The translations under genes and the position numbers were made by a program. This document shows, one piece after another, positions 1-64,000 of a stretch of 64,000 bases of DNA; within the stretch, counting starts at the first letter, position 1, and each line of letters begins with the position of its first letter. Below the pieces are notes generated by a model. The model made no database searches. It had not been told where the DNA came from and worked only from the letters and a program-made list of their open reading frames with translations. Origin of the DNA: Candidatus Hydrogenedentota bacterium (GTDB lineage Bacteria; Hydrogenedentota; Hydrogenedentia; Hydrogenedentales; SLHB01). The DNA is taken from the NCBI GenBank assembly GCA_045863295.1, contig BTWA01000011.1, forward strand, positions 64,001-128,000, written 5' to 3'.

Positions 1-75
1 CAACTCGTGCTCAAGAGCCTTGATCTGGAGCGACACCGACGGCTGGCTGAGAAAGAGCTGTTCGGCCGCCTTTGA
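1..75 (+). CDS. 3' end of a CDS entering the window (QLVLKSLDLERHRRLAEKELFGRL*), product unknown
   Basis: Frame 1 is open from base 1 to TGA at 73-75 with protein-like composition. Confidence 0.4.
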   Translation, partial: QLVLKSLDLERHRRLAEKELFGRL

Positions 76-178
76 CATGCTCCCGGTCTTCGCCGCGAGA
101 CAAAAGCCGCGCAACTGCTGAATGCGATTGTGTCTATATCGAAGGTCCGGCGAAGCCATGGTATTAACTCCATTTCAT

Positions 179-330
179 CTCACGCAAAGACGCTAAGAGG
201 TGACTTGAGATGTGGGGGCAATTGTTGCATTGGTGCATATCCCTCCAATCCAAACTCCATAACGAGTCCACACGGGATGGAGCGTTGCAGAATCCAGACA
301 CCTCTTTGCGTCTTAGCGCCTTTGCGCGAG
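179..330. repeat. Inverted-repeat pair built from 9-nt CGC(A/T)AAGAC units (REP/MITE-like)
   Basis: CTCACGCAAAGACGCTAAGAGG (179-200) versus the reverse complement of 301-330, CTCGCGCAAAGGCGCTAAGACGCAAAGAGG. Confidence 0.6.
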
Positions 331-645
331 GCAAATACCATCATTAAAATAACCAATACTGTCCATTGAAACAATTGCTTTGACTTATAGGCTAACGACT
401 GGTAGGTTTTACCCATTCAGGGGAGGCCAGGCCCAATCGCCCCTCTCCCTCCTGGTAAAACATAGACCGCGCGTAAGCGCGCGGTTGGGCTCTTATGAAG
501 GCCCGGGGCGCCGGCTCGCGTTTACCCCCGCAAAACCGCCAAAAACGCGGATCGGCACATGCCTCGGGCTCTTTCCTTTTTCTGAAGCCGCTTTGATTTC
601 ACGCCGCCGCAGGAGTAAAACGGTCTGTAGATGGAGGGGACCGTC

Positions 646-1986
646 ATGAAACGCTGGCTACTTGGGGGATGCATGAGTCTTTGGATGATCGCGGCGGGCG
701 CGCAACCTTACGAACCCAACTGGGAATCGCTGGACAAACGGCCCACACCCGAATGGTTTCTCGATGCCAAGTTTGGCATCTTCATCCATTGGGGGGTCTA
801 CTCGGTGCCGTCTTGGGGACCCAAGGATCGCTACGCCGAATGGTATTGGCACGACATGCAGGATAAGAACGGCGAGACCTGGAAGTTCCACGAGAAAACG
901 TACGGCGCGAGCTTTCAGTACCAGGATTTTGTGCCGCTCTTCAACGCGGAATTATTCAACCCTGACGAGTGGGCGGACATCTTCAAGCGATCCGGCGCGA
1001 AATACATTGTGCTGACCTCCAAGCACCACGAAGGCTTTTGCCTGTGGCCAAGCGCGCAAAGCTGGAATTGGAACAGCGTGGATGTCGGGCCGCACCGGGA
1101 TCTCTGCGGCGATCTGATTGCCGCCGTTCACGAAAAAGGCCTGCGCATGGGCTACTACTATTCCATCTACGAATGGTACAACCCGCTTTACAAAAGCGAT
1201 GTCAATGCGTACGTGGACCAGCATATGCTTCCTCAATTGAAGGATCTTGTCCAACGCTACAAACCCGACATTGTCTGGCCCGACGGCGAGTGGGATCACC
1301 CGAGCGCCACGTGGAAGAGCGAAGAGTTTTTGGCCTGGCTCTACAACGAATCCGGCGCGCCGAAGGATGTGGTGGCCAATGATCGATGGGGCAAGGAAAC
1401 TCGCAATGTCCATGGCGGATTCGCCACGCCCGAATACGGACACATCGGCGAGGGCGGATTGATTACGGCGGAGAAGTGGGAAGAGTGCCAAGGCATGGGC
1501 CGCTCCTTTGGATATAACCGCAACGAAAATGCGGACAACTACCGCAGCGCCAAGGATCTTTTGAAACTCCTGATCGATACGGTGAGCCGGGGCGGAAATC
1601 TGCTCCTCGACATTGGCCCCACAGCCGACGGCCGCATTCCCGTCATCATGCAGCAACGCCTGTTGGATATGGGCGCGTGGCTTGCCGTCAACGGCGAGGC
1701 CATCTTCGGCTCACGCCGGTGGCGCGAGCCGAAGGAAAGCGACTCCGTTCACTACACCGCCAAAGACGGCGTGGTATACGTCATTTGCACGGAGTGGCCG
1801 GAAGACCGGTTGGAACTAACCGTACCGAAAGCGAAAGGCACGGTGACGGCTTCCCTGTTGGGCTACGATTCGCCCCTCACGGTAACGGCCGGCCCGACCG
1901 GACTCGCGATTGATATCCCCCCGCTGTCACCCGCGAAAGTGCCGTGCAACCATGCGTGGGTCATCAAATTGACGAACGTCGAATAA
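646..1986 (+). CDS. Alpha-L-fucosidase, GH29, secreted
   Basis: WFLDAKFGIFIHWG, TSKHHEGF, WPDG nucleophile region, NDRW, GGNLLLDIGP; signal peptide; GGAGG upstream of ATG 646. Confidence 0.93.
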   Translation: MKRWLLGGCMSLWMIAAGAQPYEPNWESLDKRPTPEWFLDAKFGIFIHWGVYSVPSWGPKDRYAEWYWHDMQDKNGETWKFHEKTYGASFQYQDFVPLFNAELFNPDEWADIFKRSGAKYIVLTSKHHEGFCLWPSAQSWNWNSVDVGPHRDLCGDLIAAVHEKGLRMGYYYSIYEWYNPLYKSDVNAYVDQHMLPQLKDLVQRYKPDIVWPDGEWDHPSATWKSEEFLAWLYNESGAPKDVVANDRWGKETRNVHGGFATPEYGHIGEGGLITAEKWEECQGMGRSFGYNRNENADNYRSAKDLLKLLIDTVSRGGNLLLDIGPTADGRIPVIMQQRLLDMGAWLAVNGEAIFGSRRWREPKESDSVHYTAKDGVVYVICTEWPEDRLELTVPKAKGTVTASLLGYDSPLTVTAGPTGLAIDIPPLSPAKVPCNHAWVIKLTNVE

Positions 1987-1992
1987 CGCCGG

Positions 1993-3264
1993 TTACAATT
2001 CGAGGTCGCGCACGATATAGCGCGCGAGGATGGCATGCGCTTCCGCCGCGGGGTGTTGGTCGTAGGGAATGAGAAACCCGGACTCGGCGGCCTCGGGTAG
2101 ATCCGTGTAATCCAGCACATCGACGCCCGCCGCCTTGAGGTAGGGAAGAATCCTCCGCCCGTCCGTCTCGTCGCGCGGGTGCCGCGGCCAAAGTATCGCG
2201 GTGAAGCGCGCACCGAACCGACCCACCGCGCGATCGCGTGACGCGATAATTAAGCGCGCGGCGTACTCGACCTGAGAATCCGGAATGAACGGCGGAAAAT
2301 CCATCGCGAAGTACTTGCCGATCTGTTCATGCTTAAGCGTGTCGAACAAGCGCACACGCCAGGGATGCACCTCCAGATACGCGCCTGTATTGACCAGTTC
2401 GCCTTTCGCATTGGATTCGTAGGCGGGAAAGTGACGCCCCCACCGAGTGGTGACTACCATCGATCCGGCTGCGCGCCGGATATGCGCGGGAATGTAAACG
2501 TACAACACGCGATCGATTGAAACTTCCAGTTCGCTTGCCAGTGTTTCCTTCTCCAATTGGGCCAGCATTTGTTGCGGACCATATCCGCCGTAGCCGTAGT
2601 TGTACACGGCGCACTCTCGCGCAAGGAGTGCGATCCGATTGGGAAGGGTTTCATCGTCGTTCACACCCGATCCCTGGACAAACGAACAGCCAAATACCAT
2701 CACACCGCGCGTCCGCGTTGGACCAGGCATTCCATCGGGCGTTGCACGTCGGCCATACCTGTCAAACGAGTAGGTCGCCTCTGAAAACGCCTCGCCATTT
2801 CGCGACATCGTAATCGTGCTTACGTGATTGGGATACGGCTTGTAGCCAAGCAACGGATCGTACCCGTGCAGGTCGCCATTGGAATACCGCAGCGTATACG
2901 GCGGTTGAACCCGCGCGTTCAACACGTAAAACGCGGCTTCCGCGCTTGCGAGCATCGCACAGGCCACCGACACGCCCAGTGCCGTGGCAAACGCATTGGG
3001 ATGCGCCCGAGCCAGCCGAACCGCCCCCCCAGCGAGAGAACATCGGCGCCGCAAAAGGAGCGCGCCCATGCCGAATCCCAACAGAACGGCGTCCGCGGCT
3101 AGTACGGCGATTCGCGTATCCCCATCCAACCGTCCGTCGGGCGATACGGTCCTCTCCAAGAGAAACGGATTCAAAACCAAGGCGCAACAAACCAGAATCA
3201 CGCCCGCGGCCGTTGTGGATATGCTTGTGCTGTTCCGCTCCGGTTTGTGATGGGATTCCGTCAT
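1993..3264 (-). CDS. Membrane-anchored SGNH/GDSL-like hydrolase
   Basis: Three N-terminal hydrophobic helices; FGCSF block I, NYGYGGYG block II, C-terminal DQHP; start uncertain (3264 or 3282). Confidence 0.7.
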   Translation of the reverse strand: MTESHHKPERNSTSISTTAAGVILVCCALVLNPFLLERTVSPDGRLDGDTRIAVLAADAVLLGFGMGALLLRRRCSLAGGAVRLARAHPNAFATALGVSVACAMLASAEAAFYVLNARVQPPYTLRYSNGDLHGYDPLLGYKPYPNHVSTITMSRNGEAFSEATYSFDRYGRRATPDGMPGPTRTRGVMVFGCSFVQGSGVNDDETLPNRIALLARECAVYNYGYGGYGPQQMLAQLEKETLASELEVSIDRVLYVYIPAHIRRAAGSMVVTTRWGRHFPAYESNAKGELVNTGAYLEVHPWRVRLFDTLKHEQIGKYFAMDFPPFIPDSQVEYAARLIIASRDRAVGRFGARFTAILWPRHPRDETDGRRILPYLKAAGVDVLDYTDLPEAAESGFLIPYDQHPAAEAHAILARYIVRDLEL

Positions 3265-3278
3265 CGCGGTCCGCGCGA

Positions 3279-3968
3279 TCAATCCGTTCGCGTTCGCGCG
3301 GCATCCAACGCGTCTTCAATCTCGCCGAACTTCACGCGATAATCTTCGCGCGCCCGTTGAATCACTTCGACGGCTTCCGCGCGTCCATAGATATGATCGA
3401 TCTCGCAGATGCGTTCGCGCGCGTCCGGCGCCTGCTTGTACGTGAGGAAATAGTGCCGCAACCGTTCAATGGTTGCGGGCTTGCAATCCTTGATGTCCAT
3501 GTTATCGCCGTGCGCGAGATCTTTGTACATCACCGCGATGATCTTGTCATCGGCCTCGTTGCCGTCGATCATGCGGAAACCGCCAATCGGCACTGCACGC
3601 AGCAGGATGTTGCTTTTACGTATGGACTTTTCGGACAGGATGCAGATATCCAGCGGGTCGCCGTCACCGCGTATACCCGTGCGCCCGGTGCGTTCCATGC
3701 ACAATTGCGCGGAGAGATCGCCGGAATAGGTCTGCGGGATCAGCCCATACAACGTCGGACACACGTTCGAATACAACTGGGGACGGTCCACGATGAGCAG
3801 ACCGGTCTCTTTGTCCAATTCGTATTTGACGGTGTCGGTCGGCGTCAATTCGATGTATACGGTCAACACATCCGGGGCATGGTCGCCGATGTGAACGCCG
3901 TGCCACGGATGGGCGCGCAGGAGCGACGCGGAGATACGAAGTTCGGAACTCTTGGATGAATCGGGCAT
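3279..3968 (-). CDS. ppa: Inorganic pyrophosphatase, family I
   Basis: HPWHG, KYELDK, YGLIPQT, GDGDPLD signature, DDKIIAV; GAGG RBS. Confidence 0.93.
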   Translation of the reverse strand: MPDSSKSSELRISASLLRAHPWHGVHIGDHAPDVLTVYIELTPTDTVKYELDKETGLLIVDRPQLYSNVCPTLYGLIPQTYSGDLSAQLCMERTGRTGIRGDGDPLDICILSEKSIRKSNILLRAVPIGGFRMIDGNEADDKIIAVMYKDLAHGDNMDIKDCKPATIERLRHYFLTYKQAPDARERICEIDHIYGRAEAVEVIQRAREDYRVKFGEIEDALDAARTRTD

Positions 3969-4151
3969 GAATACACCTCGCTTGTACTGCCTGAACGGGA
4001 TGCAACCAGGGCTGCGTGTCCGCCGCGAAACTGCCGCGACGGATTGACGGCCGTATGATAGCCCGAATGATTGACGATTAGAAATAGAAATGGGGCACGC
4101 CCTTGTTGCGTGCCCCAGACCGATAAAATCGAGCTTGAACCGTAACGCCCG

Positions 4152-5024
4152 CTATTGTGCGCCGCCCTGTTGGGGTGGGCCACCGCGGCCGCCGCCAAAA
4201 CCGCCGCCCCGGCCGCCCCAACCACCGGGACCGCCTCCGCCAAAGCCGCCGCGGCCAAATCCGCCCGCGCTGAGGTTGTAGTACTCGCTCTCCATGGTGG
4301 ACCGGAGATTGGACAGGATTTGTTGTTGCTGGCCTGGGTCGGTGATCCCGCTGCTGGCCAGCGAACTTCCCAGCATGTGATCTTGATATTCCCGGACTAG
4401 ATTGCGCGTTTGTTCCCAGGCGGCACGGCCCTGCTCACGGGCCGCCTCGCGCTCTTCGTCGGTCTCCAGGTTGCGCATGTTCTGCATCATTTCCATGTTT
4501 GCATTGACCTGTTGCTGGATATTCAGGATGTGCTGTTGGGCAACGGGATCCGTCGTCGCGGCGAGGGCCTCTTGAAAATAGTTGCTCACGCCTTCCTGCA
4601 TGCGCGCACGGAATTCTTCCCGACCCTGTTCGCGGCGTTCGTCGCGTTCTTCGCGCTCGTCGCGTTGCCGGCCGATTTCCAGAAGCGCGGCCTGTCCGGC
4701 GAGCATCTCTGCCAGACGGCCACCCTCGGTGCTGGGCGCGTCGGTCTGGTCCATGGCCGCCGACTCCGCCGGACCCTGCGGTTGCGGCGTGGCAAGCGCG
4801 GCTGCCTGGGTCTCCAGGATTTTGCGTTGCGCTTCCAATTGCGCCAGTTGTTTCTTGAGCTCGTCCGATTGGGCTTGCAGTGTTTTCTGGGCCTTTTGCG
4901 AGGCTTCCATCTGGGTTTCCAAGTCGGCGATGTACGCGTTGTACTTGGCGTATACCCCTACAGCACCCCCGCTTGCGCCCAATGCCAGGGCAACGATTGC
5001 CACGGCGATGATTCGGTTCGACAT
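4152..5024 (-). CDS. Hypothetical protein: N-terminal TM/signal, coiled coil, Gly/RGG-rich tail
   Basis: MSNRIIAVAIVALALG start, heptad-like Q/E/K helix, GGFGRGGFGGGGPGGWGGRGG tail. Confidence 0.75.
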   Translation of the reverse strand: MSNRIIAVAIVALALGASGGAVGVYAKYNAYIADLETQMEASQKAQKTLQAQSDELKKQLAQLEAQRKILETQAAALATPQPQGPAESAAMDQTDAPSTEGGRLAEMLAGQAALLEIGRQRDEREERDERREQGREEFRARMQEGVSNYFQEALAATTDPVAQQHILNIQQQVNANMEMMQNMRNLETDEEREAAREQGRAAWEQTRNLVREYQDHMLGSSLASSGITDPGQQQQILSNLRSTMESEYYNLSAGGFGRGGFGGGGPGGWGGRGGGFGGGRGGPPQQGGAQ

Positions 5025-5237
5025 GTTCGGACACTCCGGCAGATAGTGATTTTTTGTCCCGCGCATCCAAATGGTTGCAGGTTCGGACCAATCATTCAAC
5101 ACCAGACTCGGCGGTTCAGTTCCGGCTTAACGCGGCGAACTTCTGGTGAACCCTTGCCGGGCGCATGCCAGCGGACATGGCCTTTTGGTCAGTCTCGCGA
5201 TTACAATGAGCGGTCAAGGCAAGTGTCAGGCAAACCC

Positions 5238-6410
5238 ATGCGATCAATCTACTTAGATCATAGCTCGACCACGCCGGTGCGGCCCGAGGTCGTGGAGGCC
5301 ATGTTGCCATTCTGGACGGACCGGTTTGGCAATGCGGGATCGATACACGCATTCGGCCGATCGTGTCGCCGCGCCGTGGACGATGCCCGCGATCAGGTCG
5401 CGGCACTTATTGACGCGCATCCCAGGGACATTGTATTCACTTCCGGCGGCACCGAGTCGGATAATCTCGCGGTGCGGGGTATTCCGGGTGCGCGTCCGCC
5501 GGGCCGTCGCGGGATTCTGGTTTCGGCCGTAGAACATCATGCCGTATTACACGCGGCGGAGGCGGAGGCCAAACACGACGGCGGCGCAGTTCGCATCCTT
5601 CCAGTCAGCGCGGACGGCGTCGCCGACGTGGGCGCACTGGAAGCATTGGCGGACGACTCGCTGGCGTTGGTGTCGGTCATGCATGCGAACAACGAGACGG
5701 GTGTCATTCAACCCGTGGCGGCGGTTGCGGAATGGTGTTGTGCACGAGGCATTCCCTTTCACTGCGACGTGGTTCAGTCGATTGGCAAGATCCCTTTTAG
5801 TATTAAGGCACTGCCTGTTGCCATGCTTGCGATATCCGCGCACAAGCTGAACGGACCCAAGGGGGTTGGCGCGTGTTACATCCGCAAGGGGACGGAGTTC
5901 GTGCCGCAGATGAGCGGTGGATTTCAGGAACGCGAGCGGCGTGCGGGCACCGAGAACGTCGCGGGCATCGTCGGTTTTGGCAAGGCCTGCGAGATCGCGA
6001 AGCGGGACATGGACACTGTCGCCGCGCGGATGCGCCGTCTGCGGGACGCGTTGCAGTCGGGTATTCTGGAACGCATCCCGGAGTCGTTCGTGAACGGGGC
6101 GCAAGCGGAACGGCTGCCCCATCTGCTCAACATCCGGTTCGCGGGTGTCGAAGGCGAATCCGTCGTGCTTGCCCTGGATGTGGAAGGCGTAGCCGTGTCC
6201 AGCGGATCGACGTGTAGTTCGGGCGCGGTGGAGGCGTCGCATGTGCTGCTGGCGATGGGCCAGACTCATGCGGAGGCGCAAAGCGCCGTTCGCTTCAGTC
6301 TGGGCCACAGCACTACGGAGGCGGAAATTGACGAAGTGCTGGCTCTTCTGCCGGGCGTCATTGAGCGGATTCGCCGGGCGACGCCCCGTCCGACCTCAGC
6401 GCCGATTTAG
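5238..6410 (+). CDS. iscS: Cysteine desulfurase, group I (IscS/NifS type)
   Basis: IYLDHSSTTP, FTSGGTESDN, SAHKLNGPKG (PLP Lys), SSGSTCSS (catalytic Cys). Confidence 0.9.
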   Translation: MRSIYLDHSSTTPVRPEVVEAMLPFWTDRFGNAGSIHAFGRSCRRAVDDARDQVAALIDAHPRDIVFTSGGTESDNLAVRGIPGARPPGRRGILVSAVEHHAVLHAAEAEAKHDGGAVRILPVSADGVADVGALEALADDSLALVSVMHANNETGVIQPVAAVAEWCCARGIPFHCDVVQSIGKIPFSIKALPVAMLAISAHKLNGPKGVGACYIRKGTEFVPQMSGGFQERERRAGTENVAGIVGFGKACEIAKRDMDTVAARMRRLRDALQSGILERIPESFVNGAQAERLPHLLNIRFAGVEGESVVLALDVEGVAVSSGSTCSSGAVEASHVLLAMGQTHAEAQSAVRFSLGHSTTEAEIDEVLALLPGVIERIRRATPRPTSAPI

Positions 6411-6488
6411 CATTGGTTCCCTTGAAACGCATCGCGCGGCGAACCCGGGTTTCCGGATCCGCCGCGCGCATAAAATAATCGGTACGAA

Positions 6489-7874
6489 TTACAGGCTGAT
6501 TTCCCAGCCCTTGCGGTATTCCTTCGAGACAAACTGGTTTGCTTCGGGCACGTTGGTAATTTTCATGGCCTTGGCATCCCACTCGAATTTCTGGCCGGCT
6601 TCGCCGCAGCGCACGGCGAGATTGCCGAGCAACACGGTCTCCGAGAACGGGCCGGCGTAATCGAAATAGGATCCCGCCTGTTCCTGCTCGCCTTTGATCG
6701 CTGAAATCCAGTCGGTGTAGTGGCTGCCTTTCACGCGGGGCAGGAACGGCTCGGGGCGTTGATAGGCTTCGTTGACCGCATCGGGCAGGAGCCTCGAACC
6801 GTCGCCGTAGGTGCCGGTGGTCGCCATGCCTTTATCGCCGATGAACAGCGAGCCGTTGTTGCCTTCGCCAAGCTTGGTGTCGGCGGGCAGGCCTTCGGGC
6901 ATCGGCGGCATGAGACCGCCGTCGTACCAATACACGGCGACCGGATCCATCTTCTTGCCATCGGGCGCGACGCGTTCGGGAAAATCGAACTTCACGATGG
7001 ACTTGTTCGGCGCCATTTCGCTGGAACGGCCTTCCTGGGTCACCAACTCGAAGCTCGTGGGATAGCCCAACTGCAAGCTGTAGAAGGCAGGGTCCATGAT
7101 ATGGCAGGCCATGTCGCCGAGAGCGCCGCAACCGAAATCCCACCATCCGCGCCACACAAAGGGGCAATAGCACTTTTCGTTCGTGACGGGATGCTTGTCC
7201 ACATACGGACGTTCCGGCGCGGGTCCGAGCCAGAGGTCCCAATCCAACGTGTCGGGAATGGCATCGGTTTTGTCGGGGCGATCGAGACCTTGCGGCCAGA
7301 TGGGCCGGTTGGTCCAGCAGTGCACTTCGCGCACCTGGCCAATGGCTCCGCCCCAGATCATTTCGGTGAGTTGGCGCACGCCTTCGCCGGAACGGCCCTG
7401 GTTGCCCATCTGCGTTTTTACTTTGTACTTGCGGGCGGCCTCGGTGAGGAGGCGCGCTTCCCACACGGTGTGGGTGAGCGGTTTTTGCACGTAGACGTGA
7501 ATGCCGCGTTCCATGGCAGCCATGGCGGCGATCGCATGGAAATGATCGGGCGTCGAGATGGTTACCGCGTCAATGCTTTCCTTGTCGAGCATTTCGCGAA
7601 AGTCTTTGTACTGTTTGGCGTCGGGAAACTTGGCGAAGGTTTCCGCGGCGTTCGCCCAATCCACGTCGCACAACGCCACCACGTTTTCTTTCGAGCACCC
7701 GGCGATGTCGCTGCCGCCTTTGCCGCCGGAGCCGATGGCGGCAATGTTCAACTTGTCATTGGGACTGACTTTGCGCGGGCCGGCGGTCTTCTTGCCGCCT
7801 TTGGTGGCGCAGCCCGCCGCGAGCGTCGCGGCGCCCATGTAGATGAAGGTCCTGCGTGAGATGTACTTGCTCAT
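6489..7874 (-). CDS. Gfo/Idh/MocA oxidoreductase, probable Tat-exported lipoprotein
   Basis: SRRTF twin-arginine motif, LAAGC lipobox, TPDHFH, VQKP, GALGDMACH. Confidence 0.9.
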   Translation of the reverse strand: MSKYISRRTFIYMGAATLAAGCATKGGKKTAGPRKVSPNDKLNIAAIGSGGKGGSDIAGCSKENVVALCDVDWANAAETFAKFPDAKQYKDFREMLDKESIDAVTISTPDHFHAIAAMAAMERGIHVYVQKPLTHTVWEARLLTEAARKYKVKTQMGNQGRSGEGVRQLTEMIWGGAIGQVREVHCWTNRPIWPQGLDRPDKTDAIPDTLDWDLWLGPAPERPYVDKHPVTNEKCYCPFVWRGWWDFGCGALGDMACHIMDPAFYSLQLGYPTSFELVTQEGRSSEMAPNKSIVKFDFPERVAPDGKKMDPVAVYWYDGGLMPPMPEGLPADTKLGEGNNGSLFIGDKGMATTGTYGDGSRLLPDAVNEAYQRPEPFLPRVKGSHYTDWISAIKGEQEQAGSYFDYAGPFSETVLLGNLAVRCGEAGQKFEWDAKAMKITNVPEANQFVSKEYRKGWEISL

Positions 7875-8518
7875 GATGGCGTGATTCTCCCCGTTTCCTT
7901 TGGAAGTTGGTTCTCGAGGACCCCCCACAGGGACCAGGCGCCGAGCCCTGTTTTGCGCAATCCATGTAGAACTGCCGTATTGCGCCCCTGTCGAAGGTCC
8001 ACCGTCCAGACGCGAAAGTGAAAGGATAGGGAAAAAGGAAAACTCCTTCAAATTGAAATCCCGGGACGGCAGACGTTGCCTTGTACCTTTAAGCGCGGTG
8101 TGTTGCATTGGAGGGTGGGTGGATGCGTTGCGCGTTTCTTCTTGCCGGTTCAAGGGGGTTGGAGCGCATGGGCGCCGCACGATTCGGGGTCCTATGGTTG
8201 TTTGTACTGGGGTTGCCTGCCGGGGTGTGCCGGTACATTTTACAGGACCAAGTAATGCCCTTGGGGGCATTTCCCTTAGGAAATTGAAACAAGGGTATAT
8301 TCTTGTTTTTCTTGTTTTACTTGATCATTCCAGACAAGACAAATACTTCGAAGGGCTGCAAGGGTAAATCGAAAATCGGGTCGCGTGCGGGAAGGCATGG
8401 CCGCGGTGCGGCGTGTCATTCACCGTTTGCCATCGACAATTCGATGACCTCTCCTGTTTCCACCGTGGCGACGAAGTGGGACATCGTGCCTAATTGATCG
8501 GTTCTTCCCAAACGCTAT

Positions 8519-8986
8519 TCATGATTCTTTCCGGCGTTGCTGGCGCGTGCGGTACAGCCGCTCCTTGAAGCCGCCTTCCTTTTCAAACGCCGCCGCCAGT
8601 GCCTGAACTTGACGGACCAGTAGGGCGATGGCCGCACCAATCAGGACTAGTGCCGCATTGGCGGCAGGCCCCGCATACTTGGACGGCATGGACTTCATGG
8701 ACGGAATGCCGGCTTCCTCCAGTCCATGGTGTTCATCCGGTCGATTCAGTCCATGCTTCTTCGACGTGGCGCTCGCCACGCTTCCCTCGGCGATGTTCTG
8801 CACCCCTGACCGCGCCGCCTGCACCATCTGGTCGTGCATTCGGCCCCGCCAGTCGATGTAGCGGTCACAGAATCGGACTGCCACATCGTAGGCAAGTTGC
8901 GCCACCTGAAAACTCTTCAGGTTTCGGTAGCCGCCATGCTTTGGCAGCAGCGGCTCCCGCTCACGGCGTTCATCCGGTCCATTCAT
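8519..8986 (-). pseudogene. Four-helix-bundle protein (23S rRNA IVS-like, suffix-domain type), apparently internally deleted
   Basis: HGGYRNLKSFQ, DQMVQAARSGVQNIAEGS and EGGFKERL are present; the usual KLTNVARASLEEL..DYEDFLRQ segment is missing after ATSKK. Confidence 0.6.
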
Positions 8987-9108
8987 GGAACGATCTCGTG
9001 TTCAGCGCAGGCCATACTTTCTAATCGCATTCATTATGCCTCCTAGGCTTGGCGGCCCACGATGGTTTGGATACTACTGGCGGTTTGATGTTGGAATCCG
9101 GTTTGGGA

Positions 9109-9140
9109 AGGACATAGGGACATAAAGGACAGGAGGGACG
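9109..9140. repeat. Short degenerate tandem GGAC-anchored repeats (about 8-9 nt period)
   Basis: GGACATAG-GGACATAAA-GGACAGGAG-GGACGG upstream of the four-helix-bundle gene. Confidence 0.45.
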
Positions 9141-9263
9141 GAAAGTGCGTGGGCCTGCTGCGCACTTTGGCGTTGGTTTGGTTCCCTCAACTGTTCCGTT
9201 AGTTGAACGTCCTGGGGGCCAGCATTACCATACGCGACCGGTGTTTACACTAAAGGTGAATGC

Positions 9264-10163
9264 GTGCATATTCAGGACATAGTTTCGAAGCCGGGAACGA
9301 CGATGTCGTTCGAATTTTTTCCTCCGCGCACGGCCGCGGCGGCGGATGAGCTTTACAACACGATTGCGCAGTTGGAGCCGTTGGCGCCTTCGTTTGTTTC
9401 GGTGACGTATGGGGCGGGGGGCGCGACGCGGGAGTTGACGCGGGACGTGGTGTTGCGTTTGAAGTCGGAGTCGTCGCTGGATCCGATTCCGCATTTGACG
9501 TGCGTGTGTCATGGGGAACCGGAGATTCTGGAGATTCTGGCGACGTATGCCGCGCATGGGGTGTCGAACATTCTGGCGTTGGGGGGCGATCCGCCCCGGG
9601 ATATGCCGGGATATGAAAAGTCGCAGGACGCGTTTCAGCATGCGGCGGATTTGGTGCGCTTTATCCGGCGGTTTAACGAGAGCGGCGCGCATGCGGATCC
9701 GCGCGGGTTTGGGATCGGTGTCGCGGGGTTTCCGGAGGGTCATCCGGCTACGCCAAACCGGTTGTTGGAGATGGACTACCTGAAGGCAAAGGTGGACGCT
9801 GGGGCGGATTACATCTGCACGCAGTTGTTTTTTGACAACCGGGATTTTTATGACTTCCGGGAGCGGTGCGAGATTGCGGGAATTCGTGTGCCTATTATCG
9901 CGGGTATCATGCCGGTAACGACGGAGAAGGGCATGCGGCGGATGGCGGAATTGGCGGCTGGGGCGCGATTTCCGGCGGGGCTGTTGCGGGCGGTGGCCCG
10001 GTGCAAAGGGGAATCGGACGCTGTGCGTCGCGTGGGCGTGCACTGGGCGACGGAACAGTGCCGGGATTTGCTGGACCACTCGGTGGCGGGGATACACTTC
10101 TATACGTTGAACCGATCGGACGCGACGCGAGAGATTTATCTGAATCTGGGATTGGGGCATTGA
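9264..10163 (+). CDS. metF: 5,10-methylenetetrahydrofolate reductase
   Basis: SFEFFPPR, SVTYGAGG, PHLTC, ALGGDPP, TQLFFD, HFYTLN; GTG start. Confidence 0.95.
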   Translation: MHIQDIVSKPGTTMSFEFFPPRTAAAADELYNTIAQLEPLAPSFVSVTYGAGGATRELTRDVVLRLKSESSLDPIPHLTCVCHGEPEILEILATYAAHGVSNILALGGDPPRDMPGYEKSQDAFQHAADLVRFIRRFNESGAHADPRGFGIGVAGFPEGHPATPNRLLEMDYLKAKVDAGADYICTQLFFDNRDFYDFRERCEIAGIRVPIIAGIMPVTTEKGMRRMAELAAGARFPAGLLRAVARCKGESDAVRRVGVHWATEQCRDLLDHSVAGIHFYTLNRSDATREIYLNLGLGH

Positions 10164-10732
10164 ATCCCGTGACGCATGGCCTTGCGGGGTGGGTTACGGC
10201 GAACATGGCTCCGTTGGAACGCCGGGAACGGGCGATTATCACGCTTGCGGGGGTTGCGCCGGATTTTGACGGCTTGGGCATGGTAGTGGACTTTGCGACG
10301 CGGCATTCGGCGACGCCCACGGAGTGGTGGGGCACGTATCACCATGTGCTTGGGCACAATCTGCTTTTTGGCGCGGTGTTGAGCGCGGTTGGGTTTGGGA
10401 TTGGCCGCAAGCGCCTGTTGACGGCGGCGCTCACGTTTTTCAGTTTTCATTTGCATATTCTCGGCGATATCGCGGGCGGGCGCGGGCCGGACGGGGATCA
10501 GTGGCCGATTCACTACTTGTGGCCATTTTCGAATGATCCGGCTTTGAGTTGGTCTGGCCAGTGGGCGCTGAACGCGTGGCCAAACTTCGCGGTGACGATT
10601 GCGTTGTTGGGTGTGACGTTTTACGCTGCCTGGCGCCTTGGGCGTTCACCGCTTGAGTTTGTTTCCTTGCGGGCCGACGCGGGCTTGTGCGCCACGCTTC
10701 GTCGGCGGTTTGGGGCGCCGGCCGGGCGGTAG
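10160..10732 (+). CDS. Membrane-bound metal-dependent hydrolase (YdjM-like)
   Basis: NPVTH, APDFD, YHHVLGHN, HLHILGD motifs; TTG start overlaps the metF stop (TTGA). Confidence 0.8.
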   Translation: MNPVTHGLAGWVTANMAPLERRERAIITLAGVAPDFDGLGMVVDFATRHSATPTEWWGTYHHVLGHNLLFGAVLSAVGFGIGRKRLLTAALTFFSFHLHILGDIAGGRGPDGDQWPIHYLWPFSNDPALSWSGQWALNAWPNFAVTIALLGVTFYAAWRLGRSPLEFVSLRADAGLCATLRRRFGAPAGR

Positions 10733-10803
10733 TGACCGCGAGGCGCTCGAAATTGCCTTGGTTTGCGCGGTATGATACGTGTTCAGAAGGAGACTGCTCC
10801 CGC

Positions 10804-12075
10804 ATGAGCCTTGTTGTTCAGCATGGCCGCGTCATTGACCCCGCCAACGGAATTGATGCTCACCTTGATGTTTTAATTGACGAAGGGAAGATTGCGCAGG
10901 TTGGAGCCGGTTTACGCGGCGAACGCGCAATCGATGCCACGGGCAGTGTCGTGTGCCCTGGATTTGTGGATCTGCACGCCCATTTTCGCGAGCCGGGTTT
11001 TGAATCCAAAGAGACGATTGCGTCAGGCGCACTGGCGGCGGCGCACGGCGGATTCACCTCGGTGGTGACGATGCCGGATACGAAGCCTCCGATCGACAAT
11101 GCGGGGATGCTGGAGTTCATCCACCGGCGGGCGCGGGAAACGGCGTGCGTTCGCATATGCCCGGCGGCGGCGGCGACGAAGGCTCGGCAGGGTCAGGAAA
11201 TGACGGAGATGGCGGAGCTCCGGGACGTGGGCGCGGTGGCGGTGACGGACGCGGATCAGGACATTGATTCGTCGTGGGTGTTGCGGCGCGTGCTGGAGTA
11301 CGCGCGAATGGTGGGACTTCCGTTTCTGGCGCACTGCGACGATGTGTCGCTGCAGGACAGCGGCCACATGAACGAAGGGTACAACTCGACGCGGCTCGGC
11401 ATTCCGGGCATGCCGGCGGCGATGCAGGAGGTGCGCATCGATCGGGCAATACGGCTTGCGCGCCTGACGGGGGCTCACGTGCACATTCAGTGCGTGTCGA
11501 CGGCGGAGGGCGTGCGGCTGGTGCGCGAGGCGAAGGCGGAAGGCCTTCGGGTTACGGCGGAGACTTCGCCGCACTATTTCATGTTGACGGACGCCGCGGT
11601 AGAGATTTACGGTCCGAACGCGAAGGTGAATCCGCCGTTGCGCACCGATGACGACGTTCAAGCGGTGAAGGACGGTTTGCGCGAAGGAATCATCGACGCG
11701 ATAGCCACGGATCACTCTCCGCATACGTTTACGGAAAAGGACGTGGAGTTTCAGTTGGCTCCGTTTGGGCTGATGGGCCTGGAGACCGCGCTGCCTTCGA
11801 CGTTGTCGGCGCTGGTGGAGCCGGGGCTGCTGGCATTGAGCGATGCGATTGCCCTGTTGACGTGCAAGCCTGCCAGGGTGATCGGTTTGAACGCGGGTAC
11901 GCTGGCCGTGGGCGCGGCGGCGGATGTGACTGTTTTCAAGGCCGACGCCGAATACGCGCTTCAGCCTTCTCTCATCAAGAGCCGTTCCAAGAACTCGCCG
12001 TATACGGGCACGACACTTCGCGGCAAGGTGACGCATACGATTTGCGATGGGGCCGTGGTGTACGAGGCGAAGTAG
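10804..12075 (+). CDS. pyrC: Dihydroorotase, multifunctional-complex type, with atypical active-site substitutions
   Basis: DLHAHFREPG, ETSPHY, KVNPPLR, IATDHSPH, KSRSKNSPY; AGGAG RBS. Confidence 0.85.
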   Translation: MSLVVQHGRVIDPANGIDAHLDVLIDEGKIAQVGAGLRGERAIDATGSVVCPGFVDLHAHFREPGFESKETIASGALAAAHGGFTSVVTMPDTKPPIDNAGMLEFIHRRARETACVRICPAAAATKARQGQEMTEMAELRDVGAVAVTDADQDIDSSWVLRRVLEYARMVGLPFLAHCDDVSLQDSGHMNEGYNSTRLGIPGMPAAMQEVRIDRAIRLARLTGAHVHIQCVSTAEGVRLVREAKAEGLRVTAETSPHYFMLTDAAVEIYGPNAKVNPPLRTDDDVQAVKDGLREGIIDAIATDHSPHTFTEKDVEFQLAPFGLMGLETALPSTLSALVEPGLLALSDAIALLTCKPARVIGLNAGTLAVGAAADVTVFKADAEYALQPSLIKSRSKNSPYTGTTLRGKVTHTICDGAVVYEAK

Positions 12076-12094
12076 GCGCGTTGGCGGGTTTTCT

Positions 12095-14596
12095 TCAGAA
12101 CGATTCGTCTTCCATGACGCGTATGCCGAGTATGCGCGACAATTTGAAATCTCTTACGCCGCCTTGTTTGTGGCAATAGCCGCTGAGCGTGGGTTGGGGG
12201 CACAGCAAGTCGACGGCAACGGGGTTGACTTTGCGCAGACTTGGGTTGGGTTCCCACACGGACTTGTATTGAATCAGGACAGGGACGCGGCGGCGTATCG
12301 CGTCTTCGAGAATCTCACCGATAATGCGCGGCGAATAGGACGGCAAGCTGACGTACGCTTCGGCGTCGTCCGTTTCCACATCGTCGGCGGTTTCGGCGAC
12401 TGCCTGTTGATCCGCGGCGGCACGTTGGGTTTCGACCCAGGGAAAACACCACCGATCGGGCGCTCCGTCGTCGAAAGAATCTTCCACTTTGTCGACAGGA
12501 ATGCCTTGTGACTTCAGCAGTTTCTTAAACTGCGCGAGGCGGCCTTGCTTGACCACCACGGTGTACAGGCCGAGTCGACCTTCGACGAAGTTGCCTGCGG
12601 CGGGCAGTTCCATGACGGCGTCGCAGGTCTCCGGTTCTTCAAAGCGGACGAGCGTTGCGGTTCCGGTACGCGCGGCGGCGACTTCGCCCGCGCGCGCACG
12701 AAGGGCGACGCGGAACCGGGCTGCCAGCGGGCCGATGACAATGGCGTCGAGGTTCGCGGCGTGGAGCCCCCAATCGACGCCTTTGTTGGAGCCGTTCTTC
12801 GCGAGCGTGACGCCGATGTCGCCGTTTGACTGCGCCACGACGTGGCCCAATTCCGAGATGCGTCGCTGAACAAACAGGTGGCGTCGCTCCCACGGGGCGC
12901 GCAGATGCAAGCCGTCTTCCTGGAGCAGGCACGGTTTTAACGGTTTGCGGTAATTGATGCGATGGGTCACATCAGGCACGGCGACATCGACCAGGACGAA
13001 TCGTTCGCCAATGACGCGCGCTCCGGGGTGATTTTGCAGAAACGCCTCGGCGTCGTTTGGGGTGCGGCATTCGACCACGTTGCACAAGGTGCGAATGGTG
13101 ACGGATTGGACCTTCCGTTCCCACGTGGCCAATTGATCGAGGACGTTTGCCGGAAGTGCGCGGGCGCTGTGGCGCGTGAGCAAATCCACAAACGTGTGGG
13201 CGGCGACGCCGGAGCGCACGCCCCTGTAGATGCTTTCCTGCGTGATTTTGTAGGTGCTCGCGGGACCGCCTCGCAAGCGTTCGCAAAACAGGTCGAGTTT
13301 CCGGCGCAATTCGGCGGAGCAGCGGTCGACGTAGGCAATGACTTCGAAGTCCGGTTGCACGACGACGGCGTCGTGGGTGCCTGCGCCGTTTTCCTCAGGT
13401 TTGGGTCCAACACCGAGGGCATACCGTCCGAGCGGGGTAATGCGGAAGCACTTGCCTTGCGCGGCCAGTTCGACTATGCCGAGTCGGCTGAACAGACTTT
13501 GAATTATCCATGAGAACAACCGCTTTTCGCGGGTTTGCCACGAGCGATCCTTCCATACGGGCGACGCGTCGTGCACATTGCAGTGAATGGCGAGCCAGCG
13601 CTCTTCCAGAAAGAGGACATTGGGATCGACGCGGCGAATCAGCTCGACGAACTGGTCGATGGAGAACCAAACGCCGGGGGTCTGCTCCGCAAGGATATTG
13701 GCCATGAGCACCCGGTGATAGGTGCGGCGCAATGCTCCGGGGCGCATGTGCTGATCGATGGCGTCGTATAGCTGCGTATAGAACAGCCGGAGATCGGGCA
13801 GGTCGTCGGCCGTGAGGTAGGCGTGAAAGAGTTCGCGGATGCGTTCACTTTCGCCGCGCTCGGCCCAGGCGGCGGCTTTTTCGGTGGTGTCGAGGCGGCC
13901 GTCGCGGGCTGCGATACATCCCATCCGGCAGGCCATGAGCAGGGCCATATCAAATGCTTCCGACGACACGTTGCCTTCCTTGGCAATTTCGATGGCGCGG
14001 GATCGGTCGGACTTATGGAGTTCGCCGGAAGCGGTCACGCGCGGCTCCAGGGCTTCGACAACGCGAAACGTTTCCAGCACAGTTGCCGTCGCGAGATCCG
14101 CGGCGGGGGAATCGGGATCCAGGGGGCCTTCCACGGGATCGAGGCGAATGCCCAGAGGGGCCGCGGGCGGCAACAGGTTTCGGACAGTATCCGGGACGAC
14201 CAAGGGGATGGCGCCGTTTCCGTCGATTTTTTCGCGGGAGAGTTGACCGAACGAGAAGGCTCCGGAATGGCCTTCCGGGCTGACGAGGACGAGGCCCTGT
14301 TTTGCGACGGCTTCCAAGGCTGGCTGGGTGTGTCCGTTGCCGAGGAGCCCGGGCACGCTGAGCACGTCTTGCGCCATCACGGCGGGCCGGCTTGCCACGA
14401 GGTGCATGACGCGTACGTCCGCGGGTGACAAGCGTTTAATGGCGTTTTCGACGTGGAGCGGGTCGGACAGGACCTTTTCCATGGCGCGAATGCGGTTGGG
14501 CTTGCTGGAAACCGCAAGTTGCCAGTAGTCGCACATGGTTGCGAGGGCTTCGTTGGTGTAGCCCCGCAAACATTCTTTTACGCTGAAGCTATTCAC
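12095..14596 (-). CDS. XPB-associated Helicase_C_3 domain protein with C-terminal WYL domain
   Basis: RITPLGR..VVQPDFEVIA..YKITQESIYRGVRSG..LPANVLDQLATW; WYL-like AIRRRVPVLIQY..RKVNP..GYCH..RDFKLSRI. Confidence 0.85.
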   Translation of the reverse strand: MNSFSVKECLRGYTNEALATMCDYWQLAVSSKPNRIRAMEKVLSDPLHVENAIKRLSPADVRVMHLVASRPAVMAQDVLSVPGLLGNGHTQPALEAVAKQGLVLVSPEGHSGAFSFGQLSREKIDGNGAIPLVVPDTVRNLLPPAAPLGIRLDPVEGPLDPDSPAADLATATVLETFRVVEALEPRVTASGELHKSDRSRAIEIAKEGNVSSEAFDMALLMACRMGCIAARDGRLDTTEKAAAWAERGESERIRELFHAYLTADDLPDLRLFYTQLYDAIDQHMRPGALRRTYHRVLMANILAEQTPGVWFSIDQFVELIRRVDPNVLFLEERWLAIHCNVHDASPVWKDRSWQTREKRLFSWIIQSLFSRLGIVELAAQGKCFRITPLGRYALGVGPKPEENGAGTHDAVVVQPDFEVIAYVDRCSAELRRKLDLFCERLRGGPASTYKITQESIYRGVRSGVAAHTFVDLLTRHSARALPANVLDQLATWERKVQSVTIRTLCNVVECRTPNDAEAFLQNHPGARVIGERFVLVDVAVPDVTHRINYRKPLKPCLLQEDGLHLRAPWERRHLFVQRRISELGHVVAQSNGDIGVTLAKNGSNKGVDWGLHAANLDAIVIGPLAARFRVALRARAGEVAAARTGTATLVRFEEPETCDAVMELPAAGNFVEGRLGLYTVVVKQGRLAQFKKLLKSQGIPVDKVEDSFDDGAPDRWCFPWVETQRAAADQQAVAETADDVETDDAEAYVSLPSYSPRIIGEILEDAIRRRVPVLIQYKSVWEPNPSLRKVNPVAVDLLCPQPTLSGYCHKQGGVRDFKLSRILGIRVMEDESF

Positions 14597-14642
14597 TGCC
14601 GGCCAAATTCTGTTCTCGCAGCCCAGTTGTCCGCCGGGGGCA

Positions 14643-14870
14643 TCAGGGGGATGTATCCATCACCCTCGGCATATGCCCCAAAGCCTTTAACCGGCGCACA
14701 ACTTCAGCCACGGCTTGCGGTTGCACTGCGATGCACCGGTCCGATAGGCGGTCGCCGAGCCAATTCTGAAGGGCTTTGTCGCTCTCGATCTCGGTGAGAA
14801 TGAGAGGATCGTGCACTTCGATCAGGGCCAACCCGGTATGTAGCTTTGTTTGCTGCATTTCCACGTTCAT
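14643..14870 (-). CDS. Small protein resembling the subdomain that follows Helicase_C_3
   Basis: LIEVHDPLILTEI..LGDRLSDRCIAV..VVRRLKALGHMP; same strand and just upstream of the WYL gene. Confidence 0.7.
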   Translation of the reverse strand: MNVEMQQTKLHTGLALIEVHDPLILTEIESDKALQNWLGDRLSDRCIAVQPQAVAEVVRRLKALGHMPRVMDTSP

Positions 14871-14901
14871 TTCAGACAGCCAGACAACCGCCTACTATAG
14901 C

Positions 14902-14942
14902 AAAAGAAGACCCCCGGGGAAAAATTTCGATCTCCCCGGGGG
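14902..14942 (-). terminator. Intrinsic terminator after the EF-G paralog
   Basis: CCCCCGGGGA/TCCCCGGGGG stem followed on the minus strand by TCTTCTTTT. Confidence 0.8.
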
Positions 14943-14971
14943 CGGTGAAACTTGAAGCGGAGCGGGCCTGC

Positions 14972-17008
14972 CTAATGTTCGGCGGAGCGGTCGGCTTCGT
15001 ACTTGGCGATGATGGGCTGGGCGATGTTTTCCGGTACCTCGTCGTAGTGGTCGAATTTCAGGGTATAAGTTCCGCGGCCGCCGGTGATGCTTCGGAGGTC
15101 TGCGGAGTATCGCAGCACCTCAGCCTCGGGCACGTAGGCGCGAATGAGCTGTTTGCCGGGTCCGGCGGAGTCCATGCCGAGGATTCGGCCCCTGCGGCTG
15201 TTCAGGTCGCCTGTGATATCGCCCATGTATTCCTCGGGCACGGTGATTTCGATGATGAGTACGGGTTCGAGCAGGCAGGGCCGGGCGTCTTTGAAGGCTT
15301 TTTGCAGGCCCATGGATGCCGCGACCTTGAAGGCCATTTCGGAACTGTCGACGTCGTGGTAGGAGCCGTAGTATAGCTCGACGACGATATCCACCACGGG
15401 GTAGCCGGCGATAATGCCCTTTGCGAGGCATTCCTGCACGCCCTTGTCGACCGCGGGGATGAATTGGCGCGGCACGACACCGCCGACGATGCTGTCGACG
15501 AATTTGTATCCGGCGCCACGCTCGTTGGGGGAGACGCGCAAGTGGCAATCGCCGAACTGGCCGTGTCCTCCGGTTTGTTTCTTATAGCGGCCTTGCGCTT
15601 CAGATTTTCCGCGGATGGTTTCCTTGAGGGCGACCTTGGGCGGATGGGTGTCGGCTTCCACGTGAAACTTTCGCCGCATGCGTTCGACGAGGATTTCGAG
15701 TTGCAGATCGCCGAGGCCTTTGATGATGTGTTCATTTGTATCGGGATCGCGATAATGGCTGAAGGTGGGATCGTCCTCGGCCAGTTTGTGCAGGACTTCG
15801 CCGATTTTGTCTTCGTCGGCGCGCGATTTGGGAACGATGGCAAGTTTCACGAGGGATTCCGGGAGTTCGATGGGCGGCATTTGCACGTCGACGCCCGGCG
15901 CGGCGATGGTATTTCCGAAGTGGGTGTTTTTGAGTTTGGTCATGGCGGCGATGTCGCCGGGGCCCACTTCGTCCACGGGGACTTGTTCTTTACCGCAGAG
16001 CAGAAAGACTTTTCCGGTCCGCTCTTTTGTCCGGGTGGTCACGTTGTAGAATTCCGATTCGGACCGGAGGGTGCCAGTGACCACCCTGAATATGGTGAGT
16101 TGGCCGACAAAGGGGTCGGTGACAGAGCGAAAGACCTGACCGACAAAGGGGGCGTCGGGTGTCACTTCGAGTTCGACTTCACTGCCGTTATCTTTGAGGG
16201 CGATGACTTTGTGTTCCATCGGGGTTGGAAAGGAGACGGCGATGAGGTGGAGCATTTCGGGAATGCCGTAGTCCTTGTCGACGCATCCCGCGATGATAGG
16301 CACGATTTTTCCGGACTGGATACCGACGTGCAATCCTTCGTCGAAGTCTTCTTCCGAGAGTTCGCCGGTTTCGAGGTACCGTTCGAGGAGTTTGTCGTCG
16401 GATTCGGCGACGGCATCGGCCATTTCGGTTTTGAGTTCATTGATGCGATCGGCGACATCGGGGTGGTCGCCGGTAAGGATATTGACGACGCCCTTCAGGC
16501 CTTCGCCTTTTCCGATGGGGACGACCAGGGGCACGCAGGTTTTGCCGTAGGCGGCGCGCAGTTTTTCCACGACGGCATAGAAGTCCGCGCCGTCGCGGTC
16601 AAGTTTGTTGACGAAGAATGCGTGCGGGATGTCGTACTTGGCGGCGTATTTGACGGCGTTGTCAGTGCCGATCTGGATGCCGGTGACGGCGTCGACGACG
16701 ATGATGGCGCTGTCGAGCATGGGCATGGACGAGGCGGTTTCCCCGAGGAAGTCGGCGTATCCGGGATGATCGACGATGTGAATTCGATGGCCTTCCCAAT
16801 CCACGTGGGACACTTTAAGGCACAGGGTTTGTTGGCGCTCCTTTTCTTCGTCCAGGTAATCGCAGACGGTGTTGCGTTCCTGTATGGTTCCGAGGCGATT
16901 GGTTTTGCCGGCGTCGTGGAGAATATGCTCGATGAGCATGGTTTTCCCCGCTCCGCCGTGACCGAAGATGCCCACGTTGCGCACCTTCACCGAACTCATA
17001 ATGGCCAT
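14972..17008 (-). CDS. fusA: Elongation factor G paralog (EF-G2-like)
   Basis: GHGGAGKT, DHPGYADF, NKLD, KKQTGGHGQFG, GSYHDVDSSEMAF; AGGAGG before ATG 17008; not within the str operon. Confidence 0.9.
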   Translation of the reverse strand: MAIMSSVKVRNVGIFGHGGAGKTMLIEHILHDAGKTNRLGTIQERNTVCDYLDEEKERQQTLCLKVSHVDWEGHRIHIVDHPGYADFLGETASSMPMLDSAIIVVDAVTGIQIGTDNAVKYAAKYDIPHAFFVNKLDRDGADFYAVVEKLRAAYGKTCVPLVVPIGKGEGLKGVVNILTGDHPDVADRINELKTEMADAVAESDDKLLERYLETGELSEEDFDEGLHVGIQSGKIVPIIAGCVDKDYGIPEMLHLIAVSFPTPMEHKVIALKDNGSEVELEVTPDAPFVGQVFRSVTDPFVGQLTIFRVVTGTLRSESEFYNVTTRTKERTGKVFLLCGKEQVPVDEVGPGDIAAMTKLKNTHFGNTIAAPGVDVQMPPIELPESLVKLAIVPKSRADEDKIGEVLHKLAEDDPTFSHYRDPDTNEHIIKGLGDLQLEILVERMRRKFHVEADTHPPKVALKETIRGKSEAQGRYKKQTGGHGQFGDCHLRVSPNERGAGYKFVDSIVGGVVPRQFIPAVDKGVQECLAKGIIAGYPVVDIVVELYYGSYHDVDSSEMAFKVAASMGLQKAFKDARPCLLEPVLIIEITVPEEYMGDITGDLNSRRGRILGMDSAGPGKQLIRAYVPEAEVLRYSADLRSITGGRGTYTLKFDHYDEVPENIAQPIIAKYEADRSAEH

Positions 17009-17241
17009 CTGGGTTCCCTCCTGAATCCTTTGGATTCCATTCCCCAAAATACCAATTACAGCCCGCAGCAGCTTCGATGGATCGAGCCCGTGATCCCAAT
17101 TGGATTGGAGTATACAATCCAAACATGCATCTAACAAGTTAACAACGGAGCCGGGCCAGAGGGGCAGCCGGGTCCCGGCTCGTTGTAGGCGGTGGACGCG
17201 GGTGGTACGATTCGGTTGCCGGGCAAGGAGAGCGGCGTTCG

Positions 17242-18399
17242 ATGAAACTTTTGTGTCTGTGCAGTGCGCTGGATATCGGCAAGCACTATGGGTGTACGCC
17301 GGCTTGGTGGCAATTTCTGAAGGGCATGTACGAACTGGGGCATGATGTAATAGCGATTCCGTATGCGGGAGCGGCATTCGAGTCGCCGTATTGGCGCGGG
17401 TATGCGAATCCGTGCGCCGTGGAGGGCCAGGCCTTCGCGACGGTGAAGAAGTGGTTTGGCGGGGGGGCGACTTCGGTGGAGGAAGGGGCCGGCGCGAAGG
17501 TCACCAAGGCCATGATCGAGGGTTGGGTCAAGCCGCGCTGGGAGAATCATCTGACGACGATTTTGGCGCGGGAAAAGAACGTCGATGCGGTGATCGTGTT
17601 CAACGTGCCGGCGAATCACTTTACGGGAATTCCGGGGCGGTTGCGTGCACGCTATGGCGTGCCTTTTTTTTATTATGACGGCGATGTGCCTGCGAGCCTG
17701 CCTCGATTCGGCGGGTTTTCGACGGGATTCAAGATCTATGAAGGGACAAATCTGGCCGAATACGACGGGTTTATGTGCAATTCCGAGGGCGGCGCGGAGG
17801 AATTGGCGGAGATGGGGGCGGTGCGGGTCAAGGCGGTGCATTGGGGCGTCGATCCTGAGTTGTACGCACGATTGCCTGTCGAGGAGGAGCGGGACGTTTT
17901 CTTTTACGGCATCGGCATGCAGTTTCGCGAAGACTGGATCCACGCCATGCTGACTCAGGCCAGCGAATCACTTGCGGACAAGTCGTTCTGCCTGGGCGGG
18001 ACGGGTTTTCCGGAAACCCTGGGCAAGGTCGTGCAAATTGGGAACGTGCCTTTCAATCAATTTCGATACGAATCCTGTCGCAGCCGCTTGAACCTGAATA
18101 TTGTGCGCGGGGCGCATGCTTCTGTCCTCGCCTCTTCCACGTCGCGGCCTTTCGAATTGTCGGCGATGTCGTGTTGCGTGATTACGAGTCCGTACGAGGG
18201 GGTTGAACGCTGGTTCGACATTGGCAACGAAATGATCATGGTCAACACACCTGACGAGGTGGTGGACGTGTATAGGTGCTTGCTGAACGACAACGCCGAA
18301 CGCCGCCGCATCGCCGAGGCCGCGCGGAAGCGTGTGATTGCGCAGCACACCCACCGTCACCGGGCTGAAGAAATCACGGCGTTTGTAATGGGCTTCTGA
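17242..18399 (+). CDS. Glycosyltransferase, CgeB/Glyco_trans_1_2-like GT-B
   Basis: SRLNLNI..SRPFELSAM..IAEAARKRVIAQHTHRHRA C-terminal pattern; AAGGAG RBS. Confidence 0.8.
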   Translation: MKLLCLCSALDIGKHYGCTPAWWQFLKGMYELGHDVIAIPYAGAAFESPYWRGYANPCAVEGQAFATVKKWFGGGATSVEEGAGAKVTKAMIEGWVKPRWENHLTTILAREKNVDAVIVFNVPANHFTGIPGRLRARYGVPFFYYDGDVPASLPRFGGFSTGFKIYEGTNLAEYDGFMCNSEGGAEELAEMGAVRVKAVHWGVDPELYARLPVEEERDVFFYGIGMQFREDWIHAMLTQASESLADKSFCLGGTGFPETLGKVVQIGNVPFNQFRYESCRSRLNLNIVRGAHASVLASSTSRPFELSAMSCCVITSPYEGVERWFDIGNEMIMVNTPDEVVDVYRCLLNDNAERRRIAEAARKRVIAQHTHRHRAEEITAFVMGF

Positions 18400-18471
18400 A
18401 CTCTGTGTTGGCCGGTGTCCTTACCGCGTCCAAAAGTCTCCTCTCCGCCCCACACCACCCGGCGTCTCCTC

Positions 18472-18518
18472 TTGACAAGGGGATTGGCCCGCGCTAATAT
18501 TCATCCTAAAGGGTGAAT
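18472..18518 (+). promoter_or_regulatory. Sigma70 promoter with overlapping ArsR-type operator
   Basis: TTGACA-17-TAATAT, then the imperfect palindrome ATTCATCC-TAAA-GGGTGAAT running into the start codon. Confidence 0.75.
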
Positions 18519-18879
18519 GTCTGTGGTTGTACAACTGGATGACACACTGAAGGCGTTGGCGGATCCGACGCGGCGGGCCATTTTGCAGCGGCTTTCGCAA
18601 GGCGAGGCGCGCGTGACGGAGGTTGCGCGGCCGTTTCCCATTTCGCTGAACTCGGTTTCCAAACACATCCGCATCCTGGAACGGGCGCATCTCGTGCGGC
18701 GGCGGCGCGAAGGCCGCGATCATTTCTTGTCGCTCGATCCGGCGCCGCTGGACGAGGCCGCACAGTGGATTGCCGCGCAACGGGCGTTGTGGACGCGGCG
18801 GCTGGATGCCTTGGAAGCGTTGCTGAACGCCGAAGACCGCGAGGCAGAGTTGCGAAAGGGAGCACGGCGTGGACGTTAG
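18517..18879 (+). CDS. ArsR/SmtB family transcriptional regulator
   Basis: ALADPTRRAIL, SKHIRILERAHLV winged HTH. Confidence 0.92.
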   Translation: MSVVVQLDDTLKALADPTRRAILQRLSQGEARVTEVARPFPISLNSVSKHIRILERAHLVRRRREGRDHFLSLDPAPLDEAAQWIAAQRALWTRRLDALEALLNAEDREAELRKGARRGR

Positions 18880-18957
18880 GGGTGTATCCGATGGCATAGC
18901 GCACCTGTTCTTGTGTGAGGCGTAAAACTGTTTCTTACAATCCGGAGTGAATCTCTC

Positions 18958-19392
18958 ATGAGCCTTGAGCCCATCACGATTATTGTGCGGCGTCGCTTCA
19001 CGCAGTCCGCCGAACGCGTGTTCGATGCGTGGCTCGATCCCGCGAAGGCAAGGCAGTTTCTATTTGCGACGGAAACCGGAGTTATGGTGTGCGCGGAGAT
19101 TGATGCGCGTGTGGGCGGGTCTTTCACCTTTACGGATCGGCGCAACGGTAACGACGTGGCACATTTCGGCCACTACTTTGAAATTGATCGGCCACGGCGG
19201 CTGGTGTTTTCCGTGTGCGTGCCGGAATACTCCCATGAATACGATCGCGTGACCATTGAGATAGAAGCGCTCGACTCCGGATGCGAACTCACCCTCACCC
19301 ACGAGATGCGTCCAGAATGGAAAGATATGATCGAAGGCGTCACCGCGGGCTGGACGGGGATCCTGGAAGGGTTGGCGAAGGCGATTGCGTAG
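18958..19392 (+). CDS. SRPBCC/AHSA1 domain protein
   Basis: ERVFDAWLDP, DARVGG, RPRRLVF, GWTGIL; classic ArsR partner. Confidence 0.9.
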   Translation: MSLEPITIIVRRRFTQSAERVFDAWLDPAKARQFLFATETGVMVCAEIDARVGGSFTFTDRRNGNDVAHFGHYFEIDRPRRLVFSVCVPEYSHEYDRVTIEIEALDSGCELTLTHEMRPEWKDMIEGVTAGWTGILEGLAKAIA

Positions 19393-19428
19393 TTGTCCCT
19401 GTGCCACCTTATAGTTCGCGACAGCGGA

Positions 19429-20025
19429 TTAGGAGGTGCGGCCAAGGCCCGGCCACGCCTGCATAGCCATGGCCGCGATGCGTTGCAGGTCCCTCCGGCT
19501 TGTGCCGCTGGTGGCTTGGACAGCGATGCCGTGGATAACGGTTTGGACGAATTTGGCGAGATCGGCCGCGGGGGTATCCGGCGGCAATTCGCCTTCCTTT
19601 TTGGCCTTGTCATAACGGCGGCGTAGCATGGTTTCCAATTCCTTGCGCTGGGTCTCTACTGCCGCGCGCAGTTCCGGCGAGGCGTCTTCGCAAGTCATTA
19701 GTCCCCTTACCACGAGGCATCCCTGCGGATTTCCGCGCGCGGAAATGGCCTCCGTGATTTCGCGCAATAGCCGTTCGGTGGCGGCACGGGCCGTGGGTTC
19801 TTCCATAGCCTCTTTCGCGAAGCCGCTGGGACCTTTGGCGTACCGATCCAGGGCCTTCATGAACAAGGCTTCCTTGTTCCCGAAGGCGGCGTAGAGGCTG
19901 GGACGGTTGATGCCCATGGCTTTTTGGAGATCGGCCAAGGTGGTGGCTTCAAAGCCTTTGCTCCAGAAGACGAGCAGGGCCTGATCGAGGGCCTTGTCGA
20001 TGTCGAATCCCCTTGGGCGGCCCAT
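19429..20025 (-). CDS. TetR/AcrR family regulator (ComR/NemR-like)
   Basis: MGRPRGFD, FWSKGFEATT, GINRPSLYAAFGNKEALF, GCL. Confidence 0.93.
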   Translation of the reverse strand: MGRPRGFDIDKALDQALLVFWSKGFEATTLADLQKAMGINRPSLYAAFGNKEALFMKALDRYAKGPSGFAKEAMEEPTARAATERLLREITEAISARGNPQGCLVVRGLMTCEDASPELRAAVETQRKELETMLRRRYDKAKKEGELPPDTPAADLAKFVQTVIHGIAVQATSGTSRRDLQRIAAMAMQAWPGLGRTS

Positions 20026-20047
20026 GGGAATAGAATCCTCCTCAGTT

Positions 20048-20122
20048 TTGTCCTGATCGGTACAATACGATTTTGGCGTGGGAATTCCAAGCCTGAACGA
20101 TTTTGTACTCTTCGGTATAAAA
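20048..20122. promoter_or_regulatory. Two imperfect palindromic TetR operator candidates in the divergent intergenic region
   Basis: TTGTCCTGATCGGTACAA (20048-65) and TTTTGTACTCTTCGGTATAAAA (20101-22); shared consensus TTGTACn6GTACAA. Confidence 0.7.
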
Positions 20123-20143
20123 AACACGAAAAAGGAGGCTTTT

Positions 20144-20896
20144 ATGCCTGGCAAGTTGGATGGCAAGGTGGCGGTGGTGACGGGGGCTTCCAAAGGCATT
20201 GGCGCGGAAATCGCCAAGCAGTTGGCGGCGGACGGCGCGGCCGTGGTGGTGAATTATGCTTCGAGCAAGGAAGGGGCCGATCGTGTGGTGGCGGCGATTA
20301 CGCAGGCAGGTGGCAAGGCCGTTGCGGTGCAAGCCAACGTGGCCAAGAGCGATGACATTGCGCGGTTGTTCAAGGAAGCCAAGAATGCTTTTGGCCAGAT
20401 CGATATCCTGGTGAACAATGCGGGCGTTTACGAATTTTCACCGTTGGAGGCAATCACAGAAGACCATTTTCGCCGGCAGTTCGATCTCAATGTGCTGGGC
20501 CTGATCCTCGCCACGAAGGAGGCGGCGAGCCATTTCAATGGCGACGGCGGATCGGTCATCAACATCAGTTCGGTAGTGACGAGTCTGGCGCCGCCGAACA
20601 CCACGGTGTACAGCGCCACCAAGGGCGCGGTGGACGTGATTACCAAAGTGCTGGCACGGGAGTTGGGGCCCCGCAAGATTCGCGTGAATGCCATCAACCC
20701 CGGCATGGTGGAAACGGAAGGTGCGCACGCACAGGGCCTTGCCGAAGGTGAGTGGCGCAAGCAAATCGAGTCCACCACGCCCCTCGGGCGCATCGGCATG
20801 CCGGCGGACATCGCCCCGGCGGTGGCATTCTTGGCTTCGTCCGACGCGGCATGGCTCACGGGCGAGGTTATCAACATTAGTGGCGGTCTGAAATAA
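20144..20896 (+). CDS. SDR oxidoreductase (FabG/glucose dehydrogenase-like)
   Basis: TGASKGIG, NNAG, YSATK; AGGAGG RBS. Confidence 0.93.
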   Translation: MPGKLDGKVAVVTGASKGIGAEIAKQLAADGAAVVVNYASSKEGADRVVAAITQAGGKAVAVQANVAKSDDIARLFKEAKNAFGQIDILVNNAGVYEFSPLEAITEDHFRRQFDLNVLGLILATKEAASHFNGDGGSVINISSVVTSLAPPNTTVYSATKGAVDVITKVLARELGPRKIRVNAINPGMVETEGAHAQGLAEGEWRKQIESTTPLGRIGMPADIAPAVAFLASSDAAWLTGEVINISGGLK

Positions 20897-20979
20897 AAGC
20901 GCTATACTGTCTCCACGGGCGGACGCGAATAGGATCGCGTCCGCCCGTGTTGTATCTGCCATCAAACAAGGAGCCCCCC

Positions 20980-21942
20980 ATGAGCAAGTCCAAGGCAGGA
21001 AGCCCCGGCGTCGAACATACCACCCAATCGTTTCTGGAGGCCTTGGCGGCCGGCGGCGGGCCCCCGATGGAAACAATGGAACCGGCGGATGCCCGCAAGG
21101 TGTTGGAGGGCGCACAGGAAGGTACGACACCACCTGCTTGCGATGTGACGGAGAAGACCATTCAGGTGGACGGTGACGACGTTACATTGACGGTGGTGCG
21201 TCCGAAGGGCGCTTCCGGCATGCTTCCCGCGTTCATGTTCTTTCATGGCGGCGGCTGGGTCATTGGCGACTATCCGACGCACCAGCGGTTCATCCACGAT
21301 TTGGTGACATACTCCGGTTGCGTGGCGGTGTATGTGGATTACGCGCGGTCGCCGGAGGCGCGGTTCCCCATGGCACTGAACCAGTGCTACGGCGCGACGA
21401 AGTGGGTGGCGGCAAACGGCGCGGCGATCCAGGTGGACGGATCGAAGCTGGCGGTGGCGGGCAACAGCGCGGGCGGCAATCTGGCGGCGGCCACGGCGCT
21501 GAAGGCCAAGGCCGAAGGCGGCCCCAAGCTCGCGTTTCAACTGCTCTTTTGGCCGGTGACGGATGCGAATTTCGAAACGGAATCGTACAACCAGTTCGCC
21601 GAAGGTCATTTTCTCACGAAGAAGATGATGATCTGGTTCTGGGATCATTACTTGCCTGACAAGGCCGCGCGCAAAGACATCTACGCCGCGCCGCTGCAAG
21701 CGTTGCCCGACCAATTGAAGGGTCTCCCTCCCACGCTGATTCAGACCGCGCAGATGGACGTGCTGCGCGATGAAGGCAATGCCTATGGCGTGAAGCTGGA
21801 TGAGGCCGGCGTCGAAGTAACCATCGCGCAGTACAATGGATTGATCCACGACTACGGCCTTTTAAATGGCCTGAGCGAAATTCCGGCCGTGCAGGCGGCT
21901 TTGCGCCAAGGCGCGGCGGAATTGGCGCGGCATTTGAAGTAA
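20980..21942 (+). CDS. Alpha/beta hydrolase, HSL-family esterase/lipase
   Basis: HGGGW oxyanion hole, GNSAG, DVLRDEG, HDY. Confidence 0.92.
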   Translation: MSKSKAGSPGVEHTTQSFLEALAAGGGPPMETMEPADARKVLEGAQEGTTPPACDVTEKTIQVDGDDVTLTVVRPKGASGMLPAFMFFHGGGWVIGDYPTHQRFIHDLVTYSGCVAVYVDYARSPEARFPMALNQCYGATKWVAANGAAIQVDGSKLAVAGNSAGGNLAAATALKAKAEGGPKLAFQLLFWPVTDANFETESYNQFAEGHFLTKKMMIWFWDHYLPDKAARKDIYAAPLQALPDQLKGLPPTLIQTAQMDVLRDEGNAYGVKLDEAGVEVTIAQYNGLIHDYGLLNGLSEIPAVQAALRQGAAELARHLK

Positions 21943-22156
21943 GCGGAACCACGTTGTAAGCGCTTGCGCATGACCTGCTTGCGCAATCCTACATTTTGGA
22001 AACCCCTCGTTTGAATCCGGGGGGTTTCCATTTCCCTTCATGCAAAATGCAACAAAGCGGACCCAATAGAAGAAACTGCTGTCCTCATCACTCAAATAGA
22101 CAGTAGTCATTCCGTAATTGCGTCGTGCCCCTTCTGCACCGCGCGGCATTTTCTTC

Positions 22157-22186
22157 TTGACATCGCCTACATCTGTAGGCTATAAG
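22157..22186 (+). promoter_or_regulatory. Sigma70 promoter with BlaI/MecI/CopY operator
   Basis: TTGACA-18-TATAAG; palindrome GCCTACA-TC-TGTAGGC (22165-80) containing TACAnnTGTA. Confidence 0.88.
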
Positions 22187-22218
22187 AAACACAAGTAAGC
22201 ACTACGGGAATCCGCATC

Positions 22219-22629
22219 ATGGCGCGCAAGAAATCTTCCAAACCCATCCCCCGGGTGTCCGAGGCCGAGTGGGACATCTTAAAACCCCTGTGGGACGATG
22301 GCCCCCTGGCTGCGCGGGACATCATTGCACGGCTGGACGGCAAGCGGGACTGGGCAGCGAAAACCGTCAAGACGATGTTGGCACGCCTTGTGGAAAAGGG
22401 CGTGATCGAATACGACCAGATTGGCAATTCCTATTTGTATCGCACGGTGTATACGCGCGACGAGATGACACGGGCCGCAATGGGATCATTCCTCGATCGC
22501 GTGTTTGACGGGGCGATGCGCCCCTTCCTGGCGCATTTCGCCGAGCATGTGTCCGACGATGAACTGAGACTCCTGCGGGCTGAACTCAAGCGAATCGAAC
22601 GGGTGAAGCAGGAGGATTCGGAGGGGTAA
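22219..22629 (+). CDS. BlaI/MecI/CopY family repressor
   Basis: SEAEWDIL..LW, WAAKTVKTMLARLVEKG, FLDRVFDG. Confidence 0.95.
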   Translation: MARKKSSKPIPRVSEAEWDILKPLWDDGPLAARDIIARLDGKRDWAAKTVKTMLARLVEKGVIEYDQIGNSYLYRTVYTRDEMTRAAMGSFLDRVFDGAMRPFLAHFAEHVSDDELRLLRAELKRIERVKQEDSEG

Positions 22630-22631
22630 CC

Positions 22632-25235
22632 ATGGGTGCGTGGTGGATGCCGGCCTCGACCCTGTGGGCGGACTGGATGATCCAGATGGCCTGGCAGGTG
22701 GCGGTGTTGGCCGTGGCGGTGCTGTTGATTTCGCGGTTCGCGCCGCGATCGAGTGCGGCCTTTCGTTACGCCCTTTGGGCGCTCGTCTTCATCAAGCTGA
22801 TCATTCCGCCGGGTATAGCCGCGCCGTGGTCGTTGGGCACGGCCGCCAATCATCTGGCCGAGACAACCCTGCCGACGTACACCGCGGAAGAACCGTTGCG
22901 CATCGCGGACTGGGAACTGAGGCCCGCGCCTGAAACACCGCAGATCGCCAGCGTCGAATCGGTCGAGCAGCACCCTATCACACCCCAATCGGTCCGGTGG
23001 TCGATTGCGTCCATCGCGTTCACGGTATGGGGCGCTGTCGCCTTGATGATGTTTGCATCGCTGTGCGTGCAATACGTGCGCTACCGTCGGCGCATCCTGC
23101 GATACGGAACACCGGTGTCCCAACCGGTGATGGCTGTGGTGTCCGACTGCAAATCCATCCTGGGGGTGCGGCGCGCGGTGCGCGTATTTGAAAGCGAGAC
23201 CGTATCGACGCCGTATGTCTTCGGGGTCTTCTCCCCCATCATTCTTTTGCCGCGAGGCACGGAAGGTAAGTATGGCGCCGCGCATCTTCGAAACATTCTG
23301 CTGCACGAACTAAGCCACATACGCCGGCACGACATTCCCATGAACTGGGGCATGGCGGTGCTGGTCTGCCTGTACTGGTTTCACCCGGCGGTCTGGCTGG
23401 CGTACCGGTACATCGGGAGGGAACGGGAAATGGCTTGCGACGATTTGGTGCTTCAACACACACAAGACAACGCGAAGACCTACGCGGAAACGATCGTGGA
23501 GGTGGCGTCGGAATACCGCAAACCGGCGGTGGCGGCGGTGGGCTTCGTAGGCCTGTTGGAACTGGCGGATAACATGCTCGCCCGAGTGCGGTCGGTGGGC
23601 GATGCCACGCGCACACGGCGGGCGGGCTGGCGCGCGGCGCTGTTCGTGGGTTTTGTGACCGTGCTCATTATGCCCATGGCGGTGTGGACACCGACGGCCT
23701 TTTCGGCCGACACGCCGCCGGATATAGACCCGGTGATGGAGTCGGCTGAGCGGGAAATTTCCGCGCACTATGCGAAGGCCGATCCAGAAGTGCAGGAGTA
23801 CATTCGTTGGACGGCGAAGACCTTTGGGCGCAACGGGCTTTGGCTGCCTGCGGAATACTTTGATGAGATGAGCGGTGTCGAGCGTGCGGAGAAGGTGGAT
23901 TACCTTGCGCGCGCGCTTGACGGCGAGTACGGCCGGCATCTGTGCGACGCCTTGAACCAGGCGGGCGTGCTGGCGGATCCAAAATTGCTGCCCGGTGTGC
24001 TCAAGGCGGCCACGTATCACCGCGACGATGCCGACTACGATTGCCGGCCCAAGTGGATGGCTGTGGCGGCGGTGGGCCGCATAGGCCAGATTTCCGCCGT
24101 GCCTGATCTGGTGCCGCTGGTGGACCATGGTAACCAGAACACGCGCATGTGGGCGCGGGCTTCGCTCGCGCGGTTGACGGGCGAGTATTTCGGCGAGGAC
24201 AAGAAGGCGTGGGCGGATTGGTGGAATGCGTCGCACGACCCCAAGATCAGCGAAGACGCCATTAAACCGTGGCAGCCTCCGGCGGTCGTGGAACCGGCTA
24301 AGGCCGAAGCGCCGTCTCCGAAGCAATCGGCCGCAGAGGTGACGATTACACTTACGGTCGATCCATCCACCACCGATAGTCCGGTGCGGATCCAGATTGG
24401 TGAACTCGCGGTGCCTGATGTGCGGTCGCTCGCGGACGAAATTGCGAAAGTCCGAGAAAAGGGCGACGGAATGGTAATCATCCGGGCCGATCGCGAGGTG
24501 CCCGTTGAAACGGTGACCGAAGTGATGGATGCGTTGAAGGCCGCGGGGGTTTCCAACGTCAGCATTGCAACCGCGGTGACGAACGCGTCCCCTGAAATTG
24601 TATCGGTTGTTCCGGCGATTGGCGCGACGGAAGTGGATCCTGCGACGACTGAGATCCGCGTCACGTTTGACCAAGACATGGCGAAGGGATATTCGTGGAC
24701 CGGCGGCGGCGATGCCTATCCCAACGCGCACGGAAAGCCATCGTGGGTCGACGCGAGAACATGCGTGTTGTCAGTACAACTGGAGTCCGGCAAGTACTAT
24801 CGCGTAGGCATCAATTCTAAGAGTCACAAAGGCTTTCAAGGGATCAACGGCGTGCCCGCGCGCAACCGGGTGATCTATTTTGTTACCGCGGGCGCGAGCG
24901 AAGACGTGAAGGCCATGGCCGCGGCGCCTCAGGTGATAACGATGGTGCCCGCCTGTGGGGCAACGGATGTGCCAGCGGCGACAACGACCTTAGTAGTGAC
25001 CTTTGACCGGCCCATGGGGGGCGGCTTTTCCTGGGTTCGGCTGGATGGCGTGCAGCCGGAGTTTCAAGGGCAACCCACATGGAATGAAGACCGGACGGTG
25101 GCGACGGCGCCGGTGTCACTGAAGCCTGGCGTCACTTATACTCTCGGATTGAATTCGCCACACGTCATTAATTTCCAAAGCGCCGCCGGGGTGCCGCTGG
25201 AGCCGGTGGTGTGGTCATTTACGACCGCAAAGTGA
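22632..25235 (+). CDS. BlaR1-type M56 sensor peptidase fused to HEAT repeat, ExbD/TolR domain and two Ig-like domains
   Basis: RYALW, HELSHIRRHD, WFHP, EREMACD; IIRADREVP..VMDALKAAGV; two P-x-P..GAT.V....TFD..M repeats. Confidence 0.88.
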   Translation: MGAWWMPASTLWADWMIQMAWQVAVLAVAVLLISRFAPRSSAAFRYALWALVFIKLIIPPGIAAPWSLGTAANHLAETTLPTYTAEEPLRIADWELRPAPETPQIASVESVEQHPITPQSVRWSIASIAFTVWGAVALMMFASLCVQYVRYRRRILRYGTPVSQPVMAVVSDCKSILGVRRAVRVFESETVSTPYVFGVFSPIILLPRGTEGKYGAAHLRNILLHELSHIRRHDIPMNWGMAVLVCLYWFHPAVWLAYRYIGREREMACDDLVLQHTQDNAKTYAETIVEVASEYRKPAVAAVGFVGLLELADNMLARVRSVGDATRTRRAGWRAALFVGFVTVLIMPMAVWTPTAFSADTPPDIDPVMESAEREISAHYAKADPEVQEYIRWTAKTFGRNGLWLPAEYFDEMSGVERAEKVDYLARALDGEYGRHLCDALNQAGVLADPKLLPGVLKAATYHRDDADYDCRPKWMAVAAVGRIGQISAVPDLVPLVDHGNQNTRMWARASLARLTGEYFGEDKKAWADWWNASHDPKISEDAIKPWQPPAVVEPAKAEAPSPKQSAAEVTITLTVDPSTTDSPVRIQIGELAVPDVRSLADEIAKVREKGDGMVIIRADREVPVETVTEVMDALKAAGVSNVSIATAVTNASPEIVSVVPAIGATEVDPATTEIRVTFDQDMAKGYSWTGGGDAYPNAHGKPSWVDARTCVLSVQLESGKYYRVGINSKSHKGFQGINGVPARNRVIYFVTAGASEDVKAMAAAPQVITMVPACGATDVPAATTTLVVTFDRPMGGGFSWVRLDGVQPEFQGQPTWNEDRTVATAPVSLKPGVTYTLGLNSPHVINFQSAAGVPLEPVVWSFTTAK

Positions 25236-25251
25236 CGTATCGCTTTCATGT

Positions 25252-25289
25252 GCGGCCGGGGCCCTTGGGGTTCCGGCTGTTGTTTTTTT
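25252..25289 (+). terminator. Intrinsic terminator
   Basis: CGGCCGGGGCCC/GGGTTCCGGCTG stem followed by a T tract. Confidence 0.8.
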
Positions 25290-25354
25290 GCCGATTGCGC
25301 GGAGGCAATCCCTTGGCATGTGTGGTATGCTGCTGAAAAAGGGAAATCATTGCC

Positions 25355-26428
25355 ATGCGAAATCTGCTATTGGCGTTTTTCTTGATGCCGGCGGTCCTGT
25401 GGGCGGGTGCGGACGACTTCGCCCGTGTGAGGCGCGCGGTTTGCCAGGGCGTCTACTATCCGCCGACGCCGGAGGCGCTTTCAGCGGCGGTTCGTCAGTA
25501 TTTGAGCGAAGCCGAGGTTATCGATCTTCCGGGGCCGGTGGTGGGCTGCATTGTACCATTTGCAAGCTACCCGTACAGCGCGACGGTAGCGGCCCATGCG
25601 TTCAAGCCGCTTCAGAAGGGGCAGTACAAGCGGGTGATCGTGATTGCGCCTTCGATGTATGCGACGTATGACAATTGTTCCATACCGCTTGTGCGGTACT
25701 ACCAGACGCTGTTGGGAAATATCGAGTTGGACGGGCCGGCGGTGCGCGACCTGATCATGTCGGCTTATTTTGAAGAGCGGTCGGTGATTTACAATGCGTC
25801 GGTGTATCGCAGCGTGGAGACGCAACGCGTGGCGTTGCACGAGCGGGAGTGGGCGTCGGAGTCGATATTGCCCTTTTTGCAGGAGCAGTTGGGTACGTTC
25901 CATCTGGTTCCGATTGTAGTAGGCGATGTGTACAAAGACGGCGCTATCGACATGCGGCGCGTGGATGAGATAGCGCGCGAGTTGCGGACGATCATGGACG
26001 AATCGACGTTGGTCGTGGCTGCCTGCAATTTCACGCAGTACGGAGACATTTACAATTTCGCGCCTTTCCGTGAGAACATCAAGCAGAAGATCGGCGAATT
26101 GGACATGGCTGCGTTCGAATACGTCACGAACCGGAATCCGGCGGGATTTGTGTCGTATGTGGATCAATCCGACAACAATTTTCTTGGCCGCGCGGTGGTG
26201 GCCATTTTTTTGCGCGCGATATCGCCCAGCGCGCGCGGCGTGCTGCTAAGTTACAACACCTCGGCCAATGTATCCGGCAAGACGGATGCCTCGACGAGTT
26301 ATGCGGCATTCGCGTTCTTCGATCCTACGCGTCCGATGCCAGCGAAGCCGGCGGCGACCGCTTCCGGCACGAAGGTTGAGGAGACAGCCCAGGATGCCCC
26401 CTCGAACGATTCCGTTGGAGCGCAGTGA
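25355..26428 (+). CDS. MEMO1-family protein (AmmeMemoRadiSam protein B-like) with signal peptide and degenerate metal site
   Basis: VRRAVCQGVYYP, IVPFASYPYS, QTLLG, ESILPFLQ, VPIVVG, YNTSANVSG..SYAA. Confidence 0.82.
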   Translation: MRNLLLAFFLMPAVLWAGADDFARVRRAVCQGVYYPPTPEALSAAVRQYLSEAEVIDLPGPVVGCIVPFASYPYSATVAAHAFKPLQKGQYKRVIVIAPSMYATYDNCSIPLVRYYQTLLGNIELDGPAVRDLIMSAYFEERSVIYNASVYRSVETQRVALHEREWASESILPFLQEQLGTFHLVPIVVGDVYKDGAIDMRRVDEIARELRTIMDESTLVVAACNFTQYGDIYNFAPFRENIKQKIGELDMAAFEYVTNRNPAGFVSYVDQSDNNFLGRAVVAIFLRAISPSARGVLLSYNTSANVSGKTDASTSYAAFAFFDPTRPMPAKPAATASGTKVEETAQDAPSNDSVGAQ

Positions 26429-27011
26429 GGCGTTTCTCACTCCTTCCGAGCAAACGATGCTGTTGCACATCGCGCGTGACAGCATGACGGCCGCCGTCCG
26501 GGACGGGCGCCCGGTCGATCCGTTTTCCTATCCCCTTTCGCCAGCATTGCAGGAGAAGCACGGCGCGTTTGTGACGTTACGGCACGGCGGAGAATTGCGC
26601 GGCTGTATTGGTTCCGTGGCACATCAAAAGGCGATTGCGGTGTCGGTCAGTGAAAACGCGGTGAACTCGGCGACGCGTGATCCCCGGTTTGCTCCTGTCC
26701 GGAACGAAGAGATTGAGCATATTCGCATTGAGATTTCGGCGTTGACGTTTGGGGATACACCGGAAACGCCATTCAAACGCGTGCAGGATATTGGGGAGAT
26801 AGTGATAGGCCGGGACGGGTTGTTCGTGGAGTGTCCGCCGCGACGGGGCGGGTTATTGTTGCCTCAAGTGGCCGTTGAGCGCGGCTGGGATGTGGCGACG
26901 TTTTTGTGCAATGTTTGCCGCAAGGCGGGTTATCCGGACAATGCATGGCAACGGCCTGACGCGAGGCTGTTCCGATTTTCGGCACAGGTGTTCGGCGAAG
27001 AACCGGATTGA
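26394..27011 (+). CDS. AMMECR1-domain protein (AmmeMemoRadiSam protein A)
   Basis: GAFVTL, LRGCIG, DPRF, GRDGL, LLLPQV, CRKAG; GAGGAG 10 nt before ATG 26394. Confidence 0.9.
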   Translation: MPPRTIPLERSEAFLTPSEQTMLLHIARDSMTAAVRDGRPVDPFSYPLSPALQEKHGAFVTLRHGGELRGCIGSVAHQKAIAVSVSENAVNSATRDPRFAPVRNEEIEHIRIEISALTFGDTPETPFKRVQDIGEIVIGRDGLFVECPPRRGGLLLPQVAVERGWDVATFLCNVCRKAGYPDNAWQRPDARLFRFSAQVFGEEPD

Positions 27012-27033
27012 CTTCATAGGGAGGTGTTTGTTC

Positions 27034-27690
27034 ATGGCGGGATGGCGCGCGACGGCCTTCGTTGTTGTTTGTCTATCCGTCAGCGCGAATGCATACGCGA
27101 AGGTGGCGAAGGTCCAATTAGATCGGTTGGCGGCCGACGCCGATGTGATCGTCATCGCGACAGTTACGGGTATTGAGCGCGGCATCGGAGGGCGGATTGC
27201 CGAAGCGACGGTGGAAACCGTGGTGAAAGGAGATGCGGAAATCGCCACCGTACATTATGTTGCTTCGCCCACGTGGGTATGCGATACGAGCGATGCGGTG
27301 AAAGGCGAACGTGTTTTGTTGTTCCTGAATGACATCAAGAAGGAAGAGCCGGAGTGGTTCAGGCCGGTCACGCGCCTGAAGGCTCGGGCCCGCCAATTGA
27401 CGCATTTCTACGAGATAGGTTGGCATGGACAAGGGCGGCTTGTGATTGATTCGAGCCAGAGTGCCGTAGAGCAGGCCGAATCGCATTTCGATGTGGATTT
27501 TGCCGCCTATCTGAAAGACCGGATTGGGCAGGACGTGCACGATATACTTGCGTCCGTCTTAGGGGTGTTGGAGGCGATTGACCGCGATGGCATCGAGGGT
27601 CGTGCTTCCTTAATGGAGGGCGGAGAACCGACGCGTATTAACGCGCATGAATCGGGTGTGCCATCGGGCGACGCCGGAGGCGGAGAATGA
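27034..27690 (+). CDS. Hypothetical exported protein
   Basis: GGAGG RBS, signal peptide ending AYA, ADVIVIATV..GERVLLFL beta-rich pattern; ATGA overlap with next gene. Confidence 0.7.
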   Translation: MAGWRATAFVVVCLSVSANAYAKVAKVQLDRLAADADVIVIATVTGIERGIGGRIAEATVETVVKGDAEIATVHYVASPTWVCDTSDAVKGERVLLFLNDIKKEEPEWFRPVTRLKARARQLTHFYEIGWHGQGRLVIDSSQSAVEQAESHFDVDFAAYLKDRIGQDVHDILASVLGVLEAIDRDGIEGRASLMEGGEPTRINAHESGVPSGDAGGGE

Positions 27691-28931
27691 CACCACTGTT
27701 CGCGGTATCCCTTGCCCTTAACTTTCTTGCAGCGCCCGAACCGGTTGTGCTTGCTACTGACGTGCCCGTTGGTTTCCCGCGCGCCTCGCAGGTGCGAGCG
27801 ATTACGGAGGAGCCGAAGCACCATTTTTTTGGGTACTACGGGATTTTTCCCTGGAGCGCGAGCGGGCGTTACATGGTGTATCTGGAAACGACGTTTAGCG
27901 ACCGGTTGGTGGAAGAGGTTGACCGGGCCGGGATTGTGCTGCATGACGTGCAATCCGGCGAGCGCAAGACTATAGCCGAAACGGGGGCGTGGAATTTTCA
28001 GCAGGGGGCGTTGGCTCACTGGATCGGGAATACCGACCGCATCGTGTACAACGATCGTGTGGACGGCGTTGTGGTGTCGGTGGTGCTTGATGTGGGTACC
28101 GGGCGCAAGCGAACGTTGCCGCGTCCGATTGCGGCGGTGTCCCCGGACGGGCGCACGGCGGCCTCGATAAATTATGCGCGGTTACGCGTGACGCGGCCTG
28201 ACTATGGGTATGCGGGCGAGGGCAATGCGTATGCCGGTGAGGTTGCGCCCGCGGATGACGGCCTTTGGATATTCGATTTGGAGACCGGCGAATCGAAGAT
28301 GGTGGTTTCATTGAAGCAGGTGTTTGATTTTGCCACGCCGGAACGGCAGAGCAGTGAGGACTTGTTCTGGTTCAATCACATTTTGTTCAGCCGTGACGGG
28401 GAACGGATCTTTTTTCTGGGGCGTACCCGGCATCAGTTGGGGCCGTTGAAGACCGCGGCGTTTACCGTAGGGTTGGATGGCGGCGAATTGCGCTGTCTGT
28501 TTCCTTACGCGTGGGGAGCTTCGCATTTCGACTGGATTGACGGGAAGCGCATCATGGCGACCACGCGCTATCAAGGGGAGTCTCCTTGGCGGCATGTGCT
28601 TGTGACCGATGGGAGCGCAGACTACACGGTGATAGCGCCGGATTTGCTTTCGGCTGATGGCCATGGTCATTTTTCGCCGGATGGGCGGTGGATGGTAACG
28701 GATTCGTATCCGGATAAGGAACGCTATCAACATTTGTACCTTGTGCGGATGGAAGACAATACGGGAGTTGAAATTGCGAAGTTTCAGGAGCCTGTCGAGT
28801 ACAAGGGCTTCTGGCGTTGCGATCTGCACCCGCGCTGGAGCCGTGATGGGAAGCGGCTGTGCATCGACTCGACGCACTCGGGCACGCGGCAGGTTTACGT
28901 CGTCGAATTGGATTGGCCTACGAGCCCATGA
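27687..28931 (+). CDS. Exported TolB-like/oligogalacturonate-lyase-like beta-propeller protein
   Basis: HHFFGYY, AWNFQQG, GHFSPDGRWMVTDSYP, RCDLHPRWSRDG. Confidence 0.8.
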   Translation: MTPLFAVSLALNFLAAPEPVVLATDVPVGFPRASQVRAITEEPKHHFFGYYGIFPWSASGRYMVYLETTFSDRLVEEVDRAGIVLHDVQSGERKTIAETGAWNFQQGALAHWIGNTDRIVYNDRVDGVVVSVVLDVGTGRKRTLPRPIAAVSPDGRTAASINYARLRVTRPDYGYAGEGNAYAGEVAPADDGLWIFDLETGESKMVVSLKQVFDFATPERQSSEDLFWFNHILFSRDGERIFFLGRTRHQLGPLKTAAFTVGLDGGELRCLFPYAWGASHFDWIDGKRIMATTRYQGESPWRHVLVTDGSADYTVIAPDLLSADGHGHFSPDGRWMVTDSYPDKERYQHLYLVRMEDNTGVEIAKFQEPVEYKGFWRCDLHPRWSRDGKRLCIDSTHSGTRQVYVVELDWPTSP

Positions 28932-29274
28932 TGGGGCGCTCAAACTCCTGGCCGCAGTAGAGGCATTTCCAGTGTTTTGAATTGGAGACGCGGTTGCAGG
29001 AGGGGCACCGCATGCCGACTTCGGTGAGCCGGCCGTCCTGGACGCCGTCCCGGAGATCGATTTCAGCGGCCTTTTGTTCCAATTCGGCGTCGGTTACATT
29101 AAGTTTTTCGCGCAGCAATTCCCAGAGCGCTTGATTCAGTAGCATGAGCCGTTGCACCTGGTGTTGCAATTCGCGCATTTGGCTTGCCGTTGATTGAATT
29201 TGCGAGCTCTCGTCGATTCGAACCCTGGGATTTGGGGCGATATTTTCCGAACCGTTCATCCATAGATTGATCAT
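28918..29274 (-). CDS. Hypothetical protein: coiled coil plus C-terminal zinc ribbon
   Basis: ALWELL..EIDLRDG..DG; CPSC...CLYCG. Confidence 0.75.
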   Translation of the reverse strand: MINLWMNGSENIAPNPRVRIDESSQIQSTASQMRELQHQVQRLMLLNQALWELLREKLNVTDAELEQKAAEIDLRDGVQDGRLTEVGMRCPSCNRVSNSKHWKCLYCGQEFERPIMGS

Positions 29275-29451
29275 AGGATTCCTTCCCTCGCGGCCAGCGT
29301 GGCGGCGGCGTCTATTGTAGGCGTGGGTTGCTTCGGGGGCAAGCCTTGACAGGATATTCGCCCGGGGCATAGGCTTATGGGATTCGGGGGGGACTGCTCA
29401 CGAGTACGTGGGCTGGCGGCTTTCTGGATTTCGACACGACCCGGACACAGC

Positions 29452-30573
29452 ATGACATTGCTTACCGATCACCATACGGCGCGAGCGGATTCGGATTTGG
29501 ATTACCAGAACCGGATTCTGGTGGATGTTTCGCGCACGTTTGCGTTGACGATTCCTCAATTGCCAGGCCGTTTGCGGACCGTGGTGGGCAATGCGTATCT
29601 GCTTTGCCGTTTGGCGGATACGATAGAGGATTCTGAGGTGTTGACGCTGGCAGAAAAGCGTCATTTCTACGATTTATTTGGCGCTGTGCTGAGTGGCCGG
29701 TGCGCGGCGGAGTCGTTTGCGGCCGACCTTGCGCCTTGCCTTGGGGGATCGGTGATTCCGGGCGAAGTGGATCTCGTGCGAAACACTCCGCGTGTGATTC
29801 ACGTATTTCAGACGTTCACGGAGGCGGAACAAGGGGCGCTGCAACGATGCGTGCGGATTATGGCGGAAGGCATGGAGGCGTTCCAGAAGGGCCGTTATTC
29901 GGACGGGCTGCCCAATCTTGCGTATCTCGACGCGTATTGTTATCACGTAGCGGGCGTTGTGGGCGAGATGTTGACGGAGCTATTTTGCGCGTATTCGCCC
30001 GCCATTGCGGAGCGCCGCGAGGCGCTGATGCAACGGGCGGTTTCCTTTGGGCAAGGGCTTCAGATGACCAATATTCTGAAGGACATTCACGAGGACAAGC
30101 AGCGCGAAATGTGTTGGCTTCCGAAGGACGTATTTCAAAACGAAGGTTTTGAGTTGTGCGATCTTTCGAATGGTCCGGGCGACAAGCGGTTTCACAAGGG
30201 GCTGCGGATGTTGGCGGGGATGGCCCATGGCCATCTGGAAAATGCGCTGGACTACACGCTTTTGATTCCGAACAACGAGACCGGCATACGGAAGTTTTGC
30301 ATATGGGCGATCAGTATGGCGGTGTTGACGCTTCGCAGGATACATGGGAATCCTGCATACCGTTCCGGCGCGGAGGTCAAGATTACCCGTAACAGCGTGC
30401 GGGTGACGATGTTGACGACGACGATGATCGTGCGCAGCGATCCACTTCTTCGCCTTGGGATGAAGGTTTCCTCGCTGGGTCTGCCGAAAATCCGTGTGGA
30501 GGCGCAATTGGGCGATTCGGTGCGTCATCCAGGCCCGGCGGCTACGCCGGATAGGGTTCATCCCCTGCCATGA
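29452..30573 (+). CDS. Squalene/phytoene synthase family protein (single-enzyme SQS-like)
   Basis: VSRTFAL, YLLCRLADTIED, YCYHVAGVVG, GLQMTNILKDIHED. Confidence 0.9.
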   Translation: MTLLTDHHTARADSDLDYQNRILVDVSRTFALTIPQLPGRLRTVVGNAYLLCRLADTIEDSEVLTLAEKRHFYDLFGAVLSGRCAAESFAADLAPCLGGSVIPGEVDLVRNTPRVIHVFQTFTEAEQGALQRCVRIMAEGMEAFQKGRYSDGLPNLAYLDAYCYHVAGVVGEMLTELFCAYSPAIAERREALMQRAVSFGQGLQMTNILKDIHEDKQREMCWLPKDVFQNEGFELCDLSNGPGDKRFHKGLRMLAGMAHGHLENALDYTLLIPNNETGIRKFCIWAISMAVLTLRRIHGNPAYRSGAEVKITRNSVRVTMLTTTMIVRSDPLLRLGMKVSSLGLPKIRVEAQLGDSVRHPGPAATPDRVHPLP

Positions 30574-31367
30574 GCGCGGTTCGAGAGCGCTATGTTTCAG
30601 AGATTTTCCAGTATGAGCGGGAAGGCTACGCCATTTTCAGGAACGTGCTCGACGCGGGACTCATTGCGGAGGCGCGGCGGCACAACGACTGGTTGTTGGA
30701 GCGCAATCCCGGTGTGCGGCCGGAACAGTCGCATCATTATTTAATGACGCGCGACCCATTTTGGGTACGTTTGGTGAGCGACGAGCGGCTGCTGGACATC
30801 GCCGAGTTGTTTGTGGGGCCGAATCTGGCGTTGTTTGGTTCGCATTATATCAGCAAGCGGCCACGGGACGGTCAGGCGGTTTTGTGGCATCAAGACGGTT
30901 CGTACTGGCCGCTGGAGCCGATGGAGGTGGTCTCGCTTTGGCTGGCCGTGGATGCGTCCACGCCGGAGAACGGGTGCATGCGCGTGATACCTGGCACGCA
31001 GCAGGTGGCGCTGCAGTCGCTACATGAGCGCAAGGACGTGGACAACGTGTTGGGATCGGGGATGGACGAACGGCTGGTGGATGAATCCAAGGCCGTCGAC
31101 CTCGTACTTAAGCCCGGTGATGTGTCGGTACATCATCCAAATGTCATTCACGGTTCCAATGCGAATCTTTCCACCAAGTGGCGGCGCAGCCTTACGATTC
31201 GATACATTCCGACCACGACCCGGATATTGCTGAAGAAGGGCGAGGGGATTCACCCGAGCGCTTTCCACTTGCGTGGCGAGGACCCGGGGTTGAACGAATA
31301 CAATCCTCGACCGGACTATGTGCCGGGGGCGTGCATGCCATTTGAAGGCTGCGACCGCTGGAAGTAG
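30570..31367 (+). CDS. Phytanoyl-CoA dioxygenase family Fe(II)/2OG oxygenase
   Basis: WHQD, ENGCMRVIPG, HGS..N..RR; ATGA overlap with the synthase. Confidence 0.9.
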   Translation: MSAVRERYVSEIFQYEREGYAIFRNVLDAGLIAEARRHNDWLLERNPGVRPEQSHHYLMTRDPFWVRLVSDERLLDIAELFVGPNLALFGSHYISKRPRDGQAVLWHQDGSYWPLEPMEVVSLWLAVDASTPENGCMRVIPGTQQVALQSLHERKDVDNVLGSGMDERLVDESKAVDLVLKPGDVSVHHPNVIHGSNANLSTKWRRSLTIRYIPTTTRILLKKGEGIHPSAFHLRGEDPGLNEYNPRPDYVPGACMPFEGCDRWK

Positions 31368-31414
31368 CGCTTTTCGGCAATGGCCTCGGGACAACCAATC
31401 AACACAGGTACATC

Positions 31415-31831
31415 ATGATACGATACACAACATCCGTTGACGAGATACGAGCGGACCAGTTGCAGGGGTTTTTCAAGGGATGGCAGAGCGCTCCGCCGCC
31501 GGAAACGCATCTTCAGATTTTGCGGAACAGCACCCATGTGGTGATAGCCGTTGACGACAATTCCGATCGGGTCGTGGGGTTTATTAATTGTCTTTCCGAT
31601 GGTGTTTTGTCTGCTTACATTCCATTGCTTGAGGTTTTGGATGAGTATCGCGGGCACGGGGTTGGCGCGGAGTTGTTCAAGCGTTTGATGGAACGAGTGG
31701 GCAAGCTTTATATGATCGATTGCATTTGTGATGCGATGTTGCAGCCGTTTTACGTGCGACTTGGGATGCGTCCCGCGACGGGGATGATGATTCGGAATTA
31801 CGAGCGTCAGCGGGGCGCGCCGGGGTCGTGA
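31415..31831 (+). CDS. GNAT N-acetyltransferase
   Basis: LEVLDEYRGHGVG acetyl-CoA motif, PFYVRLG. Confidence 0.9.
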   Translation: MIRYTTSVDEIRADQLQGFFKGWQSAPPPETHLQILRNSTHVVIAVDDNSDRVVGFINCLSDGVLSAYIPLLEVLDEYRGHGVGAELFKRLMERVGKLYMIDCICDAMLQPFYVRLGMRPATGMMIRNYERQRGAPGS

Positions 31832-31915
31832 ACGGGATGCGAAAAAGGGTGATTCATTTTGGGGCAAAACCACGTAGTAGTGTAGTTTTGCCTTAATTTA
31901 TGCGGATGTCTTCTA

Positions 31916-31944
31916 TTGACAGAGTGCTGTAGGGTGTCTAGAAT
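31916..31944 (+). promoter_or_regulatory. Near-consensus sigma70 promoter
   Basis: TTGACA-17-TAGAAT; upstream imperfect inverted repeat GGCAAAAC..GTTTTGCC (31863-92). Confidence 0.75.
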
Positions 31945-32030
31945 TCAGGTATAATGTCCAGTAGTACCCGTTCGAACGCGATGAATCTTGCGGCGTTGGC
32001 GGCATTGGGTTGGTGACTCGATGGCGGGTT

Positions 32031-32204
32031 ATGATGTCTACGGCGTTCTATTTGATCATCATGCTGGGCATAATCGCCTTTGTGACGCTGGTCGCCGTAC
32101 CGTCGTTATTGTGGACCAGGTGCCGGGAATGTGGGTATCGGAATTCGCTGGATGCGTTGAGGTGCACGAAATGCGGCCGGCCGTTATCGGGCAACACGCC
32201 GTGA
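32031..32204 (+). CDS. Small membrane protein with zinc ribbon
   Basis: One hydrophobic helix followed by CREC...CTKC. Confidence 0.65.
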   Translation: MMSTAFYLIIMLGIIAFVTLVAVPSLLWTRCRECGYRNSLDALRCTKCGRPLSGNTP

Positions 32205-32242
32205 GGGTCTGGATTCCGGCCGCCAACCGTGAGGTGTGAGTT

Positions 32243-33838
32243 GTGGCCAATATGAGCAATTGCCCGTATTGCGGGAAACTGACTGACTTGCAGTTGGACA
32301 GTTGCGTTCACTGCGGCGGGTTTCTCAAGAAGCAGGCGGGCCGCCCGGGCCGCCCGGGAGCGCAGACGAGTCAGACGTGTCCGTCCTGCGGGGCATTGGT
32401 TCGGGAGGGGGACATCATTTGTGTCGCTTGCGGCACGAATTTACTCACCGGTCAGAAGATAGCGGACGAGAAGAAGGCGGCACCTTCGGGGGGAGGACCT
32501 TCGGTCTTGCCTGTGCTGCTTGGGCTTTTGGCGATAGTATTGCTGGTGGTCGTGGGTGCACTGGCGTACTTTGTATTCTTCCGGGATCCTGTTTCGCGTG
32601 CGCAATCCCTTCGTGAAGAGGGGAAGCTGTCCGAGGCGGTGAAGTTGCTTGAAGACGAGATTCAACGCAAGCCCGATCATGCGAAGGCGCACATGGAACT
32701 GGGCAAGGTGTATTGGGCAGCGAATGACTATGCGAAAGCGGGAGCGTCGTTCGAGAAAGTCTATCGCGTGCAGAGCGCGAATCTGGATGCGGCGTGGTTT
32801 GCAGTATTGGGCTATGCCAATTCTCAGGCGGCCAATGCTCAGGACAGTGTTGCCGCGGTATTGGAATTGATACTGACGAACGAACCGGGTAATCAGGAGG
32901 CCCGTTATCTTCTGGCGTCTGTTCGCGGGAATCAGGGACGCTACGGGGAGCAGGCAAAGGCGCTTGACCAGATGCTTGCGGCGAATCCGAACAACGCGAA
33001 GTTCCGGCGATCACTGGGCATTGCGAATGTATTGGACGGCAACGCGGCTCGAGGCGAAGCGGTGTTGCAGCAGTCCGTTGTGGCGGATGGCAACGATGCC
33101 AACGCAAAGGCGGCGCTAGGCGTTGCGCAGGCAATGCAGGGCAAGCTTGCCGATGCGCGGGCGCAATTGCAGGAGGCGATCAACGGCAATACGTCGGTGT
33201 TGCCGCAGGCGTTGACGGAGTTGGGGATATTGCTGGCGGCCGATGGCAAGTTCGGCGAGGCGCTTCCGCTTTTGAACGATGCGGTGGCGAAGGGCGAGGC
33301 GTCGCCCGCGGCGAAATATTTCCGGGCGGTGTGCATGGCACGGCAGCGGCAAGGGGAGCAGGCGCTGACGGAATTCGAGTCGTTGATTCGCGCGAAGGGT
33401 CCGTTTGCGACGCAGGCGGCCGCGCAATCCGGCTTAATTCAATTGGAAAAGGGCGATGCGGACGCCGCATTGCGCGCGGTTGATAGCGCTCCCACGGGCG
33501 GGGATCCGTCTGGCGAGGCTGAGTTGCAGACGGTACGGGGCCGCGCCCATCTTGCGTTGGGGAACCCATCGGGGGCGATGGAAGCATTTCGCAACGCAAT
33601 GAAGGCGGACGAGAGCTACGCGCCGGCCCAATTGGAAATGGGCCTTGCGCTTTTGCAGGCCCAGCAAATGGATGAAGGGATGCGGCGGCTGGAACGGTAT
33701 TTGAGCCTGGTGAATGCCCAGGACTCCTCCACGGGCGCTTCCGAAATACAGGCATTGCTTGATCAGTTGCGCAAGACGACCGCCCGGGGAGCCACGGCGG
33801 TAGGCAGGGCTGAAACGCAAACGGAAAGGGGGCTGTAA
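32243..33838 (+). CDS. Double zinc-ribbon / TM / TPR protein
   Basis: CPYC..CVHC and CPSC..CVAC, one TM, many TPR-like helix pairs; GAGGTG RBS. Confidence 0.85.
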   Translation: MANMSNCPYCGKLTDLQLDSCVHCGGFLKKQAGRPGRPGAQTSQTCPSCGALVREGDIICVACGTNLLTGQKIADEKKAAPSGGGPSVLPVLLGLLAIVLLVVVGALAYFVFFRDPVSRAQSLREEGKLSEAVKLLEDEIQRKPDHAKAHMELGKVYWAANDYAKAGASFEKVYRVQSANLDAAWFAVLGYANSQAANAQDSVAAVLELILTNEPGNQEARYLLASVRGNQGRYGEQAKALDQMLAANPNNAKFRRSLGIANVLDGNAARGEAVLQQSVVADGNDANAKAALGVAQAMQGKLADARAQLQEAINGNTSVLPQALTELGILLAADGKFGEALPLLNDAVAKGEASPAAKYFRAVCMARQRQGEQALTEFESLIRAKGPFATQAAAQSGLIQLEKGDADAALRAVDSAPTGGDPSGEAELQTVRGRAHLALGNPSGAMEAFRNAMKADESYAPAQLEMGLALLQAQQMDEGMRRLERYLSLVNAQDSSTGASEIQALLDQLRKTTARGATAVGRAETQTERGL

Positions 33839-35289
33839 TGGTACGGCCACGTTGGATAGTCACCGCGTTAGTGTCCGTGGTTTTGGGGACGGGCGTTGCC
33901 CACGCGTGGGGCCCCTTGGGCGACTCCGCGGTGGTGAGTGCGGGTGTGCGTCTGGTAGCGGACGACACGAAAATCCCCCTGCAGAACTTGATGCGTGACA
34001 TTCAGGCGGGTTCATCGGTGGGATCACAGGAGATGGTTCGGCTGATACCGAATGCCGATGTATCGCCGATATCCGCGATCGAGTCGGAGATGCATTTACT
34101 GCGTGCGGTACGAGGGGATCGGGTGGATCCGTATTTCGCTTACCGGCTGGGCGTATTGGGCAAACTGGTGGCGGGCGTCACGACGCCGCTGGTGACTTCA
34201 GAATCGCCGGTTAAGAACGTGTACCTCGCGGACGTTGAAAAAAACATTACGAAAGTTCGCGTGGATTCGTCGACGCGGGCGGAGGTGTCTCCGGCCACGT
34301 ATTTCCCGAACGTGATTCAACAGGCGAACATTGACGCGGACATGTTGATTCGTGACTACGAGGGCGGGCTTGGGTTTGACGGGATCGCCAAGGCATCTCT
34401 CGCGGAAGACGCAAGCCGGTCGGTGAATGCGGTGGCCGACGTATTGTATACGGTGCTGAAAGACCGGGCAGTCGTGGCCACGGTATCTCAGAATCAGACC
34501 CGGGACTATTACCTGCTTGCGTTGGAGTTTTTTTTGAAGCGGGGCAACGAGAAGGAAGCGGAGTTGGTCCATGCGAAGTTGCTATCCGTGGACTCCGGAT
34601 CTCCCGATTTGCACAAGCAAGTGGGCGATTTGTATTTCTCCGCCAAGTTGTATGAGCGAGGTGTCGCCGAATACGAGCGTGTACTTGCGTTGCAACCGGA
34701 GCGGCGCGACGTGGTGGAGCGGCTTGCGCAGCACTATTTGAGCGTTGGCGACAAGGAAATCGAGGATGGAAATCTCGAAGCCGCGGAGGAGGCGTATGCC
34801 AAGGCGGCAGCGACGGACAAATTAAATCCGGACACGACGTCCAAATTGATGAAGACGCGGACGCAGCGGGCGGATCGCGATATGCGCATGACGTCAGCGT
34901 CTTCCGCGATTGAACAGGCGGCGGAGTTGACCGCGCAGGCCGAGCAGTTTGCCTTTAACCGGCAATTCGGCGAAGCGATGCAGAAGCTGACGGAGGCGCA
35001 GGGACTGTATCAATCGGTAGGTACTGAATTTCCCGAACTGGCGAGGGAATCGCGGAATGGGTTGTTCACCATTCAGACGGAGATGGACAAACTGCGTTCC
35101 GATCTGGTGAATTCGGCGCCTTCGCTTTCGGGATTGGGGCGTGACGCCGGTGTGCGCAAGCTTGCGGTCACGACCGCGGGCGAGGTGGGCGCCAGCACGT
35201 TGCAGGCGATCGTGAAATCGGAATATGACGCGGAGATTGACCGTTTGAAGCAGCAGTATGAGCCGGCGATAATCAGTGCCGGCCGTTAG
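33838..35289 (+). CDS. Exported protein with P1-nuclease/Zn-PLC-like N-domain and TPRs
   Basis: Signal peptide AHA|WG, helical domain, TPRs; TAATG coupling to the previous gene. Confidence 0.75.
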   Translation: MVRPRWIVTALVSVVLGTGVAHAWGPLGDSAVVSAGVRLVADDTKIPLQNLMRDIQAGSSVGSQEMVRLIPNADVSPISAIESEMHLLRAVRGDRVDPYFAYRLGVLGKLVAGVTTPLVTSESPVKNVYLADVEKNITKVRVDSSTRAEVSPATYFPNVIQQANIDADMLIRDYEGGLGFDGIAKASLAEDASRSVNAVADVLYTVLKDRAVVATVSQNQTRDYYLLALEFFLKRGNEKEAELVHAKLLSVDSGSPDLHKQVGDLYFSAKLYERGVAEYERVLALQPERRDVVERLAQHYLSVGDKEIEDGNLEAAEEAYAKAAATDKLNPDTTSKLMKTRTQRADRDMRMTSASSAIEQAAELTAQAEQFAFNRQFGEAMQKLTEAQGLYQSVGTEFPELARESRNGLFTIQTEMDKLRSDLVNSAPSLSGLGRDAGVRKLAVTTAGEVGASTLQAIVKSEYDAEIDRLKQQYEPAIISAGR

Positions 35290-35310
35290 GTGTTTTGACG
35301 CGCGGATTTG

Positions 35311-35346
35311 GGCCGTCCGGCCGGTGGCTGGACGGCCTTTACTTTT
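35311..35346 (+). terminator. Intrinsic terminator
   Basis: GGCCGTCCGGCC/GGCTGGACGGCC stem followed by TTTACTTTT. Confidence 0.8.
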
Positions 35347-35470
35347 GCAGGCTACTCTTCTCCTGAGTCGATGCCTTTTTTGAATTATCCAGCCGTCGTA
35401 TGGTACGCTTCAGCGACCTGTGTTCTGACCGCATTCTACGTTCGGCAATTGGGTGCCGTCCCCGGTTTTT

Positions 35471-36220
35471 ATGCACAAACCCCTGATTTTAGTGACGAAC
35501 GACGATGGCATCCAGGCGCCCGGATTGGCGGCGCTCGCGGAATCATTAGGCCGCGTCGGCGACGTATGGGTGTATGCCCCTGACCGGCAACAGAGTGCGG
35601 TGAGCCATTGTGTGTCGCTTCACCGGCCATTGCGCGTGCAGCAGATCAGGGACCAGTGGTTCATGGTTGACGGCACGCCGACAGATTGCGTGATGTTGGC
35701 CGTTCGGGACCTATTGCATGCGCGCCCCGATTTGGTGGTATCCGGCGTCAATACGGGGGCCAACCTTGGCGACGACGTCATATATTCCGGCACGGTGGCC
35801 GGTGCGTTCGAGGGCATGTTGCTTGGGTTGCCGGCCGTTGCCGTATCGGATGTTTCGTACAAGCCTCGGTATTTGGAGACCGCCGCACGCGTGGGCGCGG
35901 AGATCGCGGAGCGGGTGCTGGCGGGCGGATTGCCGCCGGAAACCGTGCTGAATGTAAATGTGCCGGACGTTCCTTTCGAGGAATTGAAGGGGCAGCGAGT
36001 AACGCGCATGGGCCGGCGGAATTACCCCGACGATATCATCGAGCGGGAGGATCCGCGCGGGGGAAAGTATTTCTGGATCGGGGGCGCTGAGCCCGGCTTT
36101 GTGAGCGAGCCGGGGACGGATTTTGAGGCCATTGACCAAGGCTGTGTGAGTGTGACGCCTTTGCAGCGGGACATGACGAATCACGCGGCTTTGACGGCAC
36201 TGCACCGATGGGTGCGGTAG
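35471..36220 (+). CDS. surE: 5'/3'-nucleotidase SurE
   Basis: ILVTNDDG, GTPTDCV, SGVNTGANLG, YSGTV. Confidence 0.96.
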   Translation: MHKPLILVTNDDGIQAPGLAALAESLGRVGDVWVYAPDRQQSAVSHCVSLHRPLRVQQIRDQWFMVDGTPTDCVMLAVRDLLHARPDLVVSGVNTGANLGDDVIYSGTVAGAFEGMLLGLPAVAVSDVSYKPRYLETAARVGAEIAERVLAGGLPPETVLNVNVPDVPFEELKGQRVTRMGRRNYPDDIIEREDPRGGKYFWIGGAEPGFVSEPGTDFEAIDQGCVSVTPLQRDMTNHAALTALHRWVR

Positions 36221-36233
36221 GAGAACGCGCCCG

Positions 36234-36836
36234 ATGCCCATGAAGCAGTTGAAGCGTCTGTATGACTGGGTGCTGAGTTGGGCGGATACGCCTTACGGCG
36301 GGGTTGCGTTGTTCGTGTTGGCGTTTGCGGAGTCGAGTTTTTTTCCGATCCCGCCGGATGTGCTCTTGATTGCACTGTGTCTTGGCAACCGGGAACGGTG
36401 GATCCGTTTTGCGATGATATGCACGACGGCTTCGCTGCTGGGCGGACTTGCGGGATACGGTATTGGCTGGGGTCTTTGGCACGTCGTTGACCAGTTTTTT
36501 TTCACGTACGTGCCCGGGTTTTCGCCGGAGCAGTTTTCGCGGGTCCAGGGCCTCTACGAGCAGTGGAATTTCTGGATTGTGTTTATTGCGGCGTTTACGC
36601 CGATCCCGTACAAAGTCATCACGGTGACGGCCGGCGTGTTTGGCGTCAACGTGTTCATGTTTGCCTTGGCGTCGCTTGTGGGTCGCGCAGCGCGGTTCTT
36701 TTTGGTCGCGTACCTGCTGCATCGTTTTGGCGAACCTATACATGGTTTTATCGAGAAGCGGTTTAACCTGTTAACGATTGTCTTCGTGGTGCTGCTTTTG
36801 GGCGGGTTCTTAATCCTGCGGCTGGCGAGCCACTGA
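36234..36836 (+). CDS. YqaA/DedA (VTT domain) membrane protein
   Basis: AESSFFPIPPD, FTPIPYKV, GRAARFF. Confidence 0.92.
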   Translation: MPMKQLKRLYDWVLSWADTPYGGVALFVLAFAESSFFPIPPDVLLIALCLGNRERWIRFAMICTTASLLGGLAGYGIGWGLWHVVDQFFFTYVPGFSPEQFSRVQGLYEQWNFWIVFIAAFTPIPYKVITVTAGVFGVNVFMFALASLVGRAARFFLVAYLLHRFGEPIHGFIEKRFNLLTIVFVVLLLGGFLILRLASH

Positions 36837-36879
36837 AGCGACCGGTTTCACCTGAAAAACTCAATGGGAGTGCGAAAGA

Positions 36880-38724
36880 ATGTGCGGAATAGTCGGTTAC
36901 ATCGGCAAGAAGAACGCCGTAGACATCATTATGAGCGGTTTGCACCGTCTCGAGTACCGCGGCTATGACTCGGCCGGCGTTGCGGTGATTAAGAACGGTT
37001 CGCTGGAGTCCATCAAGAGCCTGGGTAAGTTGAAGCACATGGATGAGCGCCTTGCCAAGGATCCGCTGATTGCGCCGCTGGGCATTGGCCATACCCGCTG
37101 GGCCACGCACGGCGTTCCGAGCGAGGTGAATTCGCACCCGCACTTCGACATGCAAATGGAAATCGCGGTGGTGCACAACGGCATCATCGAAAATTATCAG
37201 GAACTGCGCGAAGAGCTGACCAAGGAAGGCGTGAATTTTCGCAGCCAGACGGACACCGAAACCATCGCCCACCTGGTGCGCAAGTATTACCGGGGCGATC
37301 TCTTCGCGGCCGTAAAGCGCGCGTTGAAAGACGTGGAAGGCGCATATGCCATCGGCGTCGTGTGCAAGGATCAGCCTGACGTAATGGTGGCGGCGCGCCA
37401 TGGCAGCCCGCTTATCGTGGGTCTGGGCGAGGGCGGCGAGAAGGAGGCGTTTATCGCGTCCGACGTGCCTGCGATTATGAAGTACACGCGCACGGTGCTT
37501 TACCTGGACAACGGCCAGGTGTGCGAGATTCGCCGCGACGGCTACAAGGTCGAGGACATCGACGGCAATCCGGTTACGCTGGAAGTGAAGCATGTGGATT
37601 GGGACGATGCGGCCGCCGAGAAGGAAGGCTACCCCCACTTCATGCTGAAGGAAATCAACCAGCAACCTGCCGTGATCAAGAATACGCTGGCGGGCCGCGT
37701 GGACGAGGCGACGGGCGAAGTGAAGTTGCCGGATATGAACATATCGGTGGAGGATCTGAAGAACTGCAAGCAGATCCATATTGTGGCTTGCGGCACGGCG
37801 TGGCATGCGGGCATGGTGGGCAAGTACCTCATCGAGCAGTTCACACGCGTGCCGGTGGAGTTGGACATTGCCTCCGAGTACCGGTACCGCGATCCGATCA
37901 TTCCCGAAGGCACGATCATGATTCCGGTATCGCAATCCGGCGAAACGGCGGACACGCTGGAAGCGATTCGCATTGCGAAGAGCAAAGGCGCGAAGGTGGC
38001 ATCGATCGTAAACGTAGTGGGTTCGAGCGTGGCGCGCGAATCGCACGGGGTGATTTACCAGCAGGCCGGCCCGGAGATTGGCGTGGCTTCGACCAAGGCG
38101 TATACATCGCAGGTGACGTGTTTTGTGCTGTTCACGATCTGGCTTGGCGAGACGCGTGGCAGCATCAGCAAGGAGCTTGGCAAGAAACTGATTGGGGAAT
38201 TGCGCGCTCTTCCGGACAAGATTCAAAAGGTGTTGGACAACCAGGACGACATCAAGCGTTGCGCGAAAGATCCCAAATACATGGATTCCTACAACGCGCT
38301 GTTTCTCGGCCGCGGGGTGAACTATCCGAGCGCGCTAGAAGGCGCGTTGAAGTTGAAAGAAATCAGCTATATCCACGCGGAGGGATACGCGGCAGGCGAG
38401 ATGAAGCACGGTCCCATTGCGCTTGTGACGAACAAGCTGCCGGTGGTTTCGGTTGCGGTCAAGGGAGACACGTACGAGAAGATCGTGTCGAATATCCAGG
38501 AAATCCGTGCGCGCAGCGGGATATGCCTCAATGTGGCCACGGAAGGCGATTCGAACATCAAGAACCACAGTGAAGACGTGTTCTATGTGCCGGAGTGCCA
38601 CGAGGCGGTGAGCCCGATATTGGTGGCCGTTCCGTTGCAGTTGTTTTCGTACTATGTGGCCGCGAACCGGGGCTGCGACGTTGACCAGCCCCGCAACCTC
38701 GCCAAGAGCGTGACGGTAGAGTAG
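36880..38724 (+). CDS. glmS: Glutamine--fructose-6-phosphate transaminase
   Basis: MCGIVG, GHTRWATHG, SQSGETADT, PRNLAKSVTVE. Confidence 0.98.
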   Translation: MCGIVGYIGKKNAVDIIMSGLHRLEYRGYDSAGVAVIKNGSLESIKSLGKLKHMDERLAKDPLIAPLGIGHTRWATHGVPSEVNSHPHFDMQMEIAVVHNGIIENYQELREELTKEGVNFRSQTDTETIAHLVRKYYRGDLFAAVKRALKDVEGAYAIGVVCKDQPDVMVAARHGSPLIVGLGEGGEKEAFIASDVPAIMKYTRTVLYLDNGQVCEIRRDGYKVEDIDGNPVTLEVKHVDWDDAAAEKEGYPHFMLKEINQQPAVIKNTLAGRVDEATGEVKLPDMNISVEDLKNCKQIHIVACGTAWHAGMVGKYLIEQFTRVPVELDIASEYRYRDPIIPEGTIMIPVSQSGETADTLEAIRIAKSKGAKVASIVNVVGSSVARESHGVIYQQAGPEIGVASTKAYTSQVTCFVLFTIWLGETRGSISKELGKKLIGELRALPDKIQKVLDNQDDIKRCAKDPKYMDSYNALFLGRGVNYPSALEGALKLKEISYIHAEGYAAGEMKHGPIALVTNKLPVVSVAVKGDTYEKIVSNIQEIRARSGICLNVATEGDSNIKNHSEDVFYVPECHEAVSPILVAVPLQLFSYYVAANRGCDVDQPRNLAKSVTVE

Positions 38725-38743
38725 TTATTGAGGTTCGATTTCC

Positions 38744-38781
38744 GGGGCGGAACCGTGGATAGCGGTTCCGCCTCTTTTTTT
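38744..38781 (+). terminator. Intrinsic terminator
   Basis: GGGGCGGAACCG/CGGTTCCGCCTC stem followed by a T run. Confidence 0.9.
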
Positions 38782-38906
38782 GCGCGTTCGTGGCATTTGG
38801 TCACACGCTTTCCTCATAATTGCGGATATATGAGTTGAGGGGCTCTGGTTGGATGGTAGCGGTTGACGGCGGGCATGTCGCAGCTTGCCCTCGAAAGGAG
38901 TGGGTC

Positions 38907-40127
38907 TTGACAGGTCGAAATCGGGCCAAATCGCGGGCACTGGTGTGGGCTGGCGTGTTGGCACTGACCCACGTGGTATCGGCGCGAGCTTACGGCGCGG
39001 ATGGCAATCAGCTCATCGGGATAGGCACGATCCAAAAAGGCACGGCGGGTGCAGGTGTGGCGAGTCCGCAGGACTCGACGTGGACCTTGTTGAATCCGGC
39101 TTCAATTATCGACCTGGAGAAGCGCCTGGACTTTTCGCTCGATTTCATCACGCTGAAGATCAGCGCGTATCCGCAGGGCAGCGTATTGGCATCGAATCCG
39201 TTTGCGGGGTATCAAGAGAGCTATCCGTTCGCGTTGGCTCCTTCTGTGGGAATGATCCTGCCATTGGAGCACGGCACGCTTGGTTTTGGAATGTTCGGCG
39301 TGCAGGGAAATCTGGTTCATTATGAACGACCCCGGAGCACGCTGAGTGTGCTGGAGAATTCGGATCGGCGGGCCAAGGTGCAGGTGGCGAAGATTCCGGT
39401 TTCGTATGCGTATCAGTTTGACAACGGGTTGACGGTGGGCGCGGGATTGATAGGGGCGGTAACGCTGTTTCAATTCGATTCGCTCACGCTGAATCTACGG
39501 CCCACGGATGGCGACAATAAACTGGACTTCAATGTGGGCATTGGGCTGAATTTTGGGTTGTACAAACGCTGGGACAAGGTTTCGGTGGGGGCGGCGTACA
39601 GCACACGCATTGCGGTGACCGATCTGGATGTGTACAAGGACGTCATCGTTTGGAATCTCGACATTCCCCAGCAATTTCAGGCAGGTATCGCGGTGCGTCC
39701 CACCCAAAAGCTGGAATTGCTTGCGGACTACAAATGGATCAAGTGGTCGGAGGTGCGCAATTTTGGACGCACGACGGTCATGGGCGGCCTTGGCTGGGAA
39801 GATCAGCATATCTATAAACTCGGATTCAATTATAAGGCCACGGACAAGTGGACGTTTCGTGGCGGGTATTCGTACGGCGAATCGCCGATCGGGGACGAGT
39901 TCATCTTTGCGAACATACTGACGCCGGCGTTCGGCAAGGCGCACGCCTCGCTGGGGGTATCCCGCAAGATTGGCGAGCACGGCGAGTTGCACTTTTCCTA
40001 TTACCACGCATTTGAGGAAGAACGTACCGACAATGGACGCGGGGACATTTTTTCGATTTTGGGGCGCGGAAGTGAAGCGTCTTATACGGAGAATGTGTTT
40101 AGCGTGGGGTATTCGTACCGCTTTTAG
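38907..40127 (+). CDS. FadL/OmpP1-family outer-membrane transporter
   Basis: GTAGAGVA..NPA N-terminal motif, beta-strands, C-terminal YSYRF; AAGGAG before TTG 38907. Confidence 0.85.
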   Translation: MTGRNRAKSRALVWAGVLALTHVVSARAYGADGNQLIGIGTIQKGTAGAGVASPQDSTWTLLNPASIIDLEKRLDFSLDFITLKISAYPQGSVLASNPFAGYQESYPFALAPSVGMILPLEHGTLGFGMFGVQGNLVHYERPRSTLSVLENSDRRAKVQVAKIPVSYAYQFDNGLTVGAGLIGAVTLFQFDSLTLNLRPTDGDNKLDFNVGIGLNFGLYKRWDKVSVGAAYSTRIAVTDLDVYKDVIVWNLDIPQQFQAGIAVRPTQKLELLADYKWIKWSEVRNFGRTTVMGGLGWEDQHIYKLGFNYKATDKWTFRGGYSYGESPIGDEFIFANILTPAFGKAHASLGVSRKIGEHGELHFSYYHAFEEERTDNGRGDIFSILGRGSEASYTENVFSVGYSYRF

Positions 40128-40229
40128 TTCTCCTGATCTGTCTGCGTTGGCGCGTTGTCGATTTGTGTCCATATCCGCCGCCTGTCATACTATGGACAGG
40201 CTGTTTCCTTCCTCATGGAGCCATCACGA

Positions 40230-41483
40230 ATGAAGAAACGCATTGCGTTCGCGTTTCTCGCGCTTGTTGCCGGTTTCTTTTTGTTCCGCGAACTCAAGGG
40301 CGAGTTTATTGACTGGTATGCGGACAACGTATTTGTCCGCAAGACGGCCTATCCTTCCTCCGAGCAGCCGGATCAAATCACGCTTACGTGGAGCGACGAT
40401 CCGCAGACCACACAAACGATCAACTGGCGAACGAGTCCGGCCGTCGATACCGGCACGGTTGAGTTTCGAACCGTTGGAGACGGCGATGGGCCGGTTCAGA
40501 CCGTTGTTGCGACGAAGGCCATCCTTGAAGATGCGTTGCTGGAAAACGATCCGTTGAATCACCGTTTTACGGCGCGCCTTACGGGATTGACGCCGGATAC
40601 GCCATACGAATACCGGGTGGGTAACGGGAATACCGACGGGTGGAGCGACTGGGTGGAATTCCGGACGGCGCCGGGCCCCGACAAGCCATTTTCGTTTGTA
40701 TACATGGGCGATCCGCAGAAGGGGTTGGGATTTTGGGGCGGTTTGGTGCAGAAATCATTTGAGCGTTGCCCCCAGTCCGCTTTTTATGTCATTGCCGGCG
40801 ATTTGATCAACAGCGGGAACTTTCGCAACGAATGGGATGCCTTGTTTCGCGGGGGCACGGGCGTGTTCGATCGTAGGGCGCTTGTGCCTGCGCCTGGCAA
40901 CCACGATTATGACAATCAAAATCAGTTGCGGTTGTATCTGAGTGTGTTTGGCCTGCCGGAGAATGGGCCTGAGGAATTGCCCAAGGAGCACGCGTACAGT
41001 TTCACCTACGGCAACGCGCTGTTCGTAGTGCTGGATTCGAATCAGCCGCCTGGTCTGCAGACGTCATGGTTGGAGAAGCAGCTCGCGGAATCCAAGGCGA
41101 CGTGGAAATTCGCTGTTTACCACCACCCGGCTTATCCATCGGCTCCGCACCGGGCGAACGAGGATGTGAAGAAGCTCTGGGGCGATCTTTTTGACAAGTA
41201 CCATGTAGACATGGCGCTGCAAGGTCACGATCACGCGTATTTGCGGACCTATCCAATGAAAGGGGGCAAGCGCGCGGCGTCCGCGGCGGAAGGCACGTAT
41301 TACATGGTAGCGGTGTCGGGCACGAAGTTTTACGAGCAGATCTACCGGGAGTATTCGGAGGTCGCTTTTCCGCAAGTATCCACCTATCAGGTCATTGACA
41401 TTTCCACCCACCCTGACAAGCTTACTTATCGCGCATACGACATCGACGGCATTGTAAAAGACGAACTGATCATCGAGAAATAA
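40230..41483 (+). CDS. Purple acid phosphatase-like metallophosphoesterase with FN3-type N-domain
   Basis: GD, GDL, GNHD, HHP, GHDH motifs; N-terminal anchor. Confidence 0.9.
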   Translation: MKKRIAFAFLALVAGFFLFRELKGEFIDWYADNVFVRKTAYPSSEQPDQITLTWSDDPQTTQTINWRTSPAVDTGTVEFRTVGDGDGPVQTVVATKAILEDALLENDPLNHRFTARLTGLTPDTPYEYRVGNGNTDGWSDWVEFRTAPGPDKPFSFVYMGDPQKGLGFWGGLVQKSFERCPQSAFYVIAGDLINSGNFRNEWDALFRGGTGVFDRRALVPAPGNHDYDNQNQLRLYLSVFGLPENGPEELPKEHAYSFTYGNALFVVLDSNQPPGLQTSWLEKQLAESKATWKFAVYHHPAYPSAPHRANEDVKKLWGDLFDKYHVDMALQGHDHAYLRTYPMKGGKRAASAAEGTYYMVAVSGTKFYEQIYREYSEVAFPQVSTYQVIDISTHPDKLTYRAYDIDGIVKDELIIEK

Positions 41484-41488
41484 CGCGA

Positions 41489-42976
41489 TTATTCGTTGCC
41501 GGACGGCGGCACTTTGGGTTGTACGCCCGGAAATGGGCCTTCGGGCCATGCCCAGATGGGAAATCGCGTGTTGGCGCTCTTCATGGTTTCCTTGCCGTTC
41601 ACAAAACCCGCCGCAACGAGCAACACGACATAGGAGATTGCCGAAGCCAGGACCCACTTGTATGCCTTGAAGGGCTTTAGCTGTTCGGCGTTCTCGGGCG
41701 GATAAGGGCTCGGCCCGTCTTTGAATAATTGTGCAATTACATGGACAGTCATCAAGATAAACAGAATCCAAAATACCGTGTGCATGTTTATATAGTTTGG
41801 AACGGGCGGGCGAAAGAAATACAGCGCGTTCGCATTCTGGTATAGCACCATTGTGAGGGACAACCAGACTACCGGGAACCAAGGCCACCTGCGGGCGTCC
41901 TTGCCGTTGACAATGCTCCATAGAATGGAGCCGATCGTGGCCGCGACACACAGTGCGATGATGCCGTTGGCTGTCTTTTGGCCGAGCGCACCGGCATTGC
42001 CATAGCCCATTTCCTCGAGGGCCGAGGTCCACTCGGTGATCTTTTCTGAAAACGGGGTGCGCGTAACGGCGTGCAAAATAGGCACCGCGGCCATGGCATA
42101 GAGCGCGCCAAGATTGGCGATGCGGGCGAAGGCTGGGCCGGATGGCGGTTCTGGGAAACGTTGGCCGAGCATTCCGTACGTGTAGACAAATCCCGCGATG
42201 AGGCCTACCGACACCTCCATTGTGTTCCACGTGTTGATGTTGAAAGGTCCGAGTTGAGTGCCATCGGCGAATTTCCAGGACCATGTGATGAGATTTGTGT
42301 TGATGTTGTCGACCATGCGGCCGATTGACATGCCCATTCCGAAGCCCGTATAGCCCAGGATTGCAGACCGGAAGCCGGTCTGTTTACCGCGTGCCCACAG
42401 CCACACGAGCAGAGCCCAGGCACCTCCCGTATAGGCAATGGAGGCGTTTGAGCGCCAAGGGTTGATGTGGAATCCGCACAGCTTCACGACGAGTATGTAG
42501 AGGAAGGTTCCGCCAGCCAGAACGGCGATGGCCGATTCCACCCATTCGATTCGCGTGGTGCGCTTGTGTTCGAGCAGAAGCCCGGCGGCCGCGCACCCGA
42601 AGACGCCCCATGCGCCGCCTTGCAAGAACAAGGTGAAGAAGCCGTAGGCGTAGTTGATGAACGTATCGGATTTGCCGTATCCGTGCAACACGCCATAGCT
42701 CATATGGCCGCCCGCGCCGATACCCAGACCGGTCACAATCGCGAGTACGGGCATCCAGCGGTACATGGCGGTCTGGCCGGTGACGTAGCCGAACGCGAAC
42801 GCCAGTATAACGCCGGGATACATGGCTCCAATGAGGTGGCCGAAGTCGCCGCGAATACCCCATGCCAGACCGACAGCGAGTGCAACGAACACCGAGCGTT
42901 CGATTCGATCCCATTGGCTAATGCGAGTGCCTTGACGCGGCATACTGGCGGCGGTTTGCGTGGTGTCTTGACTCAT
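41489..42976 (-). CDS. Polytopic membrane protein of unknown function (~495 aa)
   Basis: About 12-14 hydrophobic segments; WGIRGDFGH and GGHMSYG polar motifs; ATGA overlap with the upstream GTPase. Confidence 0.8.
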   Translation of the reverse strand: MSQDTTQTAASMPRQGTRISQWDRIERSVFVALAVGLAWGIRGDFGHLIGAMYPGVILAFAFGYVTGQTAMYRWMPVLAIVTGLGIGAGGHMSYGVLHGYGKSDTFINYAYGFFTLFLQGGAWGVFGCAAAGLLLEHKRTTRIEWVESAIAVLAGGTFLYILVVKLCGFHINPWRSNASIAYTGGAWALLVWLWARGKQTGFRSAILGYTGFGMGMSIGRMVDNINTNLITWSWKFADGTQLGPFNINTWNTMEVSVGLIAGFVYTYGMLGQRFPEPPSGPAFARIANLGALYAMAAVPILHAVTRTPFSEKITEWTSALEEMGYGNAGALGQKTANGIIALCVAATIGSILWSIVNGKDARRWPWFPVVWLSLTMVLYQNANALYFFRPPVPNYINMHTVFWILFILMTVHVIAQLFKDGPSPYPPENAEQLKPFKAYKWVLASAISYVVLLVAAGFVNGKETMKSANTRFPIWAWPEGPFPGVQPKVPPSGNE

Positions 42977-44625
42977 GGAATAGACTTCCGCCCTTCCTGA
43001 GACAGCATGCCGTGCAGATATTGCACGCGATCGATTTCGGCGATGACTTCCCGGGCGGCTTCCTGCTCGTCGCGAAAGGCGAGGCCCCCCTCCCCCAATG
43101 CAATTCGCAGGTCGGTGGAGGCCTTGGCGCGCGCGCGCCATGCGGCGAGGCGGACGGCGATGGACAGGGCCAGCATTTCCAGAGCGATTAGAATAAGCAG
43201 GACCAGCATGGCGTGATAGCCGTCGTCCTTCGAGAACGTGATTCCCTGGAAGAACGCGTATACCACGTGATACGCGATGTAGCCAAGCAACGTGAGTGGC
43301 GCGGCATCCATAAGAAGTGTGACGGGCCAACTGGCGAGGACGCGCGCACGCGCCACTATCCGGTCGCGGGCGGGGCCGCGCAGCAGTGCGGTCAAGCGTT
43401 GTCGAACGGCTTCGCTAAATCGCTTGAAACTGTCCTGTTCGCTTTCGGTCGCAAAGTGAGCTTTTGACATTTCCAGCACGGCTTCTCCCCGGGCGGACCG
43501 AAATACGGCGTGAACGGCCTCGGAGGCGACGTCGATGTCTTCGTTGAACAGGTCGTTTTCGGTGAGGAGGGCGGCGGCTTGCCTTCCCGCACCCAACGGC
43601 ATGGCCTTGGGAAGCCAGCCGGCGACGCGCGCGGGCAGTGTGCGGACGGCTTCGAGGATGCGAAACAGCGTACCCACGATGCCTTTGGATCGGATGCTTG
43701 TTTCGCGGCCCAGCGCAAACGTCCAGAGATGCGATTCGGAGAACAGACGTCTCCGGAGAATTCCATAGGTTTCCTTGACGACGGTTTGGTCAATGGTGTG
43801 CAGTTTGGCCAGCAGGGTTTCCACTTCGGGCCGTCGGGCGGCCACGCGTTCGTTCAGCGTGGAAATGGTTTTTGCGAGCAGTCCCGCGGTGTTGGAAGAT
43901 TTGATTCGGCGTATGCGTTCGCGCGTGAGTTCCTCTCGCAGAAACGATTCCAGGCGGGCGAAGTCGAACGCATCGGGGCCGGGCATGGCTCCGCGCAGTT
44001 TGCTTTCAAAGGCGCGCAGGGCGCAGACCCGGAAGCAGGCATCCACGCGAAAGCCCTGTGCAGCCAACCGATTCATCCAATGATCGCGAATGCTTTCCGC
44101 GCCCGCGTCGGCCTTTGTCTCAACGCAGACGAGGGTCCTTTCGCCCTGCAAGGGCCTCAGCAGGGACCATGTGGCTTCATCCATGTATTTTTCGGGGCTC
44201 CCGCACATGAGGATAAGGTCGCATTGGGCTAAAGCATCGATGACGGCGCTGCGGTGCTCCTTAACGATGGTGTCAGAGTCGGGCGTATCAATGAGTACGA
44301 GATTTTCCAGGGCCGAGCCGGATGCCATTCGCCAGCCCGGAAAGTCGAGTTTGGCACCGGGCGGATGATAGACCGTCGGGACGGCGGTGCATGGGCGGAA
44401 TTCAGAAACGTCTGCAAGCCGGTCACCGGCAATTGCATTGAGCAGTGTGGATTTTCCCACGCCGGAACCGCCGACCAACGCGACGACAAGCACATCGTTG
44501 AGCCGTGCTTCGCGTTCGCGCAATTCCCGCAGGCGGTCACGCAACAGGGCGGCTTCGGCTTTGAGTGGAGCCCATGGCCCGTCGTAGCGGGCGATGGTTT
44601 CGAGTTCGATAAGAATATCGTTCAT
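42973..44625 (-). CDS. Dynamin-like/MMR_HSR1-type GTPase with C-terminal TM pair
   Basis: GGSGVGKS, RPCT, DTPD, TKAD; helical stalk; two hydrophobic helices. Confidence 0.85.
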   Translation of the reverse strand: MNDILIELETIARYDGPWAPLKAEAALLRDRLRELREREARLNDVLVVALVGGSGVGKSTLLNAIAGDRLADVSEFRPCTAVPTVYHPPGAKLDFPGWRMASGSALENLVLIDTPDSDTIVKEHRSAVIDALAQCDLILMCGSPEKYMDEATWSLLRPLQGERTLVCVETKADAGAESIRDHWMNRLAAQGFRVDACFRVCALRAFESKLRGAMPGPDAFDFARLESFLREELTRERIRRIKSSNTAGLLAKTISTLNERVAARRPEVETLLAKLHTIDQTVVKETYGILRRRLFSESHLWTFALGRETSIRSKGIVGTLFRILEAVRTLPARVAGWLPKAMPLGAGRQAAALLTENDLFNEDIDVASEAVHAVFRSARGEAVLEMSKAHFATESEQDSFKRFSEAVRQRLTALLRGPARDRIVARARVLASWPVTLLMDAAPLTLLGYIAYHVVYAFFQGITFSKDDGYHAMLVLLILIALEMLALSIAVRLAAWRARAKASTDLRIALGEGGLAFRDEQEAAREVIAEIDRVQYLHGMLSQEGRKSIP

Positions 44626-46439
44626 GTTTCCAGGCATTGTTCCTGCCACTTTCGCAAGTTTGCGACGGATTCTCCATCCAGAATGTTGAGATACGCTTGA
44701 AGGGATGCCAATGCGGGGTTGACGACGTGCGTTTGAAGCGCCTGGCGCAAAGCCTCTTGTTGCTCTTTTTTCCAAGGCGAAAGGAAGTCGAACAGGGCAT
44801 CGCCAAACTGGTATTCGATGACGCGGGCGAGGAACTGCTCCGCCAGGGGGCCCGCCACGGCCACAGACTCCGCGACGCCGATACCGCCGGTGTGCATAGC
44901 CAACGGCACGGCGATGGCCGTGGGAGCGATGGCCAATACGGCATCCAAGCTTTCCAACACGCGGCGGGTGCCTTTGTGATCATTCCACCATGTATCCAAT
45001 GTGCGGAAGGCGTGTTCGTGAAATGCTTCCGACACATTTTCGGTTTGCAGGACCTGACGGCGGATCTCGTCCAGACTTCTTTCAATTCGTATTTCGCCGA
45101 TGTGGGTGCGCACCAGATGCCCGGCGGGTTCGCGGAGATTCTCGCTTGACTCGATAATGCTGGCGAGAAATTCGCGCGCGATACGGTCTACGGCTTGCGC
45201 ATGCGCGGCGCGCAATTCCTCTTCGTTGGGTGCCGCCGCTTCTGCTTCCAGGGAGGCTCGGCGGAGCAGGGCGTTGCGCACGGAACGGCCGACCGCGCCC
45301 GCCCCTTTGGCCACGGCTTTGCCTGTTGAACCTATCCATCTCCGGACCGGACCGCGCTTTGACTGCACGAACTCGTGAAACAGTCCGCCAACGCGGGCAC
45401 CGGGCATGGGATCGTACTGGCGCGCGTAGTCCGCCGCGCGCAGATCAAACTCTTCCCGGGCGCGGCGGAGTATCTGAGCAACATCGTCGAGGCCTTCGAG
45501 AAATTCGGCGGCCTGTTCGCCGAAGCGAGTAACTGATCCGCGGTACACCCGTTCCTTAATCGAGGGTATGTCCAACGAACGCAGGTGTACGCGCAGGTCT
45601 TCGCCACCGTCGATGGATTCAATGGGTCGTTGCGGATCTTTGGGCAGGTCAAACGCATGTGGGAGCACGAAGCACGGCGCATCGATGCCGATGTCGGTCA
45701 GGAATTCATCCAATTGTTTTCGGGCGGTGTTGAAGCCGTTTTCCGGATCGGCTTTGTTCATAAGCGGAATGAGGATTCGCCCTGAAGCGTGCGCGCGGCG
45801 AAAGAACGCCACCACCCGATCGTCCTTGTATTTTTCGCCCGTCAGCACGGCCACAATGACGTCGCCGGCGGCGCCGATAGCGTCGGCCACCTGCCAATTC
45901 GCTTTGTCGATCGAATCGACGTCGGGCGTGTCCAGCACGATCATATTTCCGGGCAGGTTGTCGGTTTCCCGCACGTACATGGCGTCTGGCCGGGAGTCAT
46001 GGGAGACGACGGCCTCGGGATCGTCGAGGTGCATTGCTTTGAACTCCGGCACCAATCTGCCGTCGAGGCATTCGGCAATTCGCGAGGGCGAGCCCGTCAG
46101 GAGCGGTCTGCAAGTGGCGGCGGCGGTGGCTTTGACGGGACTGACGACTTCACCTATCAGAAGGTTGAAGACGGTGGACTTGCCGGTATTTGTGCCGCCG
46201 GCAACCGCCACAACCAGGCATCCTTCCCCTTCCAGATGGGGTTTGAGCTTATTCCGGAGAAGGTTTAGCCACGGCGCCGCGGCGCCGAAGATCGCCTCGT
46301 ACAAAGCAGGGTCGCCTGCGAGCGCATCCTGCAGCCGGCGTATTTCGGCGTCGAAGGCGGCGAGCACGTCGCCCAACGACTTTAGATTCGATCCGGATGG
46401 GGCCATTCGAACTGCAAACCTTCCCAAGTACTCGCGCAT
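44622..46439 (-). CDS. Dynamin-like/MMR_HSR1-type GTPase with hydrophobic paddle
   Basis: GGTNTGKS, AATC, DTPD, NKAD; helical C-half; VLAIAPTAIAVPLAMHTGGIGVA; start uncertain. Confidence 0.85.
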   Translation of the reverse strand: MREYLGRFAVRMAPSGSNLKSLGDVLAAFDAEIRRLQDALAGDPALYEAIFGAAAPWLNLLRNKLKPHLEGEGCLVVAVAGGTNTGKSTVFNLLIGEVVSPVKATAAATCRPLLTGSPSRIAECLDGRLVPEFKAMHLDDPEAVVSHDSRPDAMYVRETDNLPGNMIVLDTPDVDSIDKANWQVADAIGAAGDVIVAVLTGEKYKDDRVVAFFRRAHASGRILIPLMNKADPENGFNTARKQLDEFLTDIGIDAPCFVLPHAFDLPKDPQRPIESIDGGEDLRVHLRSLDIPSIKERVYRGSVTRFGEQAAEFLEGLDDVAQILRRAREEFDLRAADYARQYDPMPGARVGGLFHEFVQSKRGPVRRWIGSTGKAVAKGAGAVGRSVRNALLRRASLEAEAAAPNEEELRAAHAQAVDRIAREFLASIIESSENLREPAGHLVRTHIGEIRIERSLDEIRRQVLQTENVSEAFHEHAFRTLDTWWNDHKGTRRVLESLDAVLAIAPTAIAVPLAMHTGGIGVAESVAVAGPLAEQFLARVIEYQFGDALFDFLSPWKKEQQEALRQALQTHVVNPALASLQAYLNILDGESVANLRKWQEQCLET

Positions 46440-46601
46440 GGTTACACCGCCACGCTAATGTATCTTTCCAAAGACAATCAAGATTGGCATTCGCGGGTCC
46501 ATCGGATAGACTGTTTGCGGTTTACAGGCTGCACTTTATCCGCATTGGGGAATTCTATGCATTTCCGAGCCGAGGCCGTCACCGGCAGGTCGGGCCGCCG
46601 C

Positions 46602-49109
46602 ATGATTCGGCACATTGTGCTGATCGTGTGTTTCTTTCCGGCATTGGGCTGCGATCTGGTGCTTGGCCACTGGGACCGGCAGGCATTGCCCATGGTCAAG
46701 GGTTCGTTGCGCGTACCGGGCATTCACGGCGAAGTCGAGGTGCTGCGCGACGGCCACGGCGTTCCCCATATCTATGCCGGGTCTCAGCGGGATCTCTTTT
46801 TTGCTCAGGGGTTTGTTCAGGCGCAGGACCGGTTCTGGCAAATGGACCTGTTCAGGCGTTACGGGCGTGGCACGATTGGCGAACTGGTGGGCCGCCGGGA
46901 GGAAATTGTAACCCAGGACATCTACTACCGAACAATTGGCTTATACCGTTCCGCCGAAGAGGAGGTACGCCTGCTTGACGCTGACACGCGAGCGATGTTT
47001 GAGGCCTTCGCCGAAGGGGTTAACGCGTATCTTCGGGGCAAACTTCCGTGCGACCTTTCGGCGGAGTACAGCGCGTTGTCGGCGATTGGGTTGCGTTACA
47101 AGATTGACCCGTGGACGCCTGCCGATTCATTGGTATGGGGGAAGGTCGTTGCGGAACTGCTCAGCTCGCCAAGTTATGACGAAGGATCCATGGCGCAGGT
47201 GCAGGCGGCCATCAGTCCGGAAATGTTCGCGGAGTGGTTGCCTCCGTTTCCGGATGGGGTGAAACCGACCATTGTTCTTCCAGAGGATTTGCCTTCCGCC
47301 AAGGCGGGCATGGGCAGGCGAAGCCAGAACTACGCGGATTCCGCGGCAGTGACACGCATTCTTCCAGACCGATCGCGGTGGTGGTTTCAGCGCGGCGACG
47401 GCATGGGGAGCAACAACTGGATGGTATCCGGCGAGCGGACGGCTTCGGGCCGGCCGCTGTTTGCCAATGATCCGCACCTTGCGCCCACGATGATTCCGGG
47501 ACTGTTCTACGAAGTCGGGTTGCATTGCAGCAATGCCACGGAGCCGATGCATTTGGCGGGCTTTGCGTTGGCCACTTCTCCGGGTGTTTTCATCGGACAT
47601 AACGAGTATATGGCCTGGGGGTTCACTGCATCGGGTGCCGATGTACACGACACGTACCGGATTACGGTCAACCCCGCGAATCCGCTGGAATACTGGTGGG
47701 ATGGCTCGTGGCGGCCGTTTCGCGTGCGGGAGGAGACCATCCGGTTTGCCGACGGATCGCCGCCGCTTGTGGTTCAGGTTCGCGAAACGCATTTTGGCCC
47801 GATCGTGAACGAGCTTCATGTAACGCCCAACGCAACCGGCACTGCCTTCAACAATGTAGCGCCGCATGCCATCCGGTACACCGTGCTGGAACCGGGCCGC
47901 CCGGCGACCGCGCTGAAACGGCTTTACAGCGCAAAAAACTGGGTTGAATTTGGCGAGGCAACGGCCTTGTGGGATTATCCCGCGATCAACATTGGATACG
48001 CCGACATACACGGCAATATCGGCTATCGCCTGTTGGGCAAGATTCCAATTCGAGCGGGCCATCATAGCGGGCTGACGCCGGTATCGGGTTCGGATTCCGC
48101 TATGCAGTGGCTGGGATTCATTCCGTTTGACCATCTACCCAAGGTGTTGAATCCACAGGGCGGCTTGATTGTGAGTGCAAACCAGGTGCCTGCGCCGCAA
48201 TCGTATTTCGACGGTTTGGCCGACCAATTGGGTGCTGGTCCAAACTATCATTTTGTGCCTGTGGACAATTTTGGCTATCGGGGAGGCAGGATAATGGACT
48301 TGCTGAAGGCCAATACGGCCCACACCCCAGACAGCCTCAGAGCCATACAAAGTGATGTGGTTCTGCCGGGGGTGGAAGAAGTCATCCCGTATTTGCGGGA
48401 GATCGACATGGGAAGCCCGGAGTTGAACACGGCCCGGGACTGGTTTGTGGGATGGGACGGCGAATACACGCTGGAAACGTCGCAAGGATTGCTTTATCCC
48501 TATTTCCTGACAGCATTGTTTCACGGCATCTACGACGATCAGGCCGGCGACTGGCCGCCGCTGGTGGAAATCGGGTATTGGTCCGTTTATTTGTTGCTTG
48601 CGGATCCAGGCAATGTCTGGTGGGACGACACCGCGACGGAACCGGTGGAAACCCGCGATGACATACTGAGGCGGTCGTTTGCTCAAGGACTTGCGGGCGC
48701 GGCTAGTTGGTACGGGCCGGATCGCGGTGCGTGGCGCTGGGGAGACCGACACTATATCCGTTTTACTCACATCCCACTCGGTTACGTCGGCGTTGCGCCC
48801 GTGGAGGACTTTTTCAATCGCGGGCCGCACGAGATTCGCGGGACCAGCGGAACGATCAACATGGCGTCGTGGTCGTTTGTAGACGGCAGCTTCGAGGCGA
48901 ACTTTATTCCGGTGATCCGGCTCATATGCGACGTTGGCAATTGGGACAACACACGTGCGTTGAACTGTACCGGACAGAGCGGGCATCCGGGATCGCCTCA
49001 TTACGGTGATCAGATACAAGACTGGATCGATGTGAATTTGCACATACAGCCATGGAACCGCCGCGCGGTGGAAGCGGCGTCCGTAAACCGGCTGGTGTTG
49101 CACCCTTGA
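46602..49109 (+). CDS. Penicillin acylase family (S45) Ntn hydrolase, exported
   Basis: RDGHGVPHIYA, AQDRFWQMD, GSNNW nucleophile, NDPHL, GQSGHP. Confidence 0.93.
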   Translation: MIRHIVLIVCFFPALGCDLVLGHWDRQALPMVKGSLRVPGIHGEVEVLRDGHGVPHIYAGSQRDLFFAQGFVQAQDRFWQMDLFRRYGRGTIGELVGRREEIVTQDIYYRTIGLYRSAEEEVRLLDADTRAMFEAFAEGVNAYLRGKLPCDLSAEYSALSAIGLRYKIDPWTPADSLVWGKVVAELLSSPSYDEGSMAQVQAAISPEMFAEWLPPFPDGVKPTIVLPEDLPSAKAGMGRRSQNYADSAAVTRILPDRSRWWFQRGDGMGSNNWMVSGERTASGRPLFANDPHLAPTMIPGLFYEVGLHCSNATEPMHLAGFALATSPGVFIGHNEYMAWGFTASGADVHDTYRITVNPANPLEYWWDGSWRPFRVREETIRFADGSPPLVVQVRETHFGPIVNELHVTPNATGTAFNNVAPHAIRYTVLEPGRPATALKRLYSAKNWVEFGEATALWDYPAINIGYADIHGNIGYRLLGKIPIRAGHHSGLTPVSGSDSAMQWLGFIPFDHLPKVLNPQGGLIVSANQVPAPQSYFDGLADQLGAGPNYHFVPVDNFGYRGGRIMDLLKANTAHTPDSLRAIQSDVVLPGVEEVIPYLREIDMGSPELNTARDWFVGWDGEYTLETSQGLLYPYFLTALFHGIYDDQAGDWPPLVEIGYWSVYLLLADPGNVWWDDTATEPVETRDDILRRSFAQGLAGAASWYGPDRGAWRWGDRHYIRFTHIPLGYVGVAPVEDFFNRGPHEIRGTSGTINMASWSFVDGSFEANFIPVIRLICDVGNWDNTRALNCTGQSGHPGSPHYGDQIQDWIDVNLHIQPWNRRAVEAASVNRLVLHP

Positions 49110-49279
49110 TCGCGCCTTGACTTGTTGCTCACGCAGAATAGTCTGGGCTTGAAACGCTGAGGATATCTCACGTGCATACTGTACTTGCATCGCGTTCGAC
49201 AATGGTGCGTTGGAACTGTTATTACACAGTTAATTGGACAAACTCGTGAAATATCCGGACTAGGACAATTCCCAATCAC

Positions 49280-50179
49280 ATGAACAACTCACCGATTCGA
49301 TTCGTGCAGACAAGCTTTGGGCTATTGCGCGTGTACCAGTGGACCAAGAACCTTCTGGTATTCGCGGCCCTGGTCTTTGCCCAGCAGTTTGACGAGCCGA
49401 GCCAGATACTACGCAGTATTGCCGCCTTTTCGGTGCTTTGCGCCATTTCCAGTGCAGTTTATATTTTCAACGATCTCATTGACATTGAGAAGGACCGAAC
49501 CCATCCGGAGAAGCGCCACCGGCCTTTGCCGAGTGGACAGGTAGGCGTTCCTGTGGCGCTGGCTTTCATGCTGCTTCTCGCGGGCGGGAGTCTGGCGGGC
49601 GCGTATGCCCTTCGTCCGGCGTTTTTCCTTTGCGTGTTGATCTACGTGGCCCTGGTTACCGCGTACACTTTGGTGTTGAAACATCTGCTGATTGTCGACG
49701 TCTTGGTCATCGCAATTGGATTCGTCATTCGGGCGGTATCCGGGGCAATTGTGCTCGACGTGGCCTTTTCCAACTGGCTGGTGGTGTGCACCTTGTTTCT
49801 TGCGTTGTTTCTGGGGCTGGGCAAACGGCGGCGGGAATTGGAGCACTTGGACGACGCGGCGACGTCGCACCGGGCTGTGCTGGGCCTATACACGGTGCGG
49901 TATGTGGACGCCCTGATGTTGGTGCTTGCGGCAACGACCTTGCTCACGTACACGATTTACACGTGCACGCCCGAAGTCATTGAGCGGACGGGTACCGACA
50001 AGCTGTATTTGACGCTGCCTTTTGTCATCTACGGTGTGTTCCGCTATCTGTACATTGTGATGGAGAACAAGGGCGGCGGCGACCCCAGCCGGACCCTTCT
50101 GAAGGACACCGCCCTGTTATCGACCGTATTGTTGTGGGGCGCGGCGTGCATGGTCATTCTGTACACGGGGTCCCACTAG
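49280..50179 (+). CDS. Decaprenyl-phosphate phosphoribosyltransferase-type UbiA prenyltransferase
   Basis: QWTKNLLVF, YIFNDLIDIEKDRTHPEKRHRPLPSG, GKRRRE, GDPS. Confidence 0.9.
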   Translation: MNNSPIRFVQTSFGLLRVYQWTKNLLVFAALVFAQQFDEPSQILRSIAAFSVLCAISSAVYIFNDLIDIEKDRTHPEKRHRPLPSGQVGVPVALAFMLLLAGGSLAGAYALRPAFFLCVLIYVALVTAYTLVLKHLLIVDVLVIAIGFVIRAVSGAIVLDVAFSNWLVVCTLFLALFLGLGKRRRELEHLDDAATSHRAVLGLYTVRYVDALMLVLAATTLLTYTIYTCTPEVIERTGTDKLYLTLPFVIYGVFRYLYIVMENKGGGDPSRTLLKDTALLSTVLLWGAACMVILYTGSH

Positions 50180-50278
50180 AGTCCTCTTGCCTTGTCCCCC
50201 TTTCCGTGCACTCGATTTTTGGCGGTTGCCAAATTACAATAGCCGCAGAGGCGGAGCGAAATTCGGGGGGACTTTTTC

Positions 50279-51595
50279 ATGGGCCAGCGGAAGCAGCAAT
50301 TGGAGGTTGAGCAGAACGCACGGAGGATGGTCGCCCTCATTTTGGGCGGCGGTAGAGGCACGCGCCTGTTCCCGCTGACGCTGGAGCGGGCGAAACCGGC
50401 GGTTCCGTTGTCCGGGCGTTACCGACTTGTCGACATCCCCATCAGCAATTGCATTCATTCCAACGTCAACCGTATTTTTCTTCTAACGCAATTCAACAGT
50501 ACGTCGCTGCACCGGCATATCACGCATACGTATAAGTTTGACAACTTTTCGAATGGTTTTGTCGAGATTCTTGCGGCCGAACAGACGACTGAATCCGGCG
50601 ATTGGTACCAAGGGACGGCCGACGCCATTCGTCAGCACTTGAAGCATATTGGTAATCAGCATGCGAGCCACTACCTGATACTTGCGGGCGACCACTTGTA
50701 CCGCATGGATTACCGCGAAATGTTGGAAACGCATTTAGCCAACGACGCGGACATTACGGTTTCGGTGTTGCCTGTAAACAAGCGTGCGGCGAAGTCGTTT
50801 GGCGTATTGAAAGTGCGCAAAGACGGCCGTATTGCGCAATTTTTCGAGAAGCCGAGCACGGAGGATCAACTTGTCAATCTGGTGACGCCCCCCGAAGTGT
50901 TTGAGAACTTTGGCCTGCAGGCGGGAGGCAAGGAGTATCTAGCCTCCATGGGCATGTATATTTTCAAGCCGCACGTTATGGAAAGTCTATTGCGCGAACA
51001 CAAGGAATGGGTGGATTTTGGGAAGGATGTGATACCGAATTCGTTGAAGGGTTTTCGCGTCTATTCCCATATTTTTCATGGATATTGGGAAGACATCGGG
51101 ACTATCCGGTCGTATTACGAAACGAGCCTGCAAATGGTCCAGGCCAATCCGCACTTCACGTTTCACACAGCCGGCAAACCGATTTATACGCGTCCGCGAT
51201 ACCTTCCGGGGCCGCGCATTCAGGACGCGCAAGTCAAAGACAGCATCATCTGTGAAGGCAGCCACATTCACAGTGCCACGATAACTCAATCCATCGTTGG
51301 AATTCGGATGATTGTCCAGCCGGGTGTGGTGATCGAGAGCTCGATTATCATGGGCAACGATTTTTATGTGGGCGAGCGGGAGCGGAAGTTTACCATCCCC
51401 ATGGGAATTGGCCAGGGATCTCGAATTTCCCGGGCCATTATCGACAAGAATGCCTGCATTGGCAAAAACGTCATTATCCAGGGATCGGATGAATTGCCGG
51501 ATTCGGATGGCGAGAACTATGCCATTCGCGACGGCATTGTGATTATCCCCAAGAATGCGGTTATTCCGGACGGTACAAAGATCGGGGCCGCCTGA
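50279..51595 (+). CDS. glgC: Glucose-1-phosphate adenylyltransferase
   Basis: LGGGRGTRLFPLT, RAKPAVP, WYQGTADA, FEKP, DFGKD, YWEDIGT. Confidence 0.97.
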   Translation: MGQRKQQLEVEQNARRMVALILGGGRGTRLFPLTLERAKPAVPLSGRYRLVDIPISNCIHSNVNRIFLLTQFNSTSLHRHITHTYKFDNFSNGFVEILAAEQTTESGDWYQGTADAIRQHLKHIGNQHASHYLILAGDHLYRMDYREMLETHLANDADITVSVLPVNKRAAKSFGVLKVRKDGRIAQFFEKPSTEDQLVNLVTPPEVFENFGLQAGGKEYLASMGMYIFKPHVMESLLREHKEWVDFGKDVIPNSLKGFRVYSHIFHGYWEDIGTIRSYYETSLQMVQANPHFTFHTAGKPIYTRPRYLPGPRIQDAQVKDSIICEGSHIHSATITQSIVGIRMIVQPGVVIESSIIMGNDFYVGERERKFTIPMGIGQGSRISRAIIDKNACIGKNVIIQGSDELPDSDGENYAIRDGIVIIPKNAVIPDGTKIGAA

Positions 51596-51610
51596 CCTGC
51601 TGAGAGAGCA

Positions 51611-53059
51611 ATGACTTCTTCCCCCCAGAAGGAATTTCGCTGGTACGAAGGCTTGGCCATTCTATTTGGAATGATCGGCATTCAGCTGATGAGCGAAATC
51701 CTTGCGTTGTGGGGCACCTATTTCTATTCTCCGCCACCGGATTCCGGCCGGATTGTCTATGTTTCGATTGGCATGGCGTCGGTGATTTTCGCGGTAGGGA
51801 GCATATTCGATGCCATTACCGACCCGTTAGTGGGGGCGTGGTCGGACCAGACCCGCACCACGCCGGGTTGGGGCCGCCTTATACCCCTGCGCGGGCGCCG
51901 CAGGCCGTTCATCTTCTGGGGCGGGTTGATGATGGTGGGGACCAGCGTGTTGTTCTGGTATCCCCCGGTGCCTCACGAATCCGCGGCGAACCTCATCTAT
52001 GGTTGTCTCATGCTCTGTCTGCACTGGTTCGCATTCACGATTGCCATGGTGCCTCTGAATTCCCTCGCTCCGGAGATAGCACGATCGCAGGAAGGCCGTA
52101 TTCGCATCGGGCAGTGGGTGGCGATTGGCATGATCGTTGGGCTGGCCATAGCCAATATTGCGCCGGCCATGTTGTTGGAACCTCTTGACACCGGGCGCGC
52201 CGCGGCCAATGCGGCCGGGGATGTCATTTCGCCACAAGGCTATCGCAACGTTGCGCTGTTGTTTGGAATCATCTCTCTGGTTTGCTTTTGGTTTCCGGTA
52301 TTCGCGATTCGGGAACGTTACGAACACGTGGAGGGGGCCAATGCGACCGCCACGATCCGGGAGTTGGTGCAGGCGCTGACGAACCGGGTATTCGTCATGT
52401 ATTTATTGGCCTTTTTCTGTTTCAGCATCGGGCTTTTGGCAACGCAACGCGCCCTCCCCTACTGGATTACCGTGGGGCTGGGGCAGAAGGAAGAAGCGTT
52501 GACGATGCTCATGGGTCCGTTCATCGTGTCCGCGCTGGTGTCCTCGGTGTTGTTCATGCCTTTGCTTTCGAAACGGCTGAAACCGAAATGGCTCTTGTTC
52601 CTGTCGTTTGTCCTTATGAGTCTTGCCATGCCCGCCATGTATCCGGTCGCGATAGCGCCGATTGATGGCAACACGAAATTGCTTTTGGGCGCGGTGCTAT
52701 TCAGCATCTCCGGTCTGGGTCAAGGAATACAATACGTGGTGATTGTGTCGCTGTTGGGTGAGATCATCGACCTGGACGAACAACGCAGGGGTGAACGGAG
52801 AGAGGCCGTGTACAACGGCGCCAGCGGTTTGGCCTTCAAGGTGGGGCAAGCGTTTTCGGTTATTGTGGCCGCGCAGTCGATGAATGTTTTTGGGAATACG
52901 CCCAATGAACCGCTGGGCATTTATCTGGTTGGTCCTATTGCGGGCATGTTTGCGCTGGCGGGTATGGTGGTGGTGTGGTTCTATCCGGTCTTGCATGTCA
53001 CTCCCGCCACGGCTGCCGAAGTGGTCAGGTCATCGCGCGATAGACCAACTGAGCCGTAA
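51611..53059 (+). CDS. MFS transporter, GPH/MelB-like
   Basis: DAITDPLVGAWSD, GRRRPF, DEQRRGERREA; ~12 TM. Confidence 0.9.
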   Translation: MTSSPQKEFRWYEGLAILFGMIGIQLMSEILALWGTYFYSPPPDSGRIVYVSIGMASVIFAVGSIFDAITDPLVGAWSDQTRTTPGWGRLIPLRGRRRPFIFWGGLMMVGTSVLFWYPPVPHESAANLIYGCLMLCLHWFAFTIAMVPLNSLAPEIARSQEGRIRIGQWVAIGMIVGLAIANIAPAMLLEPLDTGRAAANAAGDVISPQGYRNVALLFGIISLVCFWFPVFAIRERYEHVEGANATATIRELVQALTNRVFVMYLLAFFCFSIGLLATQRALPYWITVGLGQKEEALTMLMGPFIVSALVSSVLFMPLLSKRLKPKWLLFLSFVLMSLAMPAMYPVAIAPIDGNTKLLLGAVLFSISGLGQGIQYVVIVSLLGEIIDLDEQRRGERREAVYNGASGLAFKVGQAFSVIVAAQSMNVFGNTPNEPLGIYLVGPIAGMFALAGMVVVWFYPVLHVTPATAAEVVRSSRDRPTEP

Positions 53060-53819
53060 TCAGGGCAAGTAGCGTTCCCATCACAATTCGTCTTCGGCGT
53101 AGTGTAAGCCATGCATTCAGACGGCGGCCGGGCCAGCCGGCGAATACGGCGCCAATAAAGACCACCGGAGCAAGCGCAACGTTGACCTGACCATATGTCC
53201 ATGGCAAATGGACAGTCTGCGGCGCGAACACGTGGGCAAGCGTGCCTGATGTACAGGTCATGATGATGACCATGTTCGACAGCGCCACCACGCGTTCATT
53301 TATGCACAGGCCGGCCATCAACGCCATGGGCACGATGGTCACACCGCCGCCGGTGCCGGTAGCCCCTCCAATCAGACCGGCGATGAATCCTATACCGACC
53401 GCGGCCGCTGTGCGCTTTCGGACTTCTTCCTTGGTAACCTTTCGCTCCTTAATGAAGAAAGATCGCACGGCGACAAACCCCAGCAGGCCGATGAAGATAT
53501 AGGTGACAACATGTTCTGGCAGGAGAGAGGTAAACCAGCCGCCCAGATATGCTCCCACGATGGATCCACACGACAATGTCAGTGCGAGCCGGTACGGGAT
53601 GTCCTTGTGTCCACGATTGAGATACCAGGCGCTGAGGGATGATATGAACATAATGGCAAACAGGCTGGTGCCTTTGGCCGTGTTCATGTCCATCTCTGGA
53701 ACGAACGCCAGGAATGCCGGCACCATGAGGATGCCGCCTCCCAGACCCAGGGCGTTGCTGATTAACCCGGCGCCGAAGCCCACCAGGAGCATTTCTCCGA
53801 GAAGCATGTAGAGGTCCAT
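53025..53819 (-). CDS. TSUP/TauE-SafE family permease
   Basis: GLGGGILMVP, AKGTSL, second repeat GTGGGVTIVP. Confidence 0.9.
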   Translation of the reverse strand: MDLYMLLGEMLLVGFGAGLISNALGLGGGILMVPAFLAFVPEMDMNTAKGTSLFAIMFISSLSAWYLNRGHKDIPYRLALTLSCGSIVGAYLGGWFTSLLPEHVVTYIFIGLLGFVAVRSFFIKERKVTKEEVRKRTAAAVGIGFIAGLIGGATGTGGGVTIVPMALMAGLCINERVVALSNMVIIMTCTSGTLAHVFAPQTVHLPWTYGQVNVALAPVVFIGAVFAGWPGRRLNAWLTLRRRRIVMGTLLALITAQLVYRAMT

Positions 53820-53953
53820 GTGTCACTCTTCAGGGGTATGTATTTCAATTTTCCAGATTTCAGGAGTGTAGCGAAGTTCTTGCGGATTTCTACAGCCTGC
53901 GCGTGAATTTCCTGTTTGCGTGCCATGCAAGGCAACGGTAAAATTCCGGACCT

Positions 53954-55069
53954 ATGTATGAAGTGTACTCATTTGCCCTTTTGGCATGGCGGTTCATTCT
54001 GTACTTTGCTTACAGATTGGGCCTTCGATCGTGTCCGACATTTCGGGACATGTACCCCGAAGGCGTCGTCGCATTTGACCGGATGATGGGCTGGCCACGT
54101 GTCCTTCGGCCGGGCGGTTTGGAGCATTGTCCCAAGTCCGGCCCGGTGCTTTTTGCCGCGAATCACATCAAAAAGGACGATCCCTTCATCATGTATCGCA
54201 CGACGCATCACGCGCATCAGGGCGCTTATCCGGTGCGTTACATGATGCGCGACGACTTCTTTGCGTCAATGAAGAAGCGGCGGATGCTGGATATTGATGA
54301 ACTGGCGGTTATGGCGGGGGCCATGCTCATCAACCGGGAGCACCCCAAACTCTCCCAGTTGCGTCCTTTCATTCAAGAATTACTGGACGGCCACGGTTTC
54401 ATCATGTACCCCAGCGGCACCCGGACCCGAAGCGGGCTATTCTTCGAATATCGCGACGATAACGATGAGCCCGGCGGCATGATGTTCTTTATTGCTCAAG
54501 CGCAAAACCGGCGTCCGGAACTGCGCGTTCCCGCGGTTCCGATGGCGCGAACGTACAATATGATCACGAAGAAAAGCGCCATCATTCTGGGAGAACCGGT
54601 GTATTTGCCTGAGGGTGCGGACAAGCATGTGCAGCGCGATCTCGATTTCGAAATGATCCGCCGAGTGGCAGCTCTTGTGGAAGTAAATGTTTCGCAATTG
54701 GTATGCGGTCTATTGTACTTGCGTGTTTTGCATGGGCTTTCCGCGGTCGTATCCAAGCATGAGCTTGTGCAAGACGCAGGCATTGCTTTGCGCAAGGTTA
54801 CCCACCCGCTTGTCGACCCGGACGCCGAATCTACACTCGTGGGACAGGTAACGGCTACGGTCGAATTTCTGGCCGCTTCGGGGTGTGTAATGTGCTCCGG
54901 CGACGAGATTCGAATCGACCGGGAGCGAGTACTTTCCGCGCCCCCGTTGGATACGGAATACGTGAAACAGAATCCTGTGAAATATATTTTGAACCACGTC
55001 ATCCATTTGGCCGACGTGGTTTCTGCCCTTGAACACGCCGTGTTGGACCGCGAACCTCCGGCTGTGTAG
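53954..55069 (+). CDS. PlsC/GPAT-like lysophospholipid acyltransferase
   Basis: NHIKKDD (HxxxxD), YPSGTRTRSG. Confidence 0.8.
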   Translation: MYEVYSFALLAWRFILYFAYRLGLRSCPTFRDMYPEGVVAFDRMMGWPRVLRPGGLEHCPKSGPVLFAANHIKKDDPFIMYRTTHHAHQGAYPVRYMMRDDFFASMKKRRMLDIDELAVMAGAMLINREHPKLSQLRPFIQELLDGHGFIMYPSGTRTRSGLFFEYRDDNDEPGGMMFFIAQAQNRRPELRVPAVPMARTYNMITKKSAIILGEPVYLPEGADKHVQRDLDFEMIRRVAALVEVNVSQLVCGLLYLRVLHGLSAVVSKHELVQDAGIALRKVTHPLVDPDAESTLVGQVTATVEFLAASGCVMCSGDEIRIDRERVLSAPPLDTEYVKQNPVKYILNHVIHLADVVSALEHAVLDREPPAV

Positions 55070-55091
55070 TGGGTGTGGAATCTGGCGTTCG

Positions 55092-55637
55092 TCAGTTTTG
55101 CGATGTGGATTTGATGGACGTGGACTTGCGAATGCATTCGCTTGGGCAAACGAAGTGCCGGGTCCGGTTCGACGCATCGAGCGGTGGCACGCCTTCGCCT
55201 TCCACGTGAGCAAACGGGCACTTCCCGCGAAAGATGACCTGAGCTTCGTCGATATGCACGCCCGGCAGATTGGGGTCGATGCACGGCTTGGATTGAATCA
55301 GACAGGGCACGTCGAATATGGCCGAACATTCGCGGCATACGAAATGGTGGTGCCACTCCAAGGCCAACTCATATAGTGTTCTTCCGGGTCCTGCATCCGC
55401 CACCATCACCAGCAGGCTGTCCGTCAAGTCTTTCATCACGTTGTACACGGAGGCGCGGGGCAACGCCGTTCCGCGATCGCGCAACGCGTCCAACAGATCA
55501 TCAACCGAATGGTGTCCGCCCAGTTCGTGCAGCAGTTTGAGCACGATAAGGCGGGGTTGCGTTACACGCAACCCCGCTTGACGGAGACGGTCGGCAAACT
55601 CGGCTTCGGTTATTTTTCTTGTGCTTGCATCATCCAC
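55092..55637 (-). CDS. Fur-family regulator, FurA/PerR-like
   Basis: GLRVTQPR, RASVYN, HHHFVCREC; GTG start overlaps the dps 3' end. Confidence 0.9.
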   Translation of the reverse strand: MDDASTRKITEAEFADRLRQAGLRVTQPRLIVLKLLHELGGHHSVDDLLDALRDRGTALPRASVYNVMKDLTDSLLVMVADAGPGRTLYELALEWHHHFVCRECSAIFDVPCLIQSKPCIDPNLPGVHIDEAQVIFRGKCPFAHVEGEGVPPLDASNRTRHFVCPSECIRKSTSIKSTSQN

Positions 55638-56110
55638 AATTGCTTCTCCAATGTCTGTATGATGCCGATTAACACGTCTTCGGAAACGGCGTCCACTTCG
55701 CCAACGGCGTCCTGATGCAGGCGCAGGCGATTCACCACTGTGGCAATACGATCCGCGATCAGGGTACGGACATTTACATCCATAACCGGGCCTTCTGGAA
55801 AAGCTTCCAACCCGGATTGGCGGGCCACTGTTTGCGCCCGGCCGTCGGGCGCGATGTTCAAGGCGGTCATGCGCTCCGCGATTTCATCGGAAGCAATGCG
55901 GTAAGCGTCCACCAATTCATCCAATTCCAAGTGGATGGACCGGAAGCCAGGGCCCATCACAACCCAGTGGGCCTGTTTAGCTTGCAATGACAAATCGATC
56001 ATGTCGGCGAGCGCTGCCTGCAGGGCATCCCCTACGGTGTCGCGCGCGGCGTCACTCAAGGTGGTCCGTTTCAATTTCATTGTCGGGGCATGCGTTGTTG
56101 CGATGGCCAT
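55610..56110 (-). CDS. dps: DNA starvation/stationary phase protection protein Dps
   Basis: KQAHWVVMGPGFRSIHLELDE, DEIAERM, EKQLWM; GGAGG RBS. Confidence 0.95.
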   Translation of the reverse strand: MAIATTHAPTMKLKRTTLSDAARDTVGDALQAALADMIDLSLQAKQAHWVVMGPGFRSIHLELDELVDAYRIASDEIAERMTALNIAPDGRAQTVARQSGLEAFPEGPVMDVNVRTLIADRIATVVNRLRLHQDAVGEVDAVSEDVLIGIIQTLEKQLWMMQAQEK

Positions 56111-56147
56111 TTCGTATACCTCCCGAATTATGGCATCAAATCTAAAA

Positions 56148-56162
56148 TTTGACTATGTCTAA
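56148..56162 (-). promoter_or_regulatory. Putative Fur/Per-box-like operator upstream of dps-fur
   Basis: TTAGAC-ATA-GTCAAA 15-bp imperfect palindrome in an AT-rich leader. Confidence 0.55.
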
Positions 56163-56295
56163 TATATCATGATTTTTGTTTTGGTGCAACTCGCGACAGC
56201 GTACTTTCAAATTTTCTTTTTCGGTTTAAGCCCATTTCGTACAATAGCTTAAGCTTTTTCGATCCGGCGGCCGCGTGCCTTACCAGGAAACGTCA

Positions 56296-57057
56296 ATGAT
56301 TTCCCTTTATCAAAGCCCGAAATACTACGATCTTGCATTTTCGTATCGCGACGTACCCGCCGAGGTGGGGGTTCTGGAACAGTGCATGCGGCGTTTTTGC
56401 GCCTTACCGGTCCGATCGGTGGCGGAATGGGCTTGTGGGCAGGCGCCTTATGCGGCCGAGATTATGAATAGGGGTTATGCTTACACCGGGCTCGACCTGA
56501 ATCCGGTTATGCTGGAGTATGCGCGTAGCCGATTGACCAGAGGCAAAGCCGCATGGCACTTGGTTGAAGGCAACATGATTCGCTTTCAATTGCCGGAACC
56601 GGTGGACTTCGCGTATGTGCTTTTAGCGTCCCTGTACGCGCAGTCGACTCAGGAGTTGCAGTCGCATTACAATTCGGTGGCCATGGCGTTGCGGCCCGGC
56701 GGTCTGTATGTCTTGGAATGGTGCGTCGAATTCGACCCGTTGACGGACGTGGCGGAATCCTGGGAGGTTGAAGGCGACGGCATTTCGATTCTGGCAACGT
56801 ACTACACGCGATGGCAGAATCATGTGGAACAAATCCTGGAGGAAACCATCCGGTTGGACGTCTCCGAGGACGGCCAGGAATTTACCATAGAAGACACATT
56901 CACCCGGAGAGTGATTTTTCCTCAGGAGTTCCTGGAGTTCATCCGGAATCATACCGAATTCGAGTTTCTGGGTTGGTGGAATAACTGGGACTTGGACGAA
57001 CCGGTGGATGGCCTGAATCCGGTGAGTCGTCCCATTGTCGTATTGAGACGGCGCTGA
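56296..57057 (+). CDS. Class I SAM-dependent methyltransferase
   Basis: YYDLAF, EWACG, GLDLNPVML, LRPGGLYV; start may be 56275. Confidence 0.88.
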   Translation: MISLYQSPKYYDLAFSYRDVPAEVGVLEQCMRRFCALPVRSVAEWACGQAPYAAEIMNRGYAYTGLDLNPVMLEYARSRLTRGKAAWHLVEGNMIRFQLPEPVDFAYVLLASLYAQSTQELQSHYNSVAMALRPGGLYVLEWCVEFDPLTDVAESWEVEGDGISILATYYTRWQNHVEQILEETIRLDVSEDGQEFTIEDTFTRRVIFPQEFLEFIRNHTEFEFLGWWNNWDLDEPVDGLNPVSRPIVVLRRR

Positions 57058-57082
57058 GCCGTGTTCGATTGGGCGGTGCTTG

Positions 57083-58027
57083 ATGTGGAACAAGACGGAA
57101 TATCAACGGCGGCTTAAATGGATGTTCGTGATTTCGTGCGCGATCCACGTCATCATGCTTGTGGCGACGGCGTCGCTACGTCCGCCTGTGTCTTATTCAT
57201 TTGCCCTTTCAGACGGCGTGCAGCCGATGACGGTTAAACTGGCTCCTCGCAAACAGACTCCCAAGCGCCTGATAGACACGTATCAACCGGCGGAGGAAGC
57301 GCCGGATTCAGCTACCGACTTAATTTCTGAAAACGACTCCAATGCGCGCGACATGTCGGATGTGGAGGCGCCCCGTGAGGCGCCGCACGCCGAAAAGCCG
57401 GCTGAGTTTGACGAACTGGGCAGCCCACCTGAGCCGGCTGCTCCCGCAAAACCCTCGGAAAGCCCAGCCTCTGTTCCTGCGGTTGTGCCCGAACCGGCTG
57501 AGGCGCCCGCGCCTCCGGCCGTAGAGGACATCTTGCCAAAACCGGTGGACGACTCGCCGCTTCCCACCCCCACGCCGGCTTCGGAAGCGGCAGGCGCCGT
57601 GGAAGCCGAGCGTGTGCAGTTGGCCAAGCTGGCGCCGGAAACGCCGGTAAAAATGACGCCGGGCGAGATCAAGGGACGTCCGAATGGGGGTACGAATCGT
57701 CGCGGGCTCTTGAGTTACGAGGCGATGTCGAACCAGTTTGCGCCTTACCTGAAAGAGGTCAGGTCGAATGTGGAGCGGCGCTGGCGCGGCTTAATGATTA
57801 ACTACACGGGAACAAAGGCGACGAATGCGGTCATCGACTGTTCCATAGGACCTGACGGCAAGCTGGCCCATGTGGAGATTGTCGATGCGGGCGACTCGGC
57901 GACGTACGCCGCGTTGTGCAAGAAGGCCATTGAAGACGCGGGCCCGTTCAAGCCATTTCCGTTTCGCATTCCCGAGATCTATGCCGAGGAAACGCTGGAC
58001 ATCCGCTGGACCTTTTCTTACCTCTGA
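57083..58027 (+). CDS. TonB/TolA-like protein (TM, Pro-rich linker, TonB C-terminal domain)
   Basis: SCAIH TM motif, P/A/E-rich spacer, YLKEVRSNVERRW..IGPDG..AGPFKPFP. Confidence 0.82.
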   Translation: MWNKTEYQRRLKWMFVISCAIHVIMLVATASLRPPVSYSFALSDGVQPMTVKLAPRKQTPKRLIDTYQPAEEAPDSATDLISENDSNARDMSDVEAPREAPHAEKPAEFDELGSPPEPAAPAKPSESPASVPAVVPEPAEAPAPPAVEDILPKPVDDSPLPTPTPASEAAGAVEAERVQLAKLAPETPVKMTPGEIKGRPNGGTNRRGLLSYEAMSNQFAPYLKEVRSNVERRWRGLMINYTGTKATNAVIDCSIGPDGKLAHVEIVDAGDSATYAALCKKAIEDAGPFKPFPFRIPEIYAEETLDIRWTFSYL

Positions 58028-59131
58028 CTATTGTCGGCTGGCCAGAACCCGCTTGGCGAGCGCGGTTAATCTGGGAGAGGCGTGATCGAAAAAGCGCATG
58101 TACGCCGCGCACAATGCCGAAGGATCGTGAACGGAGCCTGTCGCGAGGCGATCCTTGGGACAGCCGCCGTGACACATGGAACGCCACCGGCATCCGCGAC
58201 ACGCGGGCACTTTGTTTTTTTGAAATGCGAATTGCTTGAATCGATCGAGCTGCAGAAATTCGGGGAGCGGACGATCCTTGACATTGCCGAGTTTCCAGTC
58301 GCCATAGACGAAGAAATCGCACGGGTACACATCGCCGTTGTGTTCAATGACAATATATCCGTTGCAGCGATCGCCGTAAACGCACATGCCTCCCGGCAGC
58401 CCGGCGCGCGTAGTCAGCATGGCGTCGAAATCACGAATCGAGACACGCCCCATCCCTTCCCGGGCCCAATAGTCAAACGTATCACATAAGAACTCCCCGT
58501 AGGCTTCGACGGGCACGTTATGCTTACCTCCCTTCTCCACGCAGGGAATGAATTGGAGATATTGAAACCCACGATCGACAAACCAACGCAACAGATCCGC
58601 GCCCATGGAGACATTTGCATCGTTTACGACACACAGGATGTTGAACTCGACTCCGGTTCGCGTCATGAGTTCGGCCGCGGCCATGGCGCTGGACCACATG
58701 CCCCGGCCGCCGATGTTCTTGCGGTACTGGTTGTGGATGTCTTCGGGACCGTCGATGCTGAGTCCGATGAGAAAGTTGTGTTGCCGAAACAGGCGGCACC
58801 ATGCTTCGTCCAACAACGATCCGTTGGTCTGTAGCGCGTTTGCCACTTGCTGGCCGGGCAGGGCAAATTGCCGTTGCAGTGCTACGGCCCGCTGAAAGAA
58901 CTCGAGACCTGCCAGAGTGGGCTCTCCCCCCTGCCACGCAAACACAGATACGGGGAATCTCTGTTCCATGAGCCCGCGCACTATGGTCTCCAGCACATCA
59001 TCCGGCATTTGGTGACGTTTTTCATCCGGATACAATTCCAGCGCGCGCAGGTAGAAACAATAATCGCAACGAAGGTTGCAGTCTCCCCCCACGGGTTTAA
59101 TCAACAATTGAAACGGATGCGATTCCCCCAT
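58028..59131 (-). CDS. Anaerobic sulfatase maturase (radical SAM/SPASM)
   Basis: KP..CNLRCDYCFY, WQGGEPTL, QTNG, SPASM cysteines (YPCDF, CRGC..CHGGC). Confidence 0.93.
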   Translation of the reverse strand: MGESHPFQLLIKPVGGDCNLRCDYCFYLRALELYPDEKRHQMPDDVLETIVRGLMEQRFPVSVFAWQGGEPTLAGLEFFQRAVALQRQFALPGQQVANALQTNGSLLDEAWCRLFRQHNFLIGLSIDGPEDIHNQYRKNIGGRGMWSSAMAAAELMTRTGVEFNILCVVNDANVSMGADLLRWFVDRGFQYLQFIPCVEKGGKHNVPVEAYGEFLCDTFDYWAREGMGRVSIRDFDAMLTTRAGLPGGMCVYGDRCNGYIVIEHNGDVYPCDFFVYGDWKLGNVKDRPLPEFLQLDRFKQFAFQKNKVPACRGCRWRSMCHGGCPKDRLATGSVHDPSALCAAYMRFFDHASPRLTALAKRVLASRQ

Positions 59132-59176
59132 GGCGAGAGTATAGCACGGGCTGAATGAGAACGGGAGATTCGCCGA

Positions 59177-59434
59177 TTATGAGACCTGCGAAAGCGGAAT
59201 GGCCTCATCAATCAGCATGATGGGAATATCTTCGCGAATGGGATACAGGTAGGCTTTATCCTCACGTACCAAGCCGGCGTCAATTTTTTCTTCGATCTTC
59301 TCGCCGGCGCGGTTCTTCAACGAGCCTGCCGAAATGGCTTCGTTGATACGGGCGACGAGGGCTTCTTCGGCAAGTACGACCGGCGTCTTGTTTTCGGGGC
59401 AAACCAGAATATTCAGGAGTTCTTGATCAACCAT
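59177..59434 (-). CDS. Trm112/YcaR-like protein
   Basis: LLNILVCP, YPIREDIPIMLIDEA. Confidence 0.9.
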   Translation of the reverse strand: MVDQELLNILVCPENKTPVVLAEEALVARINEAISAGSLKNRAGEKIEEKIDAGLVREDKAYLYPIREDIPIMLIDEAIPLSQVS

Positions 59435-59529
59435 GTGCGCCATCGTCTCCGCGTTCAACCGGGGTTCTGTTCGTATTGTATAATGGCGTGCGATATGTTT
59501 CCAGTGAGTGTTGTGCGAAAGGAATGGCA

Positions 59530-59877
59530 ATGAAGCGCTGTTATAACTGCGGTGAGCCCTGGGAAAGCGTCCAGAAGCAGCCGGCTCCGAAGGATTTTTG
59601 CGCGAAGTGCGACGCCTATCTCCGGTGCTGCCGCAATTGCCGTTTCTTCGATCCTACCGTCAGCAAACAATGCCAGATACCCAATGTGGAATTGGTTACC
59701 GGCAAAGAGGCGGGCAATTTCTGCGACGAGTTCGATTTCGCGAATTCGGATTCCGCTCCCGCGGATTCCCAGGCCAAAGACACTGCGCGAACGGCGCTGG
59801 ACAGCCTGTTCGGAGACGTGCCGTCGGATGGGCCGGATGCCAAGCTTGACCGTTTTCGCGGGTTATTTGGCGACTAA
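59530..59877 (+). CDS. Hypothetical Cys-rich protein
   Basis: CYNC, CAKC, CCRNCRF, C..NFCDEF; divergent from Trm112. Confidence 0.8.
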   Translation: MKRCYNCGEPWESVQKQPAPKDFCAKCDAYLRCCRNCRFFDPTVSKQCQIPNVELVTGKEAGNFCDEFDFANSDSAPADSQAKDTARTALDSLFGDVPSDGPDAKLDRFRGLFGD

Positions 59878-60004
59878 TTCCTTGTAGCCGCCTTGTGGGA
59901 TTCAGCCCCTTCCGTCGCAAAGTGTTATATGTAAATTACTTACGATATCGCACCTAGACAACTTTCAGGCATCTTGGAAGCAGGGTTGATCTTTGTCTAT
60001 CAAA

Positions 60005-60024
60005 GTGATATCATATCAGTATCA
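60005..60024 (+). promoter_or_regulatory. Putative RHH/Arc operator
   Basis: TGATATCA palindrome with repeated TATCA units just before the AGGAG RBS. Confidence 0.55.
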
Positions 60025-60041
60025 ACCTTAGGAGAACTGAA

Positions 60042-60920
60042 ATGAACGTCACGTCTGAGCGCATGGTGCGCGTTCCGAATGGGTGGCCTTTGTTGATAGT
60101 CATGCTGGTGGCGATAGTAGCCATAGTCAGCATGATTATTCGGGGTGCGATACAGGAATCTCCCGGCGTGGTGATTCCCGGGGTTATCCTCCTGGCCTTG
60201 TGGGTGTTCATCGCCATCGGTTTTTACAAACTCCAGCCCAACGAGGGGGCTGTACTGATGTTGTTTGGCCAGTACAAGGGAACCTCCAAAGACCCTGGCC
60301 TACGGTGGACGAATCCGCTGTACACGAAGACGAAGGTCTCGTTGAGGCGGAGGAATTTTGACATGAACACGATCAAGGTCAACGATTTACGCGGCAATCC
60401 GATCGAGATAGCTGCGGTAATCGTGTGGCGTGTTCAAGACACGGCACGGGCGGTGTTTGACGTGGACAACTATGAACACTACGTGCGCGTGCAAAGCGAG
60501 TCCGCGCTGCGGCATCTTGCATTGTCCTACCCGTATGACACGTTCGACGGCGAAGTGCATTCATTGCGGGGCAGCGTCGACGAAGTGTCGGACAAGTTGC
60601 GATCCGAAGTACAGGATCGGGTGAGCGTTGCGGGCGTGGAAGTCGAGGAAACCCGTTTGAGCCATCTCGCGTACGCGCCGGAGATTGCCGGGGCCATGCT
60701 TCAACGGCAGCAGGCGGACGCAATAGTCGCGGCGCGCGCTCGAATTGTCGAAGGCGCGGTGGGGATGGTGGAAATGGCGCTGGACAAGCTGGAAGAGTAC
60801 GGCAAACTGGAATTCGACGAAGAGCGGAAGATGGCCATGGTCAGCAATCTGCTGGTCGTGTTGTGCGGTCACGAAAACGCGAAGCCGGTGGTGAATGCCG
60901 GCACGCTCTACACCGGGTGA
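60042..60920 (+). CDS. SPFH/band-7 domain membrane protein
   Basis: Two N-terminal [42 protein letters not shown]. Confidence 0.93.
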
Positions 60921-60929
60921 GCACATTCA

Positions 60930-61115
60930 GTGGCACAACGGAAAGGATTCTTACTTCGATTGCCTCCGGACTTACTGGACGAATTGAATCAGTGGGCCCG
61001 GGACGATCTGCGAAGTCTCAACGCACAGATTGAGTTTCTGTTGCGTGATGCGATTAAACAGCGCAAGCGTAATCGCGGAAGGGAGGATACTACGGATGTA
61101 CCGGGCGACGGCTGA
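60930..61115 (+). CDS. Arc-family ribbon-helix-helix DNA-binding protein
   Basis: KGFLLRL..WARDDLRSLNAQIEFLL. Confidence 0.9.
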   Translation: MAQRKGFLLRLPPDLLDELNQWARDDLRSLNAQIEFLLRDAIKQRKRNRGREDTTDVPGDG

Positions 61116-61542
61116 TTTTCGCGGCGATCCAGCGAAGGCCCTTGACAAGGCTCGCGACTTCCTTGCCGCGCAGAACTTTGAGGTATCACCCATTGGCGGA
61201 GGCCAGGTAATTGCGCGCAATACCAGCATTGGCTATACCTCCAAGAGGCCGTTCTCCGGCGCAACCCAGATCACTATCAGCATTTCGTCTTCCACGATCA
61301 CCCTTGATGCCGACCTATCCCGCGTTAAATGGTTTGGGGCAATGACAGCGGCGGGGATTGTTTTACTCGACATCGTAATGATATCAATCCTTTATGCTAC
61401 CGCTGGAAAGACTGCCGTTTACGCCGTGCTCTTCGCTACGGCGCCATGGGTTTTCCTGATTCCCATTATGTTCTCCCTGTTTCGCAAGCAAACGACCAAA
61501 GCACTCGATACCCTGATGCAGAATCTGAAATCCATGGGGTGA
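61096..61542 (+). CDS. Hypothetical membrane protein (paralog 1)
   Basis: GGAGG RBS; alpha/beta N-domain plus two TM; similar to the next gene. Confidence 0.75.
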   Translation: MYRATADFRGDPAKALDKARDFLAAQNFEVSPIGGGQVIARNTSIGYTSKRPFSGATQITISISSSTITLDADLSRVKWFGAMTAAGIVLLDIVMISILYATAGKTAVYAVLFATAPWVFLIPIMFSLFRKQTTKALDTLMQNLKSMG

Positions 61543-61546
61543 GGCC

Positions 61547-62017
61547 ATGTACCACACGACGGTCGAATTTCGTGGGGATCCCAACGAGGTCCTGTCGCGC
61601 ATGCGTGAGGTCTTGTTGTGCTATGGCTACCGAGTTTCCGATATCAGCGGAGGAATGATTACAGCGACGTTTCAACCCTCCGCGAAAGACCGAGAACAGC
61701 GAGGCAGCCTTGCGTGTGCCACAAGAATTGCCGTTTCTGCCTCCCGGTCCGGATTAACCGTGGAGGCCGACCTCTCGTCGGCCTTTCGCGTGGCGGTCGC
61801 GGTGGTGGTGATGTTTTTGGTTTTTGACGCGTTTCTGCTTTTTTTTGCTGTCTCCACGTGGGGTTTTGGATTTGCCGCGGCAGCCGCCGGCGTTTCGATT
61901 GTGGCGGCGCCCCTGCTTGTTTTTGGGATTGACCACGGCATTCGGCGTCAGTTTAAGGGGCAAATGCGCCGACTTCTTGTCGAGGCGGCGGTGGACTCGT
62001 CGCCACATTCACGTTAA
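61547..62017 (+). CDS. Hypothetical membrane protein (paralog 2)
   Basis: Shares MYxxTxxFRGDP, VSxIxGG, ATxI, ADLS with the previous gene. Confidence 0.75.
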   Translation: MYHTTVEFRGDPNEVLSRMREVLLCYGYRVSDISGGMITATFQPSAKDREQRGSLACATRIAVSASRSGLTVEADLSSAFRVAVAVVVMFLVFDAFLLFFAVSTWGFGFAAAAAGVSIVAAPLLVFGIDHGIRRQFKGQMRRLLVEAAVDSSPHSR

Positions 62018-62220
62018 TCGTAGTATTCATGGTTTGACGTCCAGTGAACCCGGTGGTACAGTCATGCGGGGCAAGTGTGCTTAAGGCTGACTGTGTTTTG
62101 GCCGATGGTAAGGCATAGCCGTGTTATGAGCAAACACGGCATGTGTTCATGGCTTACCATTGGCGGGCGGATCGACATTGGATATTTGTTTACAAACATT
62201 CGGCCGGATGAAGTACACCT

Positions 62221-63600
62221 ATGAATGCAGCTCCCGTGTTGGATAGTGCACACCCGTGGCGCATGCTGGTCGTCGACGACGAACCGGGCATGCGTCAGCT
62301 TTTGCAGGAAACGTTTTCCGATCGCGGCATCCATGTAACCACGGCTTCGAACGGCGAGAAGGCCATAGAGCTTCTTGAAAAGGAAGCGTTCGACGTGGTG
62401 ATTACCGATCTCAAGATGCCGGGGAGGGACGGCCTGTCCGTACTGCGCGCGGCTCGCACGACCACCAACGACACGCCGGTGATTATCTTGACGGCGTATG
62501 GGACGATTGAGACCGCAGTTGAAGCGATGCGGCTGGGTGCGCGGGATTTCATTGCGAAGCCGTTCAAACTTGCCGAAATCGACCTGAAAATCAACAAGAT
62601 ATTTGGATCCACGGGGTTGAGTGCTCGTGTGGCGTCGTTGCCGCAAGGAGACAGCGTGCGGCGCATCGTGGGGACGAGCGCCCCGACCCGCCAATTGCAC
62701 AAAATGATTGCGAAGATCGGGCCCACTCGCAGCTCGGTTTTGATAACGGGTCCGAGCGGCACGGGCAAGGAATTGGTAGCGCGCGCCATTCACGATGCAA
62801 GCACGCGTTGCAAGGGGCCGTTTGTCGCGCTGAACTGTGCGGCGCTTGCGCCGGGCGTTCTGGAAAGCGAGTTATTTGGCCACGAGAAGGGCGCATTCAC
62901 GGGGGCCGTGGGCCGGCGGATAGGGCGATTCGAGCGTGCCCACGGCGGGACCCTGTTCCTCGACGAAGTGGGCGAAATCGACCCCGGCATTCAAACGAAA
63001 TTGTTGCGGGTGCTTCAGGAAGGCGAATTCGAGCGCGTGGGCGGGGCTGAGACGGTTCGGGTGGACGTGCGGATAGTCGCGGCAACGAACCGTGAGCTTC
63101 GGGATGCGATTTCGCGCGGCTCGTTTCGCGAGGATTTCTATTATCGACTCAACGTGTTCTCGCTTCAGGTAGAGCCATTGCGGCGGCGCCCGGACGACAT
63201 TCCCGTGCTGGTTGATCACTTTTTAAGGCGGTTCAGCGAGGAAACGGGCAAAACGGTTACCGGCGTGGAAGATGAGATCATGAATCTGTTCATGAAGTAT
63301 CCCTGGCCGGGCAATGTGCGCGAGTTGGAAAACGTGCTCGAACGTGCGGTGGTACTTGCCGAGGGCGATACGATAACCCGGCAGGAAATCCCGCCGGAGT
63401 TGTTTTATCTGCAAGTGGAGCCGGAGGCGCCGTCTCCTGCATCCAACACTTCACTGGCGGAGTGCACGGATCGACTGGAATGCGAGATGATTGCGACGGC
63501 GCTGGACCGGTTTCATTGGAACAAGTCCAAGACGGCCGAGCACCTGGGCCTGAAGCGCACCACGCTTCAGTACAAGATCAAGAAGTACGGCTTGGAATAG
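62221..63600 (+). CDS. Sigma-54-dependent response regulator (NtrC/AtoC family)
   Basis: Receiver VVDDE/DLKMP/KP, GPSGTGKE, GAFTGA, WPGNVREL, Fis HTH. Confidence 0.96.
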   Translation: MNAAPVLDSAHPWRMLVVDDEPGMRQLLQETFSDRGIHVTTASNGEKAIELLEKEAFDVVITDLKMPGRDGLSVLRAARTTTNDTPVIILTAYGTIETAVEAMRLGARDFIAKPFKLAEIDLKINKIFGSTGLSARVASLPQGDSVRRIVGTSAPTRQLHKMIAKIGPTRSSVLITGPSGTGKELVARAIHDASTRCKGPFVALNCAALAPGVLESELFGHEKGAFTGAVGRRIGRFERAHGGTLFLDEVGEIDPGIQTKLLRVLQEGEFERVGGAETVRVDVRIVAATNRELRDAISRGSFREDFYYRLNVFSLQVEPLRRRPDDIPVLVDHFLRRFSEETGKTVTGVEDEIMNLFMKYPWPGNVRELENVLERAVVLAEGDTITRQEIPPELFYLQVEPEAPSPASNTSLAECTDRLECEMIATALDRFHWNKSKTAEHLGLKRTTLQYKIKKYGLE

Positions 63601-63693
63601 GGGGAGCGGAACGTCTTTCCGCAGCCGACAGCAGTCGAGTTGACGTATTACCTCTGTATTGATGGATTTTCATTGTTTTGCCGGGCACGTACC

Positions 63694-63709
63694 GGGTACA
63701 GTTTTCGCA
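63694..63709 (+). promoter_or_regulatory. Possible sigma-54 -24/-12 element
   Basis: GG-TACAGTTTTC-GCA (GG-N10-GC) about 50 nt upstream of ATG 63759. Confidence 0.3.
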
Positions 63710-63758
63710 GGTTTACTTTGTTTTTCGATATTTCACCATTGGATCTGAATCTGCACGC

Positions 63759-64000
63759 ATGAGAGTCATCAATGTTTCCAACCTCGCCCCGGGGATGAAG
63801 GTCGGCCGGCCCGTTGTGGACGATACGGGCCAGATTCTTCTCAACAAAGGGGTAAACCTTACCGAAGAGTATATCCGCGCACTTCAAGCCAAGAAATTCA
63901 CCGGCATTTACATTACCGACGAGAATATCGAAGTTACGATCGACGGTGACGACGATTTGAATCCGGTGACGCGTGCCAAAGCCATTTCAACCATTCGCAA
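63759..64000 (+). CDS. 5' part of a probable HD-GYP domain protein (runs off the window)
   Basis: MRVINVSNLAPGMKVGRPVVDDTGQILLNKGVNLTEEYIRAL..IYI, the typical HD-GYP N-terminal cap. Confidence 0.7.
   Translation, partial: MRVINVSNLAPGMKVGRPVVDDTGQILLNKGVNLTEEYIRALQAKKFTGIYITDENIEVTIDGDDDLNPVTRAKAISTIR

Follow-up and report, generated by a model that had tools for sequence, protein, structure and literature searches.

A Memo-Family Protein with a Predicted Signal Peptide and a Substituted Metal Site Encoded beside AMMECR1 in a Hydrogenedentota Bacterium

Introduction

Memo and AMMECR1 occur as conserved proteins in organisms as distant as archaea and humans, and cancer cell motility and a contiguous-gene syndrome of humans have been connected with them. 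To our knowledge, neither protein has a known biochemical function, and we know of no ligand, partner or phenotype even for a canonical bacterial Memo. A system of Memo, AMMECR1 and a radical SAM enzyme was reportedly described by Burroughs et al. 2019 together with inactive members of the superfamily. Memo and AMMECR1 are listed as uncharacterised in the available text of PMC6393860, and the standing of Memo as a metal protein is debated (PMC11081632). The crystallographic Fe/Cu ligands of human MEMO1 are H49, H81 and C244, and H49A or C244S alone abolished its iron binding (PMC11081632). The metal-site positions of MEMO1 are homologous to those of class III dioxygenases, and according to the available text of PMC11081632 even MEMO1 has no known dioxygenase activity.

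The locus described here lies in a 64,000-nt stretch of contig BTWA01000011.1 (the window) from Candidatus Hydrogenedentota bacterium, a member of the phylum Hydrogenedentota from wastewater. Coordinates are positions in this window throughout and all features are on the + strand. The locus encodes a Memo-family protein, termed MEMOx, which resembles the AmmeB/Memo family and human MEMO1 (7KQ8, 3BCZ) in its profile matches, predicted fold, scaffold motifs and AMMECR1 neighbour, but differs in its predicted signal peptide, in six replaced site residues and in having no radical SAM gene at the locus. Exported Memo-AMMECR1 fusions, found in the same phylum beside the system radical SAM gene, are the sister group of MEMOx and resemble it in their related AMMECR1 domains and in having segments of signal, lipoprotein-like or anchor type at the N-terminus. 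In the fusions the His/His/Cys triad is kept and a high-scoring radical SAM gene is adjacent, whereas MEMOx is unfused, has an AMMECR1 neighbour without an export signal and has often lost the triad. The class III (LigB-type) extradiol dioxygenases (DesB 3WR8, LigAB 1BOU and aminophenol dioxygenase 3VSH) have the superfamily fold in common with MEMOx (Foldseek E 1e-7 to 1e-4, TM of about 0.45), but the identity is 8-17% and MEMOx is without their 2-His-1-carboxylate site. A literature search found no paper on exported Memo-AMMECR1 fusions. A split, ligand-less exported Memo was likewise undescribed in the literature searched, and an earlier mention of inactive or secreted Memo proteins in Burroughs et al. 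2019 is possible.

From sequence and predicted structure, MEMOx is proposed with moderate confidence to be a periplasmic, metal-free binding protein whose place beside AMMECR1 goes back to an old gene fission.

Gene and Predicted Fold

MEMOx (25355..26428, +) was found to encode a Memo-family protein of 357 aa with zero stops. It matched the Pfam Memo profile PF01875 with 108.6 bits (cut-off 27) and the AmmeB profile TIGR04336 with 132.2 bits (cut-off 26), and did not reach the narrower equivalog NF001987 (84.2 bits vs a cut-off of 295). In comparison with the canonical Memo of the same genome, MEMOx scored 131.8 bits vs 241.9. Profile matches, alignments and the structural model placed the Memo domain at 25430..26317 (+, residues 26-321). 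The C-terminal tail with the stop codon (26360..26428, +, residues 336-357) was predicted to be disordered (pLDDT <50) and holds the ribosome-binding site and start of AMMECR1. The AlphaFold2 model had a pLDDT of 88 and a pTM of 0.84, and its best Foldseek matches were the MEMO1 structures 7kq8, 7l5c and 3bcz (E 1e-24, target-normalised TM 0.85-0.87). The original prediction of an intact fold pattern free of stops or frameshifts agrees with the 357 open codons and with the model (TM 0.85 to MEMO1). One relative, P0004, is named 'AmmeMemoRadiSam system protein B' in one source; as an automatic name this would cover proteins unable to work like the canonical member.

Metal Site

The metal site was mapped by two alignments, one to the MEMO1 chains 7kq8 and 3bcz and one of the family with canonical paralogs. 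At the ligand positions of human MEMO1, H49 was replaced by F69 (25559-25561, +), H81 by M101 (25655-25657, +) and C244 by L277 (26183-26185, +), while at the neighbouring site positions H131 was replaced by W166 (25850-25852, +), D189 by N225 (26027-26029, +) and H192 by Q228 (26036-26038, +). An insertion caused a pairwise phmmer alignment to MEMO1 to misplace the EHS motif, and the change of EHS to EWA rests on the family alignment. The substituted family motifs claimed earlier were all read in MEMOx (PFASY, APSMY, EREWAS and ACNFTQYG), and a further changed motif was NNFLGR where the family has xxxCG. The His/His/Cys metal site, a membership feature of the Memo family, is absent from MEMOx, with all six positions replaced by non-ligand residues. 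Contig pieces from sludge metagenomes of three other studies (X2, X3 and X4) matched the stretch with 0 differing letters and jointly spanned all six substituted codons. Since the codons are identical in independent metagenomes, assembly error does not account for the substitutions.

It is somewhat probable, jointly with the whole of the proposed explanation, that MEMOx binds no metal at the family His/His/Cys site. The former metal pocket would be lined by F69, M101, W166, N225, Q228 and L277, and MEMOx would be a non-redox binder of a small molecule or peptide, with the participation of the residues that are invariant in the ortholog alignment of the clade (H162, E165, Q176, T227 and D250). 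The reading as a binding protein follows from the loss of catalytic residues. That MEMOx is conserved in spite of its lost metal-binding residues suggests a role of the Memo fold for which metal is not required. Residues E169, C224 and D231 were located near the pocket motifs, and with the invariant H162 and E165 they might conceivably make up a new site, which would count against this reading. M101 could in principle be a Cu(I) ligand; a Cu(I) site made of Met and aromatic residues (M101, W166 and F69) would have just one Met and is kept as a remark only.

N-Terminal Signal

The signal peptide of MEMOx was judged by N-terminal grammar and by conservation across the clade. The N-terminus MRNLLLAFFLMPAVLWAGA (25355..25411, +, residues 1-19) combined a positive n-region with a hydrophobic core and carried an A-G-A cleavage motif, in the manner of a classical Sec signal, with cleavage predicted after A-G-A and before DD. 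Among the clade N-termini, the n-region was net positive in 64/66 and a small-x-small motif ended the uncharged stretch in 59/66; this stretch had a median length of 19.5 aa with the c-region included (66 sequences). The KD10 of the N-terminus was 2.0-3.9 in the MEMOx clade vs -0.62 (not hydrophobic) in the canonical C33 Memo, and several fused relatives had lipobox-like L-x-[GA]-C signals. AlphaFold gave a helix at residues 3-18 with low confidence. A Shine-Dalgarno-like AAGGGA (25339..25344, +), read from the sequence, lies 11-16 nt upstream of ATG 25355, and no such motif was seen for the alternative in-frame ATG 25385. The signal-peptide-like N-terminus that had been noted before is therefore borne out by its grammar, its conservation in the clade and its Shine-Dalgarno-supported start. 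From these features we infer that MEMOx is exported by the Sec route to the periplasm, where cleavage at AGA|DD would leave a Memo domain of about 34 kDa.

An improbable alternative is that MEMOx is not exported, the N-terminal helix serving as an anchor or staying untranslated and the protein being a non-catalytic subunit at the cytoplasmic face bound to the neighbouring AMMECR1. The tight linkage and frequent overlap of the MEMOx-AMMECR1 pair would suit such a subunit, as would the radical SAM gene adjoining the fused relatives, which in the loci read had itself no export signal, and the arginines (RVRR) after the hydrophobic segment blur the positive-inside rule. However, these arginines are the conserved start of the Memo domain and are present in the signal-less paralog too, the hydrophobic stretches of the clade are short with mostly A-x-A-type ends, an extracytoplasmic location is required for those fused relatives that have lipobox-like signals, and the Shine-Dalgarno motif backs the upstream start of MEMOx.

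Phylogeny and Sequence Constraint

A scan of the phylum (135 genomes) produced 98 MEMOx-type matches with at least 150 bits, and MEMOx, a clade of old origin, occurred in about 100 genomes. In the Memo tree, MEMOx was monophyletic (SH-aLRT 97) and its sister was the group of fused Memo-AMMECR1 forms (95), which are membrane- or lipid-anchored. All trees came from quick searches, with SH-aLRT as the sole support measure, and at its deep nodes the AMMECR1 tree had a support of 54. In the latter tree, the genes beside MEMOx grouped with the AMMECR1 domains of the basal fused forms (weak deep nodes) and not with the AMMECR1 beside C33-type Memo in G001 and G002. Profile searches of the contigs found no Memo-AMMECR1 fusion in the genome of the window. 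In the proposed explanation, the position of MEMOx directly upstream of AMMECR1 would be inherited, the two genes being halves of an exported Memo-AMMECR1 fusion that was split in the ancestor of the order, and the locus would document a probable gene fission that placed two former domains in different compartments.

The metal triad (H49/H81/C244 equivalents) was intact in 21/65 MEMOx, in 8/8 fused and in 14/14 C33-type cytoplasmic proteins. At least one triad ligand was lost in 44/65 sampled MEMOx and in none of the 8 fused proteins or 14 cytoplasmic paralogs. The tree required at least 7 triad changes, of which 4 were forced by starred branches and all were within MEMOx, giving at least 4-7 independent events. 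Among the best 150 of the matches in 1.84 billion representatives, the HHC triad was found in 42/79 short and 67/71 long (fused) proteins. The lineage of the window MEMOx had its nearest relative at 48-49% identity. The check for canonical close orthologs, which would point to recent decay, had a mixed outcome: the deeper MEMOx lineages are canonical, but the nearest relatives (39-48% identity) are already without H81, H192 and C244. By this pattern the ligands were lost long ago and in steps, and such loss is seen again in other lineages. On these sequence comparisons, the ligand loss in MEMOx is not recent decay.

The dN/dS was 0.04-0.16 over 15 MEMOx pairs, the triad being degenerate in 13 of these, and was close to that of AMMECR1 in the same genomes (0.07-0.16), which shows strong purifying selection in the clade. 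The window MEMOx kept 50/54 clade-conserved positions (clade median 94%). The gene had been called maintained, and this description fits the conserved positions kept and the dN/dS of its ligand-poor relatives, the latter being values of the relatives and not of the window's own branch. Within-species variants of MEMOx were sought in other metagenomes, where the sequence was identical and there were none to count. That the function of MEMOx was lost in this genus and the gene is drifting with its frame not yet broken is hardly probable. No member seen is more degenerate than the window MEMOx (FMWNQL), its terminal branch is long (0.82 vs a median of 0.44, about 1.9x) and there is no close relative from which selection could be measured, all of which would suit drift. 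Nevertheless, the 357 codons are without stop or frameshift, the share of clade-conserved positions kept is within the range of the relatives, the fold is predicted with confidence and other fully ligand-less lineages exist and persist. Other genes of the same genome are on longer branches too, with 0.42 for AMMECR1 (median 0.30) and 0.48 for the C33 Memo.

It also appears unlikely that MEMOx is still a periplasmic enzyme which acts on the substrate class of canonical Memo through a remodelled metal-free or shifted site (H162, E165, E169, T227 and D250). H162 and E165 were kept in 68/69 aligned MEMOx-clade sequences (E165 in 74/76 of all aligned), the invariant residues are of the types H, E, Q, T and D, and purifying selection on MEMOx is as strong as on AMMECR1. 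In addition, x-H-D or H-H-D sets in some MEMOx lineages could make a 2-His-1-carboxylate site, so the clade is not uniformly inactive. Yet canonical HHC members have H162 and E165 too, so that neither residue is a compensating novelty, the freely varying triads (more than 20 kinds among 65 MEMOx sequences) reflect released constraint rather than a new catalytic set, and in the window MEMOx all six site positions are non-ligand residues.

The clade of about 100 genomes provides matched natural sets, metal-site-intact and metal-site-lost, for testing what Memo binds and its need for metal chemistry. If the reading of MEMOx as a split, metal-free receptor is true, the repeated triad loss under purifying selection would be a natural experiment for metal-independent Memo function, and it would bear on the open question of human MEMO1 as a redox enzyme or a binding scaffold.

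AMMECR1 and Organisation of the Locus

A terminator-like hairpin and T-run (25252..25290, +), found by a consensus scan only, consisted of a 13-pair stem (9 G-C) followed by TGTTTTTTTG. It sits after the stop (25235) of an upstream BlaR1-like gene and would set MEMOx apart as a new transcription unit. The AMMECR1 / AmmeMemoRadiSam protein A gene (26394..27011, +) encodes 205 aa from ATG 26394 and has a Shine-Dalgarno GAGGAG (26378..26383, +), read from the sequence, 10 nt upstream of this ATG. It scored 159.6 bits with TIGR04335 (cut-off 99) and 165.4 bits with PF01871, and it kept all 25 invariant columns of 43 orthologs. LRGCIG and DPRF were retained and the N-terminus was not hydrophobic, in line with the original prediction of an AmmeA without a signal peptide. 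In the upstream frames of AMMECR1 beside MEMOx, KD10 was ≤1.34 in 48/49 and none was signal-peptide-like, for which reason AMMECR1 is reckoned to be cytoplasmic. Export of AMMECR1 by Tat 'hitch-hiking' was considered and rejected, as most MEMOx signal peptides are without a twin arginine. A complex prediction for mature MEMOx and AMMECR1 from separate alignments (42 or 43 rows) gave a score of 0.00 and a mark of 0.32, which counts neither way.

An AMMECR1-type protein A adjoining protein B was present in the window, and the same pairing was found at 65/98 MEMOx loci. This arrangement, with AMMECR1 directly downstream in distant families, usually signals a functional link and speaks against inheritance alone. 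MEMOx and AMMECR1 would still be co-transcribed, with AMMECR1 starting at its own ribosome-binding site within the MEMOx tail, and their products are probably active in different compartments.

AMMECR1 is in the +1 frame relative to MEMOx, with an overlap of 35 nt (ATG 26394) or 161 nt (longest ORF, 26268). A programmed +1 frameshift in this 161-nt doubly open zone could join both into an exported fusion, as fused homologs exist and many close relatives also have AMMECR1 in the +1 frame overlapping the MEMOx end. Such a frameshift is very improbable: the frame relation varies among the relatives (+1 in 27, +2 in 14 and 0 in 2), many of them have a positive gap past the MEMOx stop, and AMMECR1 is provided with a GAGGAG and an ATG of its own. 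The RNA-labelled run X20 contained one identical contig of 169 nt (26094-26262), but the word share was small (0.09) and DNA carry-over is possible, so that this contig is no evidence of transcription.

No system radical SAM gene was found near the MEMOx-AMMECR1 pair within the window. The sole TIGR04337 radical SAM gene of the genome (255.6 bits, cut-off 220) was on contig C53 among unrelated neighbours and had no export signal. A canonical signal-less Memo (AmmeB) was on contig C33 and a third Memo on contig C41, while the AMMECR1 of the window was the only copy (1 match in the genome). The claimed lack of a radical SAM partner is thus true of the locus and does not extend to the genome, which has both the C53 gene and the canonical AmmeB on C33. 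By compartment, judged from sequence, MEMOx has a conserved signal peptide, and AMMECR1 and the C53 radical SAM enzyme are without one. The signal-less AMMECR1 half would now be cytoplasmic and would most likely serve the dispersed canonical Memo (C33) and radical SAM enzyme (C53). A further, rather doubtful possibility is that the AMMECR1 half, once split off, moved to another compartment and assumed the ancestral cytoplasmic AMMECR1 role, with the Memo half becoming a metal-free receptor or chaperone, perhaps for the product of the cytoplasmic Memo/AMMECR1/radical SAM pathway, with which MEMOx would still share a transcript.

MEMOx was found without AMMECR1, the system radical SAM gene or a C33-type ortholog in G096, G111, G022, G060 and G073 (76-95% complete, at the thresholds used), and the trio of AMMECR1, C33-type Memo and radical SAM enzyme was found without MEMOx in G099, G118, G119, G121, G125, G040, G042 and G033, these absences being scored in incomplete MAGs. 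From these distributions, MEMOx and the trio seem able to exist independently. The repurposed system proposed earlier is doubtful, as the phyletic patterns separate MEMOx from the trio.

Two genes for exported proteins follow the pair. The first (27034..27690, +) starts 23 nt past the AMMECR1 stop and encodes a protein of 218 aa whose N-terminus resembles a signal peptide and for which no Pfam family matched. The second (27687..28931, +) overlaps it by 4 nt and encodes a 414-aa PD40/TolB-like beta-propeller protein (PD40 28.5 bits). The idea that both belong to the system was not upheld, since neither had a homolog in the 1.5-kb flanks at 29/29 loci of the relatives, and by this comparison the two genes are lineage-specific. 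The flanks in the relatives instead carry a glycosyltransferase-like gene and a PNP-family gene.

The Memo and AMMECR1 genes of the window and the metal site

The Memo-family protein of the window (MEMOx) was encoded by a stop-free ORF of 357 aa at 25355..26428 on the forward strand. It scored 108.6 bits on Pfam Memo PF01875 (cut-off 27) and 132.2 bits on NCBIfam TIGR04336 "AmmeMemoRadiSam system protein B" (cut-off 26). The second ORF, 26268..27011 (+) in its longest form, overlapped the MEMOx 3' end in the +1 frame relative to it and was identified as AMMECR1 (PF01871, 165.4 bits; TIGR04335, 159.6 bits, cut-off 99). AAGGGA was located 11-16 nt 5' of the MEMOx ATG at 25355 and GAGGAG 10 nt 5' of an AMMECR1 ATG at 26394, and a start at the latter gives an overlap of 35 nt between the two genes.

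Alignment of MEMOx with human MEMO1 chains, the canonical paralog of the same genome and relatives showed that six site residues were replaced: H49 by F69, H81 by M101, H131 by W166, D189 by N225, H192 by Q228 and C244 by L277. A study of human MEMO1 reports that H49, H81 and C244 (the triad) hold iron and copper, and that iron binding is abolished by H49A and C244S and not by D189N or H192A (PMC11081632). H162 and E165 of the window MEMOx were conserved family-wide, canonical members included, and are therefore not new compensating ligands. The model of MEMOx showed a confident fold (pLDDT 88, pTM 0.84), with MEMO1 structures as the top structural matches (E 1e-24; TM 0.85-0.87, target-normalised). 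Contig pieces from sludge metagenomes of three other studies had 0 differences across all six site codons. Sequence identical to that of window 25300-27100 was present in contigs of sludge or activated-sludge metagenomes (runs X2, X3 and X4) from no fewer than three other studies, so the organism recurs in wastewater reactors.

Export signal

A short hydrophobic segment preceded the Memo domain in all 66 N-termini of the MEMOx clade, a set that included the window MEMOx and one metagenome relative (P0012). The n-region was net positive in 64, 59 had a small-x-small end and the median uncharged stretch was 19.5 residues. Hydrophobicity was 2.0-3.9 in the clade compared to -0.62 in the signal-less paralog on contig C33. 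Fused relatives, i.e. Memo-AMMECR1 fusion proteins, had either a longer anchor or a lipoprotein-like signal in which a cysteine follows the hydrophobic core. Among the best 150 of 4599 global representatives, the segment was found in 64 of the 79 short proteins and 56 of the 71 long ones; fewer than 10 residues preceded the Memo domain in ten short and six long proteins, which may be truncated. No signal-peptide-like N-terminus was found in 49 AMMECR1 upstream frames, with a maximum hydrophobicity of ≤1.34 in 48; one solo AMMECR1 gene reached 2.07 without signal-peptide features. The radical SAM genes in the two fusion-type loci read had no leader. The family matches, the six replaced residues and the 66 N-termini confirmed the original prediction of a stop-free Memo homolog with substituted motifs and an export-type N-terminus, and its claim of an intact AMMECR1 without signal peptide held as well (PF01871, 165.4 bits; 0/49 frames signal-like).

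Distribution, phylogeny and loss of ligands

The closest non-self proteins to the window MEMOx were 41-44% identical, one of them annotated as Candidatus Hydrogenedentes. A search of 1.84 billion representative proteins produced 4599 matches at E≤0.001, of which 167 reached E≤1e-30; the closest representative other than self was 43% identical. In the phylum, 124 of 135 genomes had a match. Among the 150 matches listed of 252, at least 98 were MEMOx-type (≥150 bits), and AMMECR1 followed directly 3' on the same strand in 65 of these 98, was not there in 32 and formed a fusion in 1. Among the 52 listed matches with lower scores, 42 were Memo-AMMECR1 fusions of 508-610 aa. C33-type Memo orthologs, about 275-290 aa and 41-65% identical, were present in most phylum genomes.

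Quick maximum-likelihood inference on 88 Memo domains with SH-aLRT support gave a tree in which MEMOx was monophyletic (97), the fused forms were its sister (95) and the C33-type proteins were apart. The triad was intact in 21/65 MEMOx, 8/8 fused and 14/14 C33-type domains, and its history required at least 7 state changes, of which 4 were forced by well-supported branches, all within MEMOx. The window MEMOx was placed in a subclade of 17 members, and the six site positions of the others are H-[LM]-x-[DE]-R-[ST] or T-T-Y-D-Q-R; the loss of H81, H192 and C244 hence preceded that of H49, H131 and D189 in the window lineage. Orthologs thus share the substitutions in part, the subclade already being without H81, H192 and C244 while 21/65 MEMOx triads are intact. 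In the best 150 of the 4599 representatives, an intact triad (HHC) was found in 42 of the 79 short proteins and 67 of the 71 long ones, and other fully ligand-less triads were NTE, NNS, TNN, TSR, SSP, FNN, NYE and WMP. Several MEMOx lineages were x-H-D: they no longer have H49 and carry Asp in place of C244, while H81, H131 and H192 were kept (patterns N-H-H-N-[YH]-D and P-H-x-S-H-D, e.g. loci L028, L030, L031, L047-L052 and L075). These might have a different metal site, having switched to 2-His-1-carboxylate instead of giving up metal binding.

Nei-Gojobori dN/dS for 15 MEMOx pairs, 13 of them with a degenerate triad, was 0.04-0.16, and that of AMMECR1 in the same genomes was 0.07-0.16; one further MEMOx pair was saturated. 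The window lineage had no close relative, so retention was measured instead at positions at least 85% conserved among the other 41 aligned MEMOx orthologs. The window MEMOx retained 50/54 (93%), compared to a clade median of 94% and a lowest value of 82%. Its terminal branch was long (0.82 versus a median of 0.44), and the AMMECR1 and C33 Memo of the genome were likewise on longer branches. Recent decay, the alternative to a maintained protein, is disfavoured by the tree and the 21/65 intact triads, which show that triad loss is old, proceeded in steps and recurred within a clade spanning the phylum. A putative maintained periplasmic pseudoenzyme is the best-supported reading of MEMOx. In a literature search whose coverage did not extend to the likeliest source, no description of exported or ligand-less Memo proteins from bacteria was found.

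MEMOx and the AMMECR1 system

The assembly of the window genome (6.3 Mb, 88 contigs, 96% complete) had three Memo genes. The C33 Memo was canonical (241.9 bits; motifs PHAGY, CSHRH, EHGLE, STDLSHY and MCG) with no hydrophobic segment at its N-terminus, and the window MEMOx scored 131.8 bits in the same search. The third, on contig C41 (L003, 1174-2400; 408 aa), was extended by ~110 aa at its N-terminus and had an intact His/His/Cys site; it adjoins a response-regulator/histidine-kinase gene. The AMMECR1 of the window was the sole copy. A single gene for the system radical SAM enzyme, with a CDFHCGYCQN motif, was found on contig C53 (255.6 bits, cut-off 220), so the reported lack of a radical SAM partner is true of the locus and not of the genome, where a canonical AmmeB is present too (C33).

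MEMOx was present and the trio of AMMECR1 (E≤1e-5), system radical SAM (E≤1e-20) and C33-type ortholog was not found in five genomes: G096 (92% complete), G111 (76%), G022 (95%, with just a Memo match of 28% identity), G060 (88%) and G073 (88%). Eight genomes had the trio and no MEMOx-type match (G099, G118, G119, G121, G125, G040, G042 and G033), and most genomes of family f7 were without MEMOx, AMMECR1, radical SAM and C33-type Memo. This phyletic pattern, scored in MAGs where absence is never proven, suggests that AMMECR1 partners the cytoplasmic Memo and the radical SAM enzyme, MEMOx being able to function independently of all three. However, the long-kept adjacency of AMMECR1 (65 of 98 listed loci) counts against such independence.

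MEMOx-adjacent AMMECR1 genes clustered with the AMMECR1 domains of basal fused forms (deep nodes weak, 54). In two basal families a C33-type Memo was directly 5' of its own AMMECR1 gene (G001 C36, G002 C46), and this AMMECR1 formed a separate branch (99) that excluded the MEMOx-adjacent genes. Together, the AMMECR1 and Memo trees fit a history in which an exported fusion was duplicated and split. Fused-form genes adjoined a high-scoring radical SAM gene (370-413 bits, e.g. G091 contig C17); no such cluster was found in the window genome.

Neighbouring genes

Closely 3' of AMMECR1 was a gene without family match whose product begins with a signal-peptide-like segment (27034-27690), closely followed by a gene with PD40 repeats (27687-28931). 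The proposal that these exported genes belong to the system was not upheld: in the 1.5-kb flanks of 29 relatives there were 0 recurrences of them or of the BlaI/BlaR1-like, squalene synthase-like and PhyH-like genes of the window. A glycosyltransferase-like gene (PF13524) was directly upstream of MEMOx in 14/30 relatives' loci and a convergent PNP-family phosphorylase downstream in 13/30. The glycosyltransferase homolog of the window is at 17209-18387, ~7 kb upstream of MEMOx, so the intervening TetR/SDR/hydrolase/BlaI-BlaR1 block (18400-25350) appears to have been inserted in this lineage, as do the two genes 3' of AMMECR1.

The BlaI-type repressor gene is followed by that of an 867-aa BlaR1/M56 protein (22219-25235), which additionally has an ExbD-like domain and two Big_5 Ig-like domains; immediately downstream of the pair is a strong terminator-like hairpin plus T-run (25252-25290). 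Further downstream (29377-31367), a squalene/phytoene synthase-like gene (191.6 bits) overlaps a PhyH-type dioxygenase gene (118.8 bits) by 4 nt. In relatives, a conserved small ORF of 64-69 aa had a twin-arginine-type signal (e.g. RRHFL or RRGFL, then an Ala/Leu-rich core) and a common C-terminal motif YPG...PG.W.G. Of the 8 loci examined, 4 had this ORF (L092 1214-1420 (+), L069 2036-2245 (-), L093 1222-1416 (+) and L073 135-332 (+)), in three between the high-scoring radical SAM gene and the fusion gene and in the fourth upstream.

Follow-up and report, generated by a model that had tools for sequence, protein, structure and literature searches.

Two GTPases encoded by directly overlapping genes most probably form a heterotypic, translationally coupled pair of dynamin-like proteins (DLPs) of the BDLP/mitofusin class, belonging to a subfamily that carries DxPD at its G3 motif, and the polytopic membrane protein encoded behind them is best taken as an unrelated co-transcribed neighbour; to this reading as a whole we assign a probability of about three in four. 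Paired bacterial dynamins are known, poorly understood membrane machines, and only a handful of them have been studied. The pair described here is part of a large unstudied branch, publicly labelled as ribosome GTPases or EngB, that breaks a rule of GTPase chemistry by carrying aspartate in place of the switch-II glycine in both partners. Its hydrolysis mechanism, together with the anchoring of one partner only, would widen the present view of dynamin function, and solving it would also correct the annotation.

Within the window (the whole 64,000-nucleotide stretch of DNA that was analysed), three consecutive genes on the minus strand encode the upstream dynamin-like GTPase, G1 (44622-46439, 605 aa), the downstream one, G2 (42973-44625, 550 aa), and the membrane protein, M3 (41489-42976, 495 aa). 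The first-pass annotation had claimed two exact ATGA junctions in this arrangement, and both are indeed found in the sequence, the stop codon of G1 overlapping the start of G2 at 44625-44622 and that of G2 overlapping the start of M3 at 42976-42973. In the open reading frame listing, G2 and M3 begin further upstream, at TTG codons, but their ATG starts are a better match to the orthologues, and the alignment of M3 with its orthologues begins at about M3 residue 18. Orthologues of G1 start some 17-20 residues downstream of its annotated start, and an in-frame ATG is found at codon 12 (46406) with GGGAAGG upstream of it; the true length of G1 may therefore be 594 aa. The flanks of the locus consist of ordinary metabolic genes, encoding penicillin amidase, purple acid phosphatase, FadL and GlmS.

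AlphaFold models were obtained for G1 (pLDDT 80.4, pTM 0.71) and G2 (pLDDT 85.8, pTM 0.74). On Foldseek searching, the best match of both was BDLP of Nostoc punctiforme (2j69_A; E 5.7e-10 for G1 and 2.1e-10 for G2), accompanied for G2 by IniA (6j72, E 1.5e-9); IniA, Drp1 and the C. jejuni DLP pair are also among the structural matches of the two models, and all of the Foldseek matches listed for them are dynamin-superfamily proteins. TM-scores were low in both cases (0.2-0.37), which is attributed to the hinge conformation. In VIA comparisons, the best match of G2 was MFN1 (5yew_A; Z 21.1, rmsd 4.0, 294 residues aligned) and that of G1 was Fzo1 (9kfd_B; Z 21.8, rmsd 4.9, 322 residues aligned), these top structures being minimal GTPase-plus-helical-bundle constructs. 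Alignments with MFN1 5yew and Fzo1 9kfd/9kfe extend over the full length of each protein (1-550 in G2 and 1-605 in G1, with 283-322 residues aligned and rmsd values of 3.5-5.6), indicating that the N- and C-terminal helices close the neck bundle. BDLP 2j69_A aligns with 439 residues of G2 at an rmsd of 37, as would correspond to different hinge states.

The models thus agree with the earlier proposal that both GTPases are dynamin-like and possess long helical C-terminal halves, since they display the neck bundle as well as a trunk of helices that carries a hydrophobic tip; helices span residues 291-544 in G1, and G2 has long helices over 235-460 with a hydrophobic hairpin (433-511). Profile comparisons point in the same direction: the G2 profile finds BDLP (2j68, E 3.5e-6) as its best match in the PDB, that of G1 aligns with the stalk of dynamin-1 over profile positions 305-490 (E 7e-5), and the two G domains are paralogous to each other (hhalign, E 4e-17). 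Pfam Dynamin_N (PF00350) scores 31.3 bits in G2 and 22.3 bits in G1, against a cut-off of 27, over only ~37 residues around the P-loop.

Public records would instead make G1 and G2 ribosome-associated or other small TRAFAC GTPases, given that they name such proteins '50S ribosome-binding GTPase' or 'EngB', and both Pfam MMR_HSR1 matches (26.8 and 34.1 bits) and Era/Der-type matches over the P-loop are in line with such names. These matches are, however, limited to the P-loop and the core of the G domain, whereas the proteins are 550-605 aa long and carry helical stalks of ~300 residues as well as membrane segments. Moreover, Era, Der and EF-Tu reach VIA Z values of only 13-16, over the G domain alone, as compared with 21-22 over the whole chain for mitofusin/Fzo1, which makes a ribosome-associated identity scarcely credible.

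The G3 motif of GTPases normally reads DxxG, and its switch-II glycine is normally essential. In both G1 and G2 this canonical form is absent, while the other three motifs (G1, G2 and G4) are present. The G1-G4 motifs with DTPD at G3, claimed for both proteins in the first-pass annotation, are recognised on the minus strand as a P-loop, a switch-I threonine, DTPD and N/TKAD. In G1, these comprise the P-loop GGTNTGKS (46176-46199; G81, G82, T83, N84, G86 and K87 invariant, n=18), the switch-I T109 (invariant in 18 aligned orthologues), DTPD (45921-45932; D170, P172, D173, D175 and S176 invariant, n=18) and NKAD (45747-45758; N228 invariant and K229 at least 90% conserved). Their counterparts in G2 are GGSGVGKS (44449-44472; G52, G53, G55, G57, K58 and S59 invariant), T80 (invariant in 19 aligned orthologues), DTPD (44278-44289; D113, T114, P115, D116 and D118 invariant, n=19) and TKAD (44107-44118; T170 invariant).

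Across the wider GTPase subfamily, DxPD is found in 130 of 133 representatives and glycine in none, and a profile search yields 2612 representative clusters at E <= 1e-10, possibly including other GTPases. G1 and G2 are thus members of an uncharacterised subfamily with aspartate for the switch-II glycine and the consensus DxPDxD[ST]; their invariant DTPD, in place of DxxG, sets them by fold as a separate subfamily outside any named dynamin family. Putative nucleotide hydrolysis by the pair is probably different in detail from that of canonical dynamins. A bolder proposal, which we regard as tentative and more doubtful than not, is that the branch is mechanistically distinct, the aspartate and the second one two residues on serving catalysis or the binding of a metal or cation, perhaps at the interface between the G domains of G1 and G2, in which case hydrolysis would need the heterodimer. 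In this lineage, G2 would perhaps also have gained M3 as a membrane client. Some members would perhaps not use GTP under this proposal; the G4 motif is loose across the wider subfamily (e.g., THAD, NKWD, NRAD), suggesting that some of them may use another nucleotide.

Distal hydrophobic segments, also anticipated by the first-pass annotation, are present in both GTPases, although they differ in strength. In G2, residues 433-500 (43126-43329, minus strand) form a strongly hydrophobic two-helix hairpin with a Kyte-Doolittle peak of 2.81, modelled as helices 433-460 and 466-511, and would correspond to a transmembrane or deeply inserted anchor. G1 begins with N-terminal helices and continues with the GTPase domain, a long helical stalk, a hydrophobic 'paddle' and, at the C terminus, return helices, its Ala/Gly/Pro-rich stretch at residues 497-545 (44805-44951, minus strand) being weaker in hydropathy than the segment of G2 and showing low pLDDT over residues 506-529. 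Considering that this stretch stands just ahead of the return helices, as in the BDLP layout, it may be a membrane-inserting paddle at the tip of the stalk.

Conservation of the tandem arrangement is clear among related genomes. G1 was found in 36 of 41 and G2 in 34 of 41, and the 33 other genomes with both genes have them on the same contig in 32 cases and directly adjacent in 30; with script-chosen starts, an overlap between the orthologues is seen at 14 of 16 loci. Other phyla likewise show tandem GTPase matches, at 44 of the 80 loci covered. The pair is best taken as a two-gene unit, inherited vertically in Hydrogenedentota and with relatives in several other phyla. Most bacterial DLPs are described, in passages of PMC6104087 and PMC4159319, as side-by-side gene pairs thought to be hetero-oligomeric, and this precedent, together with gene order, suggests that G1 and G2 may interact physically.

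The same distribution bears on an anti-phage role of the dynamin type, similar to Eleos/LeoABC or to DynA of B. subtilis, as the earlier annotation had contemplated. B. subtilis DynA is reported in text of PMC12998192 to be protective against phage, and PADLOC yields matches of G2 to LeoA (E 9.7e-6, 22.9 bits) and LeoBC (2.4e-4) and of G1 to LeoBC (2.7e-4). Taken together, these matches are nonetheless marginal (LeoA 13.8 and 22.9 bits, LeoBC 18.2 and 18.4 bits, E values from 9.7e-6 to 5.7e-3) and in part confined to the P-loop, and the locus holds two GTPase genes rather than a leoA-leoB-leoC set, a third Leo-like gene being absent and M3 having no PADLOC match. The flanking genes are, in addition, ordinary metabolic ones, and 33-35 of 40 genera, from 13 families of the order, carry the pair, mostly as a single copy and with 31-57% identity, a near-universal pattern that is housekeeping-like and not patchy. 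A defence function is consequently improbable.

A role in the upkeep of the envelope, in stress repair or in cell division, as for other bacterial DLP pairs, is the one contemplated under the preferred reading of a heterotypic membrane-remodelling pair. The hydrophobic helical hairpin of G2 would hold this protein in the cytoplasmic membrane, and G1 would be recruited to it, its softer paddle, rich in Ala and Gly, dipping into the bilayer; binding of nucleotide might then drive association of the two proteins via the G domain and/or the stalk, and the resulting assembly could tether, bend, fuse or seal the membrane. A narrower form of this reading, competing with general membrane repair, takes them as accessory proteins of cell division in the manner of Streptomyces DynA/DynB, a soluble DLP and one with two transmembrane segments that stabilise the division ring. 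Architecture is alike in having an upstream protein without a strong transmembrane segment and a downstream one with a two-helix hydrophobic hairpin; however, no division genes were found next to G1-G2, either in the flanks of this locus or in the related loci examined, and nothing was found that bears on division in this phylum. This narrower version is possible, though we do not favour it.

M3 fits the description given of it at first pass, namely a 495-aa multi-pass protein with polar motifs. It has ~12 hydrophobic segments, and its motifs WGIRGDFGH (residues 39-47; 42836-42862, minus strand) and GGHMSYG (residues 89-95; 42692-42712, minus strand) are largely invariant in nine orthologues (W39, I41, R42, G43, G46 and H47 in the former, and G89, G90, S93, Y94 and G95 in the latter). 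No family match was obtained for M3 in Pfam, NCBIfam or PADLOC. At least six paralogues, with unrelated neighbours, are encoded in the same genome, and WGIRGDFGH is also carried by M3 paralogues. M3 is thus a member of an unnamed, paralogue-rich family of polytopic membrane proteins unrelated to the pair; weak evidence from gene context suggests that it may be a transporter or a membrane enzyme tied to glycan use.

The first-pass annotation had gone further and joined the three genes into a three-component module with a membrane partner. In the version considered here, M3 would have been recruited in this lineage to serve the pair specifically, docking the hairpin of G2. The M3 ATG is preceded, 8 nt upstream, by an SD-like GGAAG, and this plausible ribosome-binding site, together with the exact G2/M3 ATGA overlap, suggests that M3 is co-expressed with G2 in this genome, being very likely transcribed together with it and translationally coupled, as predicted from the overlap. 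With a GC3 of 0.706, M3 resembles the genes around it, which argues against a fresh foreign insert. As regards precedents, Streptomyces DynB is described in parts of PMC8748795 as binding SepX, a protein of three transmembrane segments, via the transmembrane segments of DynB itself, and passages of PMC6104087 mention a lineage-specific third gene in the C. jejuni dlp1/2 operon.

Linkage elsewhere does not sustain such a module, and an exact start/stop overlap is not evidence of a functional one. M3 is found at none of 80 loci of the G1-G2 pair, and no G1- or G2-like gene occurs at any of 38 metagenome loci of M3, nor around its relatives in two further sets (0 of 13 and 0 of 11 loci), nor beside any of eight M3 orthologues in related genomes. 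In seven genomes the M3 orthologue and the pair are on different contigs or 0.1-5.6 Mb apart, and the genome with the closest orthologue (56% identity) has M3 yet lacks the pair. The gene behind G2 differs among genomes: at 10 of the 18 loci it is encoded on the other strand, and at the remaining eight it ranges from 94 to 929 aa and is never M3-like. A dedicated partnership between M3 and the GTPases is accordingly unlikely, and the preferred view of M3 is that of a passenger outside the conserved system, which came to lie behind the two GTPase genes in this lineage.

Among known systems, C. jejuni DLP1/DLP2 (PDB 5OWV/5OXF), Nostoc BDLP1/2, IniA/IniC and LeoA/LeoBC resemble G1-G2 in that paralogous DLP genes stand side by side in one operon, as described in passages of PMC6104087 and PMC4159319, DynA of B. 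subtilis being the fused counterpart of such pairs. The C. jejuni structures (5owv/5oxf) and IniA (6j72) are also matched by G1 and G2 at the level of fold, but the G3 motif of the operon-paired bacterial DLPs differs from their DxPD. Among named families, B. subtilis-type DynA (NF052648; 13.3 bits against a cut-off of 1600) and CrfC (NF007368; 20.7 bits against 1146) were rejected, and membership of LeoA/LeoBC, at about 14-23 bits, is not significant.

Streptomyces DynA and DynB act together, one lacking a strong transmembrane segment and the other being anchored by two transmembrane helices, according to passages of PMC8748795, and this recalls the architecture predicted for G1 and G2, with an unanchored and a two-helix-anchored partner. 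DynB-SepX, described in the same text, provides a precedent for the partnership of a DLP with a polytopic membrane protein, although SepX has three transmembrane segments and is not reported, in the available text of PMC8748795, to be encoded next to dynB, whereas M3 has ~12 and is unrelated to it.

Also among the closest known systems is BDLP of Nostoc punctiforme (PDB 2J68/2J69), being the best Foldseek match of both proteins and the best profile-PDB match of G2. BDLP and mitofusin/Fzo1 share with the modelled G1 and G2 a common layout of N-terminal helices, G domain, neck and trunk, hydrophobic tip and return helix. On the contrary, sequence identity to them is only 11-16%, their G3 reads DxxG instead of DxPD, and BDLP, with 695 aa, is longer than G1 and G2 (550-605 aa) and bears a short paddle where G2 displays a long two-helix hydrophobic hairpin at its tip.

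Three co-oriented minus-strand ORFs were recognized by ORF listing and translation in the region 41489-46439 of the window, corresponding to an upstream dynamin-like GTPase (G1, 44622-46439, 605 aa), a downstream one (G2, 550 aa if begun at the ATG at 44625) and a membrane protein (M3, 41489-42976, 495 aa if begun at the ATG at 42976). At both junctions the stop of each gene overlaps the start of the following one in an ATGA. These overlaps, the common orientation, the GTPase motifs and the M3 motifs quoted by the first-pass annotation are all present in the sequence. The flanking genes look like ordinary metabolism, with a penicillin amidase on the G1 side (46458-49109, plus strand) and a purple acid phosphatase on the M3 side (40155-41483, plus strand), followed by FadL, GlmS and SurE; since they lie on the other strand, the three genes form an isolated transcription unit. 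Only 18 bp separate the starts of G1 (46439, minus) and of the penicillin amidase ORF that diverges from it (46458, plus). G1 orthologues begin ~17-20 codons further in than 46439, and a promoter-like site at 46484-46512 falls within the opening codons of the amidase reading frame. The real start of G1, of the amidase or of both is probably further in, and that of G1 may be at its 12th codon.

Sequence profiles place G1 and G2 only loosely, Pfam returning MMR_HSR1 together with a short Dynamin_N match that is above cut-off for G2 only, while the Era, Der, DynA and CrfC matches of NCBIfam are all far below threshold and the LeoA and LeoBC matches of PADLOC are weak. Predicted structures (pLDDT 80.4 for G1 and 85.8 for G2) are more telling. 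Among the matches listed by Foldseek against the PDB, all rows for both models belong to the dynamin superfamily, with Nostoc punctiforme's bacterial dynamin-like protein (DLP), BDLP (2j69_A), on top (E 5.7e-10 for G1 and 2.1e-10 for G2), followed by IniA, Drp1/Dnm1, MxA, OPA1/Mgm1, SynDLP, mitofusins and the C. jejuni DLP pair. Upon VIA re-alignment, the best rows are "minimal" constructs (G domain plus first helical bundle) of mitofusin-1 and Fzo1, with Z 21.8, rmsd 4.9 and 322 aligned residues for G1 against 9kfd_B, and Z 21.1, rmsd 4.0 and 294 aligned residues for G2 against 5yew_A. These alignments span the models from the first through the last residue, and Era, Der and EF-Tu score just Z 13-16 with their plain G domains; the helices at the N-terminus and the one at the C-terminus are thus predicted to complete a neck bundle at the G domain, an arrangement shared with BDLP and mitofusin. 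Searches of PDB sequences with the two profiles concur, the best match of G2 being BDLP (2j68, E 3.5e-6) and positions 305-490 of G1 matching the dynamin-1 stalk (E 7e-5). Foldseek TM-scores are low (0.2-0.37) and rmsd to full-length BDLP is large, values that fit different hinge states, and in these models the comparison of the trunk is less firm than that of the neck. The first-pass annotation had taken both proteins for dynamin-like GTPases, naming beforehand a missing neck or trunk as the observation that would speak against it; since Foldseek, VIA and profile results agree, that reading stands, and the models assign G1 and G2 by fold to the BDLP/mitofusin class.

The P-loops (GGTNTGKS in G1, GGSGVGKS in G2) and G4 motifs (NKAD and TKAD, respectively) of the two proteins were inspected together with G3, in alignments of 18 G1 and 19 G2 orthologues drawn from related genomes. 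The switch-I threonine is invariant in both alignments. The G3 motif of GTPases is normally DxxG; both proteins read DTPD, and the aspartate in place of the glycine is invariant in 18/18 and 19/19 orthologues, where it is followed by x-D-[ST]. The first-pass annotation had mentioned DTPD without weighing its missing glycine. When 1.84 billion representatives were searched by profile without any motif filter, 5933 proteins were obtained at E <= 1e-3, 2612 at E <= 1e-10 (a number that may include other GTPases) and 258 at E <= 1e-30. Among the best 150 matches, 133 align across the P-loop, and 130 of these carry DxPD (DTPD 40, DCPD 38, DAPD 33, DPPD 13, others 6), the rest being one DCPA and two gaps, with glycine at the fourth position in 0/133. 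Upstream partners at loci outside the phylum, which had not been selected by motif, also display D.PD.D. G4 is variable across the family, THAD, NKWD and NRAD being among its forms. The invariant aspartate in both proteins, its presence in 130/133 representatives and its recurrence in motif-unselected partners therefore define, at the sequence level, a DxPD subfamily with a non-canonical switch II. A narrow literature search on the motif, covering titles and the openings of abstracts, returned no published description of it.

In public records the protein goes by the names "50S ribosome-binding GTPase", "GTPase domain-containing protein" or "EcfA2". Conservation of the pair was explored in 41 genomes of the same order, own genome included, G1 being found in 36/41 and G2 in 34/41. 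In 33 other genomes both are present with strong E-values, on one contig and one strand with G1 upstream in 32 of them, and directly adjacent in 30. The remaining arrangements are a gap of about 1.3-1.4 kb in G007 and G022 and two separate contigs in G010. The gap in G007 (L067, G007:C79, 7612-8892) holds a same-strand ORF of ~253 aa, and that in G022 lies on G022:C548 between 640 and 2024. Coding regions overlap in 14/16 fetched loci containing both genes, with starts chosen by script. By hhalign, G1 and G2 have paralogous G domains (E 4e-17), and no likeness was detected between their helical halves. Synteny between genera does not extend to the flanks of the pair, 0/8 flanking window proteins being found near the pair (20 loci, fetched flanks, E <= 1e-10).

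Outside the phylum, relatives with 22-42% identity occur in Planctomycetota (Gemmataceae and others), Methylococcales, Desulfobacterota, Chloroflexota (Limnocylindria), Fimbriimonadaceae, Fermentibacteria and Acidimicrobiia. Two profile matches stand side by side on one strand in 44 of 80 such loci, a single match, often at a contig end, in 30, and none in 6, as delimited by a script ORF caller. This side-by-side arrangement matches the published picture of bacterial DLPs. ORFs of 1064-1190 aa matching the G1 or G2 profile were also noted in some relatives (loci L079, L087, L138); they may represent two-headed fusions of the B. subtilis DynA type, or else be artefacts of the crude ORF caller.

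On the contrary, M3 does not travel with the pair. Related genomes yielded 8 full-length orthologues of it (34-56% identity); where the pair is also present, they sit on different contigs or far away on the same one (~120 kb in G015, ~5.6 Mb in G039), and the closest comes from a genome where no pair was found (G004). A G1/G2-like sequence accompanies these orthologues in 0/13 and 0/11 loci (flanks of 0.7 to 8 kb, contig ends limiting). Across 18 loci of relatives, the gene that follows G2 runs on the opposite strand in 10 and is a same-strand ORF (94 to 929 aa) in 8, none of the latter matching M3. Likewise, an M3 relative appears in 0/80 out-of-phylum pair loci, and a G1- or G2-like ORF within 4 kb of 0/38 metagenome M3 loci. 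Because these four independent looks at linkage agree, M3 is placed outside the conserved system, and the three-component module proposed by the first-pass annotation does not hold as a conserved unit at the level of gene neighbourhood. Within its own genome, M3 (GC3 0.706 versus 0.67-0.77 in neighbours) looks like a native gene by composition, since its GC3 resembles theirs. Its co-transcription with G2 is almost certain, and translational coupling of the two may occur as well (ATGA plus an SD-like GGAAG). Scanning of 41000-46900 gave 1 promoter-like site versus 2.0 in shuffles and 10 terminator-like sites versus 6.2, with no site of either kind separating G2 from M3. A functional tie to the pair specific to this lineage is conceivable by precedent, PMC8748795 describing binding of Streptomyces DynB to the membrane protein SepX via TM segments, although nothing in the present analysis supports such a tie for M3.

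M3, with ~12 hydrophobic segments and both quoted motifs, falls by sequence into a paralogue-rich, as yet unnamed group of polytopic membrane proteins. At least six paralogues occur in the own genome (C18:83583-85211, C51:20537-22570, C59:17247-19853, C9:330-2198, C3:204165-205595 and C15:10926-12893), that on C18 being full-length with 38% identity and the others spanning 476-868 aa. They share with M3 an N-terminal block, WG[IY]RG..GHE.GAM.PG, and a GG.[MI]SY motif; hydrophobic segments of the family contain many polar residues that are invariant (R, H, E, N, Q), and the longer paralogues (~620-870 aa) bear an extra, soluble-looking C-terminal domain. Pfam, NCBIfam and PADLOC gave no family name for M3, nor Pfam for a 677-aa paralogue. 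ESM Atlas returned for M3 only unnamed clusters from Planctomycetota, Bacteroidota and Verrucomicrobiota, two of them with a DUF3464 label on 16-20% of members, and no named fold above TM 0.25. Neighbours of M3 elsewhere vary, with recurring sulfatases, GH92, SusD, 3-keto-disaccharide hydrolase, a GH123-like protein, and mannitol dehydrogenase with ABC permeases; this recurrence of glycan-catabolism and sugar-modifying genes weakly hints at involvement in the uptake or processing of glycans. The C18 paralogue (L020, flanks 2386-8427 and 10306-12880) has on one side a GH92 glycoside hydrolase and a 1212-aa protein with a beta-galactosidase trimerisation domain, and on the other an M19 dipeptidase and a DUF1501 protein.

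Starting from the established fold class, pairing, anchoring elements in the sequence and DxPD motif of G1 and G2, a working scheme can be outlined in which G2 would be held in the cytoplasmic membrane via a hairpin (residues 433-500), while G1, soluble or peripheral, would join it and insert its Ala/Gly-rich tip. Nucleotide binding would drive their assembly, and the assembled pair might tether, reshape or seal the membrane. The distribution in the order, near-universal, single-copy and vertically inherited, argues for envelope housekeeping, stress or division rather than for the defence role also put forward initially, which the distribution, as opposed to that of a mobile system, and the weakness of the Leo matches speak against. 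Action in division instead of repair is a possible alternative, kept in play by an architecture analogous to that of Streptomyces DynA/DynB.

Regarding named families, G1 and G2 fall into none of them: DynA, CrfC and Leo all stay below threshold for G1 and G2 in NCBIfam and PADLOC, and the best 120 homologues of an Acidimicrobiaceae query comprise only Acidimicrobiia, Chloroflexota and unnamed proteins, with no link to Streptomyces DynA/DynB. Should the latter share the DxPD motif, the pair would be a further member of their kind. The interest of the locus resides in the DxPD subfamily and not in the membrane partner: the pair would work like known operon-paired bacterial DLPs, but with DTPD where the canonical G3 has DxxG.
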